Positions 1 to 64,000 of a stretch of 64,000 nucleotides of DNA are shown in pieces. The notes beneath the pieces were generated by a model. That model was not told where the DNA came from, did no database searches, and saw only the letters and a list, made by a program, of their open reading frames with translations. How positions within the stretch are numbered: position 1 is the first letter of the stretch; every line of letters starts with the position of its first letter. The position numbers and the translations under genes are program-made. This DNA is from an uncultured Candidatus Actinomarina sp. Its GTDB lineage: Bacteria > Actinomycetota > Acidimicrobiia > Actinomarinales > Actinomarinaceae. The DNA lies in the NCBI GenBank assembly GCA_902526825.1, contig CABZMN010000001.1, positions 7,819 through 71,818 of the forward strand, written 5' to 3'.

Positions 1-732
1 TGCCTCTAGATACCCTAAAGATTCATGTGTTGTGATTAATTTTCTATTTTGTGAAGGAACTGTTGATATTAGACCAGATACCTGACCTGTTAAACCACTC
101 AATTCACTCTTGTAGTCTGATGATAAAGCTTTGTAACTAGATTGATTATCTGGATCAAATTCACTTAATTTTGATTCAATATATTCAACAGCGTATACAA
201 CTCTACCTGGATCAAACCAGAAGTGAGGGTCGAACGCACCATGATCATGGCCTTCATGCCCATCATGACCTTCTTCATCATCATGACCTTCTTCATCATC
301 ATGACCTTCTTCATCATCATGATCATCATGATCATCATGCCCACCTTCTTTAAATTCTATTGGAAAAACATTATCGCCAATTTCAGCGAGTATCTCTTGA
401 CTACAGGCTGAGTTTTCTAGCAGTTTTACCACGGCCGCAGGTTCATATTTTAAACCTGTATAAAAAACTAGGTCGGCATCTGCAATTAATCCTGCATCCT
501 GTGGAGCAGGTTCGTACGTATGTGGATCCGCTTCAGGCGGCATTAAAATTGTAAGGTTTACATTGTCTCCAGCCACTTGACTAACAAATTCACCCATCAT
601 AGGGGTGGTGACTACGACATTTAAACTTCTTCCATCTGTTTCTGGACATCCTGCTTCGGTACCTCCAGAACATGCAATAAGCACAATTGAAAGAGCAACT
701 ACACTAAATTTAAAAAATTTGTTTTGTTTCAA
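1..732 (-). CDS. znuA: Zinc/metal ABC transporter substrate-binding lipoprotein (ZnuA/TroA family); the 3' end runs off the window
   Basis: Absent from the ORF track: TTG start at 732..730, open to position 1. My minus-strand translation reads (M)KQNKFFKFSVVALSIVLIACSGG (lipobox) ... VVVTTPMMGEFVSQVAGDNVNLTILMPPEADPHTYEPAPQD ... GGHDDHDDHDDEEGHDDEEGHDDEEGHDGHEGHDHGAFDPHFWFDP. DPHxYEP and DPHFWxDP are TroA/ZnuA hallmarks, and a His/acidic loop is typical of Zn-specific ZnuA. A GGAG RBS lies just upstream, and the gene is divergent from a Fur-family gene. Confidence 0.85.
   Translation of the reverse strand, partial: MKQNKFFKFSVVALSIVLIACSGGTEAGCPETDGRSLNVVVTTPMMGEFVSQVAGDNVNLTILMPPEADPHTYEPAPQDAGLIADADLVFYTGLKYEPAAVVKLLENSACSQEILAEIGDNVFPIEFKEGGHDDHDDHDDEEGHDDEEGHDDEEGHDGHEGHDHGAFDPHFWFDPGRVVYAVEYIESKLSEFDPDNQSSYKALSSDYKSELSGLTGQVSGLISTVPSQNRKLITTHESLGYLEA
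264..317 (-). repeat. Three perfect 18-nt tandem repeats inside znuA, encoding (DDEEGH)x3 of the metal-binding loop
   Basis: The plus strand reads catgaccttcttcatcat three times in a row. The plus-strand ORFs 171..353 and 223..411 are its antisense mirror. Confidence 0.9.
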
Positions 733-759
733 AATTCTCCTTTTTAATTTTTACAATAT

Positions 760-776
760 TTGAGATTAAGTCTCAA
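760..776. promoter_or_regulatory. Palindrome TTGAGAttaagTCTCAA; candidate Fur/Zur-type operator
   Basis: 6-5-6 inverted repeat in the 119-bp divergent znuA/zur spacer. It shares the TGAGA half-site with the second palindrome. Confidence 0.45.
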
Positions 777-796
777 TTATATATTTGTCAACAATA

Positions 797-817
797 AATG
801 AGAATTATTCTCATTTT
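797..817. promoter_or_regulatory. Zur-box-like perfect palindrome AAATGAGAATtATTCTCATTT
   Basis: 10-1-10 perfect inverted repeat 35 nt upstream of the zur start. The core TGAGAATTATTCTCA resembles the actinobacterial Zur box TGAAAATGATTTTCA. Confidence 0.6.
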
Positions 818-851
818 TTATTTTCTAATTTTTCGTTATAATTAAATAATT

Positions 852-1286
852 ATGAGAGACTCAAAAAAAATTTTATCAGAACATAAAGTTTCGATAACTA
901 ACCCAAGAATTCTTGTTCTTGAGGCTTTGTTAGATAATAAAAACCCTCTTACAATTGATGAACTTCAATCAAAACTAAAAAACAAAGTGGCAAAATCAAC
1001 TCTTTACCGTGTATTAAATGATTTAAAGAATATAAACATACTAAATGAGTTTACAGATCCCAATAACGCAACCGTTGTGGAACTTCTTTTAGAGGAAGAT
1101 TCTCATCATCATCACTTATTTTGTAGTGACTGTGGAGAAATAATAGATATTCAAATGGGTGAAAGTTTTGAAAGCACTTTATCAAAAGAAATAAAAAGAA
1201 TAGAAAAAAAGTTTAATTTTATAATTGAAGATCATAGGCTTGAGTTATTCGGAAAGTGTACTGATCTTTGTAAAAATTGTATTTAA
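852..1286 (+). CDS. zur: Fur-family metalloregulator, probably Zur
   Basis: N-terminal winged helix (ITNPRILVLEALL...STLYRVLNDL), HHHHLFCSDCG (His cluster plus CxxC) and a C-terminal CTDLCKNC second Cys pair. Adjacent to and divergent from znuA. Confidence 0.8.
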   Translation: MRDSKKILSEHKVSITNPRILVLEALLDNKNPLTIDELQSKLKNKVAKSTLYRVLNDLKNINILNEFTDPNNATVVELLLEEDSHHHHLFCSDCGEIIDIQMGESFESTLSKEIKRIEKKFNFIIEDHRLELFGKCTDLCKNCI

Positions 1287-1525
1287 AGATTTAAATAACA
1301 ATTCCAACTAAGGATGCTTGAATCAACATAGATTCAATTGCTTGATAGGTATGAAAATCTAATAACCTATTTACAACAGGGGTGAGGATACTTTGTGATG
1401 ATTCAGTATCCACTGCCAAATAAGCAGTTTCATATCCTTGAATTGTTAAATTACAAACTACACACATATTAAAATTCCCTGTTTTGTACAATTTTATAAA
1501 ATTATTAGTTTATTGTAAACACTAG

Positions 1526-2767
1526 ATGAAATATAATTCATCACCATATCTCAATCATGGGGTTGTAAATGTTGGAGATTTACCAATCCCTTTTGATATT
1601 GTTTTAAACTCTTCGGCTCTTGTTGTATTAATCACATTTGTATATTTGAAAATTTCCTGGAAAGAATCAATAATTGTCCGTAGAGAAGAGTCTTTCAATA
1701 ACAAGGAAAGTCTGACTGGAAAAATATTTGGGTTTTTTATATTATTTTTGCTTGTTACTCCAGGAATAGTTAGTAACGAATCAGCACAGACATCAATAGC
1801 TCCTCTTTTACTTTGGGTCTTTTTATGGATTGGTGTTCCCATCCTTGGTTTATTGTTTGGAGATGTATATGCAAAATTTAATCCACTAAATTTATTTTCT
1901 ATTTCTTCAAATAAACCTAAGTCTGTTTATTTTGCTTGCATCTTGTTTGTTGGACTAACCTGGTTTGAACTGGTTTGGAGAAAACCTGGAAATCCCTTCA
2001 ATATTGGTGTTGTCTTTATATTGCTTTTCATTAGCGTAAATTCATTGAGATATTTATTAAAAAAATCATTAATAGAAGTTGATCCATTACTTTTGCTTCA
2101 TTATTTATACAGCAAACTTAAACTGTTCAACTCTAAACCTTACTTCCGATCATTATTAGATAATATCGGGAACCTTGCAAGGTTAAAAGGTATTGAGTAT
2201 TTTGTACTTTTAATGATCGGTACCGTAACTTACGATGGTTTGAGAGAAACTACTTTTTGGTATGAACAATTCGGACCAAAAATAAATGATATGGGATTCT
2301 CAACATTAATGTTTTTTCTGATGAATTTAGCAACAATTCTGTTTTATCGTTTTGCCTGTTTCTTTGCAATAAAGATCGGAGGGTCTGATCTTGAGCTCAA
2401 TAAAGTATCTAATCTGTTTGGACATACAATGTTACCCATTGCTTTTGCTTATCACGTTACACACTATTTAACTCTGTTACTATTTGAATCTCAAACTTTC
2501 TTTTATCGAATGAATGATCCCATTGGGACCGGATTAAATCTATTTAGTACTCAGGAACCATCTATTAACTATTTTGTAGAACCTATAGTTATCTGGAGTA
2601 TTCAGGTAGGAGTTACACTTTTAGGCCATATGCTTAGTGTTGTTTTAGCTCATGATCTAGCAGTAAAACTTTTTGGTCATCAACAAAGTGATAAAACTCA
2701 ATATATATTTTTATTCATTACTGTTGCATTGACGCTTCAGGCTTTATTTGTTTTGAGTGTCGGATAA
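1526..2767 (+). CDS. Polytopic integral membrane protein of unknown function
   Basis: 413-aa ORF with roughly 9-10 hydrophobic segments. I recognise no catalytic motif. Confidence 0.6.
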   Translation: MKYNSSPYLNHGVVNVGDLPIPFDIVLNSSALVVLITFVYLKISWKESIIVRREESFNNKESLTGKIFGFFILFLLVTPGIVSNESAQTSIAPLLLWVFLWIGVPILGLLFGDVYAKFNPLNLFSISSNKPKSVYFACILFVGLTWFELVWRKPGNPFNIGVVFILLFISVNSLRYLLKKSLIEVDPLLLLHYLYSKLKLFNSKPYFRSLLDNIGNLARLKGIEYFVLLMIGTVTYDGLRETTFWYEQFGPKINDMGFSTLMFFLMNLATILFYRFACFFAIKIGGSDLELNKVSNLFGHTMLPIAFAYHVTHYLTLLLFESQTFFYRMNDPIGTGLNLFSTQEPSINYFVEPIVIWSIQVGVTLLGHMLSVVLAHDLAVKLFGHQQSDKTQYIFLFITVALTLQALFVLSVG

Positions 2768-4036
2768 CTTTTTCTCTATACTTGCAATACGCTCAGCTAT
2801 TGGAGGATGAGAATAGTAATAAGAACTATATAAAGAATCTGGTGTTAAGTTGCTTGCATTATCTTTAGTAAGTTTTAGAAGACCTGAAATCATATATTTC
2901 CCATCAGTAAATTTAAAAGAAAAATCATCTGCTGCAAATTCCCTTTGTCTTGATAGATAAGAAGCAATAGGTCGAGTAAAAAAGGTATACGTCCCAGCAA
3001 CAAGGTAAAAAAGAATAAATTTGGAATATAAAGTAATGTCATTTAACCCATGAGATATAAAAAAGTTTTCTGACTTAAAAACCTCGCTTAAAATATAAAA
3101 ACCAATAAAACCAAAAACCAACGAGCTAATAAGTGACTTTCTAATATGTCCAAGTTTATAGTGACCTAATTCGTGACCTAAAATTGCCTCCATTTCATCA
3201 GGTGTAATTGTTTCAAGTAATGTATCGTAAAAAACTATTCTCTTATTGTTACCAAATCCAGTAAAAAAAGCATTTCCATGTGAGCTTCTCAAGCTAGCAT
3301 TCATAACAAAAAGACCTTTTGCTTTGAATTTGACTTTCTCTAACAGTTTTTCTATTGGCTTTTTAAATTGCTCGTCATCAAGAGGTTCAAATTTATTGAA
3401 TAGTGGCATTATTAATACTGGGTAAAGAAAGAAAATAATCAACTGTATTGAAAATACTGCACCAAAAGCAAATATCCACCAGTTGCTTCCTAGGTTTTCA
3501 ATTATTCCAATCACCACTGCATAAATTGAACATGATATAAGAGATGAAATAATCAGATTTTTGAATATGTCTGTTACAAATGTTTTTTTTGTTGTCTTAT
3601 TAAAACCATATTTTTCCTCAATCACGAATGTTGAATATATAGCTAAAGGGATTTCTAGTATTTCTGAAATAATAATTATAAAAAAACCTAGCAGAATAGC
3701 ACCTAGTATATTTGATGATGTTATTCCCAAAACGACTTCAGTTAGCCAGCTAAGTAATCCCCCAAGGGTAAGAAGTAAAAGAATAAATATACTTACTAAA
3801 GAGACGAGAATCTGAAACTTTAACCTATCAAGGTTGTAATCTGTAGATTTTTTATATTCCTCACTGTTGACAATATTTTCAAACCTTTCTGGAACCCTTC
3901 CTTCGTTTTGTTTTATAGAATTTATATTTCGATACTTTAAATAAGTCTCAATAGTAAATTTCAATCCTATAAATAAAATAAATAGAGTTGTGAAATTAAT
4001 TGATTCTATTGTTTCCAGAATTTCCATATCAGACAA
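2744..4036 (-). CDS. M48-family zinc metalloprotease (Ste24/HtpX-like)
   Basis: HELGHYKLGH (HExxH) after several N-terminal TM helices. The size and layout fit Ste24-type CAAX protease homologues. Confidence 0.8.
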   Translation of the reverse strand: MSDMEILETIESINFTTLFILFIGLKFTIETYLKYRNINSIKQNEGRVPERFENIVNSEEYKKSTDYNLDRLKFQILVSLVSIFILLLLTLGGLLSWLTEVVLGITSSNILGAILLGFFIIIISEILEIPLAIYSTFVIEEKYGFNKTTKKTFVTDIFKNLIISSLISCSIYAVVIGIIENLGSNWWIFAFGAVFSIQLIIFFLYPVLIMPLFNKFEPLDDEQFKKPIEKLLEKVKFKAKGLFVMNASLRSSHGNAFFTGFGNNKRIVFYDTLLETITPDEMEAILGHELGHYKLGHIRKSLISSLVFGFIGFYILSEVFKSENFFISHGLNDITLYSKFILFYLVAGTYTFFTRPIASYLSRQREFAADDFSFKFTDGKYMISGLLKLTKDNASNLTPDSLYSSYYYSHPPIAERIASIEKKLSDTQNK

Positions 4037-4097
4037 TATTAACTGTTTTAACGGTATCTAAATAATTTTTTAAAGTAAAAATAAAGGTTCCTTATCT

Positions 4098-4862
4098 TTA
4101 TTTACCAAATCTTCTATCCCGTTGAACATACTCTCTAAGACACCTTAAGAAATCAATCTTCCTAAACTCAGGCCAATAAACATCTTGGAATACAACTTCA
4201 GAATAAGCACTTTGCCATAGTAGAAATCCAGATAGTCTTGACTCTCCGCTAGTTCTAATTATCAAATCGATATCTGGTGAGTCAGGAGAGTATAAATGGT
4301 CTCTTATTTGTTCATCATTAATACTTTTTATCAAATCATCAATGTTTAAATCTTTGTTTTCTTTGAGTAAGCTCTTTATTGCATCAACTATCTCCTGCCT
4401 ACCTCCGTAACCGAGTGCAATTGTAAGTACTTTCTCACCTCCTCCTCTGATTTCTTGTAATTGTTTAATGGAGTTTTGAAGATATTCTGGAAGTAAATCA
4501 GTGCTTCCTACAAAATTTATTTTAAAATTATCAACTAGATCATCTATAAGTAATTCTTGAAATAATTCATTTAAAACAAGATAATAAGAATTTAATTCCT
4601 CATCAGGTCTTGAAAGGTTCTCTTTAGACAGCAACCAGCTTGTAACATGATTAATTCCAAGCTCATCACACCAGGCTAAACACTCTTTAAATCGAACCAT
4701 TCCAATCCTGTAAGAAACTTCATATGTAAGAAGATTCTCCCTTCTTGCATAACGTCTATGCCCATCATGAATTAGGCCGATGTGTTGTGGAAGGTTTTCA
4801 TTTTTTATTTTGTTTTGAAGTCTATTTTCGTATACAGAATAAACAAATCTAGGAGTGACCAT
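4098..4862 (-). CDS. uppS: Isoprenyl (undecaprenyl/Z-prenyl) diphosphate synthase
   Basis: HIGLIHDGHRRYA and IRTSGESRLSGFLLWQSAYSE are cis-prenyltransferase signatures. Confidence 0.9.
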   Translation of the reverse strand: MVTPRFVYSVYENRLQNKIKNENLPQHIGLIHDGHRRYARRENLLTYEVSYRIGMVRFKECLAWCDELGINHVTSWLLSKENLSRPDEELNSYYLVLNELFQELLIDDLVDNFKINFVGSTDLLPEYLQNSIKQLQEIRGGGEKVLTIALGYGGRQEIVDAIKSLLKENKDLNIDDLIKSINDEQIRDHLYSPDSPDIDLIIRTSGESRLSGFLLWQSAYSEVVFQDVYWPEFRKIDFLRCLREYVQRDRRFGK

Positions 4863-4864
4863 AA

Positions 4865-6289
4865 TTAACTACAAATTGCTTCAATGTCTTCAATAGTTTT
4901 TGGTGCTTCCTCGGTTAAATTAATTGGTTCATCATCAGTGCAAACAATATCGTCTTCAATGCGGATCCCTATTCCAAGAAGATCTTTTGGAATTATGTGC
5001 TTAATAGATTTAGCATCTTTCATTTCTTCATTTTCTAATTTTGTCGCTTTTTCCATACCAAGGATTTTTCTTCTTTCTCTAATTTCCTTCGGGTCTCTTT
5101 CAAGTAATTTAAACTCAATTTCTGGTTTGTTTGGCCGTATATAGATACCAGGCTCAACTGTTGTTACCATACCTGGCATTAATTTTCTAGGCTTATTGTT
5201 TTCTTCTATACTTCCAGCGTCGTGAACATCTAGACCCAGCCAATGTCCTGTTCCATGCATAAAAAATTCAAAATAATGCATCATAGAAATTGTTTCATCA
5301 ACTCCCATTGGAACTAATCCTAAATCAACCAATGATTGAGAAATTGAAGAAACTGTTAACTTATGAATATCGGACATAGTATTTTTTGCGTTTACATTAC
5401 TAATCCCAAGGGCTTGAGCCTTTAGTACTTCTTGGTAAACATCTTTTTGTGGAGCTGAGAATTTCCCATTTATTGGAAATGTTCTAGTTACGTCAGAAGA
5501 ATACATATTATATTCTGCTCCAGCATCAATTAAGACCAAACCATCATTATCTACTTTTTCTCTATTTGTTGAGTAGTGAAGAATACAAGAATTGTCTCCA
5601 GATGCAACAATTGATGGATAGCCAAGTCTTTCAGCACCTAAATCATAAAATGTTTTTTCCATTTCTGCTTCAATTTGGTACTCAAACATTTCTTTTTGAG
5701 CGTACTGCATTGATACCTTATGTCCTTCGACTGTTATGTCACAGGCTTTTTTCAAATTATTAATTTCATCATCATTTTTGATAAGTCGAAGCTCAGAAAG
5801 TATAGGAGAGAGAGACTTTAGCGATGCATCACTAAAACTAGCTCCCCTTTGATCGTATGGTGTTGCTTGATTAATTATTTTTTTATCGTATTTTTCGAAA
5901 GAATTATTTGAGTAATTACAGTAAATATTTTGTATTCCTGAGAGTAGTTTTGGGGCTATTTTTTCATAATCCTCATAAGTAAAAGCGTCTGTTGCACCAA
6001 AGAGTTTTTTTGCGCCCTCTGGTCCAAATCTTTTTCCATCCCAGGTTTCCATTTCTACATTTCTATCCTGAACAAATAGATAGAGATCTGGTTGTTTGTT
6101 TTTAATGATGATTATTGCATGTGCAAATGGCTCTGGCCAGGCTGTTAAATAATGGAAGTTTGAATCTTGTCTAAAATCAAAGGCTACATCATTGTTTCTA
6201 TAAATTGTATTGTTTCCATGTAAAAGAACAGCTCCTTCGCCTATTTCTTTAGCAAGATTTTCTCTATTAAATTTTGATAATTCCATCAT
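4865..6289 (-). CDS. Xaa-Pro aminopeptidase (M24B)
   Basis: DAGAEYNMYSSDVTRTF, HGTGHWLGLDVHD and GMVTTVEPGIY are the M24 pita-bread metal-ligand motifs. Confidence 0.85.
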   Translation of the reverse strand: MMELSKFNRENLAKEIGEGAVLLHGNNTIYRNNDVAFDFRQDSNFHYLTAWPEPFAHAIIIIKNKQPDLYLFVQDRNVEMETWDGKRFGPEGAKKLFGATDAFTYEDYEKIAPKLLSGIQNIYCNYSNNSFEKYDKKIINQATPYDQRGASFSDASLKSLSPILSELRLIKNDDEINNLKKACDITVEGHKVSMQYAQKEMFEYQIEAEMEKTFYDLGAERLGYPSIVASGDNSCILHYSTNREKVDNDGLVLIDAGAEYNMYSSDVTRTFPINGKFSAPQKDVYQEVLKAQALGISNVNAKNTMSDIHKLTVSSISQSLVDLGLVPMGVDETISMMHYFEFFMHGTGHWLGLDVHDAGSIEENNKPRKLMPGMVTTVEPGIYIRPNKPEIEFKLLERDPKEIRERRKILGMEKATKLENEEMKDAKSIKHIIPKDLLGIGIRIEDDIVCTDDEPINLTEEAPKTIEDIEAICS

Positions 6290-6334
6290 TCAAATAAGGA
6301 TAATGTAGATAAGTAGAAAATTGCTAGTAGATTT

Positions 6335-6796
6335 TTATATCAGATACGAATCAAGTGATTTTGAAATTAAAGTTGCCTCTTTATTTCCATAAGAAATGAT
6401 TAAAACAACATTATCACCTGCTATCGAAGCAGCTATACCATCTATATATAAATTATCTACTGCTTCGGCAACAACTTGAGCCGCAGCAGTTGTTGTTTTT
6501 ATAATGACTTGGTTAGAAACTGGTTCAACGCTTACAACAAAATCTCTTAAAGCTTTTTTGGCTATTGATTTTTGGGCATTATTTATATCATCTTTTGGAA
6601 GAATATATTTTAAATTATTTTTTGAATCTCTTTTTTTACTTGCACCAATTTCCGTAAGGTCTCTAGATAGAGTAGCTTGCGTAATTGAGATACCACTATT
6701 TTTTAAGATTCCCTTTAATTGATTCTGGGAAGTAATTTTTCCCTCTTCAATTAAATCAGCAATTAATTTTTGTCGTTGTATAGTTGATTTTGACAT
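6335..6796 (-). CDS. argR: Arginine repressor
   Basis: N-terminal wHTH with ITQATLSRDL. The C-terminal oligomerisation domain reads AGDNVVLII. Confidence 0.8.
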   Translation of the reverse strand: MSKSTIQRQKLIADLIEEGKITSQNQLKGILKNSGISITQATLSRDLTEIGASKKRDSKNNLKYILPKDDINNAQKSIAKKALRDFVVSVEPVSNQVIIKTTTAAAQVVAEAVDNLYIDGIAASIAGDNVVLIISYGNKEATLISKSLDSYLI

Positions 6797-6832
6797 ATGT
6801 ATAAATATACATTATTTTGAATATTTATACAA

Positions 6833-8206
6833 CTAAAGTTTTTTATAAACTTCCTTGGCTAATTTAATTGCTTCGTCTTTTGAAACTTCACCTTCATTAA
6901 TTCTTTGTTCATACAAAGACTGCATTATTTTTCCTAAGATTGGACCTGGCTCAATTTTTAAAATTTTCATAATTTCATTTCCATTCACGGGAGGCCTTAA
7001 TTTATCAAGTTCCTCTTTTTCCTTAACTTCTTTAATTCTTTGTTCCATCTCATCAAGTGTTTTATGTATATCTTGTTTTTTTTGTTTGTTTTTAGTTGTT
7101 ACGTCTGCTCTAACTAGTGCATTTAAATCATCAAGCATATGTCCGGCGTCAACAATATATCTTCTTACTGCAGAATCTGTCCACCCCATCTTAAAAGTAT
7201 GTGGGCGCGCGCTCTGTTCTACAAGTTGTGCTACATCTTCAATTGTTTTATTGTCATACTTCAATCGTTTTAATATTTTTTTTGTCATTCTTGCACCAAC
7301 TACTTCGTGGTGTCTGAAGTGAACTTTGCCATTTTCTATACCTTTAGTATTTGGTTTGGCAATATCATGCAGAAGCGCTCCCATTCTTAATGTGAATTTT
7401 GGTGGTACCCCGTCTAAAACTTCTAATGAGTGTTCGTAAACATCTTTGTGGTGGTGCTTTGGATCAACTTCCATTTTAAGTTCATTTATTTCTGGAATGA
7501 TATACAAACTTAAACCACTTTCGACTAAAGCACGGATACCCATTGGAGCGTCTTTGCCGAGTAAGAGTTTAGTAATTTCATCTCTGACTCTTTCAACTGA
7601 TACTATTTTGATTCTTTCAGTATTGTTTCTAATTGCTGTATAAGTATCATCATCAGGTGAAAATCCATGAGTGCTAATGAACCTGCATAGCCTTAACATT
7701 CTTAGAGGGTCGTCTGAAAATGAAATAACTGGGTCATCAGGAGTTTTAATTATTCCCTGAGCTAAATCTTTAAGTCCGAAAAATGGATCAAGAAGTTCGT
7801 TTTTGTTAATCGAATAAGCTATCGAATTAATTGTGAAATCTCTTCTAGAAAGATCTGAATTTAAATCTGGTACTGATTGTATAGATGGGTTTCTTGAAGA
7901 ATTTTCATATGTATCTTTCCTATAAGTTGTTATGTGAATTGAACTTTCTTTAAGTTGTAACTCAATCGTTCCAAATGCTTTCCCTACTTCTGTAGTTTTA
8001 TACCCTTCATCATTAAGCATTTTTATAGACTCTTCTGGTGATGCATTAGTTGTGAAATCAAAATCTTTTGTAGGAATGTTTAAAATACCATCCCTTACAG
8101 CACCTCCAACAAGATAAAAATCATATCCATTTGATTCGTAAAGGTTCGAAAGAGATTTTAAATATCTATTATTGTCAATTAAATCTGAAAGACTTCTTGG
8201 TACCAT
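6833..8206 (-). CDS. cca: CCA-adding tRNA nucleotidyltransferase / poly(A) polymerase family with an HD domain
   Basis: YLVGGAVRDGILN...DFDFTT nucleotidyltransferase head, RRDFTINSIA, and a later HD region (HHHKDVYEHSL, LLHDIAKP). Confidence 0.85.
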   Translation of the reverse strand: MVPRSLSDLIDNNRYLKSLSNLYESNGYDFYLVGGAVRDGILNIPTKDFDFTTNASPEESIKMLNDEGYKTTEVGKAFGTIELQLKESSIHITTYRKDTYENSSRNPSIQSVPDLNSDLSRRDFTINSIAYSINKNELLDPFFGLKDLAQGIIKTPDDPVISFSDDPLRMLRLCRFISTHGFSPDDDTYTAIRNNTERIKIVSVERVRDEITKLLLGKDAPMGIRALVESGLSLYIIPEINELKMEVDPKHHHKDVYEHSLEVLDGVPPKFTLRMGALLHDIAKPNTKGIENGKVHFRHHEVVGARMTKKILKRLKYDNKTIEDVAQLVEQSARPHTFKMGWTDSAVRRYIVDAGHMLDDLNALVRADVTTKNKQKKQDIHKTLDEMEQRIKEVKEKEELDKLRPPVNGNEIMKILKIEPGPILGKIMQSLYEQRINEGEVSKDEAIKLAKEVYKKL

Positions 8207-8244
8207 ATTGTTAGCTTAGAAGAATTTTAGGGTAACAATAAAAT

Positions 8245-8679
8245 ATGAATTCAAAAGTTGATTTTGCAGCTGGTGGCATCATTTTAATTGACAAAAAGAT
8301 ACTGCTGGTAAAAAATAGATTAAGTGAAGAATATGCGGGTGATTACGATTCTGGATTTTGGGGTTATCCAAAAGGTCATTTAGACGATGAAGAAACACCA
8401 ATAAAAGCTGCGGAAAGAGAGGTTTATGAAGAAACTGGTTTTAAAGTTTCTGCTGTTGGAAATAAACCTATTGCAGAATCCCGTTATGAGATAAAAAAAG
8501 ATGGTGAACCAGTTAAAAAAACTGTCTGGTTTTATGAAATGAATGTTGTTGAAAGTTTCTCAAAAGAGCCTGATGATGAAATAGAGGAGATTGCCATTGT
8601 TCCCTTTGAAGAGGCTTATAAATTATTAGCATATGAAGAAGATAAAAAAATTTTAAAATATGTATTCAACAGAAAATAA
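8245..8679 (+). CDS. NUDIX hydrolase
   Basis: Nudix box GHLDDEETPIKAAEREVYEETG. Confidence 0.85.
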   Translation: MNSKVDFAAGGIILIDKKILLVKNRLSEEYAGDYDSGFWGYPKGHLDDEETPIKAAEREVYEETGFKVSAVGNKPIAESRYEIKKDGEPVKKTVWFYEMNVVESFSKEPDDEIEEIAIVPFEEAYKLLAYEEDKKILKYVFNRK

Positions 8680-9367
8680 AAAGATTCATTACTTTTACAA
8701 CGGAATATTTTATACAAGGAGTATTAATGAATTTGTTAATGATATATTGTTCCAAAAAATTTACGGAGGAGAAGGGCTTTTAAAAAAAATATTAAAAATA
8801 TCAAAAAATTCAAACATTAGTTTTAGTTCGTCAATGATAAATGAAAATTCAATTAAACCTTGGATTAAATCAGGATGGACCATCAATCATAAATTAAATG
8901 TTTGTGTATTAAACCTAAGAAATTCAAACCATAGAAACCTGAGTGAGAATAAACAAATAGAAATTAAAAAACTTGAACATAAAGATATAGAATATTTGCT
9001 TGAATTAGATCACAAAATATTTGAGGATTATTGGAAAAATTCTAAATCAGGTCTTGAGGAGACTATGAAGAGCTGTAACAACAATTATTTATTTAAAAGT
9101 GGAGACGAAAATAACCTTGATGGTTATGCAATTTTAGGAGAGACTAGAAAGTTTACTTATCTTCAACGAATAGGAATAGTAAAGAACCATCAAGGATCAG
9201 GTCTTGGAAATAATTTACTTAATTACGTAATTAATTTTGCTGTTAAAAAAAAGTTTATAAATATGAAACTTAATACCCAAAGCGACAATATTGCCGCTCT
9301 TAATCTATATAAAAAAAATAAATTTGAGATTTCACCAAGAAAGCTTGTAATTATGAAAACTTCATGA
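8660..9367 (+). CDS. GNAT-family N-acetyltransferase with an uncharacterised N-terminal half
   Basis: Acetyl-CoA motif QRIGIVKNHQGSGLGNNLLNY plus NIAALNLYKKNKF. Confidence 0.65.
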   Translation: MYSTENKKIHYFYNGIFYTRSINEFVNDILFQKIYGGEGLLKKILKISKNSNISFSSSMINENSIKPWIKSGWTINHKLNVCVLNLRNSNHRNLSENKQIEIKKLEHKDIEYLLELDHKIFEDYWKNSKSGLEETMKSCNNNYLFKSGDENNLDGYAILGETRKFTYLQRIGIVKNHQGSGLGNNLLNYVINFAVKKKFINMKLNTQSDNIAALNLYKKNKFEISPRKLVIMKTS

Positions 9368-9395
9368 ATAGTTTTACATAGCTTATGATTAACTT

Positions 9396-9680
9396 ATGGA
9401 GGAAGATAGCTTTATTGAATCGGTTGAGAGCTTAATAAAAAGTGTAAAAGATCTTATTGTTCAACCCGTAAAAAGACTTACTGGTTTTGCATCTTTAGGT
9501 TTACTACTTGTTGTATTATTAATCACTGCAGTAATATTTTTATTCTCAGGAATATTAAAGATTATGCAAGGACTTGGTCTTTTACTTGGCGTTAACCCTA
9601 CTGGATTTGCAATGGGTGCACTCGGCTTAGTATTTATGATTTTGTCATTGAATAGTTACAGAAAGAAAAAAAATGGATGA
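9396..9680 (+). CDS. Small membrane protein with two or three TM helices, unknown function
   Basis: 94-aa ORF with hydrophobic stretches and a basic tail. It overlaps the trxB start by 8 nt. Confidence 0.5.
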   Translation: MEEDSFIESVESLIKSVKDLIVQPVKRLTGFASLGLLLVVLLITAVIFLFSGILKIMQGLGLLLGVNPTGFAMGALGLVFMILSLNSYRKKKNG

Positions 9681-10587
9681 TTTAGCAATAATTGGTTCTG
9701 GTCCAGCTGGATATACAGCTGGAATTTATGCTGCAAGGGCCAACCTGGAACCAGTTTTATTTGAAGGGTTAGAGTCTGGTGGACAGTTAATGCTCACTAC
9801 AGATGTTGAAAATTATCCAGGTTTTGATCAAGGAATTATGGGTCCTGAAATGATGCAGGTATTTAAAAATCAAGCTGAAAGGTTTGGAACAAAAATTTTA
9901 ACTGAGACTGTAGATTCAATAGAAAAGATTGAAAATGGATTTAAACTAACAACTTCGAAAAATACTTTTGAGTTCAAAACTGTAATTATTTCATCCGGAG
10001 CATCGGCGAATTGGCTTGATGTAAAGGGAGAAAAAGAGCTGCAAGGACACGGTGTTTCGGCTTGTGCGACTTGTGACGGTTTCTTTTTTAAAGATAAAAA
10101 TGTAATAGTTGTTGGTGGAGGAGATTCGGCTATGGAAGAAGCTTTATTTCTAACTAAGTTCGCAAAAAATATAACTGTTGTCCACAGAAGAGATTCATTT
10201 AGAGCAAGTAAAATAATGCAAGACAGGGTACTTAGTCACGACCAAATTGATGTCTCGTGGAACAAAGAAGTTGTAGAAATTAAAGGTGAGGGTCAAGTTT
10301 CATCTGTTCTTCTTAAAGATAGTCAAACAAATGAGGTGGAAGAAAAAGAAATTGATGGAGTTTTCATAGCTATAGGGCACACACCAAATGTAAGTTTTTT
10401 AAATGGATTTCTAGAGCTTGATGAAAAAGGATATATAAAGACTGGGTCTACTACTGCTACTAGTACTAGCGTCCCTGGTGTCTTTGCAGCAGGAGATGTT
10501 GCTGACTCAATTTATAGACAAGCCGTAACTGCAGCCGGTACCGGATGCCAAGCAGCAATTGATGCTGAAAGGTGGCTTGAAAATTAA
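9673..10587 (+). CDS. trxB: Thioredoxin-disulfide reductase
   Basis: IIGSGPAGYTAGIYAA, redox-active ACATCDG, VVGGGDSAMEEA and GDVAD. Confidence 0.92.
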   Translation: MDDLAIIGSGPAGYTAGIYAARANLEPVLFEGLESGGQLMLTTDVENYPGFDQGIMGPEMMQVFKNQAERFGTKILTETVDSIEKIENGFKLTTSKNTFEFKTVIISSGASANWLDVKGEKELQGHGVSACATCDGFFFKDKNVIVVGGGDSAMEEALFLTKFAKNITVVHRRDSFRASKIMQDRVLSHDQIDVSWNKEVVEIKGEGQVSSVLLKDSQTNEVEEKEIDGVFIAIGHTPNVSFLNGFLELDEKGYIKTGSTTATSTSVPGVFAAGDVADSIYRQAVTAAGTGCQAAIDAERWLEN

Positions 10588-11527
10588 ATTTGATTTATCT
10601 TCTATTGTTGATAACTTATCGAATGACGAAGTTGAAGATTTAAAAAATAAATTAAATTATGTTGGCTACTCAACCAACCAAGATATTAACGAGTTAAAGA
10701 CAGTTGTTGAAATATTTGTCGATGACAATAATTTAGAAAACATAAACAATAAAGAAGATCTTTGGGAAGAACTCATTAATTTTGGATACAAACTTGGAGA
10801 CAGAATATTAAGTTTTAATACCAAGGAACTTTATGGTTCAGATGTTGAAGAACTCCAAGAACTTTTATCAAGAATGGGTTTTTATTCCGAACCTATCAAC
10901 GGAATATATTCAAATTCTGTTGTTGAGGCTGTAACAAGATTCCAAGAAAACAGAGGCTTAACTATTGATGGGGTGGTTGGGCTTAATACTGTTTATGAAA
11001 TTAGAAATTTGGTAAGGCCTGGTCAAGAGATCTCTTTAAACGAAGCAATAAAGTCAATTTCACCAAACCTTACTACTGGAACAATAGGTTTTAATGTTTG
11101 TTTTGATGTTCCAAATTTAGGAAGTTATAAAGAACAAATAAAATTTTATGATCAGATCAAAAAAAGTTGCATAAATCATGGAATTATTTCAATATTTGCA
11201 TCAGAAATTAATGAAGAACTAAACCTTAAAAATAAAATACAATATATTAACAATCTTCAACCGACTTTGTTTGTTTCGTTTAATAACTCAGAAGAGGAAT
11301 CAGTTAATTTCTTTAAAGGAAGGTTTTCTGAGAGTGTTGTTGGAAAAAAAGTTGCAGAACATTTATCTGAAACTTTGAAAATTGAATCAATAGGTAAGTC
11401 CTCAAACATTCTTAAAGAAACAAAATCAGTTGGAATTGTCATAAATGGTAAATTTTACCAAAAATTAGAAATTGATAATTTAATACAATCATTGGTTGAT
11501 TCTTTAAAGAATCAGTTTGAAAACTAA
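10559..11527 (+). CDS. CwlM-like protein: peptidoglycan-binding domain plus a degenerate amidase_3-like domain
   Basis: PG_binding_1 motif VTRFQENRGLTIDGVVGLNTVYEI. The C-terminal half has MurNAc-LAA-like spacing but lacks DPGHGG/SIHAN-type ligands (it reads FDVPNLGS and VSFNNS). Its position after trxB matches actinobacterial cwlM. The exact start is uncertain because the listed ORF overlaps trxB by 29 nt. Confidence 0.6.
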   Translation: MMLKGGLKIKFDLSSIVDNLSNDEVEDLKNKLNYVGYSTNQDINELKTVVEIFVDDNNLENINNKEDLWEELINFGYKLGDRILSFNTKELYGSDVEELQELLSRMGFYSEPINGIYSNSVVEAVTRFQENRGLTIDGVVGLNTVYEIRNLVRPGQEISLNEAIKSISPNLTTGTIGFNVCFDVPNLGSYKEQIKFYDQIKKSCINHGIISIFASEINEELNLKNKIQYINNLQPTLFVSFNNSEEESVNFFKGRFSESVVGKKVAEHLSETLKIESIGKSSNILKETKSVGIVINGKFYQKLEIDNLIQSLVDSLKNQFEN

Positions 11528-12321
11528 TTTATTTTATTAACAAACTTATCAAGCTTATCTTTTGAATCAAAGGTAAAAGATAACTTATACTTGTCTTTGC
11601 TTTTATTTATTTTTACTTTTGATCCTGTTTTGTCCTCAAAAAAGTTTTTATAGTGAGTGACTTCTTGATCAGAAATTTTCTCACTACTAAGTTCTCTTAC
11701 TTTATCTTCTACCGCCCTACTTGAGAGCTTTAGGGAAATAATTTCATTTAGAATAGAGTTTTGTAAATTAAATTCTAAATTGATGAGTGGCCGTACTTGC
11801 CCCATTGAGACTTTTTCTTCTTTTAGGGCTTGATAAACTGTGTCGCTTAAATTTGTTAAACGTAGAATATTAGAAACGTGTGCTCTACTTTTACCAACCA
11901 GTAGCCCTATTTCTTCAGGACTTAGATTGAATTTTTCTGATATTTCTTTATAACCCATTGCCTCGTCAACATGGTTTAATCTTTCTCTTTGAATGTTCTC
12001 AACCAGGCCAACAATTGCTGCGTCTCTCTCACTTATGTCTTTTATGAGACAGGGTACTTTTTCTAGGCCGACCATTTTTGATGCTCTTAATCTTCTCTCT
12101 CCTGCAATTAACTTATATTTATTTGGCTCCACTTCTTGAACAATTAGTGGCTGAAGTAAGCCATTTTTTTCGATTGAATTTTTTAACTCATTTAGTTTAT
12201 TTTCGTCAAATGTTGTTCTTGCTTGAGAATTGCTCTCACTAATATTTTGGACATTTATTTCTCTTACCTTATATTCTCTTACATTTGTATCAGTTATAAG
12301 ACTGCTCAATGATCTTTTCAT
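11524..12321 (-). CDS. parB: Chromosome partitioning protein ParB
   Basis: LLQPLIV and KLIAGERRLRAS ParB box, plus an HTH (IGLLVGKSRAHVSN). Confidence 0.92.
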   Translation of the reverse strand: MKRSLSSLITDTNVREYKVREINVQNISESNSQARTTFDENKLNELKNSIEKNGLLQPLIVQEVEPNKYKLIAGERRLRASKMVGLEKVPCLIKDISERDAAIVGLVENIQRERLNHVDEAMGYKEISEKFNLSPEEIGLLVGKSRAHVSNILRLTNLSDTVYQALKEEKVSMGQVRPLINLEFNLQNSILNEIISLKLSSRAVEDKVRELSSEKISDQEVTHYKNFFEDKTGSKVKINKSKDKYKLSFTFDSKDKLDKFVNKIN

Positions 12322-13075
12322 TAATATTCATCCTTTCTAATAATTCATTAGCTAATTGATAAAACTCTTTTTTGGATTTGTTGTCATTGGTAAAATCCTC
12401 AACGGTTTTTAAATAGTATGGGCTATCAGCAACATCTGCCGAGCTTGAAACTTTTGTATTTAAGAGCTTATCTGCCAACAAATACTCGAGTTCTTTTTTA
12501 AAATCAAGATAGCTTGATCTTCCAGTTTCTATTTGGTTTAATACAACCCCTAGGAAAACGGGGTTAACTTTTATTTGTTTTGAAATTGTTTCTTTTGCAA
12601 AAGACATTGCTTGAGAAACTCCTTCTATTGCTAAAAATTCTGGTTTTGTTGGTATTAAATAGAAATCAGAAGCACACAATGCTTCTTGTACAAGTGAACT
12701 CATTGTTGGAGGTGTATCAAAAATTACTATATCAAAGTTTTTAAAAACTAATGATTGCAGAGCTCTTGCTAGAACAGAACCCCCGATTATTTTTTCATTA
12801 TTAAATTTTAGAATAGATTCATTTGAGGGAATTAAGGCTAAATTATCACCATGAAAAGCGATTTCTTTTTCCAATTTTCCTTCTATAAGATCCTGTGAAG
12901 TAAGTATTGATTTATTTTGTTTATCAAAATCAAGATACGTTGAAGTATTACCTTGTGGATCTAAATCAATAATTAGTGTTTTTATTCTATTATTCGAATA
13001 TATTTTTGCAATATTTACAACAATAGTGGTTTTTCCAACACCACCCTTTTGACATAATATGGATAAAGATTTCAC
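12290..13075 (-). CDS. parA: Chromosome partitioning ATPase ParA/Soj
   Basis: Deviant Walker A QKGGVGKTT, with DLDPQGN and IFDTPP. Confidence 0.92.
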   Translation of the reverse strand: MKSLSILCQKGGVGKTTIVVNIAKIYSNNRIKTLIIDLDPQGNTSTYLDFDKQNKSILTSQDLIEGKLEKEIAFHGDNLALIPSNESILKFNNEKIIGGSVLARALQSLVFKNFDIVIFDTPPTMSSLVQEALCASDFYLIPTKPEFLAIEGVSQAMSFAKETISKQIKVNPVFLGVVLNQIETGRSSYLDFKKELEYLLADKLLNTKVSSSADVADSPYYLKTVEDFTNDNKSKKEFYQLANELLERMNINEKIIEQSYN

Positions 13076-13689
13076 ATATCAGTTATAACATCTATATAAC
13101 GAAAATTATTTTTATTTATGAGAAACTTTTCTTGTTTCACGTGAAACATTGTATTAAATATTTCTGATGATTTAGAGCTAGATGAAACAAATATGATTAA
13201 ATTGTTATCTTTTATTTGTTTTTTTTCTAATGTTTTCAGAATATTAGAGGTTGAAACATAGCATCTCATTACAATTATTGAGTTTTTTGCCTCTTTTAGA
13301 ATTGTTTTTGCATCTTTTTTTGTGGGTTTAGCGTTGTTCAAATTTAAAATTTTTACTAATCTTTCCAGTTCATATATTCTTTTTTGTTTGTTGTCTACTA
13401 ATGAAACATTTGTTTTGTTTACAATTGAGATGGGTATGCCTGGTATTCCAGCTCCTGTCCCAAGATCAATAACTTCACATTCACTTAAATTTTTGAATTT
13501 TTTAATTAATTTTGCAAAATAAAGTGAGTGAATTATAAATTCATCCCAAATAAATTGATCTGTTTTTTTACTAATTAAACCCGTCTTTATGGCAGTATTT
13601 TTTAGCCATGCATGATATTCAAATAATTTATCTTGATGTTTTTTAAAGCCGTCTAAACCCCACTCTGGTATTTGGGGTTCAAAACTCAT
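13072..13689 (-). CDS. rsmG: 16S rRNA (guanine527-N7)-methyltransferase
   Basis: SAM motif VIDLGTGAGIPGIPI and the conserved position between jag and parA. Confidence 0.85.
   Translation of the reverse strand: MSFEPQIPEWGLDGFKKHQDKLFEYHAWLKNTAIKTGLISKKTDQFIWDEFIIHSLYFAKLIKKFKNLSECEVIDLGTGAGIPGIPISIVNKTNVSLVDNKQKRIYELERLVKILNLNNAKPTKKDAKTILKEAKNSIIVMRCYVSTSNILKTLEKKQIKDNNLIIFVSSSSKSSEIFNTMFHVKQEKFLINKNNFRYIDVITDM
13133..13148. promoter_or_regulatory. parS centromere-like site TGTTTCACGTGAAACA
   Basis: Exact 16-bp match to the canonical parS palindrome. It sits inside the 3' end of rsmG, immediately upstream of parA-parB. Confidence 0.85.
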
Positions 13690-14438
13690 TCTTCTTCGTT
13701 GCTACTAGGTGCAAAAACTACTGATCTATATGGCTCTCTGCCTTCAGAATATGATTTAATTCCATCTATTTCTGCTACAGCATCATGAAGGGTCTTTCTG
13801 TCTACAGAGTTCATTGGTTCGAGCATAACTTCCTGTTTATCCTCTAATATTTGTTTAGTAAGTCTCTCAGCATAAATTGTTAGAGCCTCTTTCCTTTTTA
13901 AAGCATAATCTGCCACATCAAGTCTTAGTCTTGTTCCAGCGCCTGTTTTTCTTTGAACTGCTGTTCGTGTTAGTTCATGAAGTGACCTAATAATAATTCC
14001 TTTTTCCCCTACAAGGGCTTCGGTTTGTTCTCCTTTAACGTTTACAACAAGATTTTTATCTTCAACTTCCCCTTCAACTTTTCCATCAAGGCCAAAAGAG
14101 TCAATTAGTCCTTGTAAAAAATCAACTGATACCTTTAATTGTTCATTGGGGTCTGCTTCAACCCTTGGTTTTTTTGGCTCATAGCTTCTTTTTTCTCTTT
14201 TTCTATTGTCTCTTTTATTCCTTTGTTTGTATTGTCTCGAGTTGTTGTTTTTAAAACCAGATCTTACTGAGATTCTTACAAGGGCTTTTGTCCCTCCGAC
14301 CCCAAAAACTCCACCTTCAGGTTCGCGTAAAATACTTATGTTGGCTTCGGTTGCATCCTCTAAATTAAGCTCTTTCAAACCTGCTTTAATTGCATCATCA
14401 ATGGTTTTTGCTTCAACCTCTACCCATTTGTCTGACAT
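13686..14438 (-). CDS. Jag/KhpB-type RNA-binding protein (Jag_N, KH, R3H)
   Basis: N-terminal Jag-like domain, a basic linker, and a C-terminal R3H-like region (LEPMNSVDRKTLHDAV). Conserved position after yidC. Confidence 0.8.
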   Translation of the reverse strand: MSDKWVEVEAKTIDDAIKAGLKELNLEDATEANISILREPEGGVFGVGGTKALVRISVRSGFKNNNSRQYKQRNKRDNRKREKRSYEPKKPRVEADPNEQLKVSVDFLQGLIDSFGLDGKVEGEVEDKNLVVNVKGEQTEALVGEKGIIIRSLHELTRTAVQRKTGAGTRLRLDVADYALKRKEALTIYAERLTKQILEDKQEVMLEPMNSVDRKTLHDAVAEIDGIKSYSEGREPYRSVVFAPSSNEEE

Positions 14439-15256
14439 TATTTTCTCCTTCTTTTTTTTCTGTTTTTGCGAGGGTCTTCTTGTTGCTTGGTTTCCGGTGT
14501 TTCCTCGTTCTCTTCATTCTCTTTTTCAGTTTTGTCACTTGTTTCTTCTTTGTCTTCTATACGAATAATTAAGGCTTGTTGACCAATTCTGAAAATATTT
14601 CCTGTCAAGAAATATACGACAAGGCCTGAAGGCAAAGTCCAGGAAATGAATCCAAAAAATATTGGCATAACCTTTCCAATCATTTGCATTTGCTGTGCTT
14701 GTGGGTTGTCGCTTTTTCCTTGTTTTTTTGTAATTTGTTGTTGTTGAAATAGTGCGGTTGCAACAACCATTAAAATAAGAACAATATATGGAGCTCTTTC
14801 TACCCATCCTGATATTTCAGATGCAGGTATTTGAAGATCCATGTTAAAGAAAAGAATATTTATATTGTTTTCTAGGTCTGAAAATAAAGAATCAGATTTT
14901 GGAATAAACAAGAGCGGCTCTCTCAACACTCTAAACAAAGCAAACCAAACAGGCATTTGTACTAATAAAGGAACAACACAACCAAGCGGGTTGATTCCTT
15001 TTTCTTTATAAAATGCTGCTATTTCTTTGTTTAATTCTTCTTTATTGTCTTTATGTTTTTTTTGTAGCTTCTTGAGCTCTGGTTGAACATCTTGCATTCT
15101 TTTGGTAGACCTTGTTTGTCTAAGGGTTAATGGGAAAATAATTATATTAATTATGACTGTCAAAACGGCTATTGAAACACCATATGAGGGGACATATCCG
15201 TAAACAAATGAAAGCAAAAAGCCAATAGCTAGTGCAAAAGGTTCAATTATTGCCAA
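14438..15256 (-). CDS. yidC: Membrane protein insertase YidC (short Gram-positive type) with a highly basic C-terminal tail
   Basis: IIFPLTLRQTRSTKRMQ...QPELKKLQKKHKDNKE, GINPLGCVVPLLVQMPVWFALF and PSGLVVYFLTGNIF. The tail ends in RKNRKKRRRK. Confidence 0.9.
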   Translation of the reverse strand: MAIIEPFALAIGFLLSFVYGYVPSYGVSIAVLTVIINIIIFPLTLRQTRSTKRMQDVQPELKKLQKKHKDNKEELNKEIAAFYKEKGINPLGCVVPLLVQMPVWFALFRVLREPLLFIPKSDSLFSDLENNINILFFNMDLQIPASEISGWVERAPYIVLILMVVATALFQQQQITKKQGKSDNPQAQQMQMIGKVMPIFFGFISWTLPSGLVVYFLTGNIFRIGQQALIIRIEDKEETSDKTEKENEENEETPETKQQEDPRKNRKKRRRK

Positions 15257-15459
15257 TTTTTACCAAACTTTCTATATAAGGGATTACACTTATAAACCCT
15301 TTCTATAAAAAGAGGGAAAGTCCTAATTAAACCATTATTTTCAAGACTTTCTCTTATCGCGCTTGAACAGGTTGGGTAATATAAACAATTACCCTGACCA
15401 ACGCCAAAGAGTCCAAGCAGTGAACGAAACACTGTAAACAAAATGTTTGTTATCTTCAT
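15247..15459 (-). CDS. yidD: Membrane protein insertion efficiency factor YidD
   Basis: CLYYPTCSSA...ERVYKCNP matches the YidD C..PTCS...R..RC.P pattern. Confidence 0.85.
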   Translation of the reverse strand: MKITNILFTVFRSLLGLFGVGQGNCLYYPTCSSAIRESLENNGLIRTFPLFIERVYKCNPLYRKFGKNWQ

Positions 15460-15779
15460 TTTTTAATTAGTTTGGGATGAGAAGAAATTATTTTTTGTAT
15501 TTCTAAAATCTTTAAATTTAAGTTTTTTTTCGATCCAACAATGTAAATATCAAAACTTTCTTTATCTTCTAAACCCCTAACTGCCTCTTTAATCCTTCTT
15601 TTAAATTTATTACGTTCTACTGCGGTTGTCTGCTTACTTGAGATACTTATACCAAGTCTTGAAACTTTTTCTTGGTTTTTCTCTATATAAACCTTTAATC
15701 CTTTTTCAGTAAAACAATTTGTTTCTTTTTTCAGTCTGAAAAAATCATTTTTCTTATTCAGTGCAGTAAATCTAACCAA
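15456..15779 (-). CDS. rnpA: Ribonuclease P protein component
   Basis: Small basic protein with the VERNKFKRRIKEAVR (RNR-like) motif, located between rpmH and yidD. Confidence 0.85.
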   Translation of the reverse strand: MVRFTALNKKNDFFRLKKETNCFTEKGLKVYIEKNQEKVSRLGISISSKQTTAVERNKFKRRIKEAVRGLEDKESFDIYIVGSKKNLNLKILEIQKIISSHPKLIKK

Positions 15780-15784
15780 TTAGC

Positions 15785-15919
15785 TTATGCAGAAAGTGTT
15801 TTTCTACCTTTTCTTCTTCTTCTTTTAAGAATTTCTCTGCCAGCTCTGGTGCTCATTCTCGATCTAAAACCGTGTTTTCTACTTCTTTTTCTATTACTAG
15901 GTTGATAAGTTCTTTTCAT
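15785..15919 (-). CDS. rpmH: 50S ribosomal protein L34
   Basis: Below the ORF-track size cutoff. My translation is [44 protein letters not shown], the canonical L34 sequence. Confidence 0.95.
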
Positions 15920-15990
15920 TTTTCTTCCTGTTTAAACACAATATATTAAAAAATTATTTAAACAAAGTAAATTAATATTTAATTTCAAAG

Positions 15991-16028
15991 TTCGCGAAAA
16001 CAAAACTATCTTCGCGAAAACAAAACTA
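15991..16028. repeat. Two direct copies of TTCGCGAAAACAAAACTA spaced 20 bp apart, in the rpmH-dnaA spacer
   Basis: Exact 18-nt copies at 15991..16008 and 16011..16028. Each begins with the GC-rich palindrome TTCGCGAA, which is conspicuous in AT-rich DNA. Confidence 0.9.
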
Positions 16029-16155
16029 ACTAGGTTTTATAATCTGAAATTAACTTATTGTTTTTCTTATTATTTCCTCAAATAAAACCAGCAATAAGTG
16101 GGTTTTTAGTTGTTGTGTCTTTGTTTTCTAAAAATTAATATGTTTTTGCCACTCT

Positions 16156-17496
16156 ATGATTTACGAAGCAATTTTATTAAATTTGTTCAGAATGAGTAAT
16201 TTACTTAAAGAGTTTAAATCTAAAATACACAAACTAGATTTATCTAAAACTGAAAGATATTGGTTAGAACAAGTAAATTTTGAAATTGAAAATGAGTCTT
16301 TAAGTATTTTGGTAGGATCAGACTTTGTAAAATCATCAATTGAGAAAAAACTATATAAAAAAATCAAAAAAACTTTCAACATAAGCACGGGATTTAAAGA
16401 ATGTGTTTTTGTTTTGGATAAGAATATGAAAAAAGATTTTCAAGCATATGAATTTGAAGAAAAAAAGGAAACCCTGTTAAAAAACCAAGAAGAGATAAAA
16501 GAAGTTCAGCCAGATTTATCTGTTTTTGATGAGATGTTTGTCGGACCCTCTAATAATCTTTCAATAACGGCAGCAAAAAATGTTGTTAAAGATCCTGGTG
16601 GGCGTTTTAACCCTCTTTTTATTTATGGATCACCGGGGGTTGGTAAAACATATCTTCTAAAAACTATTGAAAAAGCTCACCCCTCTTCTTTTTATATTGA
16701 TTCTGAATCTTTTTTAGATTCATATATTCAAGGAATAAAAAATAAAGATATAGATATTTTTAAATCAAGAATAAGATCTGTCGATATTTTACTGGTAGAT
16801 GATATTCAGTTTTTTATGGGGAAAAAGGGTGTTTCTGAGGAGCTTTTCCACACTATTAATTATTTTTTAAACAATCAGAAAGCTGTTGTTTTGGTTTCAG
16901 ATCAAAAACCAAATAAGCTTCTAGGATTTCCAGATCGCCTAATTTCAAGAATTTTAAACGGTTTGGTTACTGATATTGAAAAACCTGATGAAGAGATGTT
17001 TCTTAAGGCTGTTGAGAAAGCAAACGTTGAACAGGGTGGTTATTTGATTTCTAAAGAAGAGATTCAAAAAATAAGTGGATTAAGGGTCGATAGTTTTAGA
17101 GATATAAATGGAATTGTTAACCAGCTCTTAATAAATAAACAAACAGGAAAGAGTAATTTTGATTATATTAAGGAGTTGGTTTCTTTTTCAAACGCTGGTT
17201 TTGTAGAGTCTGTTGGTCCTGATCTTATATTGGATTACGTTTCAAAGGTGTTTCAAGTTGATAAAAACCTTATATCTTCAAAAAATAGGACGTCGAAGGT
17301 AAATGAGTCTAGGAGACTTTTTGCATCTCTGGCCAGGAAACATACAGATCTGTCATTAAACCAGATAGGTTTATATCTTGGTGGTAGAAGCCACTCTACG
17401 GTTTTAAGCTATATTGATAAATCTAAAGACTCACCTTTGGTGGTCAAAGAAATAAACAATTTCGACAGTTCACTCTCTATAAAAGAGGTTGGTTAA
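16156..17496 (+). CDS. dnaA: Chromosomal replication initiator DnaA
   Basis: FVGPSNNLS, Walker A GSPGVGKTYLL, LLVDDIQF, and a C-terminal DNA-binding domain (GGRSHSTVLSY). An alternative start at ATG 16192 (MSNLLKEF...) is plausible. Confidence 0.92.
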   Translation: MIYEAILLNLFRMSNLLKEFKSKIHKLDLSKTERYWLEQVNFEIENESLSILVGSDFVKSSIEKKLYKKIKKTFNISTGFKECVFVLDKNMKKDFQAYEFEEKKETLLKNQEEIKEVQPDLSVFDEMFVGPSNNLSITAAKNVVKDPGGRFNPLFIYGSPGVGKTYLLKTIEKAHPSSFYIDSESFLDSYIQGIKNKDIDIFKSRIRSVDILLVDDIQFFMGKKGVSEELFHTINYFLNNQKAVVLVSDQKPNKLLGFPDRLISRILNGLVTDIEKPDEEMFLKAVEKANVEQGGYLISKEEIQKISGLRVDSFRDINGIVNQLLINKQTGKSNFDYIKELVSFSNAGFVESVGPDLILDYVSKVFQVDKNLISSKNRTSKVNESRRLFASLARKHTDLSLNQIGLYLGGRSHSTVLSYIDKSKDSPLVVKEINNFDSSLSIKEVG

Positions 17497-17613
17497 TTCT
17501 TTGTCGGTTTTGTTGTCTTTTCACTCCTATAAAATCCTTTTTGTAAATTGGTTTTTTTTCTATTTATACATGTCAGACGTTCTTATTATTATTAAATTTA
17601 TAAAAGATTAAGT

Positions 17614-18729
17614 ATGAAGTTTAAAACACAAACAAGCGTATTAAAAGAAGTGGTTTCTTCTGTTTCTAGAGTTGTTAACCCTAGACCTTCAACGCCAGCT
17701 TTAACAGGTCTTTACCTTCAAGCGACGGAAGGCTTTGTAGAGGTGATAGGTTCTGATCTTGACATAACAATTAAGTCAAAGATAGCTGTTGATGTAGACG
17801 TTGAAGGAAATTGTCTTGTTAATTCGAATAAACTATCAGAAATTGTAAGAAAACTTCCCGAAGGAGAGGTTGTGTTTTCTGATGTAGGAAGTGAATTAAA
17901 AATAGAAACTAAATCATTAGACTTCACTTTAAGAAAACTAGAAGACCAGGATTACCCAGAAGCGTTCTTAAAAAAACATGAAAAAGACGAACAAACACAA
18001 GAGGTGTTGGTTTCAGAGTTGTTTGATTCATTAAAGAACGTTGGTATCGCCTCTACTCCAGAGGGTGGGAGACCTGTCTTAACAGGTGTTTACTTCAACA
18101 ATCAAGACGAAAAAACAGAACTAGCGGCAACAGACAGTTACCGACTAGCAACACAACAAATTAGCAACTTCCCAATTAATGACGTAGGAATTATTTCATT
18201 TAAATCTTTAAGCGAAGTCATAAGGCTTTTTGAAAACGAAGAAGAAACGCTGAACATTAACTCAAACGAAAAAGACCTTTATTTTTTTAATGATAAATAT
18301 TTTGCTTCATTACGAAAAGTCGAAGGAACTTTTCCAGAATATCAAAACCTTTTTCCTAAAGAAACATTATTCACAGCAAAAATTGACAAAAAAGAAATAT
18401 TAGAAAGCCTTGATCGATCAACTGTCGTTGCTGAGGGGTATATACCCGTAACCTTTATTTTTGAAAATAATGAAAACTTAACAATCACAACACTTAATAA
18501 AGATGTTGGTGGTGGAAATGAAAGTTTAAATATAAAAATTCTCGGTGTTGAAACAGGGGATATAAACGGTTTTCAAATGTCTTTCAATCCGAATTTCTTA
18601 ATTCAAGGCATCGAAGTGTTAGAAGGCAATAAGGTTTATATAAGGTTCTCAGGAAATGAAAAACCTGTGGTAGTACAAGGAGAATCAGAGAACTACAAAT
18701 ATCTCTTAATGCCAGTAAGAGCCTCGTGA
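17614..18729 (+). CDS. dnaN: DNA polymerase III beta sliding clamp
   Basis: 371 aa with PALTGLYL, LAATDSYRLA and the C-terminal LLMPVR. Confidence 0.92.
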   Translation: MKFKTQTSVLKEVVSSVSRVVNPRPSTPALTGLYLQATEGFVEVIGSDLDITIKSKIAVDVDVEGNCLVNSNKLSEIVRKLPEGEVVFSDVGSELKIETKSLDFTLRKLEDQDYPEAFLKKHEKDEQTQEVLVSELFDSLKNVGIASTPEGGRPVLTGVYFNNQDEKTELAATDSYRLATQQISNFPINDVGIISFKSLSEVIRLFENEEETLNINSNEKDLYFFNDKYFASLRKVEGTFPEYQNLFPKETLFTAKIDKKEILESLDRSTVVAEGYIPVTFIFENNENLTITTLNKDVGGGNESLNIKILGVETGDINGFQMSFNPNFLIQGIEVLEGNKVYIRFSGNEKPVVVQGESENYKYLLMPVRAS

Positions 18730-19016
18730 AACAAACAAGCGGACCTGAAAAAATAAATATTGAAGAAAACAGTGCTGGAATAAATTTTAAAAAATCAGAA
18801 CAAGTTAAAAAACACCTTAACAACTCTTCCTACCCTTGGAAGGATGAAATATCTTCAGGACCAGTAATTAACGACAGTCTTGTAATTTATGTCAACTCAA
18901 AAAGACTAAAAGACATAATTGAACTAGAGTCTCTAAAAATAATTAACAATATAGAAAAAAAGCTTGGATTTTCGGTGAATTCTATACGTGTTGAAATGCA
19001 AAATAGCCAACAATAA
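18726..19016 (+). CDS. DUF721/DciA-like small protein
   Basis: 96-aa ORF with a GTG start that overlaps the dnaN stop. It occupies the slot of actinobacterial Rv0004 (DUF721) directly before gyrB. The assignment rests mainly on synteny. Confidence 0.5.
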   Translation: MKQTSGPEKINIEENSAGINFKKSEQVKKHLNNSSYPWKDEISSGPVINDSLVIYVNSKRLKDIIELESLKIINNIEKKLGFSVNSIRVEMQNSQQ

Positions 19017-19093
19017 TAACGTATTTCTACTAAAATAAGAGTTCAGCAAGGGGCTGTGCTTAATATAGAAAAGAAGCGTATCTTAGGAGATCC

Positions 19094-21016
19094 GTGCCAA
19101 AAAAAGATTCAAAAAGCTATGATTCTAAAGACATAAAGGTCTTAGAAGGTCTAGAAGCGGTAAGAAAAAGACCAGCAATGTATATTGGTTCGACCGGACC
19201 AAATGGCCTCCACCATCTAGTTTGGGAAGTTGTGGACAACTCTGTTGACGAAGCAATGGCGGGAAGGTGTACACAAATTGACGTAATACTTGAAAAAAAC
19301 GGCTCAGTCACAGTAAAAGACAATGGAAGTGGAATACCCGTAAAGCCCCACCCTAAAACAAAAAAATCTGCCCTAACAACGGTCTTAACAACACTACACG
19401 CCGGAGGAAAGTTTGAGTCTGGAGCCTACACAGTAAGCGGTGGCCTACATGGAGTTGGTATTTCGGTAGTAAACGCACTTTCTGTTTTTGTGAAAGTTGA
19501 GGTAGAAAGAGATGGACACGTGTGGGATCAAAATTTTGATTATGGAAAGCCGACATCAAAAATTAAAAAAGGAAAAGCTTCCAAAAAAACAGGAACAAAA
19601 ATAAACTTCCTGGCTGATCCAGAAATATTTGACGAAACACAAGTTTTTGAATACAACATTGTTTCGGAAAGATTAAGACAAACAGCATTTTTAAACAAAG
19701 GCCTCAAGATTAATTTAACCGACAACAGAGTGAAACCAGCAACAAAAGAACAGTTCTTTTATAAAGGTGGTTTGGTTGATTTTGTTGATTATTTAAACGA
19801 GGGGTTTGAGGTTCTTCATGAAAAAACAATTTCATTTTCAGATCAAAGCAAGGACTCAGAAATAGAAGTTGCAATGCAGTGGAAAAACGAAGACGACGTA
19901 AATATAAAAAGCTTTGCAAACAACATACACACCCTTGAAGGGGGAACTCACGAAGAAGGTCTTAGAACTGCAGTTACTAAAGCAATAAACGACTTTGCTA
20001 AATCTAGAAACCTGCACTCTGATATTTCTTTAACGGGTGACGACATAAGAGAAGGCCTAACGGGTGTTGTTTCTGTGAGGGTGAAAGAACCACAATTCGA
20101 AGGTCAAACAAAAACAAAACTTGGAAATACTGAAATGAAATCTAAAGTACAAGTTCTAGTAAACCAAGAATTTCCAAAATGGCTTTCTAAAAACACAAAA
20201 GAGGGCCGAGCTATCGTCGAGAGGTGCGCTGTTGCGGCAAAAGCAAGAATGAGTGCAAAGAAAGCAAGAGAGCTTACTAAAAGAAAAAGCATACTTGAAA
20301 CATCAGGCCTTCCAGGAAAGCTAGCAGACTGTTCATCAACAGACCCATCAGAAAGTGAATTATTTATTGTAGAGGGAGATTCTGCTGCTGGTCCCGCCAA
20401 GCAAGCAAGAGACTCAAGGACGCAAGCAATCCTACCAATCAGGGGAAAAATTATTAACGTTCAAAAAGTTACAGAGAATAGAGCTTTACAAAATGAAGAA
20501 ATAAGTTCTCTTATCAAGGCAATTGGGACAGGAATAAAAGCAGAATATAACGGTGAAGAATCAAGGTATGACAAAATTATATTTTTAACAGATGCTGACG
20601 TTGATGGCGCACACATTAGAACCTTATTGTTAACATTCTTCTTTAAATTTATGCCCGGACTCATTAAAGAAGGAAAGGTTTGGATCTCCGAACCTCCACT
20701 TTATAGAGCTAAGTCTTCTGGTTCAATAAATTATTTGAAAGACGATCAAGCCCTTGAAAGTTTTAAAAAAGAAAACAAAAATAAGAAATTCGATATCAGC
20801 AGGTTCAAAGGTCTTGGAGAAATGAACGCAGGAGAGCTTTGGGACACTGCAATGAATCCAGAAAGTAGAACCCTTATAAAAGTAAGCATTGCTGATGGAA
20901 AGGCAGCCGAAGCTAGAGCAGCAAATATGTTCGAAGTACTAATGGGCAACGACGTAGCAAAAAGAAAGACTTTTATTGAGGAAAATGCCAAAGATGTAAG
21001 GTTCTTGGACGTATAA
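19094..21016 (+). CDS. gyrB: DNA gyrase subunit B
   Basis: LEAVRKRPAMYIGS, GLHHLVWEVVDNSVDEA, GGLHGVG, EGDSAGG, PIRGKILN-like PIRGKIINV and DADVDGAHI. Confidence 0.95.
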   Translation: MPKKDSKSYDSKDIKVLEGLEAVRKRPAMYIGSTGPNGLHHLVWEVVDNSVDEAMAGRCTQIDVILEKNGSVTVKDNGSGIPVKPHPKTKKSALTTVLTTLHAGGKFESGAYTVSGGLHGVGISVVNALSVFVKVEVERDGHVWDQNFDYGKPTSKIKKGKASKKTGTKINFLADPEIFDETQVFEYNIVSERLRQTAFLNKGLKINLTDNRVKPATKEQFFYKGGLVDFVDYLNEGFEVLHEKTISFSDQSKDSEIEVAMQWKNEDDVNIKSFANNIHTLEGGTHEEGLRTAVTKAINDFAKSRNLHSDISLTGDDIREGLTGVVSVRVKEPQFEGQTKTKLGNTEMKSKVQVLVNQEFPKWLSKNTKEGRAIVERCAVAAKARMSAKKARELTKRKSILETSGLPGKLADCSSTDPSESELFIVEGDSAAGPAKQARDSRTQAILPIRGKIINVQKVTENRALQNEEISSLIKAIGTGIKAEYNGEESRYDKIIFLTDADVDGAHIRTLLLTFFFKFMPGLIKEGKVWISEPPLYRAKSSGSINYLKDDQALESFKKENKNKKFDISRFKGLGEMNAGELWDTAMNPESRTLIKVSIADGKAAEARAANMFEVLMGNDVAKRKTFIEENAKDVRFLDV

Positions 21017-21017
21017 T

Positions 21018-23528
21018 ATGGCAGCCAAGAAACCAGCAGCCAAGAAACCAGCAGCCAAGAAACCAGCAGCCAAGAAACCAAAAACCGCTACTGCTACAAA
21101 GAAAAAACCAACAACTAAACCTGATACACTAAACGGTTCAATTGCTGTCGAAGATGAAATTTCTAAGTCATTCTTAGATTATGCTATGTCGGTTATTGTT
21201 TCCAGAGCTCTTCCAGATGTAAAGGATGGATTAAAACCAGTACAAAGAAGAATTTTATACTCAATGTATGAAACAGGAATTAGACCAACAGGACCTTTCA
21301 GAAAGTGTTCAAAGGTTGTAGGTGATGTTATGGGTAATTATCATCCACATGGAAACGACGCTATATACGGAACCCTAGTAAGGTTGGGACAAAATTTTAG
21401 TACTAGATACCCCCTGATTGAACCACAGGGTAACTTTGGAACCCCGGATGATCCACCTGCTGCTATGAGGTATACAGAGTCTCGAATGTCTTCCCTGTCT
21501 TCACAGCTATTAGATGGAATTGATGAAGAGACAGTAGACTTTGAGCCTAATTATTCCGGAGAGACAAGCGAACCAAAAGTATTACCAGGAAGATTTCCAA
21601 ACCTTTTAATTAACGGAGCTGAGGGTATCGCAGTTGCTATGGCAACAAATATGCCACCCTACAATCTGAAAGAGATTACAGAGGCCGTTAAATTTACATT
21701 AAAAACAAAAGATCCGAAACCACGAGATTATTTAAAAATAATAAAAGGTCCAGATTTTCCTACAGGAGGATTAATTGTAGACACTCCAACCATAAAAGAA
21801 GCAATACTTAAAGGTAGGGGGTCTATAAAACTACGAGCTGTTGCAGACATAGAAGAACTAGGAAAAGGCAGATCTGCAATTATTGTTAAAGAGCTTCCTT
21901 ATCAGGCTTCAATTGACAGAATTATGGAAAAAATAGCATCTTTGGTACAGGACAAAAAATTAACCGGGGTCTCAGACCTAAGGAATGAAAGTAGTGACAG
22001 AAATGGAACCAGACTCGTTGTTGAGTTAAAAAGAGATGCCGTACCACAAGTTGTATTAAATGATCTTTTTAAATTTACACAACTTCAAGATACTTTTTCA
22101 GTTAATTCAGTGGCCCTTGTTGAAGGAGTGCCTAAAGTATTATCGGTTCCTGAACTTATTAGGTACTACGTTGATCATCAAATAGATGTAATTCAAAGAA
22201 GATCTAATTACAGGCTTGAAAAGGCAAAAGCACGGTTACATATCGTTGATGGCTTATTGCTTGCATTGAATAAAATCGATCAAATAATTAAAGTTATTAA
22301 ATCTTCCAAAGACGTGGAGGTAGCAAGAAAATCAATAATGAGTAAATTTAAATTATCAGAAATACAGGCAACACACATTCTTGATATGCCCCTAAGAAGG
22401 TTGACCGCATTGGAAAAAGAAAAGCTCGAAGACGAAAAGAAAGAACTCAAAGAAACAATTAAAGACCTTACAGCAATATTAAAAAGCAGAGCAAAACAAA
22501 ATCAAATACTTATTGAAGAGCTTGATGCAATAACGGACAAGTTTGGTGATGAAAGAAGATCCAGAATTGTTCCAGATGTTGGAGAGGTAAAAATTGAAGA
22601 CTTAATTGAGGACGAGGAAATTATTGTTTCCATCTCATCTGAAGGTTATATAAAATCAGTTCCTTCAACCTCCTATAAAAAACAAGGTAGAGGAGGCAAG
22701 GGTGTTAAAGCAGCTTCTTCAGAAGAAGATGTAATTGAGCACCTCCTTTCAACATCTGTTCACTCTTATTTACTTTTCTTTACTGACAATGGAAAAGTAT
22801 ACAGAGCCAAGGCACATGAAATTCCAAAAACAAATAGGACTGCAAAAGGATCTTTAATCCACAATGTACTTTCAATGGGACAAGATGAAAAAGTTCAGGC
22901 AATAATTGATACAAGGGATTATGAAACAGAAAAATTCTTATTAATAATGACCGAGAAAGGAACGGTAAAAAAATCAAAATTCAAAGATTTTGACTCAAAC
23001 TATAAATCATTACAAGCCATAAAGCTAAAGGATGGTGACAAAGTTGTTTCTGTAAAAACAACGTCTGGGAAAGAAGACATAATACTTGTTTCTCAAAAGG
23101 GACAAGCAATAAGATTCGACGAAAATAATCTCAAAGCTCAAGGTAGATCAGCAATGGGAGTTAGAGGAATAAAACTTCGTGAAGGAGACAAGGTTGTAGG
23201 TGCAGCAACATCCAGAGAGGAAACACTCTTATTTATTACGGCCAAAGGATATGGAAAGCGAACAAAATTAGATGAATTCAGAAGAGCTGGACGAGGAGGG
23301 CTTGGAGTCAAGGCTCTTAAGGTTACGGAAGCCAAAGGAGATTTAATTGGCGCTGGACCCGTTGATGAAGATACAGAGGTTATGCTTATGAGTACTGGTG
23401 GAACAGCAATAAGATGTGCTGTAAAACAAATAAAACAAATGAGTAGAGTTGCTCAAGGAGTAAAGGTTATGAAACTTTCAAAAGAAGAGGAAATATCTGC
23501 CTTTATTCCAATTAAAAATGAATCGTAA
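21018..23528 (+). CDS. gyrA: DNA gyrase subunit A with a ~40-aa Lys/Pro/Ala-rich N-terminal extension
   Basis: FLDYAMSVIVSRALPDVKDGLKPVQRRILY, HPHGNDAIYGTLVRLGQ and AAMRYTE (catalytic Tyr). A C-terminal beta-pinwheel repeat region is present. Confidence 0.95.
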   Translation: MAAKKPAAKKPAAKKPAAKKPKTATATKKKPTTKPDTLNGSIAVEDEISKSFLDYAMSVIVSRALPDVKDGLKPVQRRILYSMYETGIRPTGPFRKCSKVVGDVMGNYHPHGNDAIYGTLVRLGQNFSTRYPLIEPQGNFGTPDDPPAAMRYTESRMSSLSSQLLDGIDEETVDFEPNYSGETSEPKVLPGRFPNLLINGAEGIAVAMATNMPPYNLKEITEAVKFTLKTKDPKPRDYLKIIKGPDFPTGGLIVDTPTIKEAILKGRGSIKLRAVADIEELGKGRSAIIVKELPYQASIDRIMEKIASLVQDKKLTGVSDLRNESSDRNGTRLVVELKRDAVPQVVLNDLFKFTQLQDTFSVNSVALVEGVPKVLSVPELIRYYVDHQIDVIQRRSNYRLEKAKARLHIVDGLLLALNKIDQIIKVIKSSKDVEVARKSIMSKFKLSEIQATHILDMPLRRLTALEKEKLEDEKKELKETIKDLTAILKSRAKQNQILIEELDAITDKFGDERRSRIVPDVGEVKIEDLIEDEEIIVSISSEGYIKSVPSTSYKKQGRGGKGVKAASSEEDVIEHLLSTSVHSYLLFFTDNGKVYRAKAHEIPKTNRTAKGSLIHNVLSMGQDEKVQAIIDTRDYETEKFLLIMTEKGTVKKSKFKDFDSNYKSLQAIKLKDGDKVVSVKTTSGKEDIILVSQKGQAIRFDENNLKAQGRSAMGVRGIKLREGDKVVGAATSREETLLFITAKGYGKRTKLDEFRRAGRGGLGVKALKVTEAKGDLIGAGPVDEDTEVMLMSTGGTAIRCAVKQIKQMSRVAQGVKVMKLSKEEEISAFIPIKNES
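21021..21080 (+). repeat. Four perfect 15-nt tandem repeats (gcagccaagaaacca) encoding (AAKKP)x4 at the GyrA N-terminus
   Basis: Exact copies at 21021, 21036, 21051 and 21066, in frame with gyrA. Confidence 0.95.
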
Positions 23529-24118
23529 TGGTAAGAGTAAACCGAGTTAGAAGAATTATAAGAAAGGTTGATCCTTGGACTGTCTTAAAAGTTTCTTTTG
23601 TCTTCAACTTTATTATTTCGTTAACAATTGTTCTTGGATTTTCAATTTTATGGGTTTTACTTGTAAACGCTGGGGTTCCTCAAGGACTTGAAGAAATTGC
23701 AAGAAGACTAGCACTACTGGACGACAATGCATCTCTGGTTGGAAATGTAGAAACTTTATTTTCTAGTGTCTTATTTTTTGCAACTGTATATTTATTAACT
23801 CAAACAGCAATAGCAACTCTAGGAGCGTTCTTTTATAACCTAATTTCAGATTTGGTTGGTGGAATCGAGGTAATAGTACTGGAGGAGTCATATAACGAAA
23901 CTGGCTCAAAACCTACCAGTGATAACACCAGGAATGAAAACACAGAAACTGCAGCAATGCCTGTTGCAAAAACGTTGGGAAGATTTAGGAAACAAAAAAA
24001 TAGAAATGACGATTTCATGGTTCCAGAAATGCCCAGACCAGATGTTCCAAGAGACATTGAAGAAGAAACACTAACAGAAACTTTAAAAAGTTATCCTGAG
24101 AACGATACTGAACAATAA
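23528..24118 (+). CDS. DUF3566-type membrane protein (Rv0007-like)
   Basis: VRRIIRKVDPWTVLKVSFVFNFIISL... with two TM segments. The post-gyrA position is conserved in actinobacteria. Confidence 0.7.
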   Translation: MVRVNRVRRIIRKVDPWTVLKVSFVFNFIISLTIVLGFSILWVLLVNAGVPQGLEEIARRLALLDDNASLVGNVETLFSSVLFFATVYLLTQTAIATLGAFFYNLISDLVGGIEVIVLEESYNETGSKPTSDNTRNENTETAAMPVAKTLGRFRKQKNRNDDFMVPEMPRPDVPRDIEEETLTETLKSYPENDTEQ

Positions 24119-24139
24119 TTTTTGCTACAATTAATCACT

Positions 24140-24297
24140 AAATAAACAAAGTAAGAAAGCGAAGCTAGTGAGAATCTAGCGCTGTCCCGCAACTGTGATT
24201 CGAAAGATAAGTCAGGTCGACTTTATTACTTTTTTACAACAATCCTCGAGAGAAGGAATGGAGTATCGTACTTTTTCTCGTGGTAAGAAAGGAAAAT
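24140..24297 (+). promoter_or_regulatory. Cobalamin riboswitch (short, AdoCbl-variant-like)
   Basis: AGCGAAGCTAGTGAGAATCTAGCGCTGTCCCGCAACTGTGA matches the core ...GGUGaAAaUCC...CCCGCcACUGU. GATAAGTCAGGTCGAC is the B12 box. Only ~20 nt separate ACTGT from the B12 box, so the large peripheral extension appears to be absent. Confidence 0.7.
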
Positions 24298-25269
24298 ATG
24301 AAAACAAAAATACTTCTTCTTGCCATGATAATTTCAATGTGTGGTGGCACATCCGACGAAGGTAATGAAAAAAACATTATTTCATTATCAACCACTCATA
24401 CAGAAATTATTCAAATGCTTGAAGCTGAGAACCAGCTAATTGGTGTTGATTCGTTCTCAGAGACAGAACTTCCAGTAAAAAAAATAGATGCCTATACAGT
24501 TACAGCTGATGAGCTTCTTTTACTCAATCCAGATATTGTAATCGTTGCTTTTGACTTTAACGGTATAGTAGATGGATTAGAAAATTTAAATATTGAATAT
24601 GCTCTCCTTCCACCTGCACAAAATTTGGATGACGTTTATTACCAAATTGAAACCATTGGAACAATTATTAACAAAGAAAATACAGCAAGTTCTTTAGTTT
24701 TAGAAATGAAATCTGACATTGTTGAAATTATTGAGAACTCAGCAACTGAATCTATATCTGTTTATCACGAAATTGGCTACACATATGGCATATATTCAAT
24801 TAATGAAAATTCTTTTTTAGGAGAAATTTACAATATTCTTGGTGTAAGTAATATTGCAGACAAGACTGAAGACCCCTACGGATCTGGTTACCCACTTCTT
24901 GAAGAAGAACAGGTCTTAAATGCAAACCCTGATCTAATCGTAATTGGACACTCTGACTTTTTGAATAAAGACATCTCAACAAGACAAGGCTGGGATGGTC
25001 TTAATGCCGTATCAAATGAGAATGTTTATTTCCTCGATGAAAACTTAGCAAATAATTGGGGTGTAAATACTGTTGATTTGATAAATACATTATCTGAAAT
25101 AATAAAATTTAATGAAGATCCTGGCTTAGTTTATAAATCAAAATATTTAGAAAGTGATCTTGGCAGTTCAGACAGTACTCAAAACATCATCATTGCAACA
25201 ATAATTGTGATAATCTTGACAGCGTACATAGTTATTACCCGAAGGAATAAGAGTAAAGTACAAAGTTAA
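24298..25269 (+). CDS. BtuF/FecB-type (cluster A) ABC substrate-binding lipoprotein with an extra C-terminal TM anchor
   Basis: The track lists GTG 24280; ATG 24298 has a GAAAGGA RBS. Lipobox IISMCGG. IISLSTTHTEIIQMLEAENQLIGVDSFS and NPDIVIV/NPDLIVIG are typical of PF01497-like binding proteins. The C-terminus IIIATIIVIILTAYIVITRRNKSK is a TM helix with a basic stop-transfer. Confidence 0.7.
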   Translation: MKTKILLLAMIISMCGGTSDEGNEKNIISLSTTHTEIIQMLEAENQLIGVDSFSETELPVKKIDAYTVTADELLLLNPDIVIVAFDFNGIVDGLENLNIEYALLPPAQNLDDVYYQIETIGTIINKENTASSLVLEMKSDIVEIIENSATESISVYHEIGYTYGIYSINENSFLGEIYNILGVSNIADKTEDPYGSGYPLLEEEQVLNANPDLIVIGHSDFLNKDISTRQGWDGLNAVSNENVYFLDENLANNWGVNTVDLINTLSEIIKFNEDPGLVYKSKYLESDLGSSDSTQNIIIATIIVIILTAYIVITRRNKSKVQS

Positions 25270-25283
25270 GGAGATAAATTACC

Positions 25284-26192
25284 ATGAAGGGTTATTCTAA
25301 TGAGCTCTACATACTTGCATTTGACCACAGAGGAACTCTAACAAAAGGTCTTTTAGGTGTAGAAGGAAGACCGCCTAACGAGGAAGAAGCATCAAGAGTG
25401 TCTTCAATGAAAGATATTATTTTTGATGGATTTATAGAAGCTAAAGAAACAGGTATTGGGACAGGTGAACCCGCAATACTTGTTGACGAGACTTTTGGAT
25501 TACAAGTGCAACAAAAAGCAAAAGAAATGGGTGTTAAGTTCGCAGCCCCTGTTGAGAAATCAGGTCAAAAAGTATTTGATTTTGAGTATGGTGATGAATT
25601 TGGAGAAAAGATAAAAGAAGTGAATGCTGATTTTGTAAAAATTTTAGTCAGATGGAATCCAAATGATGATGAAGAAACTAGAGAAGTTCAAGGTAGAAGA
25701 ATAAAAACATTATCTGATTGGCTTGAAGAAAATGAAAGAAAATTTTTGCTGGAATTTCTAGTCCCTGCGACTGAAGAGCAATTGTCGAGTGTAGATGGAG
25801 ATCAATCAAGATACGATTCAGAAATAAGGCCTAAACTAGCAGTTCAGGTTGTTGAAGAGATGAGAGAAAAAGGAGCAGACCCTGACATTTGGAAGATAGA
25901 AGGATTAGACACAAAAGAAGATTGTGAAAAAGTCTCGTCTGCAATCAAAGACGGTGGAAGAGATGATGTAATAGCCGTTGTTCTTGGTAGGGGTGCAAAT
26001 GACGAAAAAGTTAATGAGTGGCTGAGGGCTGGATCATCTGTTGATGGATATAGTGGCTTTGCGATAGGTAGGTCTATATTTTGGAACTCACTTAAAGGAT
26101 GGCATGAAAATGAAAAGTCAAGAGAAGAAGCCGTATCAGAAATAGCCAATTCATATTTAAATTTTATCTCTGTATATCAAAACGGGAGCTAA
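25284..26192 (+). CDS. Putative class I aldolase of the LacD/DeoC/DUF2090 TIM-barrel type
   Basis: YILAFDHRGTL, VKILVRWNP, WKIEG and GFAIGRSIFW resemble the tagatose-bisphosphate/DUF2090 aldolase pattern. Family-level call only. Confidence 0.5.
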   Translation: MKGYSNELYILAFDHRGTLTKGLLGVEGRPPNEEEASRVSSMKDIIFDGFIEAKETGIGTGEPAILVDETFGLQVQQKAKEMGVKFAAPVEKSGQKVFDFEYGDEFGEKIKEVNADFVKILVRWNPNDDEETREVQGRRIKTLSDWLEENERKFLLEFLVPATEEQLSSVDGDQSRYDSEIRPKLAVQVVEEMREKGADPDIWKIEGLDTKEDCEKVSSAIKDGGRDDVIAVVLGRGANDEKVNEWLRAGSSVDGYSGFAIGRSIFWNSLKGWHENEKSREEAVSEIANSYLNFISVYQNGS

Positions 26193-26195
26193 GAA

Positions 26196-27398
26196 ATGCC
26201 TATTGGCAAAGCGGTAATCGGTCAATCAGGTGGTCCGACAGCTGTAATTAATAAGTCACTAGTTGGCTTCATAAAAGAGGCTATTAATCAGGAATACGAT
26301 GAAATACTTGGAGCAAGACACGGACTGGAGGGGATATTAAAGGAAGATTTTGTTGATTTATCTAAACTTTCAGAGTCTCAACTTTATGGAATATCAAAAA
26401 CACCTGCAGCTGCTTTAGGCTCAGTAAGAAAAAAACCAACGGAGAATGATATTGAGCAATTAGTTTCAATCTTTGAGAAACAAAACATAAGATATTTTTT
26501 CTACATCGGTGGAAATGATTCTGCAGAAACTGCAAATCTTGTATATGAGGGTGCAAAAAAAATAGGATATGAAATTAAAGCCTTTCATATTCCTAAAACT
26601 ATAGATAATGACCTCTTGGAAACGGATCATTGTCCAGGTTATGGTTCAGCAGCCCGATTTGTTGCTCATGCATTTCAAGGGGATGATGCTGACAACAGGA
26701 GCCTTAGAGGAATAAAAATCAATATTTTAATGGGGAGGCATGCTGGATGGCTTACCGCTGCCAGCACTTTAGGAAAATCAACTGAAGAAGATGGTCCACA
26801 TTTAGTTTATGTACCTGAAAAAATATTTAATTTAGATGAATTTTTAAAGGATGTAAAAGAAGTTTACGATTCATTAGGAAGATGTGTAGTTGCTGTATCC
26901 GAAGGCATTCACAATAAAGATGGTGAGTACTTTCTCCAAACATACGCAAGCGAGACAGGTTCTGGACTTGCAGGAAAAAAAGATAGCCACGGAAACATCC
27001 AGCTCTCTGGTTCGGGAGCCTTAGGAGATACACTTACAAACATTGTCTCAGAACATATTGAAGGAGCGAGGGTAAGAGCAGATACGTTTGGCTATCTTCA
27101 GAGATCTTTTCTTGCAGATATTTCGGAAGTAGACGCTGAAGAAGCCGAGAGGGTTGGACAGCATGCAGTTGTAGTTTCAAAAGATAAAGAAAGCGGATCA
27201 ATTATTCTAAGAAGACAGTTTTCAGAAACTTATTATTGCCATGTAGATGTTGTTGAATTACATAAGGTTGCAAAACACACAAAAAATATGCCTGAAGAAT
27301 ATCTAGAAAAAAATAAGCCGTATGTAACAAACAGTTTTTTTGAATACGCAATGCCTTTAACTGGAGGTATAGAACCTAAAACACAGATATTTGTTTAG
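26196..27398 (+). CDS. pfp: 6-phosphofructokinase, predicted pyrophosphate-dependent
   Basis: GQSGGPTAVIN, IGGNDS, IPKTIDNDL and MGRHAGWL. Asp at the fourth position of GG(D/N)xS and Lys in PKTIDND are the residues that distinguish PPi-PFK from ATP-PFK. Confidence 0.8.
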   Translation: MPIGKAVIGQSGGPTAVINKSLVGFIKEAINQEYDEILGARHGLEGILKEDFVDLSKLSESQLYGISKTPAAALGSVRKKPTENDIEQLVSIFEKQNIRYFFYIGGNDSAETANLVYEGAKKIGYEIKAFHIPKTIDNDLLETDHCPGYGSAARFVAHAFQGDDADNRSLRGIKINILMGRHAGWLTAASTLGKSTEEDGPHLVYVPEKIFNLDEFLKDVKEVYDSLGRCVVAVSEGIHNKDGEYFLQTYASETGSGLAGKKDSHGNIQLSGSGALGDTLTNIVSEHIEGARVRADTFGYLQRSFLADISEVDAEEAERVGQHAVVVSKDKESGSIILRRQFSETYYCHVDVVELHKVAKHTKNMPEEYLEKNKPYVTNSFFEYAMPLTGGIEPKTQIFV

Positions 27399-27452
27399 AG
27401 GTCAAAAAAATTAAATTCTTTATGATTTAATAATTATTATTAATACATAAAC

Positions 27453-27956
27453 ATGAAAAAAATAAGCATACTCTTTTTTATTTTATTTTTTAATATCTGC
27501 AGTACCTCAGAAAATGGGGTTATTTCAATTTCTGAAAACACAACAACAACCCAAATCATAAATGAAGAAGATTATCCATTGGTTTTAGCAAAGTGTTTAA
27601 ATGAAGAAAAGGGCTATCAAATTATAACTCCTTTTGATTTAGAGGATTTAAAAACAACAATAAACCAGTTAAGACAAAGTAAGGAAGACGAGTTAGAACT
27701 TGGAGAAGCTATCGATTTTTGTATTGATAAATACAACCTATGGATGGATCGAAGCACTTTAAACCCAGAAGAACTGGCAAGTTTGTATGATGAAAATATT
27801 TCTTTGGCAAGATGTCTGAGAGAAAAAGGTCTTAATGTACCCGATCCAACTCAAGATCAACCTAAAATTGACCTAAGCAACTTAGTTCAATCAAAAGATG
27901 AAATAATTGCTTTATTAGACGAATGTGAGCTTGATGAAAAAACAAACAAAAAATAA
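27453..27956 (+). CDS. Acidic lipoprotein, Cys-repeat paralogue A (two C...C modules)
   Basis: Signal peptide with lipobox FFNIC|S. Modules LAKCLNEEKGYQIITP...IDFC and LARCLREKGLNVPDP...LDEC. Confidence 0.75.
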   Translation: MKKISILFFILFFNICSTSENGVISISENTTTTQIINEEDYPLVLAKCLNEEKGYQIITPFDLEDLKTTINQLRQSKEDELELGEAIDFCIDKYNLWMDRSTLNPEELASLYDENISLARCLREKGLNVPDPTQDQPKIDLSNLVQSKDEIIALLDECELDEKTNKK

Positions 27957-28533
27957 GTTCTTTATATTATTAATTTGTTTACTAGTACAGGCTTGTTCAG
28001 CTTCGAATGAGCAAAAAGGAGTCGTTTCTTCAGAAGACTTAACAACACAAACAACTATTAAAACAGTAACAACAGTCCAGGATAGCCCTGAAGTTGAAGT
28101 TCTAACAGAAGAGGAAGCACAGCTAATACTTGCAGGATGTTTAAGGGAAAAGGGTTATGACGTCTCAGATCCAAAAAATGATGAGGGCTTAAGAACAGTT
28201 TTAACACCGATATTTATTAGTTTCAATGAAAAACAGAGGGAGGAGTTGTTTGACAATATACAATTGTGTGCAGAGGAGAACTCTATTCCACTTGAAAGCA
28301 ACAATAACTTTGAAAATCCTGCTGATGTTGCTGATAGACTTGATACCGAACTTGAGTTTGCGCAGTGTCTAAGAGGTAAAGGAATAGATGTTTCTGATCC
28401 ATCATCTGAGGAACCATTAAGGCCAATACTTATTGAACTTGTACAGTCACAAAAATATACAGCAGATCAAATTCGAGAGGCTGCTGCTGAGTGCTTTGAC
28501 GACCTAGGGCTTGATCCTCCTCCTGGCGGGTAA
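27934..28533 (+). CDS. Acidic lipoprotein, Cys-repeat paralogue B
   Basis: The track start is GTG 27925; ATG 27934 gives MKKQTKNKFFILLICLLVQAC|S. Modules LAGCLREKGYDVSDP...IQLC and FAQCLRGKGIDVSDP...AAEC. Overlaps paralogue A by 23 nt. Confidence 0.75.
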   Translation: MKKQTKNKFFILLICLLVQACSASNEQKGVVSSEDLTTQTTIKTVTTVQDSPEVEVLTEEEAQLILAGCLREKGYDVSDPKNDEGLRTVLTPIFISFNEKQREELFDNIQLCAEENSIPLESNNNFENPADVADRLDTELEFAQCLRGKGIDVSDPSSEEPLRPILIELVQSQKYTADQIREAAAECFDDLGLDPPPGG

Positions 28534-28557
28534 TAAAAAATACTTTATAATTCTGAT

Positions 28558-29154
28558 GTGAGAAAAAAAGTAACATTATTCATATTGTTTTTTTCTTTTT
28601 GTTCGCTATTTCAAAATGAAGAACAAGCTGTGGTATCTGTTGTCGATACAGATAAAGGAAAAGAGGCTATTGCAGCAGGTATAGAAATTAACGAAGAGAA
28701 GGAGGAAATAGCAGATGAAGATGCTCCTCTTGTTTTAGTTCAATGCGTAAACGAAGCAGGTTATAAATTTCAAGAACCAAAAAACTTTATAGATCTATAT
28801 ACAACAATTTCAACTTATTTCGAGACACTTACCGAACAAGAAGCAGAAGAACTATGGAAATCTATTGAAGATTGTGCACTCAAATACAACTTATGGGGAG
28901 TTGCTGATGAAGCACAATTTGAAGACCCAGTCCAGACTTCAAAAGAACTAGATAGAGCTTTATTTATAGCAAATTGTTTTAGAGAAGAAGGATACGAAAA
29001 AGTTCCAGACCCTAATTATTTCAACAGAGATGTAAATCTTGATGCATATATTGATGAAAATTGGGAACTCAGAGAAGATGATCCCTTAGTTCAAACTTGG
29101 CAAGGTTGTGAGGAAAAGTTACCTGAAGAACTAAAGGAAGAGTGGGATGATTAA
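28558..29154 (+). CDS. Acidic lipoprotein, Cys-repeat paralogue C
   Basis: GTG start, lipobox FFSFC|S. Modules LVQCVNEAGYKFQEP...IEDC and IANCFREEGYEKVPDP...WQGC. Confidence 0.75.
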   Translation: MRKKVTLFILFFSFCSLFQNEEQAVVSVVDTDKGKEAIAAGIEINEEKEEIADEDAPLVLVQCVNEAGYKFQEPKNFIDLYTTISTYFETLTEQEAEELWKSIEDCALKYNLWGVADEAQFEDPVQTSKELDRALFIANCFREEGYEKVPDPNYFNRDVNLDAYIDENWELREDDPLVQTWQGCEEKLPEELKEEWDD

Positions 29155-29224
29155 AACTTACAATAAAAATTTTGTCTTAATATCTCTAAATACAATACAA
29201 TGCTTTAAGTAGAAAAATACACAT

Positions 29225-30811
29225 ATGAAGTTAAATATATTTAAAAATAGAAATTTTTATATTTTGATAGTTTTAATTTTTGTTGGTTCTGTCACTTATT
29301 ATTTTGGAACCCAAAATACTGAATCTTCATCTATAAATAAAACGCTACAACTGACAACTATATCGGTGAAACAAGGTGATCTTGAAAAGAAAGAAGAATA
29401 CAACGGGACATTGAGACAAACTGACAGCAAAATACTTAATAGTCCTATGGCTGGTGTTGTAACTTATATTCCAGATGAAGGAACTATTGTAAAATTTGGA
29501 GAGATACTCTTTGCTGTTGATAACAAACCAGTCATCCTTGTTGAAGGATCAGTTCCTTTTTATAGAACATTAGATCTTAACTCTGATCCAGGACCAGATG
29601 TATTACAACTTGAAAAAGCACTAGTTTATTTAGGATATGCAGCTGATGGATTTGCTCCAGATGATACTTTTGATGAAACTACTTCACAGATGCTTAACAA
29701 GCTTTATCTTGACTACAAAATAGAAACAAAATCTGAAGTTACTCCATCTGAACAGGTTGCTATCAACTTGAAAGAAACAGAAGTGAAGAATATTGAAGAA
29801 ACTATTGATTCAGGCGGGACAACAATTACTGAAGTAAATGACAAAAAAAAGAAACTAGATGATGCAAAAGAAGATGCAACAGAAGAGAGCGCAGGTTGGA
29901 AAGCAGCAGATACAGCAATTAAAGATGCTGAAGAGACCCTAACGCTTTATAGAGATGAAACAAATCCAAAAACAAAAGAGAAAAAAGCTGATGGAACTTT
30001 AGATTCTGCTATCGAAGACTTAGAACAAACAATAGAAGAACAAAAAAGAATTAAAGCACTAGAAAAAGGAAAAGAGTCAGGCATAGACGCAACAGAGGCA
30101 CTTGCAATTGAGACAGCCCAAAAAGCTTATGATGATGTTTTAAAAGACTACAACGAAGGAGTTGATCAGGAAGCTGAATTAGCAAAAGCAAAAGAAGAAC
30201 TAGAAGAACTTAGGTTAGCTTCAAAGTCAGAAACATTTAGTCCAACAAACGCCTATGCATCTGAAACAGCAATAATTGTTGGTTCTTATATAAACAAGGT
30301 TGGATCTGCTGTAGTTCTAAACTCTCAGCTTTATAATATTTCTTCAGTTGGAATTGAGGTTGTTTTCCAAGTTGATGCATCAGATCAAGAGACAGTTTCA
30401 ATTGGAGATAGCGTTGAGATTGAACTTCCAACAGATGAAAGAGTACCAACGGTGATTACCTTTATAGACCAAGTAGTTACTCAAACTCAAACTGGAGATT
30501 TTATTGAGGTGATTCTTGAAGTACTATATCCAGAAAAAATTGAAGCTTACGATCAAGCACCTGTAAAAGTATTTGTTACAACTGAAATATCCGAGAATGT
30601 GCTTTATGTACCAGTAAATGCATTAATTGCTTTAGCTGAGGGAGGTTATGCCTTAGAAATCTATGAAGGTGAAGCTGAAGGAGGAGTTTTTGAGGGTGAG
30701 TCAGGAGTTGACACTATCTATGTAGCTGTTGAAATTGGAGTCTTTACTGATGGGTTTGTAGAAATCAAGGGAAATATTACTAAAGGTCAACTTGTAGTCG
30801 TACCACGATGA
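29225..30811 (+). CDS. Membrane-anchored HlyD/MacA-like periplasmic adaptor with an inserted peptidoglycan-binding domain and a long coiled coil
   Basis: N-terminal TM helix (FYILIVLIFVGSVTYYF) and a lipoyl-like hairpin (AGVVTYIPDEGTIVKFGEILFAV). PG_binding_1-like PDVLQLEKALVYLGYAADGFAPDDTFDETTSQML, a ~170-aa Glu/Lys/Ala coiled coil, and a C-terminal beta-barrel region. The stop overlaps the ATPase start (ATGA). Confidence 0.75.
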   Translation: MKLNIFKNRNFYILIVLIFVGSVTYYFGTQNTESSSINKTLQLTTISVKQGDLEKKEEYNGTLRQTDSKILNSPMAGVVTYIPDEGTIVKFGEILFAVDNKPVILVEGSVPFYRTLDLNSDPGPDVLQLEKALVYLGYAADGFAPDDTFDETTSQMLNKLYLDYKIETKSEVTPSEQVAINLKETEVKNIEETIDSGGTTITEVNDKKKKLDDAKEDATEESAGWKAADTAIKDAEETLTLYRDETNPKTKEKKADGTLDSAIEDLEQTIEEQKRIKALEKGKESGIDATEALAIETAQKAYDDVLKDYNEGVDQEAELAKAKEELEELRLASKSETFSPTNAYASETAIIVGSYINKVGSAVVLNSQLYNISSVGIEVVFQVDASDQETVSIGDSVEIELPTDERVPTVITFIDQVVTQTQTGDFIEVILEVLYPEKIEAYDQAPVKVFVTTEISENVLYVPVNALIALAEGGYALEIYEGEAEGGVFEGESGVDTIYVAVEIGVFTDGFVEIKGNITKGQLVVVPR

Positions 30812-31512
30812 AAACCGATACAAAAACTGTAATTTCAATCAATGATATTTCAAAAGTTTATGAAGGACCACCCCCTGTAAAAGCACTAGATGGAGTTTCT
30901 TTAAATGTTAATGAAGGAGATTTAGTTGCAATTGTTGGACAATCTGGAAGTGGTAAATCAACTTTACTAAATATGATTGGTTTACTGGATAGTGTTACAG
31001 ACGGCTCAATTGAAATAGAAGGCAAAGATATATCTGACTTAACAGATAATGAACTCTCAAAATTTAGAGGTGAAAAAATAGGATTTATTTTTCAAAGCTT
31101 TTTTCTTTTGCCTGGATTAACCGCACAAGAGAATGTTGCAGAGGGGTTACTATATCAAGGGATTTCAAGGTCAGAAAGGTTAGAAAAAGCCGGAGATGTT
31201 TTAGAACAAGTAGGACTAGGTGATAGGTTAAGCCACCTTCCAAAAGAACTTTCCGGTGGTCAGCAACAAAGAGTTGCAATTGCTAGAGCACTAGTACAAG
31301 ACCCAGCATTTGTTTTAGCAGATGAGCCAACTGGAAATTTGGATAAAGAATCAGGAATAAATATTTTAAATATCTTAAAAGAACTTAATTACCAAGGAAA
31401 AACTGTAATTATGATTACTCACAATCAAGAACATGCAAATATGTTTAAAAAAGTAATTGAATTGGTTGATGGAAAAATTGTAAAAAATGAAAAGAAAAAA
31501 ACTAAGAACTAG
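30808..31512 (+). CDS. ABC transporter ATP-binding protein, MacB/LolD-type
   Basis: Walker A GQSGSGKST, Q-loop FIFQSF, signature LSGGQQQRVAIARAL, Walker B VLADEPTGNLD and H-loop ITHN. Confidence 0.92.
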   Translation: MKTDTKTVISINDISKVYEGPPPVKALDGVSLNVNEGDLVAIVGQSGSGKSTLLNMIGLLDSVTDGSIEIEGKDISDLTDNELSKFRGEKIGFIFQSFFLLPGLTAQENVAEGLLYQGISRSERLEKAGDVLEQVGLGDRLSHLPKELSGGQQQRVAIARALVQDPAFVLADEPTGNLDKESGINILNILKELNYQGKTVIMITHNQEHANMFKKVIELVDGKIVKNEKKKTKN

Positions 31513-32671
31513 AGATTTATTTTTTGTTGCACTTTATGGAGTTCGCGCAAGAAAAGGCAGAGCTACTCTTACTTCTATTGGAATTGGAATTGGAATAGCT
31601 GCAATAGTTGCAGTTTCTGGAATATCAGCATCTGGAAGGGCTGACTTACTATCAACTCTTGAGTCACTTGGAACAAATCTGGTAAAAGCTTCTCCTCAAG
31701 CAGGATTTTTTGGAACTCAAGAAGATTTACCAAAAGGAGTTCTCGGAATGGTTGAAAGAATTGGACCAGTTGAAGAAGTAACATCTACAACTCAGACTGA
31801 TTTACTAGTTCGTAGAAGTAACTTTATATCAGAATTTGAAGGTGGGGGAATTTCAACAATAATTACAAGCGCAGAACTTTTAGATGTAATTGGAGGTAAT
31901 CTTGTTGAAGGCAGGTTCATTACACCTGGTTTGTCTAACATACCTGTAACTGTGTTAGGAAGTGTTACTGCTGAGAGACTTGGAATTACAAATCTCTCGA
32001 CACCTACAAAAATTCTCATTGATAATGAATGGTTTGGGGTAATTGGGGTATTAGAAGAGCTTAAAATACATCCAGACCTAGATAGATCAGTATTTATAGG
32101 TTATGGAGTTGCAAAAACTCTTTTTGATATTGATGAGGAACCAACAACAATTTATTTAAGAGCAAATCCAACTTTTATTGAGGATGTTGTTGAGGTACTA
32201 GCTCCATCAATGAACCCTGAAAATCCTGATCAAGTAGAAGTTACTAGACCCTCAGACGCACTTGAAGCGCAACAAGCAGCTGAAGAAGCATTTACTAATT
32301 TATTACTGGGGCTAGGTTCTGTAGCTCTTCTTGTTGGAGGTGTTGCAATTGCAAACGTAATGGTTATGTCTGTTCTTGAAAGAAGAATGGAAATAGGTGT
32401 GAGAAGATCAATTGGTGCAACCCGTAGAGAAATAAGGTATCAATTTTTATTAGAAAGCATAGTTTTATCAGGAATAGGAGGCCTTGTTGGTGTTGGCCTA
32501 GGAACCTTAATTACTTTGGCTTACACTAACTACACAGATATTGTATTCTCAATACCTATATGGCAGATTTTAGGAGCAGTTTTTTTAGCCTTATTAATTG
32601 GAGCAATTTCAGGAGTATATCCAGCTATAAAAGCATCAAAAATCCAACCAGCAGAAGCAGTAAGAAAGTAA
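31487..32671 (+). CDS. ABC transporter permease, FtsX/MacB family (type VII)
   Basis: TM1 (ATLTSIGIGIGIAAIVAV), then a ~230-aa extracytoplasmic domain and a C-terminal 3-TM FtsX domain (IGVRRSIGATRREI...PAIKASKIQPAEAVRK). Confidence 0.88.
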   Translation: MKRKKLRTRDLFFVALYGVRARKGRATLTSIGIGIGIAAIVAVSGISASGRADLLSTLESLGTNLVKASPQAGFFGTQEDLPKGVLGMVERIGPVEEVTSTTQTDLLVRRSNFISEFEGGGISTIITSAELLDVIGGNLVEGRFITPGLSNIPVTVLGSVTAERLGITNLSTPTKILIDNEWFGVIGVLEELKIHPDLDRSVFIGYGVAKTLFDIDEEPTTIYLRANPTFIEDVVEVLAPSMNPENPDQVEVTRPSDALEAQQAAEEAFTNLLLGLGSVALLVGGVAIANVMVMSVLERRMEIGVRRSIGATRREIRYQFLLESIVLSGIGGLVGVGLGTLITLAYTNYTDIVFSIPIWQILGAVFLALLIGAISGVYPAIKASKIQPAEAVRK

Positions 32672-33189
32672 TTCTTCTTGCTTTGTTGGTTTCTGCCTGC
32701 ACTATTGGTGAAGAAGAAACTAAGGGCGTAGTCTCACTCGAAGAAAGTGTATCCTCTACAACAATTATTGAGCAAGTAACTTTTGAAGAAGGTGTCCTGA
32801 ATTTTGCACAATGTATGAGAGAAGAAGGCATTGACTTTCCAGACCCTTCATTTGATATAGATGGCAATCCAGAATTTGATAATTTAGATATTGAAAATGA
32901 AGAAGAATTTGAAGAAGCATTTACAAACTGTGAAGATATTTTGAGAAACGCTCTTCCTGATCAATTTGATCTCGATCCAGAAGTTGAGGCAGCATTGGTT
33001 GATGCTTCATTAGAATTTTCAAAATGTATGAGAGATGAAGGTATTAGTAACTTTCCTGACCCAACACCAGGTGAATTTGGATTTTTTGCTTTTAGAGATG
33101 CAGATATTGAATGGACTTCAGACGAGGTTCAAGAAGCATTTGAAATCTGCCAACCAGAAAATCCTCTTGATTCGATAGGTGATGATTAA
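32560..33189 (+). CDS. Acidic lipoprotein, Cys-repeat paralogue D (start uncertain)
   Basis: Lipobox LLVSAC|T with the Cys codon at 32698..32700. Modules FAQCMREEGIDFPDP...FTNC and FSKCMRDEGISNFPDP...FEIC. The only canonical in-frame start is ATG 32560, 112 nt inside the permease gene. Confidence 0.7.
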   Translation: MADFRSSFFSLINWSNFRSISSYKSIKNPTSRSSKKVILLALLVSACTIGEEETKGVVSLEESVSSTTIIEQVTFEEGVLNFAQCMREEGIDFPDPSFDIDGNPEFDNLDIENEEEFEEAFTNCEDILRNALPDQFDLDPEVEAALVDASLEFSKCMRDEGISNFPDPTPGEFGFFAFRDADIEWTSDEVQEAFEICQPENPLDSIGDD

Positions 33190-33662
33190 ATTCCTGAATC
33201 AAAATACATAGGTGGGCTTACTCCTATTGTCTGCCAACACAAGCCTTCACTAATTGCACATTCATCATATGTAAACACCCATGTAACAACAAAATACTCA
33301 TTTTTATTATTTAAAATTTTTATTTCATAATGAATCATCTTGTCATCTTCTTGAATTACTTCATATGAGTAATCTGTTAAATCAACTATTGCGTTGTATG
33401 GAGTAGAAATAAGCATTGATTTAAATCTTTCAATTGGTCCGGTAACCTCTTTATTGTCTTTATGAGCATTATTCCAGATTATTTCAACAGCTTTATCTGG
33501 GTCCGATGAGAAGTTTCTATAGCTTTCCATTATTTCAATAAGAACATCCTCAGAATCTTTTTGTTCAACTACAAGATCATTATCAGCATTTGTAGAATTA
33601 CAACTGAATAAAAAAAAGATAATTAAAAATAATTTTTGAAACTTCTTATGCACTAAAAACAA
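33186..33662 (-). CDS. Lipoprotein of unknown function
   Basis: Signal peptide LIIFFLFSC|N. Convergent with paralogue D, overlapping it by 4 nt. Confidence 0.6.
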   Translation of the reverse strand: MFLVHKKFQKLFLIIFFLFSCNSTNADNDLVVEQKDSEDVLIEIMESYRNFSSDPDKAVEIIWNNAHKDNKEVTGPIERFKSMLISTPYNAIVDLTDYSYEVIQEDDKMIHYEIKILNNKNEYFVVTWVFTYDECAISEGLCWQTIGVSPPMYFDSGI

Positions 33663-33723
33663 GCGTCACAACTAAGTACAAATGCAGTAAGAAAGTTAAA
33701 AAGAGAAATGACCAAAAAAGCCT

Positions 33724-33742
33724 TTTTTCTAATTTACTCACA
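33724..33742. repeat. Copy 1 of the 19-nt element TTTTTCTAATTTACTCACA
   Basis: An exact second copy lies 104 bp away, within a ~620-bp region that has no long ORF. Confidence 0.85.
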
Positions 33743-33827
33743 ATGAGATCGTGACTAAGCCTATTGAATTTAGTACTAAATAGAAGTGAAAAACAAAAGC
33801 AACTCCCATGAATGCCCAAAATGTACG

Positions 33828-33846
33828 TTTTTCTAATTTACTCACA
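33828..33846. repeat. Copy 2 of the 19-nt element TTTTTCTAATTTACTCACA
   Basis: Identical to 33724..33742. In both copies TCAC is followed 9-12 nt later by GTGA. Confidence 0.85.
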
Positions 33847-33885
33847 GTTGAATGGTAGTGATAAAAAAAAGTTTTAAGTAATTAA

Positions 33886-34044
33886 TTACTCTATATTTGC
33901 TTTTTCGTATGCTTGACTATAAAGAATTAAGGTAGGTGCCCATAGTCCAACATAGATTGCTAGCTGTGAATCATCAAGCACAACATAGATTAATACCGAT
34001 GCGATCACGGAAACTATGCTTGCATAAAGTCCAAGTTTTATCAT
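33886..34044 (-). CDS. Possible 52-aa small membrane protein
   Basis: My translation is MIKLGLYASIVSVIASVLIYVVLDDSQLAIYVGLWAPTLILYSQAYEKANIE. There is a GAAAGGA RBS about 8 nt upstream. Below the ORF-track cutoff. Confidence 0.35.
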   Translation of the reverse strand: MIKLGLYASIVSVIASVLIYVVLDDSQLAIYVGLWAPTLILYSQAYEKANIE

Positions 34045-34102
34045 TAAAAGGTCCTTTCAATTAATATTATAATTTACCACAATTATTAGTATTAATTAGT
34101 AA

Positions 34103-34246
34103 ATGATAGAAACATTAAGTCAAAACCCGCTTTCATTGGTATTAATATTTCCAATTGTAACTCTTACGGTCTTCGTAGTTGGAATAATAAGGATAGATTT
34201 AGCTAAATTTCAACAAAAACATGTTTCAGGCAAAGAAGAAGAATAA
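34103..34246 (+). CDS. Possible 47-aa single-TM protein
   Basis: My translation is MIETLSQNPLSLVLIFPIVTLTVFVVGIIRIDLAKFQQKHVSGKEEE. Below the ORF-track cutoff. Confidence 0.3.
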   Translation: MIETLSQNPLSLVLIFPIVTLTVFVVGIIRIDLAKFQQKHVSGKEEE

Positions 34247-34283
34247 TCATTTTTCTGTCACAACAAAATACTTATATTAGATT

Positions 34284-34784
34284 ATGAATTTTGGTGAACT
34301 AGAAAACCTTAATGACGCCGAACTCTTTGATTTACAGAATAAAATATCAGAAATTGTAAAAAAAAGAAATTTTGAAAAAGGTGATTTAGAGGAAATAATT
34401 AATAATTCTTTTAATGTAGGTTTTCCCAAAGTTGACGGCCTAGGACTAAACCCTTGGATTGAGAATTCCTTAATTATTTGCCCTGGAGCAAGAATTGATA
34501 AAACAAAAACAAGACATATTTGTAAATTTACTGTCATTGACGAGGAATGGTCATGGGAGTCACCACACATGATTAGTGATGTAATACGAAGAGACCAATC
34601 TTCAAAAAACTTTAGGCAACATTCGATAACGCTAATTTCACCATTTGAAGGCATGAAGGTTCAAGTAATATCTCAAAAATCACAACAGGGAAAACATCTT
34701 GTTGAGGGCGTCGAGTCTTTTGAATTTAAAAACGGGATACTTGAGAAAACTATGACAAAATCATCAAGATCAAGGGAACATTAA
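34284..34784 (+). CDS. Hypothetical cytoplasmic protein
   Basis: 166-aa ORF. Preferred over the antisense ORF 34277..34654 on composition. No motif recognised. Confidence 0.5.
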   Translation: MNFGELENLNDAELFDLQNKISEIVKKRNFEKGDLEEIINNSFNVGFPKVDGLGLNPWIENSLIICPGARIDKTKTRHICKFTVIDEEWSWESPHMISDVIRRDQSSKNFRQHSITLISPFEGMKVQVISQKSQQGKHLVEGVESFEFKNGILEKTMTKSSRSREH

Positions 34785-34814
34785 TTATTCACCAAGGTTT
34801 TATAATTTAATTAT

Positions 34815-36056
34815 ATGTTAAATGTAGTCGTGATAGGTGGTGGCTTTGGGGGTCTTAAATTCCTACAACGAGCTAGAAGCAGCAAGATTAAATTTACGCT
34901 CATTGATAAACAAAACCATCATTTATTTCAACCTTTACTCTATCAAGTTGCAACAGCAGTTTTGTCACCTGCCAACATCGCTTTTCCAATAAGAAGAATG
35001 TTTAAAAATTTTAAAAATGTAAAAGTTATCTTAGATGAGGCAACTGACATTAATAGAGAAGATAAAACTGTAACAATTTCTAGTGGTGAAAAAATAAAAT
35101 ATGACCAATTAGTTGTAAGCACAGGCTCTAGACATTCATATTTTGGTAATGATGGTTGGTCAGAGTATTCAAACGGTCTTAAAGGCATAAATGATGCACT
35201 GCAGATTAGAGAACGTTTATTAAGGGCATTTGAAAAAGCTGAGAACGAAAAAAATACTGAGAAGAGAAATAAATATTTAAATTTTGTTGTTGTAGGAGGA
35301 GGTCCTACGGGAGTTGAAATGGCTGGGTCAATTGCTGAAATAGCTTATAAAAATATGAAAGAGGAGTTTAGAAACTTCAAAAGCTCAGATGCAAACGTAT
35401 ATCTTATCGAAGCCACAGAAAAAATATTACCAATGTATAGTGATAGACTTTCTGGCAAAGCAGAAAAATATTTAATCGATTTTGGGGTTCAGGTTAGAAC
35501 AAACGAAAAAGTGATAAAAATAGAAAATGACTTAGTAGTTACTGATAAAGAAAGTATAGAAACAGATAATGTGATTTGGGCTGCTGGAAATGAAGCAAGC
35601 CCAATAATTAAAAAACTAAATACAAAAACTGACTCGGAAGGAAGAGCGATAGTCGATCCTGATTGTTCTATTAAAGAAGATGGAAACGTATTCGTTATAG
35701 GGGATGCCGCAAATTACAAGAATAAGAACAACTCCACACTCCCTGGTATAGCTCCTGTTGCTATTCAGCAAGGTAAATATTTAGCAAAAATTATTAAGAA
35801 TAAAACTCTAAAACAAGATAGAAAACCATTCAAATATTATGACAAAGGAATGATGGCAACAGTTGGGAGATACAAAGCAATTGGCAAGATTGGAAATATT
35901 GAAATATCTGGATTTATCGCTTGGTTATTTTGGAGTGCAATACACATACTTTATTTAATTGGATACAGGTCAAAAATTTTAGTGGTTATCGAATGGATAT
36001 TCTCTTACCTCTTTAATAAAAAAGGAACAAGATTAATTTATAGAGAACCTACTTAA
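34815..36056 (+). CDS. ndh: Type II NADH dehydrogenase (NDH-2)
   Basis: VVIGGGFGG, HHLFQPLLYQVAT, VVGGGPTGVEMAG and VIGDAA. Confidence 0.88.
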   Translation: MLNVVVIGGGFGGLKFLQRARSSKIKFTLIDKQNHHLFQPLLYQVATAVLSPANIAFPIRRMFKNFKNVKVILDEATDINREDKTVTISSGEKIKYDQLVVSTGSRHSYFGNDGWSEYSNGLKGINDALQIRERLLRAFEKAENEKNTEKRNKYLNFVVVGGGPTGVEMAGSIAEIAYKNMKEEFRNFKSSDANVYLIEATEKILPMYSDRLSGKAEKYLIDFGVQVRTNEKVIKIENDLVVTDKESIETDNVIWAAGNEASPIIKKLNTKTDSEGRAIVDPDCSIKEDGNVFVIGDAANYKNKNNSTLPGIAPVAIQQGKYLAKIIKNKTLKQDRKPFKYYDKGMMATVGRYKAIGKIGNIEISGFIAWLFWSAIHILYLIGYRSKILVVIEWIFSYLFNKKGTRLIYREPT

Positions 36057-36058
36057 CT

Positions 36059-37429
36059 TTATAACAGTAAAAGAGCTATTCCTAGAAAACCAGCAAAGCC
36101 TGCAATATCTGTAATTAATGTAAGAAATATGTTTGATGCTAATGCGGGATCAAAACCTATCTTTTTAAGCATTAAAGGTATTGATGAACCAAACAAATTA
36201 CCAATAAATATGTTTCCAAAAACTGAAACACTAAGTGCTAAAGAATAATCATTCAAACCAATGAAACTTAGTATTAAAAAAGATAAAACACCTACAAAAA
36301 TACCATTTATTATTCCTATGAAAGCTTGTTTTCCGATTACCTCAAAAACCCTAGCATCCGAAACATCATTTCTAGCAAGAGCCCTAATTACTATAGCTAG
36401 AGATTGAGCACCTGAATTTCCACCAACTAGAGCAACTACTGGCATCAGGGCAGCTAGCAGAATGTCGCTAGCAATAGTCTCTTCGAATTGAGATATTAGT
36501 AAAGACACTATAAAAGCCAAACCCATATTTATTGCAATCCATGGGAGCCTTAATCGTATGGACTTTTGTATGGGTGTGAATATAGTTTCTTCTGCTCCAG
36601 CACCAAACGATTGTGAGAAATCTTCTGCAATTTCAGTTTGAATAACATCTAGCGCTGTATTGACAGTGGTCTGACCGATAAGTTTGTTACTTTTATCTAC
36701 TACTGGAAGAGCTAACAATTCATATTGTTTAATCAAAATTGCTGCATCCTCTTGATCTGAGGACGGATTTACAGAAATTGGATTTTGAATCATTACATTT
36801 TTAATTAATTCATTTTCATCTGCAAATACAATTTCTCTGAATGAAATAACCCCGGTTAATTTCCCTTCATTATCAACGGAATATACATAAATCAGATCTT
36901 CAACATTATTGTGAAGAGCTTTTAACTCTTTTAGCGCATCTTTAACTTTTAAACCAGTTGATATTTTTGCAACCTCTTCTGACATTTGTCTACCTACCGA
37001 GTTTTCAGGATAAGTTAGTCTCTTGTTTATATTAAGTTTTGTTGACTTATCAAGAATTTCTAAAATTTCTTCGGTTTCATCTTCAGTAGATCTCTCAAAA
37101 ACATCAACTACATCCTCTGTATCCATTTGTTTAAATATCTCTTCAACATAAGAATCTTTTAATATCTCTACAATTTCAATAATCGCTCTTGGTCTCAGTG
37201 ATTCAAATATTTTTACCGAAGTTTTAATAGGAAGAGAGGTAATTAACTTTCCTGCTTCAGATGGGTCAAATTCTTCTAGAGTATCAGCAGAGTCAAACGG
37301 GTCGGTTTCAGCAATTTGAACCCATAGGTCTTTATTATTTTCTAGATATATAAAAGCTTGACCAGGCTCTGAACGTGCTAAATCTCTTAATTCTTCGCCT
37401 TTTAATGGTTCTTTTGAATTATTACTCAT
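36059..37429 (-). CDS. mgtE: Magnesium transporter MgtE
   Basis: MgtE_N region, CBS pair (LPVVDKSNKLIG) and a C-terminal TM domain with PWIAINMGLAF and ITDIAGF. Confidence 0.88.
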   Translation of the reverse strand: MSNNSKEPLKGEELRDLARSEPGQAFIYLENNKDLWVQIAETDPFDSADTLEEFDPSEAGKLITSLPIKTSVKIFESLRPRAIIEIVEILKDSYVEEIFKQMDTEDVVDVFERSTEDETEEILEILDKSTKLNINKRLTYPENSVGRQMSEEVAKISTGLKVKDALKELKALHNNVEDLIYVYSVDNEGKLTGVISFREIVFADENELIKNVMIQNPISVNPSSDQEDAAILIKQYELLALPVVDKSNKLIGQTTVNTALDVIQTEIAEDFSQSFGAGAEETIFTPIQKSIRLRLPWIAINMGLAFIVSLLISQFEETIASDILLAALMPVVALVGGNSGAQSLAIVIRALARNDVSDARVFEVIGKQAFIGIINGIFVGVLSFLILSFIGLNDYSLALSVSVFGNIFIGNLFGSSIPLMLKKIGFDPALASNIFLTLITDIAGFAGFLGIALLLL

Positions 37430-37470
37430 GAATACCTCGTATTCACTTTAATTGTCTTAATAAACTTTAT

Positions 37471-39354
37471 TTATGTTAATTGTTTTTTGTGCCAGTCAAT
37501 TATCGATTCAAACCTTTGAATTCTATGTTTTGGCTTCCCTGATCTAGAAAGTTCGTGGCTTTCATCTGGAAATCTAATCATTGTAGTATCGATACCACGT
37601 CTTTTAAGGTTTGAAAACAGTTGTTCACCTTGTTCAACTGGACATCTGTAGTCCTTTTCAGAATGAATAATTAGGGTTGGAGTAATAATATTATTTGCAT
37701 ATGTGATTGGACTTTTTTTTCTGTATAAATTTAAATTATTATTCATATCATCCAAAAGATACATTTCAGGAAAACCAATACCGATATCTGATGTTCCTAC
37801 CATCGTTTCCCAATTCAGCAAAGCTCGCTCAACAATTGCAGATTTAAACATTTTCGGATAATGGCCAATAACCCAAGAGGTCATAAATCCTCCATAAGAA
37901 CCACCCATAATTCCGCAATTTTTGTTTTCAATGCTCATAAGTTTCAGCATTTTTTTAAAAGAGGTTAATACGTCGTGTACATCATTAACTCCCCATTTTC
38001 TTCCACATACATCTCTCAAGAAGTAATGGCCTCTGCCTGTTGAACCTCTAGGATTGCAGGCAATAACATTGAAACCAGCTGAAGCGTATGTTTGAAATTC
38101 ATCAAAAAACGTGTATCCATATTGACTAGCTGGTCCACCATGTATATTTAATAGTGTCGGTTTATTCTTACCAACAAAAATTCCCCATGTGTCTATAGCA
38201 GATTGACCAGTATCTATTCGATGATATTCACAGTCAAATGTTCTAACTTTATTATTGAAGTGATCATTTGTCGTCGACAGCTTTTTGAGTTTTCCATTTG
38301 CTAATTTAAATATTTCATCGGGACGAGAAAATGAATTTGCTATTACATACAAATCTTCATCTATAAAATTAAAATCTTTTATAGTTATATCTTCTTCAAT
38401 TATTGTTTTTTTCTTACTGACATTCCTTAGAAGAGTTCTTCCAGAGTCTTCATATAAACAGAAGATTTCATTATTGTGTATTTTTACTGACACAACATTT
38501 CTATCAAATGAATGCTCAAGAAAACTCAATTTTCCATTTTCTGAGACTTTTAAAATGGTAGTGTTTGTTGGCCATTCGAATCTTTTTCTTAATCCGACGG
38601 CGTAAAGTTTATCTTGAAGACTAAAGATTTGATTAAACATTCCACCCGAATTAATTTTTACTAATTTTGATTTTACTAATTTGATTATGTGTTCCTCAAG
38701 CATTGTTCCGTTTTCATTATGCTGGCTTCCTATAAAGTAAAGATCTGACCCCACTTCAATTAGAGATGATATAGAAAGTAATGATTCCTTATCACCATCA
38801 ACAATTTTTTTAATTTTTATCGAAGAAATGTTTACTTTATAAATGTGAAATCTTTTATTGTAAATTACTCCAGTGGTGTCAAATCTAAAGGGTAGCTTGT
38901 TGATAACTGTAGGTTGGTCTGTTTTATTATCTATTTTTTTAAACTCATCAGACCATTCTTTAGTAATCACATACACGAACTTGCTATTTTCACTCCAAAC
39001 ATAATTTACAATTGAGTCCTCAGTATCAAAGATTACTTTTTCACTATTACCGTTTCTTACAATTAAATAATTTCTCAAAGAATTTTTCTTTTTCTCAAGC
39101 GAATCAAGAATCTCTGAAGATTTAGGTGTTTTAACAAATGAAATCAATTTATTATCTTTTGAATATTTTGGGTTAGAGAAATTCCAGTTTGTAGATTCCT
39201 TTAAATCTATCGACTTATTTTTTGATAATTTATGAATTGAAGTTTCATATGAATTATTTTCTAAGTTCATTTTCATTGATTTGTAAATTAAATCTGAACC
39301 ACTACTTTGAAGTTCAGACAAATTTTTAAAGTCAGAAATATTATTTGGATTCAT
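37471..39354 (-). CDS. S9-family serine peptidase (prolyl oligopeptidase/acylaminoacyl-peptidase type)
   Basis: N-terminal beta-propeller-like region. The C-terminal alpha/beta hydrolase has NIHGGP and the nucleophile motif GGSYGG, followed by DYRCP and ESHEL. Confidence 0.85.
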   Translation of the reverse strand: MNPNNISDFKNLSELQSSGSDLIYKSMKMNLENNSYETSIHKLSKNKSIDLKESTNWNFSNPKYSKDNKLISFVKTPKSSEILDSLEKKKNSLRNYLIVRNGNSEKVIFDTEDSIVNYVWSENSKFVYVITKEWSDEFKKIDNKTDQPTVINKLPFRFDTTGVIYNKRFHIYKVNISSIKIKKIVDGDKESLLSISSLIEVGSDLYFIGSQHNENGTMLEEHIIKLVKSKLVKINSGGMFNQIFSLQDKLYAVGLRKRFEWPTNTTILKVSENGKLSFLEHSFDRNVVSVKIHNNEIFCLYEDSGRTLLRNVSKKKTIIEEDITIKDFNFIDEDLYVIANSFSRPDEIFKLANGKLKKLSTTNDHFNNKVRTFDCEYHRIDTGQSAIDTWGIFVGKNKPTLLNIHGGPASQYGYTFFDEFQTYASAGFNVIACNPRGSTGRGHYFLRDVCGRKWGVNDVHDVLTSFKKMLKLMSIENKNCGIMGGSYGGFMTSWVIGHYPKMFKSAIVERALLNWETMVGTSDIGIGFPEMYLLDDMNNNLNLYRKKSPITYANNIITPTLIIHSEKDYRCPVEQGEQLFSNLKRRGIDTTMIRFPDESHELSRSGKPKHRIQRFESIIDWHKKQLT

Positions 39355-39369
39355 TAATAGTTTTTTATA

Positions 39370-40749
39370 TTATCTTATTCTATTAAAAAGCAGTGTGCCA
39401 ATTATAGAGAATATAAAACCTACACCAAAGGTGTTTAAATCAGCCAGTCCATAAAGGTCAGTTGGTATAAACAAACCTCCAGGATTTACATCTAGATCAA
39501 TATAGTAAAACCTATATAATACTGATGAAACAAATCCTAATGAAAATGGAATCACAATACCTTGACTTGTTTTTCTAATCCGGATTTTATAAAACGCTGG
39601 AAAAACCAAACATACTGCTAGTAAATCAGCAAATAAAAAAACCGAAAAAATGTTTGTAACAAAAAATGATAAAGCTAAAGACCCAAATGTTATTATAAGA
39701 GTGATTATTTTTGCTTCAGCAACCCCACTTTTAACAATATCTAAAGCCATTGTTGATGATATTGCACTTTGCAATGTGTCGATACTTGATGCAACCAACA
39801 TTGTACAAAGGCCTATAACAAGTATTCTTGAGAAAGTATTTAATTGTATTTGCTGAATGAAACTTAATGATGGGTTTTCAATACCAAAACCAGCACCAGA
39901 TGAACCAGCAATCCCAAGTATTAATACAGTTAAAAAACACCCAAGACCTGCAAAAATTGACGATTTCTTTATTACGCTGTCATCTAATGCTGAGTAAGTT
40001 CTCTGCCAGTAACCTTGTGAAAAAATTTCAGCCGCAGTCACTGCAAGGATAACTGCAATTGCAGATCTAAAGCTAGGAAGAGTGAATAAATTTAGTCCTC
40101 CAGTGTTTGCTGCTTTAATAATTTCTCCAAGACCGTTTTGACTAATCCAGAGAGAAAAAACGATAAATAATAAAATAATTATGGAGATTCCTTGAAACCT
40201 ATCAGTAATTAAAGACGCTTTGAAACCAGACAGGTTTAAATATAGGAATGTGACTATGGCTATCGCTACACAAACAATTACGCCTGAAGTATTCGATATC
40301 TCTGGAAAAAGAAAATTTATGGACGCAAATTCAGCAATTAGAAAAGCTGACATATATATGATTGCAACTAATGAAACAAAAATTTGTGCAAAATTACCAT
40401 ATTGCTTGTTTATATATTGAGGTAATGTTGCTTTATCTGGTACAACCTCAACAATTTTAGGACCTACAAAATAAAGCAGTGCAAAAGGTGTTGCAGCTGA
40501 AATAGCATAACCAATTACATCGAATCCTAAACCATACCACCCAACCTCTGCTGGAGATACAATAATCCAAAGACCCATACCACTTGCGTAAAAACTTAGG
40601 GTCAAATTGAAAGTATTTTGAGATTTTAACATCACAAAATATCCATCCCCAGCTTCTTTATTAGAAAGCCTTCTTGTAAGCACAAGAAATAGTAAAAGGA
40701 TGAAAAAGATTAAAATATAATTTGTTAAAATATCTGTACTAATTTGCAC
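39370..40749 (-). CDS. Sodium:solute symporter-family transporter; probable thiamine-precursor (ThiV-like) importer
   Basis: 459 aa with about 13 TM helices and a GTG start with a GAGG RBS. It is directly preceded by a TPP riboswitch. Confidence 0.7.
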   Translation of the reverse strand: MQISTDILTNYILIFFILLLFLVLTRRLSNKEAGDGYFVMLKSQNTFNLTLSFYASGMGLWIIVSPAEVGWYGLGFDVIGYAISAATPFALLYFVGPKIVEVVPDKATLPQYINKQYGNFAQIFVSLVAIIYMSAFLIAEFASINFLFPEISNTSGVIVCVAIAIVTFLYLNLSGFKASLITDRFQGISIIILLFIVFSLWISQNGLGEIIKAANTGGLNLFTLPSFRSAIAVILAVTAAEIFSQGYWQRTYSALDDSVIKKSSIFAGLGCFLTVLILGIAGSSGAGFGIENPSLSFIQQIQLNTFSRILVIGLCTMLVASSIDTLQSAISSTMALDIVKSGVAEAKIITLIITFGSLALSFFVTNIFSVFLFADLLAVCLVFPAFYKIRIRKTSQGIVIPFSLGFVSSVLYRFYYIDLDVNPGGLFIPTDLYGLADLNTFGVGFIFSIIGTLLFNRIR

Positions 40750-40865
40750 AATTACCTCATTTCGTAAATGGGATAAGAGTACCGAATATCCCTTCGTTAG
40801 AATTACCTAACAGGTTCATACGGTCGGTTAATTAACCCTCTCAGCTCATTGCTCCCGTTAGTTAT
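40750..40865 (-). promoter_or_regulatory. TPP (THI-box) riboswitch
   Basis: The minus strand reads ACGGGAGCAATGAGCTGAGAGGGTTAATTAACCGACCGTATGAACCTGTTAGGTAATTCTAACGAAGGGA. It contains CUGAGA and ACCUG-N4-GUAAU-N5-CG-AAGGGA, the thiamine- and pyrophosphate-sensor helices. Confidence 0.85.
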
Positions 40866-40924
40866 ATAATAGACTAAATCTCGAATAAAGAATTTATATA
40901 CAATTTATTATTACCATCCCAATA

Positions 40925-41833
40925 ATGGAAAATAATAAACTTCATCAAAAACCATCTTTAATTCAAACAATTTCAGCTGTTTTAACTGCAGGTGTAATGT
41001 GGGGATCTGGAAATGTAATTATAAGAAGTCTTTTATTAGAGGGTTTGAATGAAGTTTTTCTTGTAACTGCAAGAGTGCTAATAATTGGTACATTACTTTT
41101 TTCATATTATATTATTTTTAACAAAGATAAATTTGATAAAAAGCTTCTTAAAGAGGCTTCACTTACTGGATTGGCCTCAATATTTTTTGTTAGTTGGGCA
41201 TTTATATTCGCACTACAGTACATATCATCTGGTCTTGTTACTTTATTAATAAGCTCAGCACCGATTTTTACAGCAATGTGGGTCAAGCTTATTTTAAAAG
41301 AAGAAAAGATATCAAAACTCAAATATTTATCAGTTGTTGTTGGATTTTCAGGTATAGCATATTTGTTTATTTCGCAAGAAACTGGATTGCTTAATCAAGG
41401 AAATATTTTTTTAGGTGGATCATTAGCATTTATAGGCGTACAGTGCATTGCACTTGCTACAGTTCTAAATCGAAAATATGCACCAAGGTATAAGGTAAAC
41501 AGTTGGCTAACATTTCAGTATCCACTTGTAATAATTTTGACTTTGTTAACATTTTTTATTTCTGGTGTAGGTATAGATGTCCTAAATCTATCTCAGTTTT
41601 TGAGATTAGTAGCACTTGTTGTATGTAATCTTGGAGCTTTTCTTTCATTTACATGGCTAATTCAAAGAGTTAGTGCTTTGCAAGTGGCAAGTATTGACTA
41701 TTTAGTACCTGTGGTAGGTGTTACAGCAGGGGTTCTATTTTTAGGAGAGACTTTTAACAGAAATATATTGATATCAAGCCTATTTATTTTTGCTTCTCTG
41801 TTGTTGACAACCAAGGATGAATTTTCAGACTAA
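40925..41833 (+). CDS. EamA/DMT-family transporter
   Basis: 302 aa with 10 TM helices in two EamA-like halves. Confidence 0.75.
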   Translation: MENNKLHQKPSLIQTISAVLTAGVMWGSGNVIIRSLLLEGLNEVFLVTARVLIIGTLLFSYYIIFNKDKFDKKLLKEASLTGLASIFFVSWAFIFALQYISSGLVTLLISSAPIFTAMWVKLILKEEKISKLKYLSVVVGFSGIAYLFISQETGLLNQGNIFLGGSLAFIGVQCIALATVLNRKYAPRYKVNSWLTFQYPLVIILTLLTFFISGVGIDVLNLSQFLRLVALVVCNLGAFLSFTWLIQRVSALQVASIDYLVPVVGVTAGVLFLGETFNRNILISSLFIFASLLLTTKDEFSD

Positions 41834-42408
41834 AAGCTATCGTATACCTTTTTAACTTTTTTTAAATCTTGCCAAGTTAACCATTTTGGTTTACCAGGCT
41901 CTTTTGATGGATTTCTTAACAGATATGATGGGTGAAAAATTGGCATCACTTTGAAATCATCTTTTTCAATCCATTCGCCTCTAATTTTCGATATTGGTTG
42001 TTTTATATTGAGAAATGACTCAACAGCTGTAGTTCCTGCAAGCACAATAATTTTAGGATCTAAAAAATTGATTTGTTTATCAAGCCAAGGAATACAAGAC
42101 TTGACTTCTTCTAAGGATGGTTTTCTATTGTTAGGAGGTCTACATTTCACAATATTTGTAATATAACAATCTTCTAGAGGATCAATTTCGACTGAGTTAA
42201 GAGCTGAATCCAACATTTTTCCAGCCCTACCTACAAAAGGAAAACCAGTTATATCCTCTTGTTCTCCCGGCCCTTCCCCGATTATTAAAATTTCTGCATC
42301 AGGATTACCTTTTGCTACTACAACATTGGTTCTAGTTTCTGCGAGTAAACACTCTTTACACTTCCTGCATTCTTTATGAAGCAGTTCCAATTGATTTTTT
42401 GAAGTCAT
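41830..42408 (-). CDS. Uracil-DNA glycosylase, family 4
   Basis: An N-terminal Cys cluster (CRKCKEC) and GEGPGEQEDITGFPFVGRAGKML, with HPSYLLR near the C-terminus. Confidence 0.88.
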   Translation of the reverse strand: MTSKNQLELLHKECRKCKECLLAETRTNVVVAKGNPDAEILIIGEGPGEQEDITGFPFVGRAGKMLDSALNSVEIDPLEDCYITNIVKCRPPNNRKPSLEEVKSCIPWLDKQINFLDPKIIVLAGTTAVESFLNIKQPISKIRGEWIEKDDFKVMPIFHPSYLLRNPSKEPGKPKWLTWQDLKKVKKVYDSF

Positions 42409-42442
42409 ATCAAAATATTAATATAAATTATTTTTGTGAACG

Positions 42443-42471
42443 CCCCAGTTCTACATAACTGGGGACTTTTT
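42443..42471 (+). terminator. Intrinsic-terminator-like hairpin CCCCAGTT-ctacat-AACTGGGG followed by a T run (plus-strand orientation)
   Basis: Perfect 8-bp GC-rich stem followed by acTTTTT. No plus-strand gene ends nearby. Confidence 0.4.
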
Positions 42472-42561
42472 GTATACCAACAACTTTTAGGGAGTAACGT
42501 AGTATTTGATTTAATTATGAATTATTGAATTAAATAGAAGTTAAACAAAAGAACAATGTAA

Positions 42562-42627
42562 GTAAAAATGAGAAAACCCTTGAATACTCCGCTTGTTTTG
42601 TTGCCAAAACTCACTTCTTCAAGGGTT
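42562..42627 (-). terminator. Possible long-loop terminator downstream of cbiM
   Basis: The minus strand reads AACCCTTGAA-N33-TTCAAGGGTT followed by TTCTCATTTTT. The loop contains an inner TTTTG/CAAAA hairpin. Confidence 0.3.
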
Positions 42628-42742
42628 ATCTCTTACCCTTCTTGTAATGATCCTCTATAAAGATTTTCTTCACAAAAAGTTAATTTAAAGATAAATAAAA
42701 TATTTCAAGATTTCAAAAAAAAATAATAAATTTTTTCCCACT

Positions 42743-43669
42743 CTAATTCTTGTTTTTAACTTTTATATATATATTAAATAACCCAACTATGACAACAATT
42801 CCTAGAACAGCACTTAGAACAGTTGATAAAAAATTATTATTAATATTCGTAATTCCATAATCATCTAAAAACAAAACTATTCCAGATTCTTCATTAAATC
42901 CATAAGATTCTGCCACAGATTCAAGTCCATCTGGCGATGATGATGCATACGGTGTGATCAATGTCAGTAATAAAATCAACAGGATAAATATTCCATAAAA
43001 TGAAGTTACATTATTTTTAATTTCTTTATCTTGATTAACGTAGACTAAATCTGAGCGAACCCTTAAAAGTAGGGAAACAATTAAACCAGTAATAATTCCT
43101 TCTCCTATACCGATTAATACATGGCTTGAAACCATTGCAATCAAAACACTTCCAAGTGGTACAGCGACTGTTCCTCCAATAGCGTATTCAAGCACAAAAG
43201 CTATTGATGAAAAAACAACTGACAACAAACCAGCTATAAATGAACCAGAAATTATTGATGAGTAACTCTCATTAAATAATTTTTTCCATGTAGATATAAC
43301 TAACCATCCAATAAGAGAAGTCACTACAGCCATATTAAGCAAATTTACACCGAGGGCACTTAAACCTCCGTCAGCAAAAAGAAGAGACTGTATGACAACA
43401 ACAATAGAAATACAAATAATTCCAAGACTTGGTCCAAGTACAATTACTGCTAATGCACCTCCAAGAAGATGACCACTAGTTCCAGCTGCAATTGGAAAAT
43501 TGATCATTTGTAAAACAAAAATTAATGCTGACATCATTCCTGTCAATGCTATTAATCGATCAGCAACTAAATTTTTTGCATTTCTTATATAAGCCCAAAT
43601 AGTTCCAAGACTAATTAATCCAGTTGCTGCAGATACTGGTGCATTTATAAATCCGTCTGGCACGTGCAT
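42743..43669 (-). CDS. cbiM: ECF-type metal transporter component CbiM/NikM fused to a C-terminal PDGLE domain
   Basis: Starts at MHVPDGFINAP, the canonical CbiM N-terminus; the track start at 43714 is probably too early. The C-terminal part contains SSSPDGLESVAE plus a final TM helix. Confidence 0.8.
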   Translation of the reverse strand: MHVPDGFINAPVSAATGLISLGTIWAYIRNAKNLVADRLIALTGMMSALIFVLQMINFPIAAGTSGHLLGGALAVIVLGPSLGIICISIVVVIQSLLFADGGLSALGVNLLNMAVVTSLIGWLVISTWKKLFNESYSSIISGSFIAGLLSVVFSSIAFVLEYAIGGTVAVPLGSVLIAMVSSHVLIGIGEGIITGLIVSLLLRVRSDLVYVNQDKEIKNNVTSFYGIFILLILLLTLITPYASSSPDGLESVAESYGFNEESGIVLFLDDYGITNINNNFLSTVLSAVLGIVVIVGLFNIYIKVKNKN

Positions 43670-43723
43670 ATAAAAAGTATAAAAAAAATTTAACTTATTG
43701 CAAACATTTTGCAATAAGAATGA

Positions 43724-44461
43724 TTATATTATATTGTTATCCTTCATCCATTCATATATTTCACTGAGAACAAACATTCTTGTATCTTGGTTTAAAATTT
43801 CGTGCATAGAGTTGTTTACAGTAACAAATTTTACATTTTCTAATTTAGAAATTTCTTTGTTACCATCAATTGGGCAAACTTTGTCATTATCACCATGAAG
43901 AACAATTGTTGGTATAGTCAATCTATTTATATTTTCTTGTACATAATCTTGTACAAATGCAATTTCAGCACCCAACCTAAAAGTAAATGTTCGAAAAACT
44001 AATGGATCTTCAAAGTAATCAAGTACAACATCTTTATCAGTTGATAAATTTCGTTTTGTTATAGGTGATATTGTTCTTAATTTTGGTGCTATGTTTCCAA
44101 GTGGTCTTGAAAGAGATCTCATAAATTTTGGATAATTATCTTTAAATAATGGTGCAGACAAAATTAAGTAATCAGGTTTAATTATTTCGTTAATTACTCC
44201 ATAGGTTGCAATCAATGCTCCATAAGAATGGCCAAAAACAATTTTCTTACTATGGTTATTTAAATTTTGAAAACCATTTTTCAATGTTTCATTGTTTTCC
44301 TCCCACGAATCAATATGGCCTTTGATTGTTGATTCTTCACCATGTCCAGGAAGGTCAATGGAGTGTGGTGAAATATTTAAATTTTCAAACCAGTCTGAAT
44401 TGATTTGATGTCTTCCTTTATGTTCAAATAATCCATGAAGTAAAAGAACTCCGGCATCCAT
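43724..44461 (-). CDS. Alpha/beta hydrolase (lysophospholipase/monoacylglycerol-lipase-like)
   Basis: LLLHGLFEH, nucleophile elbow GHSYGA, and late HGDND and HE residues. Confidence 0.75.
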   Translation of the reverse strand: MDAGVLLLHGLFEHKGRHQINSDWFENLNISPHSIDLPGHGEESTIKGHIDSWEENNETLKNGFQNLNNHSKKIVFGHSYGALIATYGVINEIIKPDYLILSAPLFKDNYPKFMRSLSRPLGNIAPKLRTISPITKRNLSTDKDVVLDYFEDPLVFRTFTFRLGAEIAFVQDYVQENINRLTIPTIVLHGDNDKVCPIDGNKEISKLENVKFVTVNNSMHEILNQDTRMFVLSEIYEWMKDNNII

Positions 44462-44492
44462 AATTTTTCTCCTTTATATAAACTTAATAATA

Positions 44493-45212
44493 ATGAAATT
44501 AGATTATGTAAAAGTTCCATTTACAAACAATCCTTCAATGACAAGGTTTGAAGGTCCCATTTATAATAAAAATCCTGATAAACGATATTTAATTGACAAA
44601 GAAAAACAATTTAATTTTTTTGATGACAGTATTTATGGTCAGACGACCATATCAAAAGAAAACAAATTACTTGAAAAATTATTAGTATTTTTTAACTTTG
44701 AAAAGACACTTAATATTAAAGACTTATCACGCAGATTAGAAGAAGACTTCGCAATAATGTTCAATGGAAATATGGAGCTTGGATCAATATGTTTTCCAAG
44801 CGGTTGGGATTTTTCTGAAAAATTAGGTAAAAATTTTGCATTTATTCATGAACCTGTGGCTGATAATTCAAAGTTGATTGCCTCTAGTCAAAGACTTTCA
44901 GAATACATGTGCAAACAGACAATACAAAGATGGGTCTGGACCGTAACAACTAGTAAAGAATTGAGTGAACATCCAAAACTAAAAAAACCAAATTTAACAA
45001 ATTTTGAAAATCTTTATTTTAGAGTTGAGACACAAACCTCAACACCAATTGATGAAAATACAAGTTTGTTTTTAATTAAAGTTGAGGTATTTCCATTAAG
45101 AGATGTTTGGGATCCAAAAATATTGGATAGTATTAATTCAATGAGCGAAAGTATTTTAAATTACAAAGGACTAGTAGAAATTAAAGATTTACTAAATAGA
45201 ATGAATTTATGA
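44493..45212 (+). CDS. DUF3445-family protein (related to the heme-dependent oxidative N-demethylase alpha subunit)
   Basis: EEDFAIM...GSICFPSGWDFSEKLGKNFAFIHEPV matches the DUF3445 core (ED..l....vcFPS.W...eKlG.....IH.PV). Confidence 0.55.
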   Translation: MKLDYVKVPFTNNPSMTRFEGPIYNKNPDKRYLIDKEKQFNFFDDSIYGQTTISKENKLLEKLLVFFNFEKTLNIKDLSRRLEEDFAIMFNGNMELGSICFPSGWDFSEKLGKNFAFIHEPVADNSKLIASSQRLSEYMCKQTIQRWVWTVTTSKELSEHPKLKKPNLTNFENLYFRVETQTSTPIDENTSLFLIKVEVFPLRDVWDPKILDSINSMSESILNYKGLVEIKDLLNRMNL

Positions 45213-45628
45213 AAAAAGCATACATTGCTGGACCTTTATTTGATGATCATGAGAGAGAGTATCTCGAAAAAATTGCACAAATAGTTGAAAGTTACGGAAT
45301 CTCTACTTTTGTTCCCCATAGAGATGCAGGATTAGTTACAGGTGATTTCACTTTCGAAAAAAAGGTTAAAGTTTTTGATGTAGATATGGAATATTTAGAA
45401 CCAGCAGATATTGTGATAGCTCTTTTAACAGGTCGGGATGTTGATTCAGGCACTGCAGCAGAAATTGGTTATGCATACAAAGCAGGTAAAAGATTGATTG
45501 GAATTAGTGCAAATACCATAAAACCAATAAACAATTTTGTTTGGGGGATATTTAATTATGGAAAAGATATTGTTGATAGCTTGGACGATCTTAAAACACT
45601 ACTAGAAAAAGAATTTGGTGCATCATAG
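45209..45628 (+). CDS. Nucleoside 2-deoxyribosyltransferase-like protein
   Basis: KAYIAGPLF ... DSGTAAEIGYAYKAGKRLIG fits the PF05014 pattern. The start overlaps the upstream stop (ATGA). Confidence 0.65.
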   Translation: MKKAYIAGPLFDDHEREYLEKIAQIVESYGISTFVPHRDAGLVTGDFTFEKKVKVFDVDMEYLEPADIVIALLTGRDVDSGTAAEIGYAYKAGKRLIGISANTIKPINNFVWGIFNYGKDIVDSLDDLKTLLEKEFGAS

Positions 45629-45654
45629 ATGATTTATCTTTATCATTAATTTAT

Positions 45655-46605
45655 ATGTTAAGTAAAGAAGCTGAACAAAGTATAAAAAGGTTTAAGTCAT
45701 TTTCTGTATTTATGTCTTCAATGTATGAAAGCCCTGGAAACATGAGTAAAAGTAAAAGAAGGTTTTTTAGATGGCTTATAAATCTACAAGGAATACTTGG
45801 TCCAAAAGTTGAAGGAACAATCAAAGAAGAGATTTCTTTAGATGGAATAAACACATGGAAAGTTTCCACTCCAAATTCAGATCCTAATAGAATTCTTCTT
45901 TACTACCATGGCGGTGCTTATTCTATGGGCAGTCCTAAATCACACTACTCTTTAGTAAGTTACTTGGCAGATATTACTGGTACAACTATTTATGTACCTG
46001 ATTATCGATTAGGACCAGAAAACAAATACCCAGCTCAATTGGAAGATGGAGTAAGAGCATTCAAAGCATTAATTAATGATTTTAATTTCTCATCTGAACA
46101 AATAACCATTGGAGGAGACTCTGCAGGGGGAAACTTAGCATTGATAACTTTATTGAAACTTAAAGAAGAAGGTACATACTTACCAAACTCTTTAGTCCTA
46201 TTGTCTCCTTGGGCAGATCCAGCTGGAACTGGAGAATCATATAATCTCGAAATGGCTGATCGAGATATACTTCTCGGCCCCATGATAAAGAAAGTTTGGG
46301 AAAACAATGATAATTTATATGATGGTTATTTAAATAATGAAGATGCAGATCAAAACAATCCATTAGTCTTTCCAATTTCAGGCAATTATGAAAACTGTCC
46401 ACCAATTATGATTCAGGTTGGAACAGAGGAGTTATTATTGTCTGACTCCAGAACATTAAAGGAAGCACTCGAAAGAGATAAATGTATTCATGAATACTTC
46501 GAATGGGAAGGAATGTACCATGTATTCCATATTGATGTAAATATGCCAGAAACTATATCTGCATTTAAACAAATCGCCAATTTTTTAGATAAATATTCAT
46601 CATAA
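45655..46605 (+). CDS. Alpha/beta hydrolase fold-3 esterase/lipase (HSL family)
   Basis: YYHGGAY oxyanion motif and the GDSAGGNLA nucleophile motif, with late D and H residues. Confidence 0.85.
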   Translation: MLSKEAEQSIKRFKSFSVFMSSMYESPGNMSKSKRRFFRWLINLQGILGPKVEGTIKEEISLDGINTWKVSTPNSDPNRILLYYHGGAYSMGSPKSHYSLVSYLADITGTTIYVPDYRLGPENKYPAQLEDGVRAFKALINDFNFSSEQITIGGDSAGGNLALITLLKLKEEGTYLPNSLVLLSPWADPAGTGESYNLEMADRDILLGPMIKKVWENNDNLYDGYLNNEDADQNNPLVFPISGNYENCPPIMIQVGTEELLLSDSRTLKEALERDKCIHEYFEWEGMYHVFHIDVNMPETISAFKQIANFLDKYSS

Positions 46606-46637
46606 AATTATGAACAATAAGCAGGATAAGATTTAGC

Positions 46638-46805
46638 TTGAGTTTACTGGATGCATTTATAATTGGTTTTTCAATAGTTTTTGGACTGCTTCTAGCTTTG
46701 TCTTTTTCTGGTGTTGTTAAAAAAATAAAACCTTTTTTTATAGTTTTTACATTTTCCATAGCTTGGTTAAGCTCCTCTTTTCTAATTTATATAATGTTTA
46801 GATAA
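46638..46805 (+). CDS. Possible 55-aa two-TM protein (TTG start)
   Basis: My translation is (M)SLLDAFIIGFSIVFGLLLALSFSGVVKKIKPFFIVFTFSIAWLSSSFLIYIMFR. It competes with the antisense track ORF 46565..46759. Confidence 0.3.
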   Translation: MSLLDAFIIGFSIVFGLLLALSFSGVVKKIKPFFIVFTFSIAWLSSSFLIYIMFR

Positions 46806-46855
46806 TTACTATTTGTTGTTTTCTTATTATTTAATTTATTTACTAGATTGTTTTT

Positions 46856-47293
46856 GTGAGAAATATAAAAAGTTTTGACGATCTTGATTTATTTGTGACT
46901 GAATTCATGTCAAAGTGGGGAGTCACACTGTTAAGATATTCCCTTGGCATAATCTATATCTGGTTTGGTGCTCTAAAACCTTTGGGCTTAAGTCCGGCAC
47001 AAGAGCTAGTTGAAAATACTGTATATTGGTTTGAAAACCCCAAGACATTTGTACCTATTTTAGGAATATGGGAAGTTGTTATCGGCATAACAATGATCAT
47101 CAAGCCATTGATTAGGGTTTCAATAATTTTACTTTTTATTCAAATGCCAGGAACTTTTCTACCATTAGTTCTGTTTCCAGAGGTTTGTTTTACAAGCTTT
47201 CCATTTGGACTCACCCTTGAAGGGCAATATATTGTAAAGAATTTGATTATAATATCTGCAGCTTTAGTAGTTGGCTCAACTGTTAGGAAGTAA
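46856..47293 (+). CDS. Small four-TM membrane protein (DUF417/DoxX-like)
   Basis: GTG start. LLRYSLGIIYIWFGALKPLGLSP resembles the YkgB/DUF417 N-terminus. The gene ends 2 nt before the next gene. Confidence 0.55.
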   Translation: MRNIKSFDDLDLFVTEFMSKWGVTLLRYSLGIIYIWFGALKPLGLSPAQELVENTVYWFENPKTFVPILGIWEVVIGITMIIKPLIRVSIILLFIQMPGTFLPLVLFPEVCFTSFPFGLTLEGQYIVKNLIIISAALVVGSTVRK

Positions 47294-47295
47294 CT

Positions 47296-49569
47296 GTGGA
47301 AAATGATGATACCTCATCTAAAAATAATCTAAACCCACAAGATCAATTAAATTATAAAAACAAGGCCAAAAATTTAGAATTTGTTAAAAACAATTCAAAT
47401 ATAAAAATTCCATATTTTAAAGAGATAATTTTTGATGATTTTGAAAATATTGAAGAGACTTTAGGAAAGTTTTCTAAACAAATAATTATTAGAAGCAATA
47501 GTTCAAAAGAAGATAAAGATGAAACTTCAAATGCAGGTAAATTTTTATCTATTGGACCAATAGATAAAAACGATATATCTCTCATTAAGAAATCATGGAA
47601 TGAAGTTATACAAAGCTATGAAAAAGACGATAACAATACAGTTATTTTCCAAGACTATGTTGATGGAGCAAAAAGTGTATCAGTGCTTACATCGTATAAA
47701 GTAGGTACTGACTCTGCATACAGAACATTCTCAACCTACTATGGGTCTCAAACTGATGCAGTAACATCTGGTAGATACAACAGAATCAAAAATTTTTTTA
47801 TTCATAGATCTTTGGATAATCCTCCTGAAAAATTTAAAGAATATTACAAATTTTTTAAAATACAAAATCAATTAGAGAGTCTATTTGGAAATAAACAACT
47901 AGATATTGAAATAGTTACAGACCAGAAGGAAGAACCTTTATTACTTCAAGTAAGACCTTTAATGGGAAAAGTGATAAAAAAAGAACCCATAATGGTTGAA
48001 AGAAGTGTTATTGAAGAGAATGTAAAAAAGTACAAAGGATTAATTTTAACTACAGATGATCGATTTGGTACTAATCAAATATATAGCAATATGTCCGATA
48101 TGAATCCAGCTGAAATGATTGGTAAGAAACCGGATAATATTGCTTTTAGTCTTTACAGATTTATGTTCACTGATACAACGTGGAATAAACAGCGTGGAGA
48201 ATTTGGATACAGAATTTATTCAGGAGGCAAGTTGATGGAGCTATTTAACAATGTTGCATACATAAATGTAAACCATAGCTTAAATAGTTTTCTAACTCGA
48301 AATATAAAAAATGAAACATGTGAAAAAATCATCAATTATCAGTTAAACAAATTAGAGACTTATCCACATCTTCATGATTCTATAGAGTTTGATATATCAA
48401 GGTCATCCTATACATTTGAAACAGATGAGAAATTTGGAGAAGAATATAAAAACATTATCGATAGAAAAGAGATTATTCAATGGCATCATGATTTAATTGA
48501 AATTGACAGTTTTAATAGCTCTACACTTCATAAAAATAATGAAATAATTTTAGATTCATTTTCAAAGCTTGATGGTAGCTTTCAATATTTAGACAAAGAA
48601 AATATAAAATTTGTTCGAGACAATATGGCTTTGCCATTTACCCATCACTCAAGATTAGGATTTGTTTATTTTGCTCAGTTAAACAACTTTTTGAAAAACG
48701 GAGTTATTACTGAAGAAGAAAAGCAAAACCTACTACTTTCTGTAAATTCAATAAGTACGAAGATGAAACAGGATGCTTACAGGGTAAAGACAGGAGATAT
48801 AAGTCTGAATGACTTTTTGAGTATCTACGGACACGTAAGGGCAGGAAACTATAACCTATCCTCTTCAAATTTAAAAAGCAATATATCCTTTGCTGAGTCA
48901 CTAATCAACACAAGTAATGAGCCAATTCTAAGTGAACCATTGAAAATTGATATATTTAAGAAAATTGACGATTATTTTAATTTAAATAAAATTTCTTACA
49001 CATCTGAGAGCTGGGTAGAAATGTTTCAGCTTGCAGTTTCCACTAGAGAAAATTCAAAGTTTTACTATACAAAAGGAATAGATGGCATTTTGAATGAAGT
49101 TGAAGAAAGGGATATCTCCGATCGTGAACTCTTCCAGCTACTTGATTTCGAATACAACGACATGAATACTTTTAATCAAAAGATTGAAGATACTCTTATG
49201 CCTGATGTAGTAACTAGCTCAGATGATTTCTATGCATATGAAGAGATGAATAAAGATGGAAATTATATTGGACAAGGGACGGTTACTGGAGAAATTCTAT
49301 TTTTAGATGGCATTGAAAACAATAGAAATAATTTAGATAATAAGATAATTGTTATTCCAGCAGCTGATCCAGGATGGGATTGGATTTTTAATTACAAAAT
49401 AAAATCATTGATTACTGAATTTGGAGGTCCAAATTCGCATATGGCCATAAGATGTGCTGAGCACAATATCCCCGCAATTCTGGGGATAGGAGAAAAAAAC
49501 TTTTCAGCTATTTTAAATTCAAAGAACTTAGTAGTCGATTTTTCGAATGAGAATTTTACAATCTTGTAA
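47296..49569 (+). CDS. PEP-utilising-enzyme-family phosphotransferase (ATP-grasp PPDK_N domain plus C-terminal phosphohistidine swivel domain; Rph/PpsA-like)
   Basis: IIIRSNSSKEDKDETSNAGKF matches the RSS..EDxxxxSxAG motif of PPDK_N. The C-terminal ADPGWDWIF...EFGGPNSHMAIRCAEHNIPAILGIG is the mobile His domain. There is no PEP/pyruvate TIM-barrel domain. Confidence 0.75.
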   Translation: MENDDTSSKNNLNPQDQLNYKNKAKNLEFVKNNSNIKIPYFKEIIFDDFENIEETLGKFSKQIIIRSNSSKEDKDETSNAGKFLSIGPIDKNDISLIKKSWNEVIQSYEKDDNNTVIFQDYVDGAKSVSVLTSYKVGTDSAYRTFSTYYGSQTDAVTSGRYNRIKNFFIHRSLDNPPEKFKEYYKFFKIQNQLESLFGNKQLDIEIVTDQKEEPLLLQVRPLMGKVIKKEPIMVERSVIEENVKKYKGLILTTDDRFGTNQIYSNMSDMNPAEMIGKKPDNIAFSLYRFMFTDTTWNKQRGEFGYRIYSGGKLMELFNNVAYINVNHSLNSFLTRNIKNETCEKIINYQLNKLETYPHLHDSIEFDISRSSYTFETDEKFGEEYKNIIDRKEIIQWHHDLIEIDSFNSSTLHKNNEIILDSFSKLDGSFQYLDKENIKFVRDNMALPFTHHSRLGFVYFAQLNNFLKNGVITEEEKQNLLLSVNSISTKMKQDAYRVKTGDISLNDFLSIYGHVRAGNYNLSSSNLKSNISFAESLINTSNEPILSEPLKIDIFKKIDDYFNLNKISYTSESWVEMFQLAVSTRENSKFYYTKGIDGILNEVEERDISDRELFQLLDFEYNDMNTFNQKIEDTLMPDVVTSSDDFYAYEEMNKDGNYIGQGTVTGEILFLDGIENNRNNLDNKIIVIPAADPGWDWIFNYKIKSLITEFGGPNSHMAIRCAEHNIPAILGIGEKNFSAILNSKNLVVDFSNENFTIL

Positions 49570-49574
49570 AAACT

Positions 49575-50702
49575 TTAGATGAAATTTTGAAATTCTTTTT
49601 TAAAAAGCTCTGGCTCCAAAAGAAAACAATCATGGCCCTTTGTTGAATTTATAACCTTCACAGTTGTTTTAATACCGTTTTCTTTTAAAAGATTTTCAAA
49701 TTCAACTTGTTCCTCCGGATAAAAACAAACATCTGAATCAACGGAAATAATCAAAACGTTTATGTTCTTTAATTTTTTTATCTCCTTGGTGTCAATATAA
49801 AAATTTTGCCACCCTTTAATTATGGAGTTATATGACTCTGGAGTAAACCTTTGAATAAATTTTTCACCTTGGTGCATCATGTAAGACTCTTGAGATGTAG
49901 ATAAAAATCCCTCAAGAAAGTTTTTATCGTACTTATTTTCGTCTTTTGCTCTACTTGATAATAGTTGAAGTGAAATGTAGGTTTTATGAGCAATCATTCT
50001 CGCTAGTGATAAGTATTCAGCTTGTCTTCCGTTTGAGCTTTTTGCAAGATCTAATATGTAGCCTTGTTCAAGATTATGTAACAATTGGATTGTAGACAGT
50101 CTATACCCACTTGAAATCGATATTAGATTTTTGACGTAGTCCGGATATAAAAGAGAAAATTCAAGAGCCATCAAACCTCCTATTGATGGACCAATTACAG
50201 CCTCTAAAGATACAACACCCAAATCATCCAACAATAGTTTTTGAGAGATTTCTATATCTTTAAATGAAATAAAAGGAAAGTCATTACTATAGATTTCTCC
50301 TGTTTTTATATTTATTGAATTAGGTCCAGTAGACCCATAACAACCACCAAGATAATTAGCACACACTACAAAGTATTTATTTGTATCAATAATTTTATTA
50401 GGCCCTACAAACTCATCCCACCAACCAATTTCCAGTTCATTGTTCCATGGAATATCGAAATTATCTTCTTTTTTGTAATTTCCTGCCAGCATATGACTTC
50501 CAGTCAGTGCATGAAAAATTAATACGGCATTGTCACCTTTTTCGGACAAAGTTCCATAAGTTGTATAAGCAATTTCTACATTCTCAAGCAGCTCACCAGA
50601 TTCAAGTTTAAGTTGTGGAATGTAAAACTTGCTTGTTTTATCTTGTACTTTCAAGTGCTTGTGATAAGTCTTCAATGATATCTTCAATATCTTCGATACC
50701 AA
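49575..50702 (-). CDS. metX: Homoserine O-acetyltransferase
   Basis: FHALTGSHMLAG, the nucleophile motif GPSIGGLMALE, and a late GHDCFL. The true start may be TTG 50654, which reduces the overlap with metY. Confidence 0.88.
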   Translation of the reverse strand: MVSKILKISLKTYHKHLKVQDKTSKFYIPQLKLESGELLENVEIAYTTYGTLSEKGDNAVLIFHALTGSHMLAGNYKKEDNFDIPWNNELEIGWWDEFVGPNKIIDTNKYFVVCANYLGGCYGSTGPNSINIKTGEIYSNDFPFISFKDIEISQKLLLDDLGVVSLEAVIGPSIGGLMALEFSLLYPDYVKNLISISSGYRLSTIQLLHNLEQGYILDLAKSSNGRQAEYLSLARMIAHKTYISLQLLSSRAKDENKYDKNFLEGFLSTSQESYMMHQGEKFIQRFTPESYNSIIKGWQNFYIDTKEIKKLKNINVLIISVDSDVCFYPEEQVEFENLLKENGIKTTVKVINSTKGHDCFLLEPELFKKEFQNFI

Positions 50703-51918
50703 TTGAAAGTCTAACTAATTCTGGTGGAGCCCCAGCAGCAACAAGTTGCTCATCATCTAGTTGAGAGTGAGTAGTCGACGCAGGATGTATAGCCAAAGAT
50801 CGAGTATCTCCAACATTTGCAACATGTCTAAACATCTTTAAGTTGTCTATAAACTTTTGCCCTGCATCCTTCCCACCTTTAATACCAAATACGACCATGG
50901 TTCCTCCAGTGCCTTTTAGGTATTTTTCAGAAAGCTCATATGCAGGATCATCCTTAAGCCCTGGATATCTTATCCACTCAACAAGTTCATGGTTAGATAA
51001 GTATTCAGCTGCTTTAATTGCATTTTCACAATGTCTATCCATTCTTAGACCTAGAGTCTCAAGACCACTCATTACTTCAAATGCAGTTTCTGGAGACATA
51101 TTTGCTCCTAGATTTCTTAAAGGTACAGTTCTTAATCTTAGTGAGTAGGCAACACTGCTTAGGTCCCCTAAATCATGTCCCCATCTCATGCCGCCATAAC
51201 TAGTATCAGGTTTGTCATATAAAGGAAAATTACCATTTCCCCAATCAAAACCACCTTTTTCAATAACTGCACCAGCAATTACACGTCCGTGGCCTGACAT
51301 CCACTTTGTTAGTGAATATACAACAATATCTGCACCAAATTCAAATGATTTTTGAATTGCAGAAGTTGTAAATGTAGCATCAACAATTAGTGGAATTCCT
51401 TTTGAGTGGGCAATCTCAGACAATGCTGTAACATCAGCTACAACTAATCCAGGATTTGTAATTGTTTCACAGTAGATAGCTCGTGTTTTGTCATCTATTG
51501 CATCTTCAACAGCCTTCAGATCAGTGATATCAACTTTTTTAGAATCTATTCCGTACTCTGGCAGTATATTGTCAAACATAGTGTAAGTTCCACCATAAAG
51601 TTGATTCGCAGTAACAAAATTATCACCTTGACTCATTATGTTGATAAGAGAATACATCACAGCAGATGTACCAGACGATAAAGCTACACACATAGCACCT
51701 TCTTCAAGATCAGTTAGTCTTGCTTCCAATGCGCCTACTGTTGGATTGCCTAATCGAGAGTAAATATTACCAAACTCTTTAAGGGCAAATAAACTTGCTG
51801 CGTGTTCAGTATTGTTGAACTGATAAGCAGTTGTTTTATATATAGGTACTGTAATTGATCCTTCTGAATCTGCATCAGAATCATACCCTGCATGTATAAG
51901 TTTTGAATTAAACTTCAT
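50638..51918 (-). CDS. metY: O-acetylhomoserine sulfhydrylase (PLP-dependent)
   Basis: YSRLGNPT, VVYSLTKWMSGHG (PLP Lys) and LVRLSIGIEDIEDIIEDL. Confidence 0.9.
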   Translation of the reverse strand: MKFNSKLIHAGYDSDADSEGSITVPIYKTTAYQFNNTEHAASLFALKEFGNIYSRLGNPTVGALEARLTDLEEGAMCVALSSGTSAVMYSLINIMSQGDNFVTANQLYGGTYTMFDNILPEYGIDSKKVDITDLKAVEDAIDDKTRAIYCETITNPGLVVADVTALSEIAHSKGIPLIVDATFTTSAIQKSFEFGADIVVYSLTKWMSGHGRVIAGAVIEKGGFDWGNGNFPLYDKPDTSYGGMRWGHDLGDLSSVAYSLRLRTVPLRNLGANMSPETAFEVMSGLETLGLRMDRHCENAIKAAEYLSNHELVEWIRYPGLKDDPAYELSEKYLKGTGGTMVVFGIKGGKDAGQKFIDNLKMFRHVANVGDTRSLAIHPASTTHSQLDDEQLVAAGAPPELVRLSIGIEDIEDIIEDLSQALESTR

Positions 51919-52032
51919 AAATTTTCTCCTTTTTTGGAGAAGGATTTTGACTATTTAGTTGCATCTCTGCCACATTTTCAGGCACCTTGGATAGTCATCC
52001 AGGTTGCCGAGGTCTTAACCTTCTCTATATGC
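51919..52032 (-). promoter_or_regulatory. SAM riboswitch of the SAM-I clan (SAM-I/IV- or SAM-IV-like) with an SD-sequestering platform
   Basis: The minus strand reads GCATATAGAGAAGGTTAAGACCTCGGCAACCTGGATGACTATCCAAGGTGCCTGAAAATGTGGCAGAGATGC. It has P1 GCAT/ATGC, conserved AGAG, GGCAACC, GGUGCC and GAGAU, with P3 TGGAT/ATCCA and P4 GCC/GGC. Downstream is TTCTCC-aaaaaa-GGAGAA and then the ATG. Confidence 0.65.
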
Positions 52033-52139
52033 TTTTATCATTATATCAAATATTTTATTTTTCTGAAAATTTTTTGAATTTATAGGTTTTATTTCAATTC
52101 CTAATTATTCCTATATCAGTCAATCTTTATTATTAAATT

Positions 52140-53924
52140 ATGGCAGTTTCTTATAAAGCTCCCGTCAAAGACGTAATTTTTGCTTTTGATGTTTTAGATT
52201 CTTACAACATTCTTAAGAAAATTGAAAGATTTAGTGACTTTAGTCCTGAGATTGCAGTGCCAGCAATAGAAGAATGTGCAAAATTTGCAGAAGAGGTTCT
52301 AGCTCCTATTAATTCTGTAGGCGATACACATGGAGCAACATTTAAAGATGGAAAAGTGATTATGCCTCCTGGGTTTCTTGAAGCATATGATAAGTTTAAA
52401 AAAGCTGGCTGGGCCTCGATGTCCCTTCCTTATGAAATAGGGGGAGGGGGCATGCCTTACACGCTTTCAGGAGGAACTCTTGAGATTCTCTGTGCTGCAA
52501 ACATGTCATTTGTACTGGGGCCGGGATTAAGCATTGGTGCAATCTCAGGAATAAATTTCAATGCAAGTGAAACTCAAAAAGATAAGTATCTTCCAAAGTT
52601 AGTTTCTGGTGACTGGACAGGAACAATGAATTTAAGTGAACCTCAATCGGGATCAGACTTAAATCATATAACAACAAAAGCAGAACCCCAAGAGGATGGG
52701 ACTTATAAAATAACTGGTACAAAAATATGGATCGGCTCAGGTGAGCATGATCTTGCAGAAAACATCATACATTTAGTTTTAGCAAGAACCCCTGGTTCTC
52801 CTGAAGGGTCGAAAGGTATCTCAATGTTTATAGTTCCAAAAATCTTAGTAAATGATGACAATACTCTAGGTAAAAAAAATAATGTTCATTGTATTTCAAT
52901 TGAAGAAAAATTAGGCATCCATGGAAGTCCAACATGTGTGATGGAGTATAAAAATTCTACAGGTTTCTTGATTGGTGAAGAAAATAGTGGACTTAATTAT
53001 ATGTTTACTACAATCAATGAGGCTCGAATAAGGGCTGGTGGTCATGGTTTAGCGTGTACAACTGGTGCTTTGCAAGGTGCTGCTCAATATGCAAGAGACA
53101 GAGTTCAAGGTCGACCAGTTGGAATGTCAAAAGAAGATGCAAAAAATTCAACAATTATTGATCATGCTGATGTAAGAAGAATGCTTATGACAATTAAATC
53201 ATACTCAGATGCAATGAGGTATATGATGTATGACAATCAAATGATGTTAGATTTTTCATATTTTGGAGATGAAGACACCAAAGACTTTGGTGAAGAAAGA
53301 TGTGGAATATTGACTCCTATAAGCAAGGCATGGATATCAGATTTAAGTGTAGAACTTACATCTATGGCTATACAAGTTTATGGAGGAATGGGTTATGTTG
53401 AGGAAACTGGAATTGCGCAATACTTTAGAGATGCAAGAATTGCACCAATATATGCTGGTACAAATGGTATTCAAGCATTAGATCTTATATTCAGAAAAAT
53501 CTCTTTGAATGATGGAAATACTGTCAATGAATTATTCGAGGACATTGAAGAAATAACAAAGCAACTAATGGACAATAATGGCTTCAAGAATCTTGGTGAG
53601 ATTTTAAGCAATCACTTAACTCAACTAAAAGAAATAACTAATTTATTGAATATAAAGCTCATCGAGGGCGACCTAACTCATGCGAGTGGTGTAGCCACAC
53701 CTTATCTTAAGATGTTTGGTCAGGTCCTAGGTGGTTATTACATGGGGAAAGCTGCATTAACTGCACAAAAACAAACAACTGATAAAGATAGTGAATTTTA
53801 TAATGACAAAATTACGTTATCAAAATTTTATATTGAGCAGTTACTTCCATTAGCCTCTGGATATGAACAGTCAATAAAATCTGATATTGATGTTTTATTT
53901 AATATAAACTCTGGAAATTTTTAA
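52140..53924 (+). CDS. Long acyl-CoA dehydrogenase
   Basis: NLSEPQSGSDL, a middle beta-domain, YGGMGYVEETGIAQYFRDARIAPIYAGTNGIQ, and a ~150-aa C-terminal extension. Confidence 0.85.
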   Translation: MAVSYKAPVKDVIFAFDVLDSYNILKKIERFSDFSPEIAVPAIEECAKFAEEVLAPINSVGDTHGATFKDGKVIMPPGFLEAYDKFKKAGWASMSLPYEIGGGGMPYTLSGGTLEILCAANMSFVLGPGLSIGAISGINFNASETQKDKYLPKLVSGDWTGTMNLSEPQSGSDLNHITTKAEPQEDGTYKITGTKIWIGSGEHDLAENIIHLVLARTPGSPEGSKGISMFIVPKILVNDDNTLGKKNNVHCISIEEKLGIHGSPTCVMEYKNSTGFLIGEENSGLNYMFTTINEARIRAGGHGLACTTGALQGAAQYARDRVQGRPVGMSKEDAKNSTIIDHADVRRMLMTIKSYSDAMRYMMYDNQMMLDFSYFGDEDTKDFGEERCGILTPISKAWISDLSVELTSMAIQVYGGMGYVEETGIAQYFRDARIAPIYAGTNGIQALDLIFRKISLNDGNTVNELFEDIEEITKQLMDNNGFKNLGEILSNHLTQLKEITNLLNIKLIEGDLTHASGVATPYLKMFGQVLGGYYMGKAALTAQKQTTDKDSEFYNDKITLSKFYIEQLLPLASGYEQSIKSDIDVLFNINSGNF

Positions 53925-55673
53925 TTATTCGAGAAGCATACCTTCAAAGTTTTTTATCTCTTCAGTTTTATTAATCAAATTTTTAAGCTCTTTTCTTAAT
54001 ACTGGAGCTTTATCTTTAGATAATTTTATCTTGCTGTCTTCTTCAAGCTCAATTCTTATATTTAGAGCTTGATCTTTATTTAAATCTTTATAGTCCTCCC
54101 TCTGATGAGCTCCTCTGCTTTCTTCTCTATTTAGAGCACTTAATAATGTAGCTTCTGAAGAAATAATTGAAGCTTCTAGGTCAAATGCAAGCATTAAATC
54201 TTGATATCCTTCTGAGTCTGGTCGAACATCAAGATCTGTAGAAGCACTTTTTAGACTTTTTATTTCGTCCAGACCTTTTTTTAACTTCTTCTCGCTTTTA
54301 ACAACACCGCCATATTCCCACATGATATTTCTAAGGTCTCTCTGAAGTGGCCTTGCAACTTCAGTTCCATTTCTAATTGAAGAGTTTAAATTATCATGAG
54401 CTCGCTGTATGACTTTTTTTGATCGTATATGAACATCAATTTCCTTTGAATGTTTTGATGCAGCATCTCCAGCTCTTTTGCCAAAAATAAGTATTTCAGC
54501 AAGAGAATTACCTCCTAATCTGTTTGCTCCATGTAATCCTGCAGTAACTTCTCCTGCTGCATATAAGCCATCGATACCTGTCCAGTGTTCTTCTGGTGTT
54601 ACAACTATGCCTCCCATTGAATAATGAGCAGTTGGAGATACCTCCATAGGGCTTTTTGATATATCAATCATTAATGTATCAAGAAACTGTCTGTACATTC
54701 TTGGTAGTTTTTCAATAATAAAATCTTTACTTTTGTGGCTTATGTCTAAGTAAACACCTCCATTTGGAGATCCCCTTCCTTCTACAATCTCTGTATAGTT
54801 TGCCATAGCGACCCTATCTCTTGTTGAAAGTTCCATTCGATCGCTATCGTAATTTTTCATAAATCTCTCACCATCAGTGTTTATTAGTTTTCCACCTTCG
54901 CCTCGAACAGCTTCTGTAACTAAAGTTCCTGCCATTTCTTCAGGAATAACCATACCTGTTGGGTGAAACTGGACCATCTCCATATCGCTTAATTTACATC
55001 CTGCTTTTAGGCCTAAAAAGAATCCATCTCCAGTGTTTTCATTTCTTCTCGATGAACTTTTCCTCCATAGCCGTGTATGACCTCCTGCTGCAATAATTAC
55101 AGAGTCAGCAAGATAAACGGTTCTTTCACCGCTTTGAATATCAAAAGCCATTGCTCCAAAACATACGTTATCATCAACTAAAAGGTCTGATACATATTGA
55201 GAATCATAGATTGGTATATCAAGTGACTTAGCTTTGTTGATTAATGCAAAAAGAATAGACCTTCCTGTGTAGTCACCTGAGTAACAAGTTCTTCTATAGG
55301 TATGAGCCCCAAAAAACCTTTGATCAATTTTCCCATTTTCAAGTTTTGCAAAGTTTGCACCCCATTTATCTATTTCCTCAACAAGAGCTGGTGACTCTTT
55401 TGCCATTATTTCTACAACTTCAGGCTCAGATAAACCATAACCCTCTATATAAGTGTCAGCAAAATGTTGTTCCCAAGAATCCTCAGGATCTACATTACCA
55501 AATGCAGCATTGATTCCTCCAGCAGCCAACACTGTGTGAACATCGGTCCTTTGCCTTTTCCCAAGGACAATTACGTCCATTCCTTGTTGTTTTGCTTCTA
55601 TCGCTGCTCTTAGTCCGGCACCACCGCTACCAATTATTAATACATTACAGATTTGAGTTGTATGCGTATTCAT
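53925..55673 (-). CDS. Succinate dehydrogenase/fumarate reductase-type flavoprotein (SdhA/FrdA family)
   Basis: VLIIGSGGAGLRAAIEA, QFHPTGMV...TEAVRGEGGKLIN, HYSMGGI, GANRLGGNSL and ESRGAHQRED. Confidence 0.8.
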   Translation of the reverse strand: MNTHTTQICNVLIIGSGGAGLRAAIEAKQQGMDVIVLGKRQRTDVHTVLAAGGINAAFGNVDPEDSWEQHFADTYIEGYGLSEPEVVEIMAKESPALVEEIDKWGANFAKLENGKIDQRFFGAHTYRRTCYSGDYTGRSILFALINKAKSLDIPIYDSQYVSDLLVDDNVCFGAMAFDIQSGERTVYLADSVIIAAGGHTRLWRKSSSRRNENTGDGFFLGLKAGCKLSDMEMVQFHPTGMVIPEEMAGTLVTEAVRGEGGKLINTDGERFMKNYDSDRMELSTRDRVAMANYTEIVEGRGSPNGGVYLDISHKSKDFIIEKLPRMYRQFLDTLMIDISKSPMEVSPTAHYSMGGIVVTPEEHWTGIDGLYAAGEVTAGLHGANRLGGNSLAEILIFGKRAGDAASKHSKEIDVHIRSKKVIQRAHDNLNSSIRNGTEVARPLQRDLRNIMWEYGGVVKSEKKLKKGLDEIKSLKSASTDLDVRPDSEGYQDLMLAFDLEASIISSEATLLSALNREESRGAHQREDYKDLNKDQALNIRIELEEDSKIKLSKDKAPVLRKELKNLINKTEEIKNFEGMLLE

Positions 55674-55736
55674 CTACTATCAAATTCTATATTTGACTGG
55701 TAAATATCATTAATTGATTATTGCTAAACTTGTTTT

Positions 55737-56021
55737 ATGGACTTAGACGGAACAAGTTTTCAACAATTAGTTTGGAAAGAAATATCAAAAATTCCTCATG
55801 GCCAAATAAGATCTTATAAACAAATCGCAATAAATATTGGTCATCCAAATAGTTCAAGAGCAGTGGCAAATGCTTGTGGAAGTAATCCCAATCCTATAAC
55901 CATTCCTTGTCATAGAGTTATTAGATCTGACGGCAAGATAGGTGGATATAGTGGTCCCGGAGGAATTAATAAAAAAATAGAACTTCTAGAAAAAGAAAAT
56001 ATCATCTTAAAAGAAAATTAA
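55737..56021 (+). CDS. ogt: Methylated-DNA-protein-cysteine methyltransferase, C-terminal domain only
   Basis: FQQLVWKEISKIPHGQIRSYKQIA...IPCHRVI (active-site PCHRV). Confidence 0.85.
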   Translation: MDLDGTSFQQLVWKEISKIPHGQIRSYKQIAINIGHPNSSRAVANACGSNPNPITIPCHRVIRSDGKIGGYSGPGGINKKIELLEKENIILKEN

Positions 56022-56022
56022 G

Positions 56023-56097
56023 TGGGCCTAGTTAGATTTGAACTAACGACCTCATCCTTATCAGGGATGCGCTCTAACCAGGCTGAGCTATAGGCCC
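56023..56097 (-). tRNA. tRNA-Ile (GAU)
   Basis: The reverse complement folds as GGGCCTA/TAGGCCC acceptor, anticodon loop CTGATAA and T-loop GTTAGTTCAAATCTAAC. Confidence 0.92.
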
Positions 56098-56186
56098 TTT
56101 CGCTCTATCCACATTAGTAATGAATATGAAATATTTCTAAAATTTTTTCATTTACGAGCAAATTAAGGGCATAATATATGTTGCGA

Positions 56187-56259
56187 GGGGATGTAGCTCA
56201 GCTGGAAGAGCACCTGCTTTGCAAGCAGGGGGTCGTGGGTTCAAGTCCCATCATCTCCA
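56187..56259 (+). tRNA. tRNA-Ala (UGC)
   Basis: GGGGATG/CATCTCC acceptor with the G3:U70 identity pair. Anticodon loop TTTGCAA and T-loop GTGGGTTCAAGTCCCAT. Confidence 0.92.
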
Positions 56260-56279
56260 CAATAGGGTAACCTTATATT

Positions 56280-56465
56280 ATGGATAGAAAAGACTTTGAA
56301 AACTTATCTGAAAGTGAATTAAGACAATTAAAAGAATCTATAGATGATGTACTTGAAGAAAAAAGATATAAGGAGTCTTACCTAAAAACTAATCCTAAAG
56401 GTGTAGCAATTGCATGGGTTATTGTTGCGGTAATAATATCTGTGTATAGATATTTAACAATCTAA
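56280..56465 (+). CDS. Small tail-anchored membrane protein
   Basis: 61 aa with an acidic helical N-terminus and one C-terminal TM helix (VAIAWVIVAVIISVY). Confidence 0.45.
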   Translation: MDRKDFENLSESELRQLKESIDDVLEEKRYKESYLKTNPKGVAIAWVIVAVIISVYRYLTI

Positions 56466-56698
56466 TGGAATATTTAATAGCATTTTTTATTGGTGTTGTA
56501 ATATTTCGTTTTTTAAAAAATTCTATTGGATCATTAGCTAGTGTGCCTCCTGAAATTGACCCCACAGATGTTTTAGAAACATCTCAGTCATTTTTATGCA
56601 AAGCATGCGGAACAGAGTTAACAGTTAAATTACAATCTGTTGTTGCTAATGAACCACCAAAACACTGTAAAGAAGAAATGACCCCCTTAGAAAATTGA
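56465..56698 (+). CDS. Small membrane protein with a Cys-containing soluble domain
   Basis: 77 aa with an N-terminal TM helix, then CKACG...HC (possible zinc-ribbon-like). The start overlaps the previous stop. Confidence 0.45.
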   Translation: MEYLIAFFIGVVIFRFLKNSIGSLASVPPEIDPTDVLETSQSFLCKACGTELTVKLQSVVANEPPKHCKEEMTPLEN

Positions 56699-56755
56699 CT
56701 TTTTAAAGAAATAATCAAATAAATAAATTAAAAATAAAGAGAGCTTAACAATTAT

Positions 56756-57016
56756 TTAATTATATTTTGTTGTCATAAGAAAACCTACACCAATACAACC
56801 TAGACCACTCCATAAATACCAATTAGATACTGAACCAGGTAAAAGTGTGAGATAATTTAGCACTATAAGTAAAACTCCAATAATCATCAAACAAGACATT
56901 GTTAATACAAACCATCTTGGTGATGGACCACTAACATCTGACATTTGTGCGGATATCTTTTTAGACTTAGTGGGTCCACTATTCTTATTTGTATTTCTTT
57001 TCTTTGAGACAGGCAT
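56756..57016 (-). CDS. crgA: Cell division protein CrgA
   Basis: Basic N-terminus, SPRWFVLTM, two TM helices and NWYLWSGLGCIGVGFLMTTKY. This is the actinobacterial CrgA pattern and the syntenic position. Confidence 0.85.
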   Translation of the reverse strand: MPVSKKRNTNKNSGPTKSKKISAQMSDVSGPSPRWFVLTMSCLMIIGVLLIVLNYLTLLPGSVSNWYLWSGLGCIGVGFLMTTKYN

Positions 57017-57034
57017 ATTTAAAAAATACTATTG

Positions 57035-57865
57035 CTAAGAGCTAATTTCAATCAATTTCTTATTCTTTATATTTACCATTCCCTCATTTGCAAGTTTTTT
57101 GATGATTGGTTTAATTTTTGAGCCTTCTATTTCTAAAGTTTTGTTTAACGTAGAAATTTCTACATTTTCATTACTTATTAAATACTTAATTATTTTTCCA
57201 CGAATTTCTCTATCAGAACCTTTAAAAGCTTGCTGAGTTTGTTTTTTATATTGAATAAATTTTTGACAATTTGACTCGAGTACACACTCATTACATAATG
57301 GTTTTTGTGAAGTACAAACTTTAGCACCAAAATCCATTAAAGCCTGATTAAACTTTCTGGAATGTACATTTTTCAATATATTTTTTTCATTTTTCAAAAT
57401 AAATTTCTCTGGATTCTCCACTCCAAAAAATCTAGTAAATATTCGTAGAACATTAGTGTCTTTTGTTATAACTTTCTCATCATATGCAAAAGATAGGAGT
57501 GCATCTTTTGTATATGGTCCTACTCCAGGAAGTATTTCGAAATGTGGATAAATTGTATCAAAAGATCTCTTAGCTAGAATTTTTGATGATTCAAACATTC
57601 TTACTGCCCTGCTGTTGTATCCTAGACCTGACCACATTTCTAAAATCTCTCTTTTTGTAGATTTAGACATATCAATAGGATTAGGAAATTTTTTTATAAA
57701 TTTTTTATAGTATTGGTCAGCCCTGTCAAGTTGTGTTTGTTGAGCAATGATTTCTATCAAATAAATTTTCCATGGGTCTTTTGTATTTCGCCAAGAATAT
57801 TTTCTTGTATTATCTTTTGACCATTTTAATAACTGATTTTTAAATTCTTTTTCCCTATTCATCAA
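57035..57865 (-). CDS. MutY/Nth-family HhH-GPD DNA glycosylase with a 4Fe-4S loop and a C-terminal wHTH-like tail
   Basis: IEIIAQQTQL, WSGLGYNSRA, LPGVGPYTKDA, KDTNVLRI and the C-x7-C-x2-C-x5-C cluster (CTSQKPLCNECVLESNC). Confidence 0.8.
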   Translation of the reverse strand: MMNREKEFKNQLLKWSKDNTRKYSWRNTKDPWKIYLIEIIAQQTQLDRADQYYKKFIKKFPNPIDMSKSTKREILEMWSGLGYNSRAVRMFESSKILAKRSFDTIYPHFEILPGVGPYTKDALLSFAYDEKVITKDTNVLRIFTRFFGVENPEKFILKNEKNILKNVHSRKFNQALMDFGAKVCTSQKPLCNECVLESNCQKFIQYKKQTQQAFKGSDREIRGKIIKYLISNENVEISTLNKTLEIEGSKIKPIIKKLANEGMVNIKNKKLIEISS

Positions 57866-59624
57866 AAGTTAACTCGATAACTCCTTCAGGTTCAATAAAT
57901 TCACCTTTTCTTGGAATTTGTTTTCTAACTATTCCGTTTGTATCTCCATTTACCGTTGCTACAAGACCAAATTCTTCCAATTTATCGATTGCATCTTGAT
58001 AGTTTAGGCCTTCTACTTCTGGCACCTCTATAGCAATTCCGAGTGAGTAAATAATAGTTATTATTTCATCAGGTGTAACAATTTCCCCTGCTTCTGGTAA
58101 TGTGCCTGATATTAAACCTTCTTCTATATCCTCAGAGAATTCTTCGATAATTTCATATTGTAAACCCAATGTTTCAAGAATTTGAGAACCGTCCTCAAGA
58201 GATTTTCTAGAAAGATCACCTAGTTCAATTAAACTTGGTCCAGCAGAGATTACGAGATCAACACTAGATCCAGGCCCCATCTTTTTTCCAGCTATAGGGT
58301 TTTGTGAAATTATAAATCCAATTGGTACACTGTCATCATTGACTTCTATTTTTTGACCAATTACGAAACCACTCTCTTCAATTACATAGATTGCTCTATC
58401 TGTTTCCAAATCAATAACATATGGGATTGGGTATGCTTCGGGACCTACTGAAACAATAATTGTTACTAATGTGTCAGGACCAGCAGGTGTATTTGCTACT
58501 GGTTGTGTTCTTATAACTGAACCTTCTGGAACGTTTGGATGTGCCGAGTTTTCAATTCCAACTTTAAAACCTAAATTTTGAAGATCGTTGAGTGCCTCAG
58601 TCTGGCTGCTTCCTGTAAGATCTGGTATTTCAATAATTATTTGTGTTTCTCCATCTACAGGAAGCCCATCAAAGATTCTTGTTAAAGTCCATATTGTCCC
58701 TATGACAATAGAAAGTGATATTGCAAGTACCGGAAGTGTAAATCTATATTTTACTTTTGGGTTAGTCAGTCCAACAAGATTTTCTTGCGTCTGTATAGAT
58801 TGCAGTTGATTTTTTTGTTGAAGTAGTAAAGCTCTTAAATCTTCGGCATTTTTAAATCGATCTTTTGGATACTTATGTAATAATTTCAAAATAGCATTTT
58901 CAACTCCTTTTGGAATATTTTGTCTATAACTACTTAACTTTTCGGGTTTGTCTGTAATATGTTTTGTTGCTGTTGCAATAGGAGTTTCACCTTCAAATGG
59001 CGGTCTTCCTGTGATTAGTTCATATAGTACAGTCCCTAAAGAATATAGATCTGACTCTTTGGAGACAGGTTTACCTTGAGCCTGCTCAGGAGAAATGTAG
59101 CTAGCTGTTCCAAGGATTGATCCAGTTTTTGTAATGTCACTTTCGTCATTTTGCAAAGAAACAATACCAAAATCTGTGACTTTAACTTTTCCCTGTGGGG
59201 TGATCATTATATTACCTGGTTTTATATCACGATGAACAAGCCCTTGTGAGTGGGCAGCTTGAAGACCACTTGAAACTTGCGCCCCAATAAACAAAATATC
59301 ACTAATACTCAATGTTTTCTTTTTTGAAATTATCGATGTCAAAGTACTACCTTCAATATATTCCATAACAAAGAATGGCTCATCCCCAATTCCCCAATCA
59401 AAAATTTGAACAATATTTGGATGATTCAAGTTTGCAGCAGTTTGAGCTTCTCTTTTAAATCTCTCAACAAATTTTTCCTGTTCAACATAAACAGGTTTCA
59501 AAGTTTTAATTGCAACAGTCCTTTGAAGCTGTTTATCTACAGCCTTGTAAACAAAAGACATACCTCCTTCACCAAGAAGTTGGGTTATCTCATATCTCTC
59601 TTTTATTATTTGACCTATTTCCAT
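57855..59624 (-). CDS. pknB: Ser/Thr protein kinase with extracellular PASTA repeats
   Basis: GEGGMSFVYKA, VAIKTL, HRDIKPGNIM, DFG and SPEQA. One TM helix is followed by PASTA-like repeats. Confidence 0.92.
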   Translation of the reverse strand: MEIGQIIKERYEITQLLGEGGMSFVYKAVDKQLQRTVAIKTLKPVYVEQEKFVERFKREAQTAANLNHPNIVQIFDWGIGDEPFFVMEYIEGSTLTSIISKKKTLSISDILFIGAQVSSGLQAAHSQGLVHRDIKPGNIMITPQGKVKVTDFGIVSLQNDESDITKTGSILGTASYISPEQAQGKPVSKESDLYSLGTVLYELITGRPPFEGETPIATATKHITDKPEKLSSYRQNIPKGVENAILKLLHKYPKDRFKNAEDLRALLLQQKNQLQSIQTQENLVGLTNPKVKYRFTLPVLAISLSIVIGTIWTLTRIFDGLPVDGETQIIIEIPDLTGSSQTEALNDLQNLGFKVGIENSAHPNVPEGSVIRTQPVANTPAGPDTLVTIIVSVGPEAYPIPYVIDLETDRAIYVIEESGFVIGQKIEVNDDSVPIGFIISQNPIAGKKMGPGSSVDLVISAGPSLIELGDLSRKSLEDGSQILETLGLQYEIIEEFSEDIEEGLISGTLPEAGEIVTPDEIITIIYSLGIAIEVPEVEGLNYQDAIDKLEEFGLVATVNGDTNGIVRKQIPRKGEFIEPEGVIELTFDE

Positions 59625-59627
59625 GAT

Positions 59628-60281
59628 TTAAATTAAATTGACAACAATAGCTGATACATTATCTTTTGGATTTAATAATAAAACTTCACTTACTAATGAT
59701 TCAGCACTTATTCCGTCTCGCATTTTCTTCTTAATATATTCATCGCTTATTTCATTGTAAAGACCATCACTACAAAGTAAGACTACATCACCAATCTGTA
59801 GTTGAAAATCTACTTCATGTATTTTTAATTTTTCATTTGAGCCAAGCGCTTGTTTTAAAACATTCTGATAACCAGGCACATTATCATCTTCTGTAATTTT
59901 TATCAGATTTCTGTCTGAAAGTACGTAACATCTACTATCACCCACATGTCCAATTTTCATTAAAGCATCTGAGCCAATGGTTATTGCTGTCATAGTTGTA
60001 CCCATCCCTTTTGTTTTTGGGTTCTGGTTTTGATATTCAATAATCTCATCATTTGCAGAATTAATCAGTGAGTTCAGATCCGTAAAGCTTTTAAGCAAAC
60101 TATCTACAGCAATTTTACTTGCTATATCCCCACTTGTATGACCCCCAAGGCCATCACAAACTGCAGCTCGAAATGGAGGATTGTCACTTCCTGATAAAGG
60201 TGGAAAAATAGAGTCTTCGTTTTTATCCCTACTAGGGCCACACTCAGTACTTGATGACCAAACAATTTTGAAATTTTTCAT
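59628..60281 (-). CDS. pstP: PP2C-family Ser/Thr phosphatase, catalytic domain only
   Basis: NEDS, VCDGLGGH, GMGTT, GDSR and CSDGL, with the C-terminal DN at NPKDNVSAIVV. There is no TM or extracellular segment. Confidence 0.88.
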   Translation of the reverse strand: MKNFKIVWSSSTECGPSRDKNEDSIFPPLSGSDNPPFRAAVCDGLGGHTSGDIASKIAVDSLLKSFTDLNSLINSANDEIIEYQNQNPKTKGMGTTMTAITIGSDALMKIGHVGDSRCYVLSDRNLIKITEDDNVPGYQNVLKQALGSNEKLKIHEVDFQLQIGDVVLLCSDGLYNEISDEYIKKKMRDGISAESLVSEVLLLNPKDNVSAIVVNLI

Positions 60282-60364
60282 TCATTAATAATCTTAGTTG
60301 TGAAATGTAATTGTATTTCTAGACTATATAAAGAACTTAAAATTAAGCAAACATTGAGAAATCT

Positions 60365-61342
60365 ATGAATTTTTTACGCTATATTCTTGTGATATTAATT
60401 AGCATAATTATTGGTTTTTTTTCATATGAAATTTATGAGAATTATAAAGAATCTGAAGAGCTGAATATATTCCTGGAAGAAGCTTCAATTATATCCTCTC
60501 TTCATAAAGAATCATCTAGGGATTATGCAAGACTAATAAATTTTGATGAACTCAATAGAGATGATTTTGAATCAACCTTCATAGAAATAATTAGAAAGGC
60601 ACAAGAAGCAAATAATATTCTATTAAACTCCGAGAGTTCATACTTAGGAAGTGAAAGAGAATTATTAGAAATTGCAACTAGTTCTTGGTTAAAGGGACTA
60701 GAAACATTTCAAGTATCAATTCTTAACCTAGTTGATCAAGAGTTAACACAGCTTATTGAGGAATCAATAGCTGGTAGCATCTCTAACCTATCTGTTGGAG
60801 ATAAAGCATACAGTAATTTTCTATCCGAGATTCAAATAAAATCTGCAGATGAGAATGTATTCCTTCCTGTTTTTTCTGAAATTGAATACACAGGAATTGA
60901 ATCAAATGCATATGAATTTGCAGAAGTAATTGTTGATAGAGCAACCAAAAATAAGAGTGGACTTTTTCTTAGGAGAGATATATCTGTAAGCGGTGTTGAG
61001 TTTGTTCCGGAATCTATTGCAATTACTGAAGATGGACATAGAGTCTTATTGGATCAAGATATTTCATTACAAATCGTTATTGCAAATGAAGGAAATATTG
61101 AAGAAACCGAAGTTCTAATTTTAATTTTAGTAACTAATGAAACTGGAGACACAATCTTTGAAAAAAGAACAAAAATAAATACAATCGGACCATTTCAGAG
61201 TAAAAGTTACTACCTTGAACCATTAGAAATTGAAAAAGGAAATTTACATGAATGGTTTATACTTGTCGAAGAAATAGAAAACGAAGATGATGTTAGAGAC
61301 AACATATACACAGTTAAAGCTTTCATACCACCTGAGGATTAA
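60365..61342 (+). CDS. N-terminally anchored extracytoplasmic protein with a CARDB-like beta-sandwich C-terminus
   Basis: TM helix ILVILISIIIGFF. The C-terminal ISLQIVIANEGNIEETEVLILILV...IENEDDVRDNIY resembles CARDB repeats. Confidence 0.5.
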   Translation: MNFLRYILVILISIIIGFFSYEIYENYKESEELNIFLEEASIISSLHKESSRDYARLINFDELNRDDFESTFIEIIRKAQEANNILLNSESSYLGSERELLEIATSSWLKGLETFQVSILNLVDQELTQLIEESIAGSISNLSVGDKAYSNFLSEIQIKSADENVFLPVFSEIEYTGIESNAYEFAEVIVDRATKNKSGLFLRRDISVSGVEFVPESIAITEDGHRVLLDQDISLQIVIANEGNIEETEVLILILVTNETGDTIFEKRTKINTIGPFQSKSYYLEPLEIEKGNLHEWFILVEEIENEDDVRDNIYTVKAFIPPED

Positions 61343-61345
61343 GAA

Positions 61346-62596
61346 ATGATTGATCCACAACTTTTAAAAACTGATCTTGAAACCATTCAGACTAATCTCA
61401 AAAAACGAGACTTAAATATAGATTTACAAAATTTGAAAAAACTGGATGAGGATCGTAGAGAATCAAAATTTGAATCTGAAAGACTTAGATCTGAGCAAAA
61501 AAAGTTGGGAAAAGAGATTGCTATATCAGGTGGAGATGAAAAAGCCGAATTATTAAAAAAAGCAGAAAAACTTAGTCAACAAGTCAAAAAGCTAACAGAA
61601 GAAACGCAGAAAAAAGAAGAAGATTTTCTAAACGAGTGGATTAAAATTCCAAATATTGTCAACCCCTCATCTCCTGTTGGAAAAACAGATACCGACAATA
61701 AAGAAATAAAGAAAGTAGGAAAGCCTAAAGATATGAAAAATCCATTATCGCATTTAGATATTGGAGAAAAATTAGGTTTAATTGATGTAGAAAAAGCCTC
61801 AAGTGTTTCAGGCTCTAGATTTTCATACTTATTTGGAGATTTGGTGAAAATGCAATTTAATCTTGTTTCTTATGCGATGAATAAATTGTCTGAAAAAGGA
61901 TTCAATCCAACAATTCCACCAGTTTTGGTTAGAGAAAATGCTCTTTTTGGAACTGGATTTTTTCCTGATGATTCAGATCAAGTATATGAGATTCCAAATG
62001 ATGACCTATTTCTAGTTGGTACATCAGAAGTATCACTTGCTGCTTTACACGGTAATGAAATTCTTGATTTTGACAAACTACCTATCAGATATGCAGGATA
62101 TTCAACTTGCTTTAGGAGAGAAGCTGGAACTTATGGCAAAGACACAACAGGAATATTTAGGGTACATCAATTTGATAAAGTAGAAATGTTTTCTTTTTGT
62201 AGTCCAGAAAAATCAGAAGAAGAACATAAATTTATTCTCTCAGTCGAAGAAGAGATTTTACAAGAGCTAGAAATTCCTTATAGAGTCGTTGATGTTTGCA
62301 CTGGTGATCTAGGTTCGTCTGCTGCTAAAAAATTTGATATCGAAGCATGGATACCAAGCCAAAATACATATAGAGAAGTAACATCATGTTCAAACACGAC
62401 GGATTTTCAAGCTAGAAGATTAAATATTCGAACAAAAGTAGATAAAGATTCAGCTTTACTCCATACATTAAACGGTACAGCTATTGCAGTAGGAAGGATA
62501 CTGATAGCTCTACTTGAGAATAATCAAACCGAAGATGGAGGAGTAGAATTTTCTGATAGCTTGAAGAATATTTTAGGGGTTGAAAAGTTAAGCTAA
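61346..62596 (+). CDS. serS: Seryl-tRNA synthetase
   Basis: N-terminal coiled-coil arm and class II motifs (FRREAG, FRVHQFDKVEMF, GTAIAVGRILIALLEN). Confidence 0.93.
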   Translation: MIDPQLLKTDLETIQTNLKKRDLNIDLQNLKKLDEDRRESKFESERLRSEQKKLGKEIAISGGDEKAELLKKAEKLSQQVKKLTEETQKKEEDFLNEWIKIPNIVNPSSPVGKTDTDNKEIKKVGKPKDMKNPLSHLDIGEKLGLIDVEKASSVSGSRFSYLFGDLVKMQFNLVSYAMNKLSEKGFNPTIPPVLVRENALFGTGFFPDDSDQVYEIPNDDLFLVGTSEVSLAALHGNEILDFDKLPIRYAGYSTCFRREAGTYGKDTTGIFRVHQFDKVEMFSFCSPEKSEEEHKFILSVEEEILQELEIPYRVVDVCTGDLGSSAAKKFDIEAWIPSQNTYREVTSCSNTTDFQARRLNIRTKVDKDSALLHTLNGTAIAVGRILIALLENNQTEDGGVEFSDSLKNILGVEKLS

Positions 62597-63136
62597 AAGT
62601 AAGCTTGCTATCATACTTAGACCCAAGAATATGTAAACAGTTCTCTCAAGAGTAGAATTTTTTCTGAGCCAATTTTGTAACTTTTCTCCTAAAAGTAACC
62701 AAATTCCAACACAAAATGGAAGAACTGAAAAGTATATTAGTGTCCCTTGTAAGTGGGTTATATTAAATGCTGTTAATCCAGAAATGGCCATTACAACACC
62801 TTTTGGATTTACCCATTGAAACAAACAAGCCTGTATAAATGTAAATGGTTTTTCTATTTTACTTTTATCATTTGATGTTTTGGTTGTGGCAATTTTGTAT
62901 GCGATATAAACTATTACTCCATAGCCAATATATTGAAGGTAAGTAAATACCTCACTAGGAACAAATGTAAGAATGTAACCCCCTACAAAAAATAAAAATG
63001 TAAAACCAAGCCAAATTCCTAAGAAATGAGGAATCGATGGTCGTCTACCAAATTTTATACCTGATGCCATAAGCATTGAATTGTTGGGGCCTGGTGTTAT
63101 GGCAGTTACTGAAGCGAAGATAAAAAACTCAAGCAC
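62588..63136 (-). CDS. LysE/RhtB-family amino-acid exporter
   Basis: N-terminal ITPGPNN motif and six TM segments. Confidence 0.8.
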   Translation of the reverse strand: MLEFFIFASVTAITPGPNNSMLMASGIKFGRRPSIPHFLGIWLGFTFLFFVGGYILTFVPSEVFTYLQYIGYGVIVYIAYKIATTKTSNDKSKIEKPFTFIQACLFQWVNPKGVVMAISGLTAFNITHLQGTLIYFSVLPFCVGIWLLLGEKLQNWLRKNSTLERTVYIFLGLSMIASLLLA

Positions 63137-63179
63137 TTTTCAATATTAATACTAGAGTTTTAGAAACTGAAGTTTAAAG

Positions 63180-63268
63180 CGGAGGGAGTGGGATTCGAAC
63201 CCACGGAGCCTATAAAGACTCACGACATTTCGAGTGTCGCGCACTAGGCCAGACTATGCGATCCCTCC
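63180..63268 (-). tRNA. tRNA-Ser (CGA)
   Basis: Class II tRNA with GGAGGGA/TCCCTCC acceptor, anticodon loop CTCGAAA and a long variable arm. Confidence 0.9.
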
Positions 63269-63286
63269 TAGAATAAGTTTAGGGAT

Positions 63287-63745
63287 ATGAAATATAAATC
63301 TGATATAGAAAAAATGCAAGTAGCTTTAGCAGAGGCAAAGAAAGCACTGGAAATAGATGAAGTACCTATCGGAGCTGCACTTTTTGATAATGATGATAAA
63401 TTAATTACAAAGGCACATAATAGGCGTGAAATTGATCAAGATCCAACAGCACATGCTGAGATATTGGTGATTAAAGAAGCATCCCAGATCTTGAAAACTT
63501 GGAGATTAGAAAACACCACTCTTGCCATTACATTAGAGCCTGATCCCATGTGTGCAGGAGCAATAGTCAACTCAAGAATCAAAACTCTTTTGTACAGCTC
63601 ACCAAATCTAAAATCGGGTGCAGCATACACACTTTACAACATTCCACAAGATAAAAGACTTAATCACTTCGTTGAGATAAGAGATAATATTTTATCCCAT
63701 GAATCTGAAGTTATATTATCCTCTTTCTTTGAAAGTAAGAGGTAA
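63287..63745 (+). CDS. tadA: tRNA-specific adenosine deaminase
   Basis: VPIGAAL, the HAEI zinc/catalytic motif and the PDPMCAGA (PCxxC) motif. Confidence 0.88.
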   Translation: MKYKSDIEKMQVALAEAKKALEIDEVPIGAALFDNDDKLITKAHNRREIDQDPTAHAEILVIKEASQILKTWRLENTTLAITLEPDPMCAGAIVNSRIKTLLYSSPNLKSGAAYTLYNIPQDKRLNHFVEIRDNILSHESEVILSSFFESKR

Positions 63746-63772
63746 TTAAACTAATACTTTAGGTCTTTTCAT

Positions 63773-63861
63773 GGAGGGATCGCATAGTCTGGCCTAGTGC
63801 GCACGCTTGGAAAGCGTGTAAGGGTTTATCCCCTTCGAGGGTTCGAATCCCTCTCCCTCCG
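63773..63861 (+). tRNA. tRNA-Ser (GGA)
   Basis: Class II tRNA with anticodon loop TTGGAAA. Its first 30 nt are identical to those of tRNA-Ser(CGA). Confidence 0.9.
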
Positions 63862-63878
63862 CAAAAAGATTTTAGTTT

Positions 63879-63964
63879 GGAGGGATGGCCGAGCGGACGA
63901 AGGCGTTAGTCTTGAAAACTAATGTATGTATTCCATACCGTGGGTTCGAATCCCACTCCCTCCG
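63879..63964 (+). tRNA. tRNA-Ser (UGA)
   Basis: GGAGGGA/TCCCTCC acceptor, anticodon loop CTTGAAA and a long variable arm. Confidence 0.9.
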
Positions 63965-63971
63965 CAAGCTT

Positions 63972-64000
63972 GGAGAGGTGGCTGAGTGGTCTAAAGCGCT
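63972..64000 (+). tRNA. 5' part of another class II tRNA (Ser or Leu type), truncated by the window edge
   Basis: GGAGAGGTGGCTGAGTGGTCTAAAGCGCT is a typical acceptor plus long D-arm start. The anticodon is not in the window. Confidence 0.6.

Follow-up and report, generated by a model that had tools for sequence, protein, structure and literature searches.

What do four small Cys-repeat lipoproteins contribute to the MacB-type ABC machine among whose genes they are encoded? The question is raised by seven tightly packed open reading frames, encoding lipoproteins A, B and C, an adaptor, an ATPase, a permease and lipoprotein D, at positions 27453–33189 (plus strand) of a 64,000-nucleotide stretch of DNA from an uncultured Candidatus Actinomarina sp. 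(the window). The co-directional packing described in a first-pass annotation was recovered, with all seven frames on the plus strand. The junctions it gave also hold: A and B overlap by 23 nt (from the ATG start of B), gaps of 24 and 70 nt separate B from C and C from the adaptor, the adaptor and ATPase genes overlap at ATGA, and the ATPase and permease genes overlap by 26 nt.

The MacB-type core and its adaptor

The ATPase (30808–31512, 234 aa) belongs to the MacB/LolD/FtsE subfamily. It matches ABC_tran in Pfam (E = 2e-36), its top NCBIfam models are MacB (2.9e-71), DarD and LolD, and its translation contains Walker A (GQSGSGKST), signature (LSGGQQQR) and Walker B (FVLADEPT) motifs. The Type VII permease (31487–32671, 394 aa) matches MacB_PCD (E = 1e-16) and FtsX (E = 5e-22). 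Its four transmembrane (TM) segments lie at residues 28–46, 279–297, 320–338 and 352–370; the first two flank an extracytoplasmic MacB_PCD domain of ~230 aa, and the FtsX domain follows. Sequence matches in the PDB include Spr0695 (5xu1; 1e-23) and MacB (4e-23). The ABC_tran, MacB_PCD and FtsX matches and the four TM segments uphold the earlier assignment of a MacB-type (Type VII) core.

The membrane-anchored MFP-type adaptor (29225–30811, 528 aa) was identified by BLASTP to relatives and by its family profile. An N-terminal TM segment (residues 11–29) and a β/lipoyl-like part are followed by a degenerate PG_binding_1 domain (~residues 123–175), an insertion and a C-terminal β-barrel/membrane-proximal part. 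The PG_binding_1 match of the window protein is sub-threshold (E = 0.015; 15.9 bits against a 23-bit cut-off). Its relatives match PG_binding_1 (1e-8 to 1e-11), HlyD_3 (9e-7) and TIGR01730 (5e-14), and the family profile matches PG-binding domains in the PDB and MacA (4dk1). The description of a PG-binding, HlyD/MacA-like adaptor thus stands by homology to adaptors that pass the PG_binding_1 and HlyD_3/RND_mfp models; taken alone, the window protein falls below threshold. BLASTP against the adaptor of a distant homologous locus (L007) aligned residues 27–159 (E = 1e-18) and 268–527 (E = 7e-23), the latter segment being convincing only from ~residue 340. The K/E-rich insertion (29750–30244, ~165 aa, ~residues 176–340; boundaries approximate), located by alignment and by the BLASTP gap, is missing from canonical adaptors of ~350 aa and is probably helical or coiled-coil. 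Relatives within the Actinomarina clade are 526–574 aa long.

Four paralogues of a small-protein family

Proteins A–D were claimed to be paralogous lipoproteins, and the alignments bear this out: two alignments gave 22%–35% identity to D, and four domain Cys are invariant in addition to the lipobox Cys. Protein A (27453–27956, 167 aa; family HMM 84 bits), which aligns with B–D, has a signal peptide with Cys16 (FNIC/S), an NGVIS string and a Thr-rich linker, followed by two modules of the pattern C-x-[RN]-x2-3-G...P...C. Protein B (27925–28533; 202 aa from GTG 27925 or 199 aa from ATG 27934; 121 bits) carries VQAC/S and KGVVS. Protein C (28558–29154, 198 aa with a GTG start, net charge −34; 98 bits) carries FSFC/S and QAVVS. 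Lipoboxes are present in all four, as proposed, those of A (NIC) and C (SFC) being atypical at −1. Orthologues are canonical: those of A retain the Cys, and an orthologue of C (P0122) has LTAC/S. The proposed [KQN]-[GA]-V-[VI]-S string was also found in each protein; its spacing had to be corrected, since it starts 5–8 residues past the Cys and not 4–7. That each protein holds two copies of one Cys module was confirmed by profile-profile comparison (probability 99.9%, E = 4e-32).

Protein D (32560–33189, downstream of the permease; 209 aa from ATG 32560) is the most canonical-family-like of the four (158 bits). It has a VSAC/T lipobox and a KGVVS string, and the mature protein starts at Cys47 (32698). 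BLASTP against the L007 lipoprotein homologue (E = 3e-18) pairs KGVVSLE with QGVVTLE; the AF2 model of D has a pLDDT of 69. The start codon of D is uncertain. ATG 32560, the sole canonical start 5' of the signal peptide, overlaps the permease gene by 112 nt, and orthologues elsewhere begin with a normal MKK...LTSC signal peptide.

The small proteins could not be assigned to a named family, as had been asserted: profile searches of Pfam and NCBIfam gave no model, and sequence and fold searches of the PDB gave no relative. The family is large, with 3,336 clusters when grouped at 50% identity, and occurs in Actinomycetota and in some Chloroflexota. A lipobox is present in 209 of 263 members. Four of the others (P0168, P0182, P0267 and P0327) are TM-anchored and one (P0361, ALAQ/GVVTLE) is of the SPase I type; V-[AV]-[ST]-[LIV] is kept near the anchor or mature N terminus in P0182, P0327 and P0361 and is absent from the stretch inspected in P0168 and P0267. 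Some members are thus predicted to be TM-anchored or simply secreted and yet keep G-V-[AV]-[ST]-[LIV] near the anchor. Exactly five Cys occur in 202 of 207 mature proteins, and the four domain Cys are invariant across the family alignments. In the AF2 model the two Cys of each module sit one per helix, which suggests that the modules form disulfides; the four domain Cys could instead be metal ligands.

Linkage to the pump across genomes

A gene-neighborhood survey showed the lipoprotein–MacB linkage to be conserved, and to be stronger and wider than expected. Every genome locus found with the lipoprotein profile (80/80) encodes the adaptor, ATPase, permease, a response regulator and a histidine kinase, and these 80 loci share no further conserved neighbor. 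Conversely, a lipoprotein gene lies directly upstream in all 64 metagenome loci that were found with the adaptor profile and had at least 500 bp of upstream sequence. Among the loci sampled (the 80 top-ranking ones out of ≥552 and ≥437 matches, beyond which looser or lipoprotein-free variants may lie), the linkage is essentially absolute both ways. Five look-ups of distant homologues (L004–L009), including a Chloroflexota MAG, showed the same cassette with called genes and Pfam labels, as did an annotated Streptomyces plasmid; the permease of the Chloroflexota cassette is 46% identical to that of the window over its full length. A 4-nt overlap between lipoprotein stop and adaptor start codons is present in 131 of the 147 loci, a sign of a fixed-stoichiometry complex. 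In the window, C and the adaptor gene are instead separated by the 70-nt gap, and nothing at this junction points to translational coupling.

The small protein might be a wall or surface protein that shares the operon of the pump and is mechanistically independent of it. Pfam and NCBIfam searches revealed no functional domain in the small proteins, which is consistent with this reading, but a linkage that is strict in both directions and holds across phyla, with an unvarying gene order and stop codons that overlap start codons, is hard to explain without functional dependency, and we find independence scarcely credible. The 80/80 and 64/64 partnership argues for the lipoprotein as an obligatory component of the machine.

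The usual cassette has one lipoprotein gene, upstream of the adaptor, together with the two-component system. The claim that the core is bracketed by four paralogues is therefore correct for the window and fails as a general rule: four copies (3+1) and the ~165-aa adaptor insertion mark the Ca. Actinomarina lineage. There is no two-component system within the window, and four relatives (L001–L003 and L172) likewise have four copies and no such system beside the cassette. Retention of four copies under these conditions associates the lipoprotein with the pump, not with the kinase. This bears on a reading in which the lipoprotein is a third member of the two-component system that modulates the sensor domain of the kinase, the pump being merely a regulated output. 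Actinobacterial precedents are LpqB for MtrB, CseA for CseC and HbpS for SenS. Regulator and kinase adjoin in 80/80 genome loci, and the kinases have two TM segments around a sensor loop of ~120–180 aa. We nevertheless regard this role as improbable: the lipoprotein gene is co-transcribed with the adaptor gene and overlaps it, whereas the kinase operon is separate and usually on the opposite strand, and the window and several Actinomarina relatives not only keep but multiply the lipoprotein with no kinase adjacent.

Proposed role and comparison with known systems

We propose, with a probability of roughly one half, that these genes specify a MacAB-like Type VII ABC machine of a single-membrane actinobacterium, in which the small Cys proteins are anchored accessory or substrate-capture subunits. 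Judged from sequence, it is the marine-actinobacterial version of a widespread, unnamed envelope machine. As first suggested, it appears not to be a described system: searches of Pfam, NCBIfam, the PDB and the full-text literature returned no description.

By homology, a MacB-type permease, presumably a dimer, is driven by the LolD/MacB-type ATPase and paired with the membrane-anchored adaptor, in which a PG-binding domain takes the place of the Gram-negative TolC-docking hairpin. The small proteins are the fourth, obligatory component, and would be held at the membrane surface as extracytoplasmic accessory subunits by lipid, TM helix or their own N terminus. They may dock via the conserved G-V-[AV]-[ST]-[LIV] strand, ~10 residues from the anchor, and display tandem helix/β-hairpin/helix modules, each probably disulfide-stabilized. 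These modules might capture the pump substrate or pass it on, or else act as a gate for the adaptor. CusF, which feeds CusB, would be the closest parallel, and LanI with LanFEG the second. By ATP-driven mechanotransmission the machine would then drive out a compound located in the envelope, taking it from the outer leaflet or the wall zone. The two-component system found next to the cassette in most lineages presumably induces it. In the Ca. Actinomarina lineage the accessory gene has multiplied to four diverged copies, plausibly broadening the ligand range; the adaptor has gained its long insertion, and this genome has lost the regulator.

Our leaning toward an accessory role rests on the non-lipidated (TM or SPase I) family members and the 4-nt overlap with the adaptor gene. 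The small proteins could instead be cargo that the machine extracts or pushes through the wall, as in LolCDE or Aat/dispersin, with the N-proximal string as signal. The system resembles LolCDE-LolA in its Type VII ABC architecture and in the lipoproteins encoded alongside. The permease falls within the LolC/E superfamily (weak TIGR02212 matches), the conserved motif lies near the lipidated Cys, the region that LolCDE reads in its lipoprotein substrates, and four adjacent paralogues look like a multi-substrate export locus. However, TM-anchored or unanchored members, several of which retain the motif, cannot be substrates for acyl-chain extraction; lolCE models score only 37–59 bits against a cut-off of 362; and there is a single permease gene, with an adaptor instead of LolA. 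To our knowledge, the host lineages have no outer membrane that could serve as destination. The overlap also suggests equimolar production, and we consider export as cargo unlikely.

For the accessory reading, precedent comes from Type VII ABC systems that each work through an extracytoplasmic partner of their own, bound to the PCD: FtsEX with EnvC, PcsB or RipC, and YbbAP with TesA. The partners in those systems serve as coiled-coil hydrolase activators or as a lipid hydrolase, whereas the present family has no recognizable enzymatic domain. YknWXYZ of B. subtilis and Spr0693-0694-0695 of S. pneumoniae, whose Spr0695 is the top PDB sequence match of the window permease, likewise combine separate permease and ATPase with a TM-anchored adaptor, in bacteria that lack an outer membrane. 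In the former system YknX is a peptidoglycan binder, and a further membrane protein, YknW, has an accessory role (PMC5985334). The present adaptor differs from both in its dedicated PG_binding_1 domain, the canonical cassette includes a two-component system, and the accessory protein, a lipoprotein carrying two Cys modules, is not related to YknW, which is polytopic.

Gene order in cus runs from the regulator pair to a small periplasmic protein, adaptor and pump. The cassette resembles cusRS/cusCFBA in this arrangement, the small-protein gene directly preceding those for adaptor and pump, which suggests substrate hand-over to the adaptor. It also raises the prospect of a CusF-like chaperone, the invariant Cys with Met/His binding Cu(I), Ag(I) or another soft metal for the adaptor. 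High-GC family members have Met and His in "CMRxHG", the top NCBIfam models of regulator and kinase are heavy-metal CopR/CopS-type subfamilies, the adaptors weakly match CzcB/NccB, and an HMA P-type ATPase is a neighbor at one locus (L006). The CopR/CopS-type scores are, however, well under their cut-offs (185 against 279; 141 against 293). Met/His are unconserved in the window paralogues, where L, V or F takes the place of Met, as would be expected in a protein core, and Cys pairs ~40 residues apart on two helices are typical of structural disulfides. The family resembles CusF in neither sequence nor fold, and the pump is a Type VII ABC rather than RND transporter, with no outer-membrane factor. 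We know of no MacB-type metal exporter, and we rate a metal-chaperone role as very unlikely.

Among accessory binders, LanI with LanFEG and LanRK, and NSR with NsrFP and NsrRK, unite in one module an ABC exporter, a two-component system and an extracellular binder anchored in the membrane; binder and pump cooperate at the membrane surface, as proposed here. LanFEG (ABC-2 type) and BceAB/NsrFP (10 TM segments) differ in having no adaptor, and LanI is not known to be homologous to the small-protein family. As a counterpoint to the accessory reading, adjacent paralogues are also typical of exported cargo such as bacteriocin precursors.

The MacB-type core and its adaptor

Seven co-directional ORFs occupy positions 27453-33189 on the plus strand. 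They encode three small, predicted cysteine-module lipoproteins (A, B and C), an adaptor, an ATPase, a permease and a fourth lipoprotein paralogue (D). With ATG 27934 as its start, B overlaps A by 23 nt (32 nt with GTG 27925). A gap of 24 nt lies between B and C, and 70 nt separate C from the adaptor gene, which overlaps the ATPase gene at an ATGA. The ATPase and permease genes overlap by 26 nt, and the ORF coordinates as a whole give the same junctions as the first-pass annotation of this DNA. For D, the candidate start ATG 32560 lies 112 nt within the permease gene, and there is no canonical start until TTG 32683, which is too late to leave a signal peptide; its orthologues have an ordinary MKK...LTSC signal peptide starting just past the permease stop. 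Promoter-like sites in 27000-34300 were rarer than in shuffled sequence and uninformative on operon structure, and terminator-like sites were no more frequent than in shuffled sequence. The G+C content of the window is ~33-35%, and the nearest database proteins are labelled Candidatus Actinomarina sp., Acidimicrobiia bacterium or Acidimicrobiaceae bacterium.

The ATPase matches ABC_tran in Pfam (E = 2e-36), and the Walker A, signature and Walker B motifs are present in its translation. Its best NCBIfam models are MacB (E = 2.9e-71) and LolD (1e-66), and we assign it to the MacB/LolD/FtsE subfamily of ABC ATPases. The permease scores above the Pfam cut-offs for both MacB_PCD (62 bits, cut-off 27) and FtsX (79 bits, cut-off 25.5). 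It has four hydrophobic segments, the first and second separated by a loop of ~230 aa, and a C-terminal FtsX domain; Spr0695 and MacB are its best solved relatives in a PDB sequence search. The MacB-type core proposed earlier therefore holds, as both proteins have the sequence features of Type VII ABC transporters.

The adaptor (528 aa) has a single N-terminal TM segment. Its description as a PG-binding protein has support from homology, but the window protein's own match to PG_binding_1 (PF01471) is sub-threshold and degenerate (E = 0.015, 15.9 bits against a cut-off of 23, profile positions 2-33 of 57). The Pfam scan gave no direct HlyD match. In BLASTP, the adaptors of related cassettes (~350 aa) align with residues 27-159 (E = 1e-18) and with a second segment, residues 268-527 (E = 7e-23), that is convincing only from near residue 340. 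These related adaptors score above the PG_binding_1 cut-off (E 1e-8 to 1e-11, 34-44 bits). Against HlyD_3 (9e-7), the adaptor of one distant locus (L007) reaches 30.0 bits, over the gathering score of 22.2, and that of another (L005) falls just under it at 21.5; TIGR01730 (RND_mfp) is matched at 5e-14 and 52 bits, under its cut-off of 94.9. A profile from 28 related adaptors found PG-binding domains (1e-7) and MacA 4dk1 (1e-4) in the PDB. Since the window adaptor is homologous to proteins that pass PG_binding_1 and match membrane-fusion models, we regard it as a probable membrane-fusion-type adaptor with a predicted wall-binding domain, which would replace the TolC-docking hairpin of Gram-negative adaptors. 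No TolC-docking α-helical hairpin was found in the adaptor, its position being taken by PG_binding_1 in the canonical relatives, and no TolC-like gene is present in the cassette. The degenerate PG-binding domain is followed by a Lys/Glu-rich insertion of ~165 aa (boundaries approximate, from alignment) whose composition suggests a coiled coil. Adaptors of the Actinomarina clade are 526-574 aa long. A 730-aa database protein (P0386) that is 98% identical to the window adaptor also contains ABC_tran, and probably reflects either a gene call that fuses adaptor and ATPase across their ATGA overlap or a frameshift in the assembly it comes from.

Judged by its components, the machine belongs to the Type VII ABC (MacB/FtsX) family and is accompanied by a probable MFP-type adaptor. 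The closest named systems are the Gram-positive MacAB-like YknWXYZ and Spr0693-0695.

The small cysteine-module proteins

Proteins A-D are paralogous, with 22-35% identity to D in two alignments. Each consists of a signal peptide leading to a Cys, a [KQN]-[GA]-V-[VI]-S string, a Ser/Thr/Glu linker and two modules of ~65 aa with the form ...A-x-C-[LMVF]-[RN]-x2-3-G-...-P ... C. The two-copy architecture seen on first reading was borne out by a profile of module 1 against module 2 (probability 99.9%, E = 4e-32), which makes an internal duplication certain at the level of sequence. The string near the putatively lipidated Cys is likewise present in all four proteins, but it begins 5-8 residues after the Cys and not 4-7 as first described. 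A lipobox had also been predicted in each. With the pattern [LVI][ASTVI][GAS]C closing the signal peptide, those of D (VSAC) and B (VQAC) are acceptable, but those of A (NIC) and C (SFC) are atypical at -1. Orthologues of A and C conserve the Cys and have canonical lipoboxes.

The earlier statement that these proteins fall in no named family agrees with our sequence and fold searches, which returned no Pfam, NCBIfam or PDB relative. A-D and 109 homologues (ten distant and 99 from alignment A4) gave no family in a 2025 copy of Pfam or in NCBIfam release 20, only scattered sub-threshold noise (CHCH/CX9C, H-NS_N and PBP_GOBP), and RefSeq and JGI annotate the small protein as 'hypothetical protein'. 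AF2 models were obtained for D (pLDDT 69) and for a high-GC member (pLDDT 70, folded parts 86-94). Each module in both models is a helix, a loop, a short β-hairpin and a second helix, with one invariant Cys per helix. Neither model found a match in the PDB with Foldseek (best E 3.3 and 3.4). Exactly five Cys occur in 202 of 207 mature family proteins, in pairs ~40 residues apart on two helices, and the four domain Cys probably form two structural disulfides. Three modules were found in 13 family representatives and a single one in 34. Two 237-aa orthologues of D (P0001 and P0002) have three modules by exact internal tandem duplication of one.

Two other leads were set aside. A profile of four sequences matched designer PPR proteins (E = 7.5e-10), suggesting a PPR-like helical repeat, but the two best entries had no individually significant stretch. 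A profile of 123 sequences found nothing in the PDB (best E = 0.55), nor did Foldseek, and we take the match, which vanishes under the deeper profile, as an artefact. The acidity of the family (median net charge -27) was considered as a pointer to cationic-peptide binding. It is not diagnostic, because the adaptor ectodomain and the extracytoplasmic domain of the permease are acidic too and 10% of the family is basic.

Linkage of the family to the machine

The A-D profile retrieves 3,336 clusters at 50% identity, 190 of them at E ≤ 1e-10. Most members are ~200 aa long and come from high-GC genomes, and they carry the consensus '...VASL...FAxCMRxHGIDMPDP...AC...' twice. Six look-ups with called genes covered Actinomarina relatives, three soil long-contig metagenome assemblies (one from a MAG titled Euzebyaceae), a Limnocylindrales (Chloroflexota) MAG and a JGI metagenome. 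Lipoprotein, adaptor, ATPase and MacB_PCD/FtsX permease are present in all six, and the five look-ups of distant homologues add a response regulator and a histidine kinase, usually divergent. A lipoprotein-profile scan with one genome per species gave at least 552 loci, and all six gene types occur in the same order in 80 of the best 80 examined. Among these loci are members of Acidimicrobiia, Amycolatopsis (over-represented in this set), Umezawaea, Micromonosporaceae, Dactylosporangium, Solirubrobacteraceae, Thermoleophilaceae, Nitriliruptorales, Euzebyaceae and Chloroflexia; ORFs at high-GC loci were called mechanically. Past genus-level synteny, no further conserved neighbour families were found at the best 80 loci. 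In the reverse direction, an adaptor profile was used and the best 80 metagenome loci of a larger match set were taken; 64 have at least 500 bp upstream, and the lipoprotein gene lies directly upstream of the adaptor in every one (64/64). The co-occurrence of lipoprotein, MacB and PG-binding adaptor, for which the first-pass annotation had proposed a survey, thus appears in both directions, and the linkage of family to machine is near-absolute.

An annotated Streptomyces plasmid has the order response regulator, ATP-binding protein, hypothetical protein, peptidoglycan-binding protein, ABC ATP-binding protein, ABC permease. Over its full length, the window permease shares 46% identity with that of the Chloroflexota cassette, and KGVVSLE of D aligns with QGVVTLE of the corresponding small protein, from which we conclude that the whole cassette is orthologous across phyla. 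One cassette (L076) comes from a contig in a MAG that bears the label Burkholderiales, probably through mis-binning. Nonomuraea gerenzanensis NZ_LT559118.1 (11.85 Mb, filed as 'plasmid') has five places that match the lipoprotein, as does an Embleya replicon, so some genomes may carry several cassettes.

The cassette defined by these data is strictly conserved and occurs very widely in Actinomycetota and in some Chloroflexota (at least 3,300 clusters at 50% identity, hundreds of species genomes). Its fourth component comes from a lipoprotein family that has neither a name nor a recognisable fold. Full-text literature searches found no description of it, in keeping with the first-pass view that the system had not been described. 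We rate the motor and adaptor as known and the obligatory partner class, the lipoprotein family, as apparently new; for work on Type VII ABC systems it is an extracytoplasmic partner of a new kind to examine. The one-copy version is present in culturable, genetically tractable hosts (Streptomyces, Amycolatopsis).

The window is a lineage-specific, four-copy elaboration of this cassette. The canonical form has a single lipoprotein gene, 5' of the adaptor, plus a two-component system. The four bracketing paralogues noted at first reading are present, and recur in five clade relatives (L001-L003, L172 and L173), all with three copies upstream, one downstream and a long adaptor roughly 68-77% identical to that of the window, but they are not a general feature of the cassette. 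D is closest to the canonical family (158 bits with the family HMM, versus 84-121 for A-C). No response regulator or kinase is detectable within the 64-kb window. In L173, positions 1393-5239 hold an inserted histidine kinase and response regulator (minus strand) and two unknown ORFs, flanked by a full gene A and a 60-aa fragment that matches A's C-terminal module, an arrangement resembling the scar of a duplication or insertion. Two-component association is therefore variable within the clade. The Ca. Actinomarina lineage has one of the smallest free-living genomes known. Retention of the cassette, with the lipoprotein fourfold, in such a low-G+C (~33%) genome argues for an important role in the surface ocean.

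The flanks of the cluster also differ within the clade. A 4HBT thioesterase gene lies between PFK and A in L001-L003 (about 3185-4751) and in L172 (4717-5160), followed in L001-L003 by an Acyl_transf_3 gene ending 3 nt before A; both are absent there in the window, where PFK directly precedes A. Downstream, a convergent 158-aa ORF (33186-33662, minus strand) overlaps the D stop by 4 nt and has a lipobox-like 'FLFSC|N'. It has no Pfam or NCBIfam match and is outside the Cys-module family, and a homologue of 154-157 aa is found downstream of D in all five relatives.

Anchoring and the role of the lipoprotein

A lipobox is present in 209 of 263 family members. Others are TM-anchored (P0168, P0182, P0267 and P0327), and the Chloroflexota members have a signal-peptidase-I site immediately before GVVTLE. 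In lipidated members a V-[AV]-[ST]-[LIV] string is found at a median of 10 residues from the Cys. P0182, P0327 and the Chloroflexota members visibly keep this string, and in P0182 it is about as far from the TM helix. A motif at a fixed distance from any anchor resembles a membrane-proximal docking strand and not an acyl-chain extraction signal. In 131 of 147 loci, an adaptor start codon and the lipoprotein stop codon overlap by 4 nt, as is usual for subunits that are produced in a fixed ratio; that the lipoprotein is merely co-regulated with the pump seems very improbable.

Two options had been left for the small proteins at first reading, cargo of the machine or extracytoplasmic accessory or substrate-capture subunits. 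The overlap with the adaptor, non-universal lipidation and retention without the kinase favour the second. We put at about one in two the probability that the lipoprotein is anchored and serves a MacAB-like machine as an accessory or substrate-capture subunit. It would capture substrate or assist the machine outside the cytoplasm, with the V-[AV]-[ST]-[LIV] strand docking it on a membrane-proximal partner. The best architectural analogy is the cus operon, in which CusF, a small periplasmic protein, is encoded immediately ahead of the adaptor that it feeds, and LanI with LanFEG offers a functional analogy for a lipoprotein and its pump. The cassette bears on the function of MacB-type pumps with adaptors in bacteria that have no outer membrane.

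That the lipoproteins are cargo is unlikely, given the anchor-independent spacing of the motif, the non-lipidated members and the stop/start overlap with the adaptor. We are equally doubtful that they are objects worked by the Type VII motor, which in bacteria with one membrane would use ATP in a Lol-like way to extract, release or conformationally activate membrane-anchored proteins, with the G-V-[AV]-[ST]-[LIV] strand as handle. If true, there would be four alternative clients in Ca. Actinomarina. The cassette is unlike LolCDE in several respects: TIGR02212 gives 37 bits for the window permease and 59 for that of a distant locus (L004) against a 362-bit cut-off, the family includes members that lack a lipobox and are TM-anchored or of the signal-peptidase-I type, and the conserved neighbours (adaptor, ATPase, permease and two-component system only) do not include a LolA-type acceptor.

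The histidine kinase of the canonical cassette raises the idea of a kinase co-sensor, which we consider improbable to a similar degree; where the kinase is absent, the lipoprotein remains with the pump and multiplies. A metal chaperone is less probable still. The 'CMRxHG' motif of the high-GC members and CopRS-like best matches speak for it, but the window paralogues do not conserve the motif's Met and His, and the CopRS-like scores fall far short of their cut-offs.

Several features lie elsewhere in the window. Divergent tRNA-Ile(GAT) (minus) and tRNA-Ala(TGC) (plus) genes occupy 56022-56260, 90 nt apart; such a pair is usually located in the rRNA spacer, and no rRNA gene was detected in the window. 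An AdoCbl (B12) riboswitch (24134-24273, plus strand, 62.6 bits) lies directly upstream of ORF 24280-25269, which encodes a Peripla_BP_2 (BtuF-like) protein with a lipobox-like N-terminus and a C-terminal TM tail and is adjoined by no BtuCD-type permease or ATPase genes. A SAM-I/IV riboswitch (51945-52037, minus strand, 72.4 bits) is found upstream of ORF 50638-51918 (minus strand).

What the first reader, a model, noticed from the sequence alone, without database searches (positions are those of the whole stretch)
27453..29154. Unassigned ~55-60 aa two-cysteine module present in eight copies (two per lipoprotein)
The start of each of the eight copies, read from the translations, is as follows. 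A1 LAKCLNEEKGYQIITP, A2 LARCLREKGLNVPDP, B1 LAGCLREKGYDVSDP, B2 FAQCLRGKGIDVSDP. C1 LVQCVNEAGYKFQEP, C2 IANCFREEGYEKVPDP, D1 FAQCMREEGIDFPDP, D2 FSKCMRDEGISNFPDP. In every copy a second Cys follows 30-45 residues later in an acidic context (IDFC, LDEC, IQLC, AAEC, IEDC, WQGC, FTNC, FEIC). The consensus is h-x-x-C-[LMVF]-[RN]-[ED]-x-G-h-x(1-3)-[PS]-[DE]-P ... [acidic]-C. The mature proteins contain exactly four Cys each, which suggests one disulfide per module in an exported, strongly acidic protein. I recall similar C-M-R-x-x-G-V-x-x-F-P-D-P strings in uncharacterised secreted actinobacterial proteins, but I cannot verify this here. The internal duplication plus fourfold paralogy in an otherwise streamlined genome argues for selection on this family.
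Basis: seen in the sequence. Interest (0 to 1): 0.7.

Follow-up and report, generated by a model that had tools for sequence, protein, structure and literature searches.

The report
New lipoprotein partner of MacB-type pump
The eight two-cysteine modules are real and belong to a large, unnamed family of membrane-tethered proteins that is always encoded directly in front of one kind of cell-envelope ABC pump in actinobacteria and relatives, so they mark an undescribed fourth component of that pump.

Summary
Four paralogous acidic proteins with lipoprotein-type signal peptides (A, B, C and D) each carry two ~60-aa modules with two invariant cysteines. D lies 3.4 kb outside the stated coordinates.

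The internal repeat is significant (hhalign E 2e-11). No Pfam, NCBIfam or PDB sequence match exists. AlphaFold2 predicts a folded helix-loop-hairpin-helix unit (core pLDDT 80), and Foldseek finds no solved relative.

The family is large: 3,474 clusters at 50% identity, nearly all ~200 aa with two modules and four cysteines. It occurs in Actinomycetota and Chloroflexota, and every member with a name is a 'hypothetical protein' or 'Lipoprotein'.

In 76-77 of 80 species genomes the gene sits directly upstream of a peptidoglycan-binding periplasmic-adaptor gene, an ABC ATPase gene and a MacB/FtsX permease gene. The same holds in 75 of 75 adaptor-selected metagenome loci. A two-component system is usually adjacent.

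The window's low-GC marine lineage shows no two-component system in its 64 kb and has four copies, three upstream and one downstream of the pump genes.

My best reading is a membrane-tethered partner of a MacB-type pump, probably a ligand-capture or immunity-type accessory. A dedicated cargo role is the main rival. This is a new variant of a known kind, and its function is inferred, not shown.

The parts
27453..27956 (+). Paralogue A, 167 aa. Signal peptide with Cys16 (FNIC), G-V-I-S motif after the Cys, and two modules: A1 at 27558-27746 and A2 at 27777-27950. A1 lacks the family's near-invariant Arg and PDP (it reads CLN...ITP).
27934..28533 (+). Paralogue B, 199 aa from ATG 27934 (the ORF's first start is GTG 27925). 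Canonical lipobox VQAC, G-V-V-S motif, and two modules: B1 at 28102-28293 and B2 at 28330-28518. It overlaps the end of A.
   Evidence: (P0121 starts MKKQTKNKF)
28558..29154 (+). Paralogue C, 198 aa, GTG start. Cys15 (FSFC), A-V-V-S motif, and two modules: C1 at 28708-28899 and C2 at 28939-29133. C1 is degenerate (CVN...QEP).
29225..30811 (+). Periplasmic-adaptor (membrane-fusion-protein) homologue, 528 aa. It has an N-terminal TM helix and a weak PG_binding_1 match. Compared with the 375-aa high-GC orthologues it carries a ~170-200-aa coiled-coil-like insertion.
   Evidence: (profile hits MexJ adaptor at 2.8e-9; PG_binding_1 in 33/34; HlyD_3 in 9/34)
30808..31512 (+). ABC ATPase of the MacB/LolD/FtsE type.
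31487..32671 (+). MacB-type permease (MacB_PCD + FtsX). Its best solved relatives are Spr0695 (5xu1) and MacB (5lil).
32560..33189 (+). Paralogue D. It is 209 aa from ATG 32560, overlapping the permease gene by 112 nt, or ~168 aa from TTG 32683; the start is unresolved. Lipobox VSAC with the Cys codon at 32698, G-V-V-S-L motif, and two modules: D1 at 32776-32955 and D2 at 32989-33174. D is the paralogue closest to the family consensus.

Best explanation
Shown here:
- A-D are four paralogues of a widespread, unnamed family of acidic proteins that are exported and tethered to the membrane.
- Each protein has a lipoprotein-type signal peptide. A short conserved G-V-[AV]-S-[LV] motif follows at a fixed 9-11 residues after the anchoring Cys, then a disordered linker.
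- Two tandem ~60-aa modules follow. Each module is helix, C-M-R-x-x-G-h-D-h-P-D-P loop, small beta-hairpin, helix, with one invariant Cys in each helix.
- The family gene is the obligatory first gene of an operon. That operon encodes a peptidoglycan-binding periplasmic adaptor, an ABC ATPase and a MacB-type permease.
- In high-GC lineages a two-component system is adjacent.
- In the window's streamlined lineage no two-component system is found within the 64 kb. The lipoprotein gene has multiplied to four conserved paralogues that bracket the pump genes.

Inferred:
- Each module is stapled by one intramodule disulfide.
- The protein stays tethered at the outer face of the membrane and works as a dedicated partner of the pump.
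- The two near-invariant loop faces of this pseudo-dimeric protein, and the fixed-height N-terminal motif, dock on the two-fold symmetric MacB periplasmic domains and/or the adaptor.
- The variable, strongly acidic remainder captures an amphipathic or cationic ligand at the membrane surface, most plausibly an antimicrobial peptide or similar envelope-active compound.
- The ligand is handed to the pump, which uses ATP-driven mechanotransmission to expel it through the adaptor, beyond the wall zone.
- The four paralogues would widen the ligand range of a single pump. A and C each carry a degenerate first module.
For: Module reality and fold: establish the repeat. AlphaFold2 gives a core mean pLDDT of 80.1, with the same helix / loop / hairpin / helix order in both halves.

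Family size and uniform architecture: 3,474 clusters at E<=1e-3, nearly all with two modules and ~170-280 aa. Cys counts track module number. C, R, G, D and P of the motif are 99-100% conserved.

Anchor: 472 of 509 proteins have a lipobox-like Cys. 414 have the GV[AV]S-like motif, and its offset peaks sharply at 9-11 residues. V11 is >=90% conserved in the 137-sequence alignment.

Obligate linkage to the pump:
- The order module gene, adaptor, ATPase, permease is seen in 76-77 of 80 GTDB species loci from several classes and two phyla.
- In the reverse test, 75 of 75 loci picked by their adaptor alone have the module gene directly upstream.
- The arrangement is the same in a complete Streptosporangium genome and in four close relatives of the window.

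Identity of the pump: the permease is MacB family. The adaptor is MFP family with a PG_binding_1 domain.

Two-component system: adjacent in 76 of 80 loci.

Tether rather than lipid matters: about seven family members replace the lipobox with a transmembrane signal-anchor, some with long cytoplasmic extensions.

Precedents:
- Gram-positive MacAB-like pumps act on extracytoplasmic peptides and carry a fourth accessory component. One such adaptor binds peptidoglycan (PMC5985334).
- The lipoprotein NisI binds nisin and acts cooperatively with an ABC transporter under two-component control. NisI has two domains (PMC4828448).

The mature proteins are strongly acidic, with pI 4.05-4.2.
Against: - No ligand, no binding pocket and no protein-protein contact has been shown. 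Complex prediction was not possible with these tools.
- The mirror-tree test did not single out a partner. Partial correlations of the module protein with adaptor, permease and kinase were 0.29, 0.27 and 0.26.
- The strongest conservation lies in the loop motif, which argues for a conserved protein partner. It says nothing directly about ligand capture.
- Acidity is also common in exported proteins of marine streamlined bacteria, so it need not reflect cation binding.
- The NisI analogy is functional only. NisI is beta-rich and LanFEG is not MacB-type.
- A streamlined oligotroph keeping four copies without a regulator could equally fit a structural or cargo role.
Confidence: 0.45

Rival explanations
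1. Dedicated cargo. The lipoprotein is the substrate of the pump. The MacB-type permease, acting like LolCDE or Aat, extracts it from the outer leaflet by its acyl chains and N-terminal peptide. It is then pushed through the peptidoglycan-binding adaptor to the wall or cell surface. The four paralogues would be four cargoes.
For: - MacB-family machines do traffic lipoproteins. LolCDE appears among the permease's PDB hits.
- The Aat system exports a small dedicated acylated protein through a MacB/Lol-like transporter plus adaptor (PMC7943197).
- The conserved motif sits at a fixed 9-11 residues from the lipidated Cys. That is where a transporter holding the lipid would meet the polypeptide.
- The gene is always first in the operon.
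- The lipoproteins evolve faster than the machinery: 59-88% identity against 91-93%.
Against: - Some family members are anchored by a transmembrane helix with a long cytoplasmic extension instead of a lipobox. A Lol-like lipid extraction could not release these.
- No acyltransferase or LolA-like carrier was seen in the operons, although this was not searched exhaustively.
- The organisms are mostly monoderm, so no outer membrane needs to be reached.
- Two equivalent near-invariant motifs per protein fit docking on a symmetric partner better than a one-time passage.
Confidence: 0.25
2. Signalling accessory. The lipoprotein is a co-sensor that modulates the adjacent histidine kinase. It could do so directly or through a pump-kinase sensing complex of the Bce type, as the actinobacterial lipoproteins LpqB and CseA do for MtrB and CseC (own knowledge).
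For: - A two-component system is adjacent in 76 of 80 loci.
- The kinase has a ~150-aa extracytoplasmic domain (sequence).
- Permease and kinase distances co-vary strongly, with partial r 0.56. This suggests a pump-kinase unit that the lipoprotein could join.
Against: - The window's 64 kb contains no two-component system, yet the window keeps and has multiplied the lipoprotein.
- The lipoprotein gene always abuts the adaptor gene, while the two-component system varies in position and orientation.
- The partial correlation of the lipoprotein with the kinase is no higher than with the pump parts.
Confidence: 0.12
3. Redox or metal protein that is unrelated to the pump and merely co-located. One example would be a thiol-based or copper-binding helical hairpin like CHCH/COX17 proteins.
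For: - Recurrent sub-threshold Pfam matches to CHCH, CX9C and COX17 over the helix that carries the first Cys.
- A CPTC thioredoxin-like lipoprotein lies directly upstream in one sister lineage.
- His is frequent in the motif of high-GC members (CMREHG).
Against: - All of those Pfam matches are far below threshold, at 10-18 bits against cutoffs of 25-27.
- There is only one Cys per helix, not a twin CX9C.
- The His is not conserved: 43% family-wide and absent from all eight window modules.
- The thioredoxin neighbour is absent from the window and from 160 other loci.
- 75/75 and 76-77/80 synteny with the pump is not co-location by chance.
Confidence: 0.05

Closest known systems
Gram-positive MacAB-like pumps with a fourth component (B. 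subtilis YknWXYZ, E. faecalis AS-48EFGH, S. pneumoniae Spr0693-0695/Sp0785-0787)
   Same: They share a MacB-type permease with a large extracytoplasmic domain, a separate ABC ATPase and a membrane-fusion-type adaptor in a monoderm. The window permease's best solved relative is Spr0695. YknX binds peptidoglycan. YknW and AS-48E are extra co-transcribed components of unclear role (PMC5985334).
   Different: The fourth component here is a small exported, tethered, disulfide-containing helical protein. It is not a polytopic membrane protein. The adaptor carries a bona fide PG_binding_1 domain. The system is actinobacterial/chloroflexal and is usually paired with a two-component system.
Lantibiotic immunity modules: LanI lipoprotein + LanFEG ABC transporter + LanRK (e.g. 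NisI/NisFEG/NisRK)
   Same: The gene-set logic matches: a lipoprotein plus an ABC transporter plus a two-component system. The lipoprotein binds the peptide at the membrane surface and acts cooperatively with the transporter. NisI has two domains joined by a flexible linker (PMC4828448).
   Different: There is no sequence or fold similarity. NisI is mainly beta-sheet, while these modules are helical. LanFEG is not a MacB-type transporter and has no adaptor. No bacteriocin genes were noticed next to these operons.
Lipoprotein-trafficking MacB relatives: LolCDE and the Aat system (AatPABCD with CexE/dispersin)
   Same: Both involve a MacB-fold permease handling a lipidated protein. Aat combines this with an adaptor and exports a small dedicated substrate (PMC7943197). 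The window permease has weak hits to LolC/LolE/LolF.
   Different: The permease is much closer to MacB (1e-23) than to LolC (3e-6). No acyltransferase, LolA-like carrier or outer-membrane factor was seen. Some family members are TM-anchored rather than lipidated.
BceRS-BceAB-type peptide-antibiotic sensing and detoxification modules
   Same: A two-component system is genetically coupled to a MacB-architecture (FtsX-type) ABC transporter (PMC5985334). Permease and kinase co-vary here.
   Different: BceB has ten TM helices and no adaptor or lipoprotein partner. Bce kinases are intramembrane-sensing, whereas the kinase here has a sizeable extracytoplasmic domain.
CHCH / CX9C / COX17 disulfide-stapled helical hairpins and insect PBP/GOBP odorant-binding proteins
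   Same: Both are small helical units held by disulfides between helices. Family members repeatedly give weak Pfam matches to them.
   Different: All matches are below threshold. The module has one Cys per helix rather than twin CX9C, and two rather than six Cys per unit. Foldseek against the PDB, which holds many such structures, finds no match.

Membership tests
Any Pfam-A or NCBIfam family (module level) | Score at or above the curated gathering cutoff of a family model | tested here: not met
   There is no family at E<=1 other than noise for A-D. The same holds for 15 high-GC relatives. The one precomputed hit, PF28567 YGL041W_C, is flagged faint. The Pfam copy dates from 2025, so newer InterPro entries could not be checked.
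Bacterial lipoprotein (Lgt/Lsp substrates) | N-terminal signal peptide ending in a lipobox L-[AS]-[GA]-C | tested here: met
   B (LVQAC) and D (LVSAC) are canonical. A (FFNIC) and C (FSFC) are non-canonical at positions -1 and -2, but their Cys is conserved in orthologues. 472 of 509 family members have a lipobox-like Cys.
Bacterial lipoprotein (Lgt/Lsp substrates) | Actual diacylglyceryl modification and signal peptidase II cleavage | not testable with these tools
   This needs globomycin sensitivity, lipid labelling or mass spectrometry.
Disulfide-stapled module (one S-S per module) | The two Cys of a module are within bonding distance and oxidised | not testable with these tools
   Model coordinates are not exposed. 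Indirect support comes from 100% conservation of both Cys and from Cys counts equal to twice the module number. Oxidative folding of exported proteins in Actinobacteria is own knowledge.
MacAB-like (type VII ABC) pump system | Permease with four TM helices, a MacB periplasmic core domain and an FtsX domain | tested here: met
   MacB_PCD at 1e-16 and FtsX at 5e-22. PDB hits are Spr0695 at 1e-23 and MacB at 4e-23. The Planotetraspora orthologue gives the same result.
MacAB-like (type VII ABC) pump system | Cognate ABC ATPase of the MacB/LolD/FtsE group | tested here: met
   ABC_tran at 2e-36. The top NCBIfam matches are the MacB ATPase part, DarD, LolD and FtsE, all below their equivalog cutoffs.
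MacAB-like (type VII ABC) pump system | Membrane-fusion/periplasmic adaptor protein | tested here: met
   The single window sequence gives only a weak PG_binding_1 match. A profile of 34 orthologues hits the MexJ adaptor at 2.8e-9 over the C-terminal half. HlyD_3 matches 9 of 34 and HlyD_D23 matches 3 of 34. The window protein aligns to the orthologues at both ends.
YknW / AS-48E type fourth component | Polytopic (four-TM) membrane protein co-transcribed with the pump | tested here: not met
   A-D have a single N-terminal hydrophobic segment followed by a soluble acidic body.
LanI immunity lipoproteins | SpaI/NisI-type beta-rich fold | tested here: not met
   The AF2 model is helical with only short hairpins. 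Foldseek against the PDB finds nothing at E<2.
CHCH / CX9C | Twin CX9C motifs on two antiparallel helices | tested here: not met
   There is one Cys per helix, 37-44 residues apart. Pfam scores are 10-18 bits against cutoffs of 26-27.

The most novel reading that the evidence does not exclude
The module is a structurally unprecedented domain, and the protein is a universal fourth subunit of a monoderm MacB-type machine.

One version: the protein is a pseudo-two-fold plug or gate that sits in the two-fold symmetric periplasmic cleft of the MacB dimer and controls mechanotransmission.

The other version: it is the dedicated lipoprotein cargo of a Lol/Aat-like extraction and wall-delivery pathway in Actinomycetota and Chloroflexota. 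No lipoprotein trafficking machine is known in those phyla.
Probability: 0.25. Interest if true: 0.8.

Novelty: new variant of a known kind. Interest (0 to 1): 0.6.

Why it matters
- MacB-type (type VII) ABC transporters work from outside the membrane, and their roles in monoderm bacteria are poorly understood. The review literature asks what the adaptor does without an outer membrane and what the extra components do.
- This analysis identifies a strictly co-inherited extra component, together with a peptidoglycan-binding adaptor. It spans thousands of sequence clusters in two phyla, and none of the named members carries more than a generic name.
- That gives a concrete handle. The system can be tested genetically in cultivable Nocardioides, Micromonospora, Nonomuraea or Streptosporangium.
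- It also defines a new domain family that merits a database entry.
- It flags a rare gene-family expansion, from one copy to four, in one of the most streamlined free-living actinobacterial lineages. That points to an envelope function important enough to be diversified there.

Tried and rejected
- **Pfam and NCBIfam** scans of the window proteins and of 15 relatives gave nothing above noise.
- **PDB by sequence**, using the module profile, gave no credible hit.
- **Foldseek against the PDB** was run with the full mature D model and with the trimmed core. The best E was 2.4 and TM<=0.25, so there is no fold relative.
- **PF28567**, precomputed on one relative, turned out to be a faint hit to a yeast family.
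- **A thioredoxin-like CPTC lipoprotein** lies upstream in a sister lineage. I followed it as a possible dedicated oxidoreductase. It is absent from the window and from all 160 other loci, so it is not part of the system.
- **The mirror-tree comparison** of distance matrices was meant to pick the physical partner. It was not discriminating.
- **The promoter/terminator scan** of 27200-33400 gave fewer promoter-like sites than shuffles and no convincing terminator, so it is uninformative.
- **Literature searches** for the operon type in actinomycetes found no description.
- **P0218**, an apparent fusion of the lipoprotein and the adaptor, looks like a gene-calling or frameshift artefact, so I rejected it as evidence.
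I repeated them with narrower alignments.
Full report
**1. What is in the window**

The region lies a few kilobases downstream of dnaA, dnaN, gyrB and gyrA in a ~32% GC sequence. Seven co-directional genes sit with minimal spacing or overlaps:
- three small genes: A at 27453-27956, B at 27934-28533 and C at 28558-29154;
- a 528-aa gene at 29225-30811;
- an ABC ATPase gene at 30808-31512;
- a MacB_PCD+FtsX permease gene at 31487-32671;
- a fourth small gene, D, ending at 33189.

The finding's coordinates cover A-C only.

A six-frame pattern scan and a module HMM both find exactly eight modules, two in each of A-D, and none elsewhere in the 64 kb. The Cys spacing inside a module is 37-44 residues. 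Each protein has four Cys after the lipobox Cys. The mature proteins have pI 4.05-4.2.

**2. Is it more than chance?**

Yes. Profiles of the N-terminal and C-terminal modules match each other with hhalign probability 97%, E 2e-11. An HMM built only from eight high-GC relatives recovers the four window proteins at E 1e-9 to 5e-27 and recovers nothing else.

**3. The fold**

AlphaFold2 was run on mature D with a 137-sequence alignment. It gives a disordered N-terminal 25 residues followed by a folded body.

The trimmed core reaches mean pLDDT 80.1 and pTM 0.53. The same order of elements appears twice: a helix carrying Cys 1, the conserved loop, a short beta-hairpin, and a helix carrying Cys 2.

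Foldseek against the PDB finds nothing, with best E 2.4 and TM<=0.25. Model coordinates are not exposed, so I could not measure Cys-Cys distances.

**4. The family**

The eight-module profile was searched against 1.84 billion representative proteins. It finds 3,474 clusters at E<=1e-3 and 690 at E<=1e-10. Nearly all are 170-280 aa with two modules.

Typical members are high-GC lipoproteins reading ...ACGG...GVASL...(Gly/Asp-rich linker)...AMLEFAQCMREHGVDMPDP...QEACQ..., and this pattern occurs twice.

- 478 of 495 two-module proteins have exactly four Cys after the lipobox;
- all four three-module proteins have six;
- 472 have a lipobox-like Cys;
- 414 have a G-V-[AV]-S-[LV]-like motif whose offset from that Cys peaks sharply at 9-11 residues.

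In 273 non-redundant modules both Cys and the final Pro of the motif are 100% conserved. The R, G and D of the motif are 99% conserved.

Every member that carries a name is called 'hypothetical protein', 'Uncharacterized protein' or 'Lipoprotein'. Neither Pfam nor NCBIfam covers the family.

**5. Context: the key new result**

The best 80 come from Acidimicrobiia, Nitriliruptoria, Thermoleophilia (Solirubrobacteraceae), Actinomycetes (Nocardioides, Actinocrispum, Planotetraspora) and Chloroflexota.

In 76-77 of these 80 loci the order on one strand is two-module gene, adaptor, ABC ATPase, MacB permease. In 76 of 80 an OmpR-type response regulator and a HAMP/HisKA kinase are adjacent. They are either divergent or co-directional.

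I then ran the reverse test. Eighty metagenome loci were chosen by the adaptor alone. All 75 with enough upstream DNA have the two-module gene immediately upstream. A complete Streptosporangium genome shows the same six genes.

The permease is a MacB-family member. Its best solved relatives are the S. pneumoniae MacAB-like permease 5xu1 at 1e-23 and MacB 5lil at 4e-23.

The adaptor is a membrane-fusion/periplasmic adaptor protein with an inserted PG_binding_1 domain. The profile hits MexJ at 2.8e-9, PG_binding_1 matches 33 of 34 orthologues and HlyD_3 matches 9 of 34. The window's adaptor is orthologous at both ends but carries a ~170-200-aa K/E/A-rich insertion.

**6. The window's lineage**

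Close relatives are marine SAGs and MAGs, labelled Acidimicrobiaceae bacterium in NCBI. They keep the same arrangement of A, B and C, then the adaptor, ATPase and permease, then D.

A sister lineage at 36% GC has one copy upstream and one downstream. High-GC genomes have one copy. So the family grew from one to two to four copies in this streamlined clade.

No two-component system is found in the 64 kb.

The paralogues are 30-39% identical to each other. Orthologues between genomes are 59-88% identical, against 91-93% for the ATPase and permease. dN/dS is 0.05-0.15 wherever dS is not saturated.

Modules A1 and C1 have lost the otherwise 99%-conserved Arg and Asp of the motif.

**7. Mechanism**

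Shown: this is a folded, Cys-paired, tandem-module exported protein with a membrane anchor, and it is strictly co-inherited with a MacB-type pump that has a peptidoglycan-binding adaptor.

Inferred: one disulfide per module, and permanent tethering at the membrane. I further infer docking on the pump through the two near-invariant loop faces and the fixed-height N-terminal motif. The proposed role is ligand capture or immunity, feeding the pump.

The inference rests on four points:
- Known Gram-positive MacAB-like pumps protect against extracytoplasmic peptides and have enigmatic fourth components (PMC5985334).
- NisI/NisFEG/NisRK provides a precedent of lipoprotein, ABC transporter and two-component system (PMC4828448).
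- The proteins are strongly acidic.
- Rare family members are anchored by a transmembrane helix instead of a lipid. That argues the tether is what matters, not an extractable lipid.

The main rival is that the protein is the pump's dedicated cargo, as in the Aat system or Lol (PMC7943197). A role as co-sensor for the kinase is less likely, because the window shows no kinase nearby yet has multiplied the lipoprotein.

The mirror-tree analysis could not identify the partner.

I put about 0.85 on 'dedicated component of the MacB-type system'. I put about 0.45 on the tethered-accessory mechanism as stated.

**8. Novelty**

The pump class is known. The module, its fold (no solved relative), its obligate place in the operon, the PG_binding_1-bearing adaptor and the six-gene unit are not described in the databases or literature I could search. 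I therefore rate this a new variant of a known kind, built around a new domain family.

AlphaFold DB and current InterPro could not be consulted.

Noticed in passing
window 32560-32700: D lacks an obvious start codon. In a sister lineage the gene starts ATG-AAA-AAA (MKKIIF...), overlapping the permease stop. In the window the equivalent codon is AGT, and there is no ATG, GTG or TTG until TTG 32683, which would leave only MLVSAC before the lipobox. The only canonical start that gives a full signal peptide is ATG 32560, 112 nt inside the permease gene. Public gene calls split between the two forms.
   Followed up: partly
window 29225-30811 (about aa 179-377): The adaptor carries a ~170-200-aa Lys/Glu/Ala-rich, coiled-coil-like insertion that is absent from the 375-aa high-GC orthologues. 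It may be an alpha-hairpin like those of classical membrane-fusion proteins.
   Followed up: partly
window 27558-27746 (A1) and 28708-28899 (C1): The first modules of A and C have lost the family's 99%-conserved Arg (CLN/CVN instead of CMR) and the Asp of PDP (ITP/QEP). They share a KYNLW tail. A and C look like a subfamily with one degenerate module.
   Followed up: partly
L166 6486-6977 and L167 3842-4333: A thioredoxin-like lipoprotein (lipobox LISC, CPTC active site) lies directly upstream of the two-module gene in a 36% GC sister lineage. It is not present in the window or in 160 other loci.
   Followed up: yes
P0001, P0419, P0406 (relatives): These are three-module variants made by recent tandem duplication of one module, and each has six Cys.
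   Followed up: partly
P0147, P0237, P0379, P0243, P0256 (relatives): These family members replace the lipobox with a transmembrane signal-anchor. Three of them have 70-90-aa acidic, proline-rich cytoplasmic N-terminal extensions.
   Followed up: partly
L005-L084 (68 complete loci): Distance matrices of the MacB permease and the adjacent histidine kinase co-vary strongly after controlling for the ATPase (partial r 0.56). This is higher than for adaptor and permease (0.47). It hints at a pump-kinase sensing unit of the Bce type.
   Followed up: no
window 24134-24273 (+) and 24280-25269 (+): An AdoCbl (B12) riboswitch lies directly upstream of a Peripla_BP_2-type binding protein. That protein has a lipobox-like N-terminus and a C-terminal hydrophobic tail.
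   Followed up: no
window 51945-52037 (-): A SAM-I/IV riboswitch scores 72 bits against a gathering cutoff of 41.
   Followed up: no
window 21018-21080 (+): GyrA begins with a four-fold AAKKP repeat (MAAKKPAAKKPAAKKPAAKKP), a basic N-terminal extension.
   Followed up: no
window 33186-33662 (-): A 158-aa ORF with a lipoprotein-type signal peptide (LFSC) is convergent on D. It is conserved next to D in related genomes and has no Pfam or NCBIfam match.
   Followed up: no
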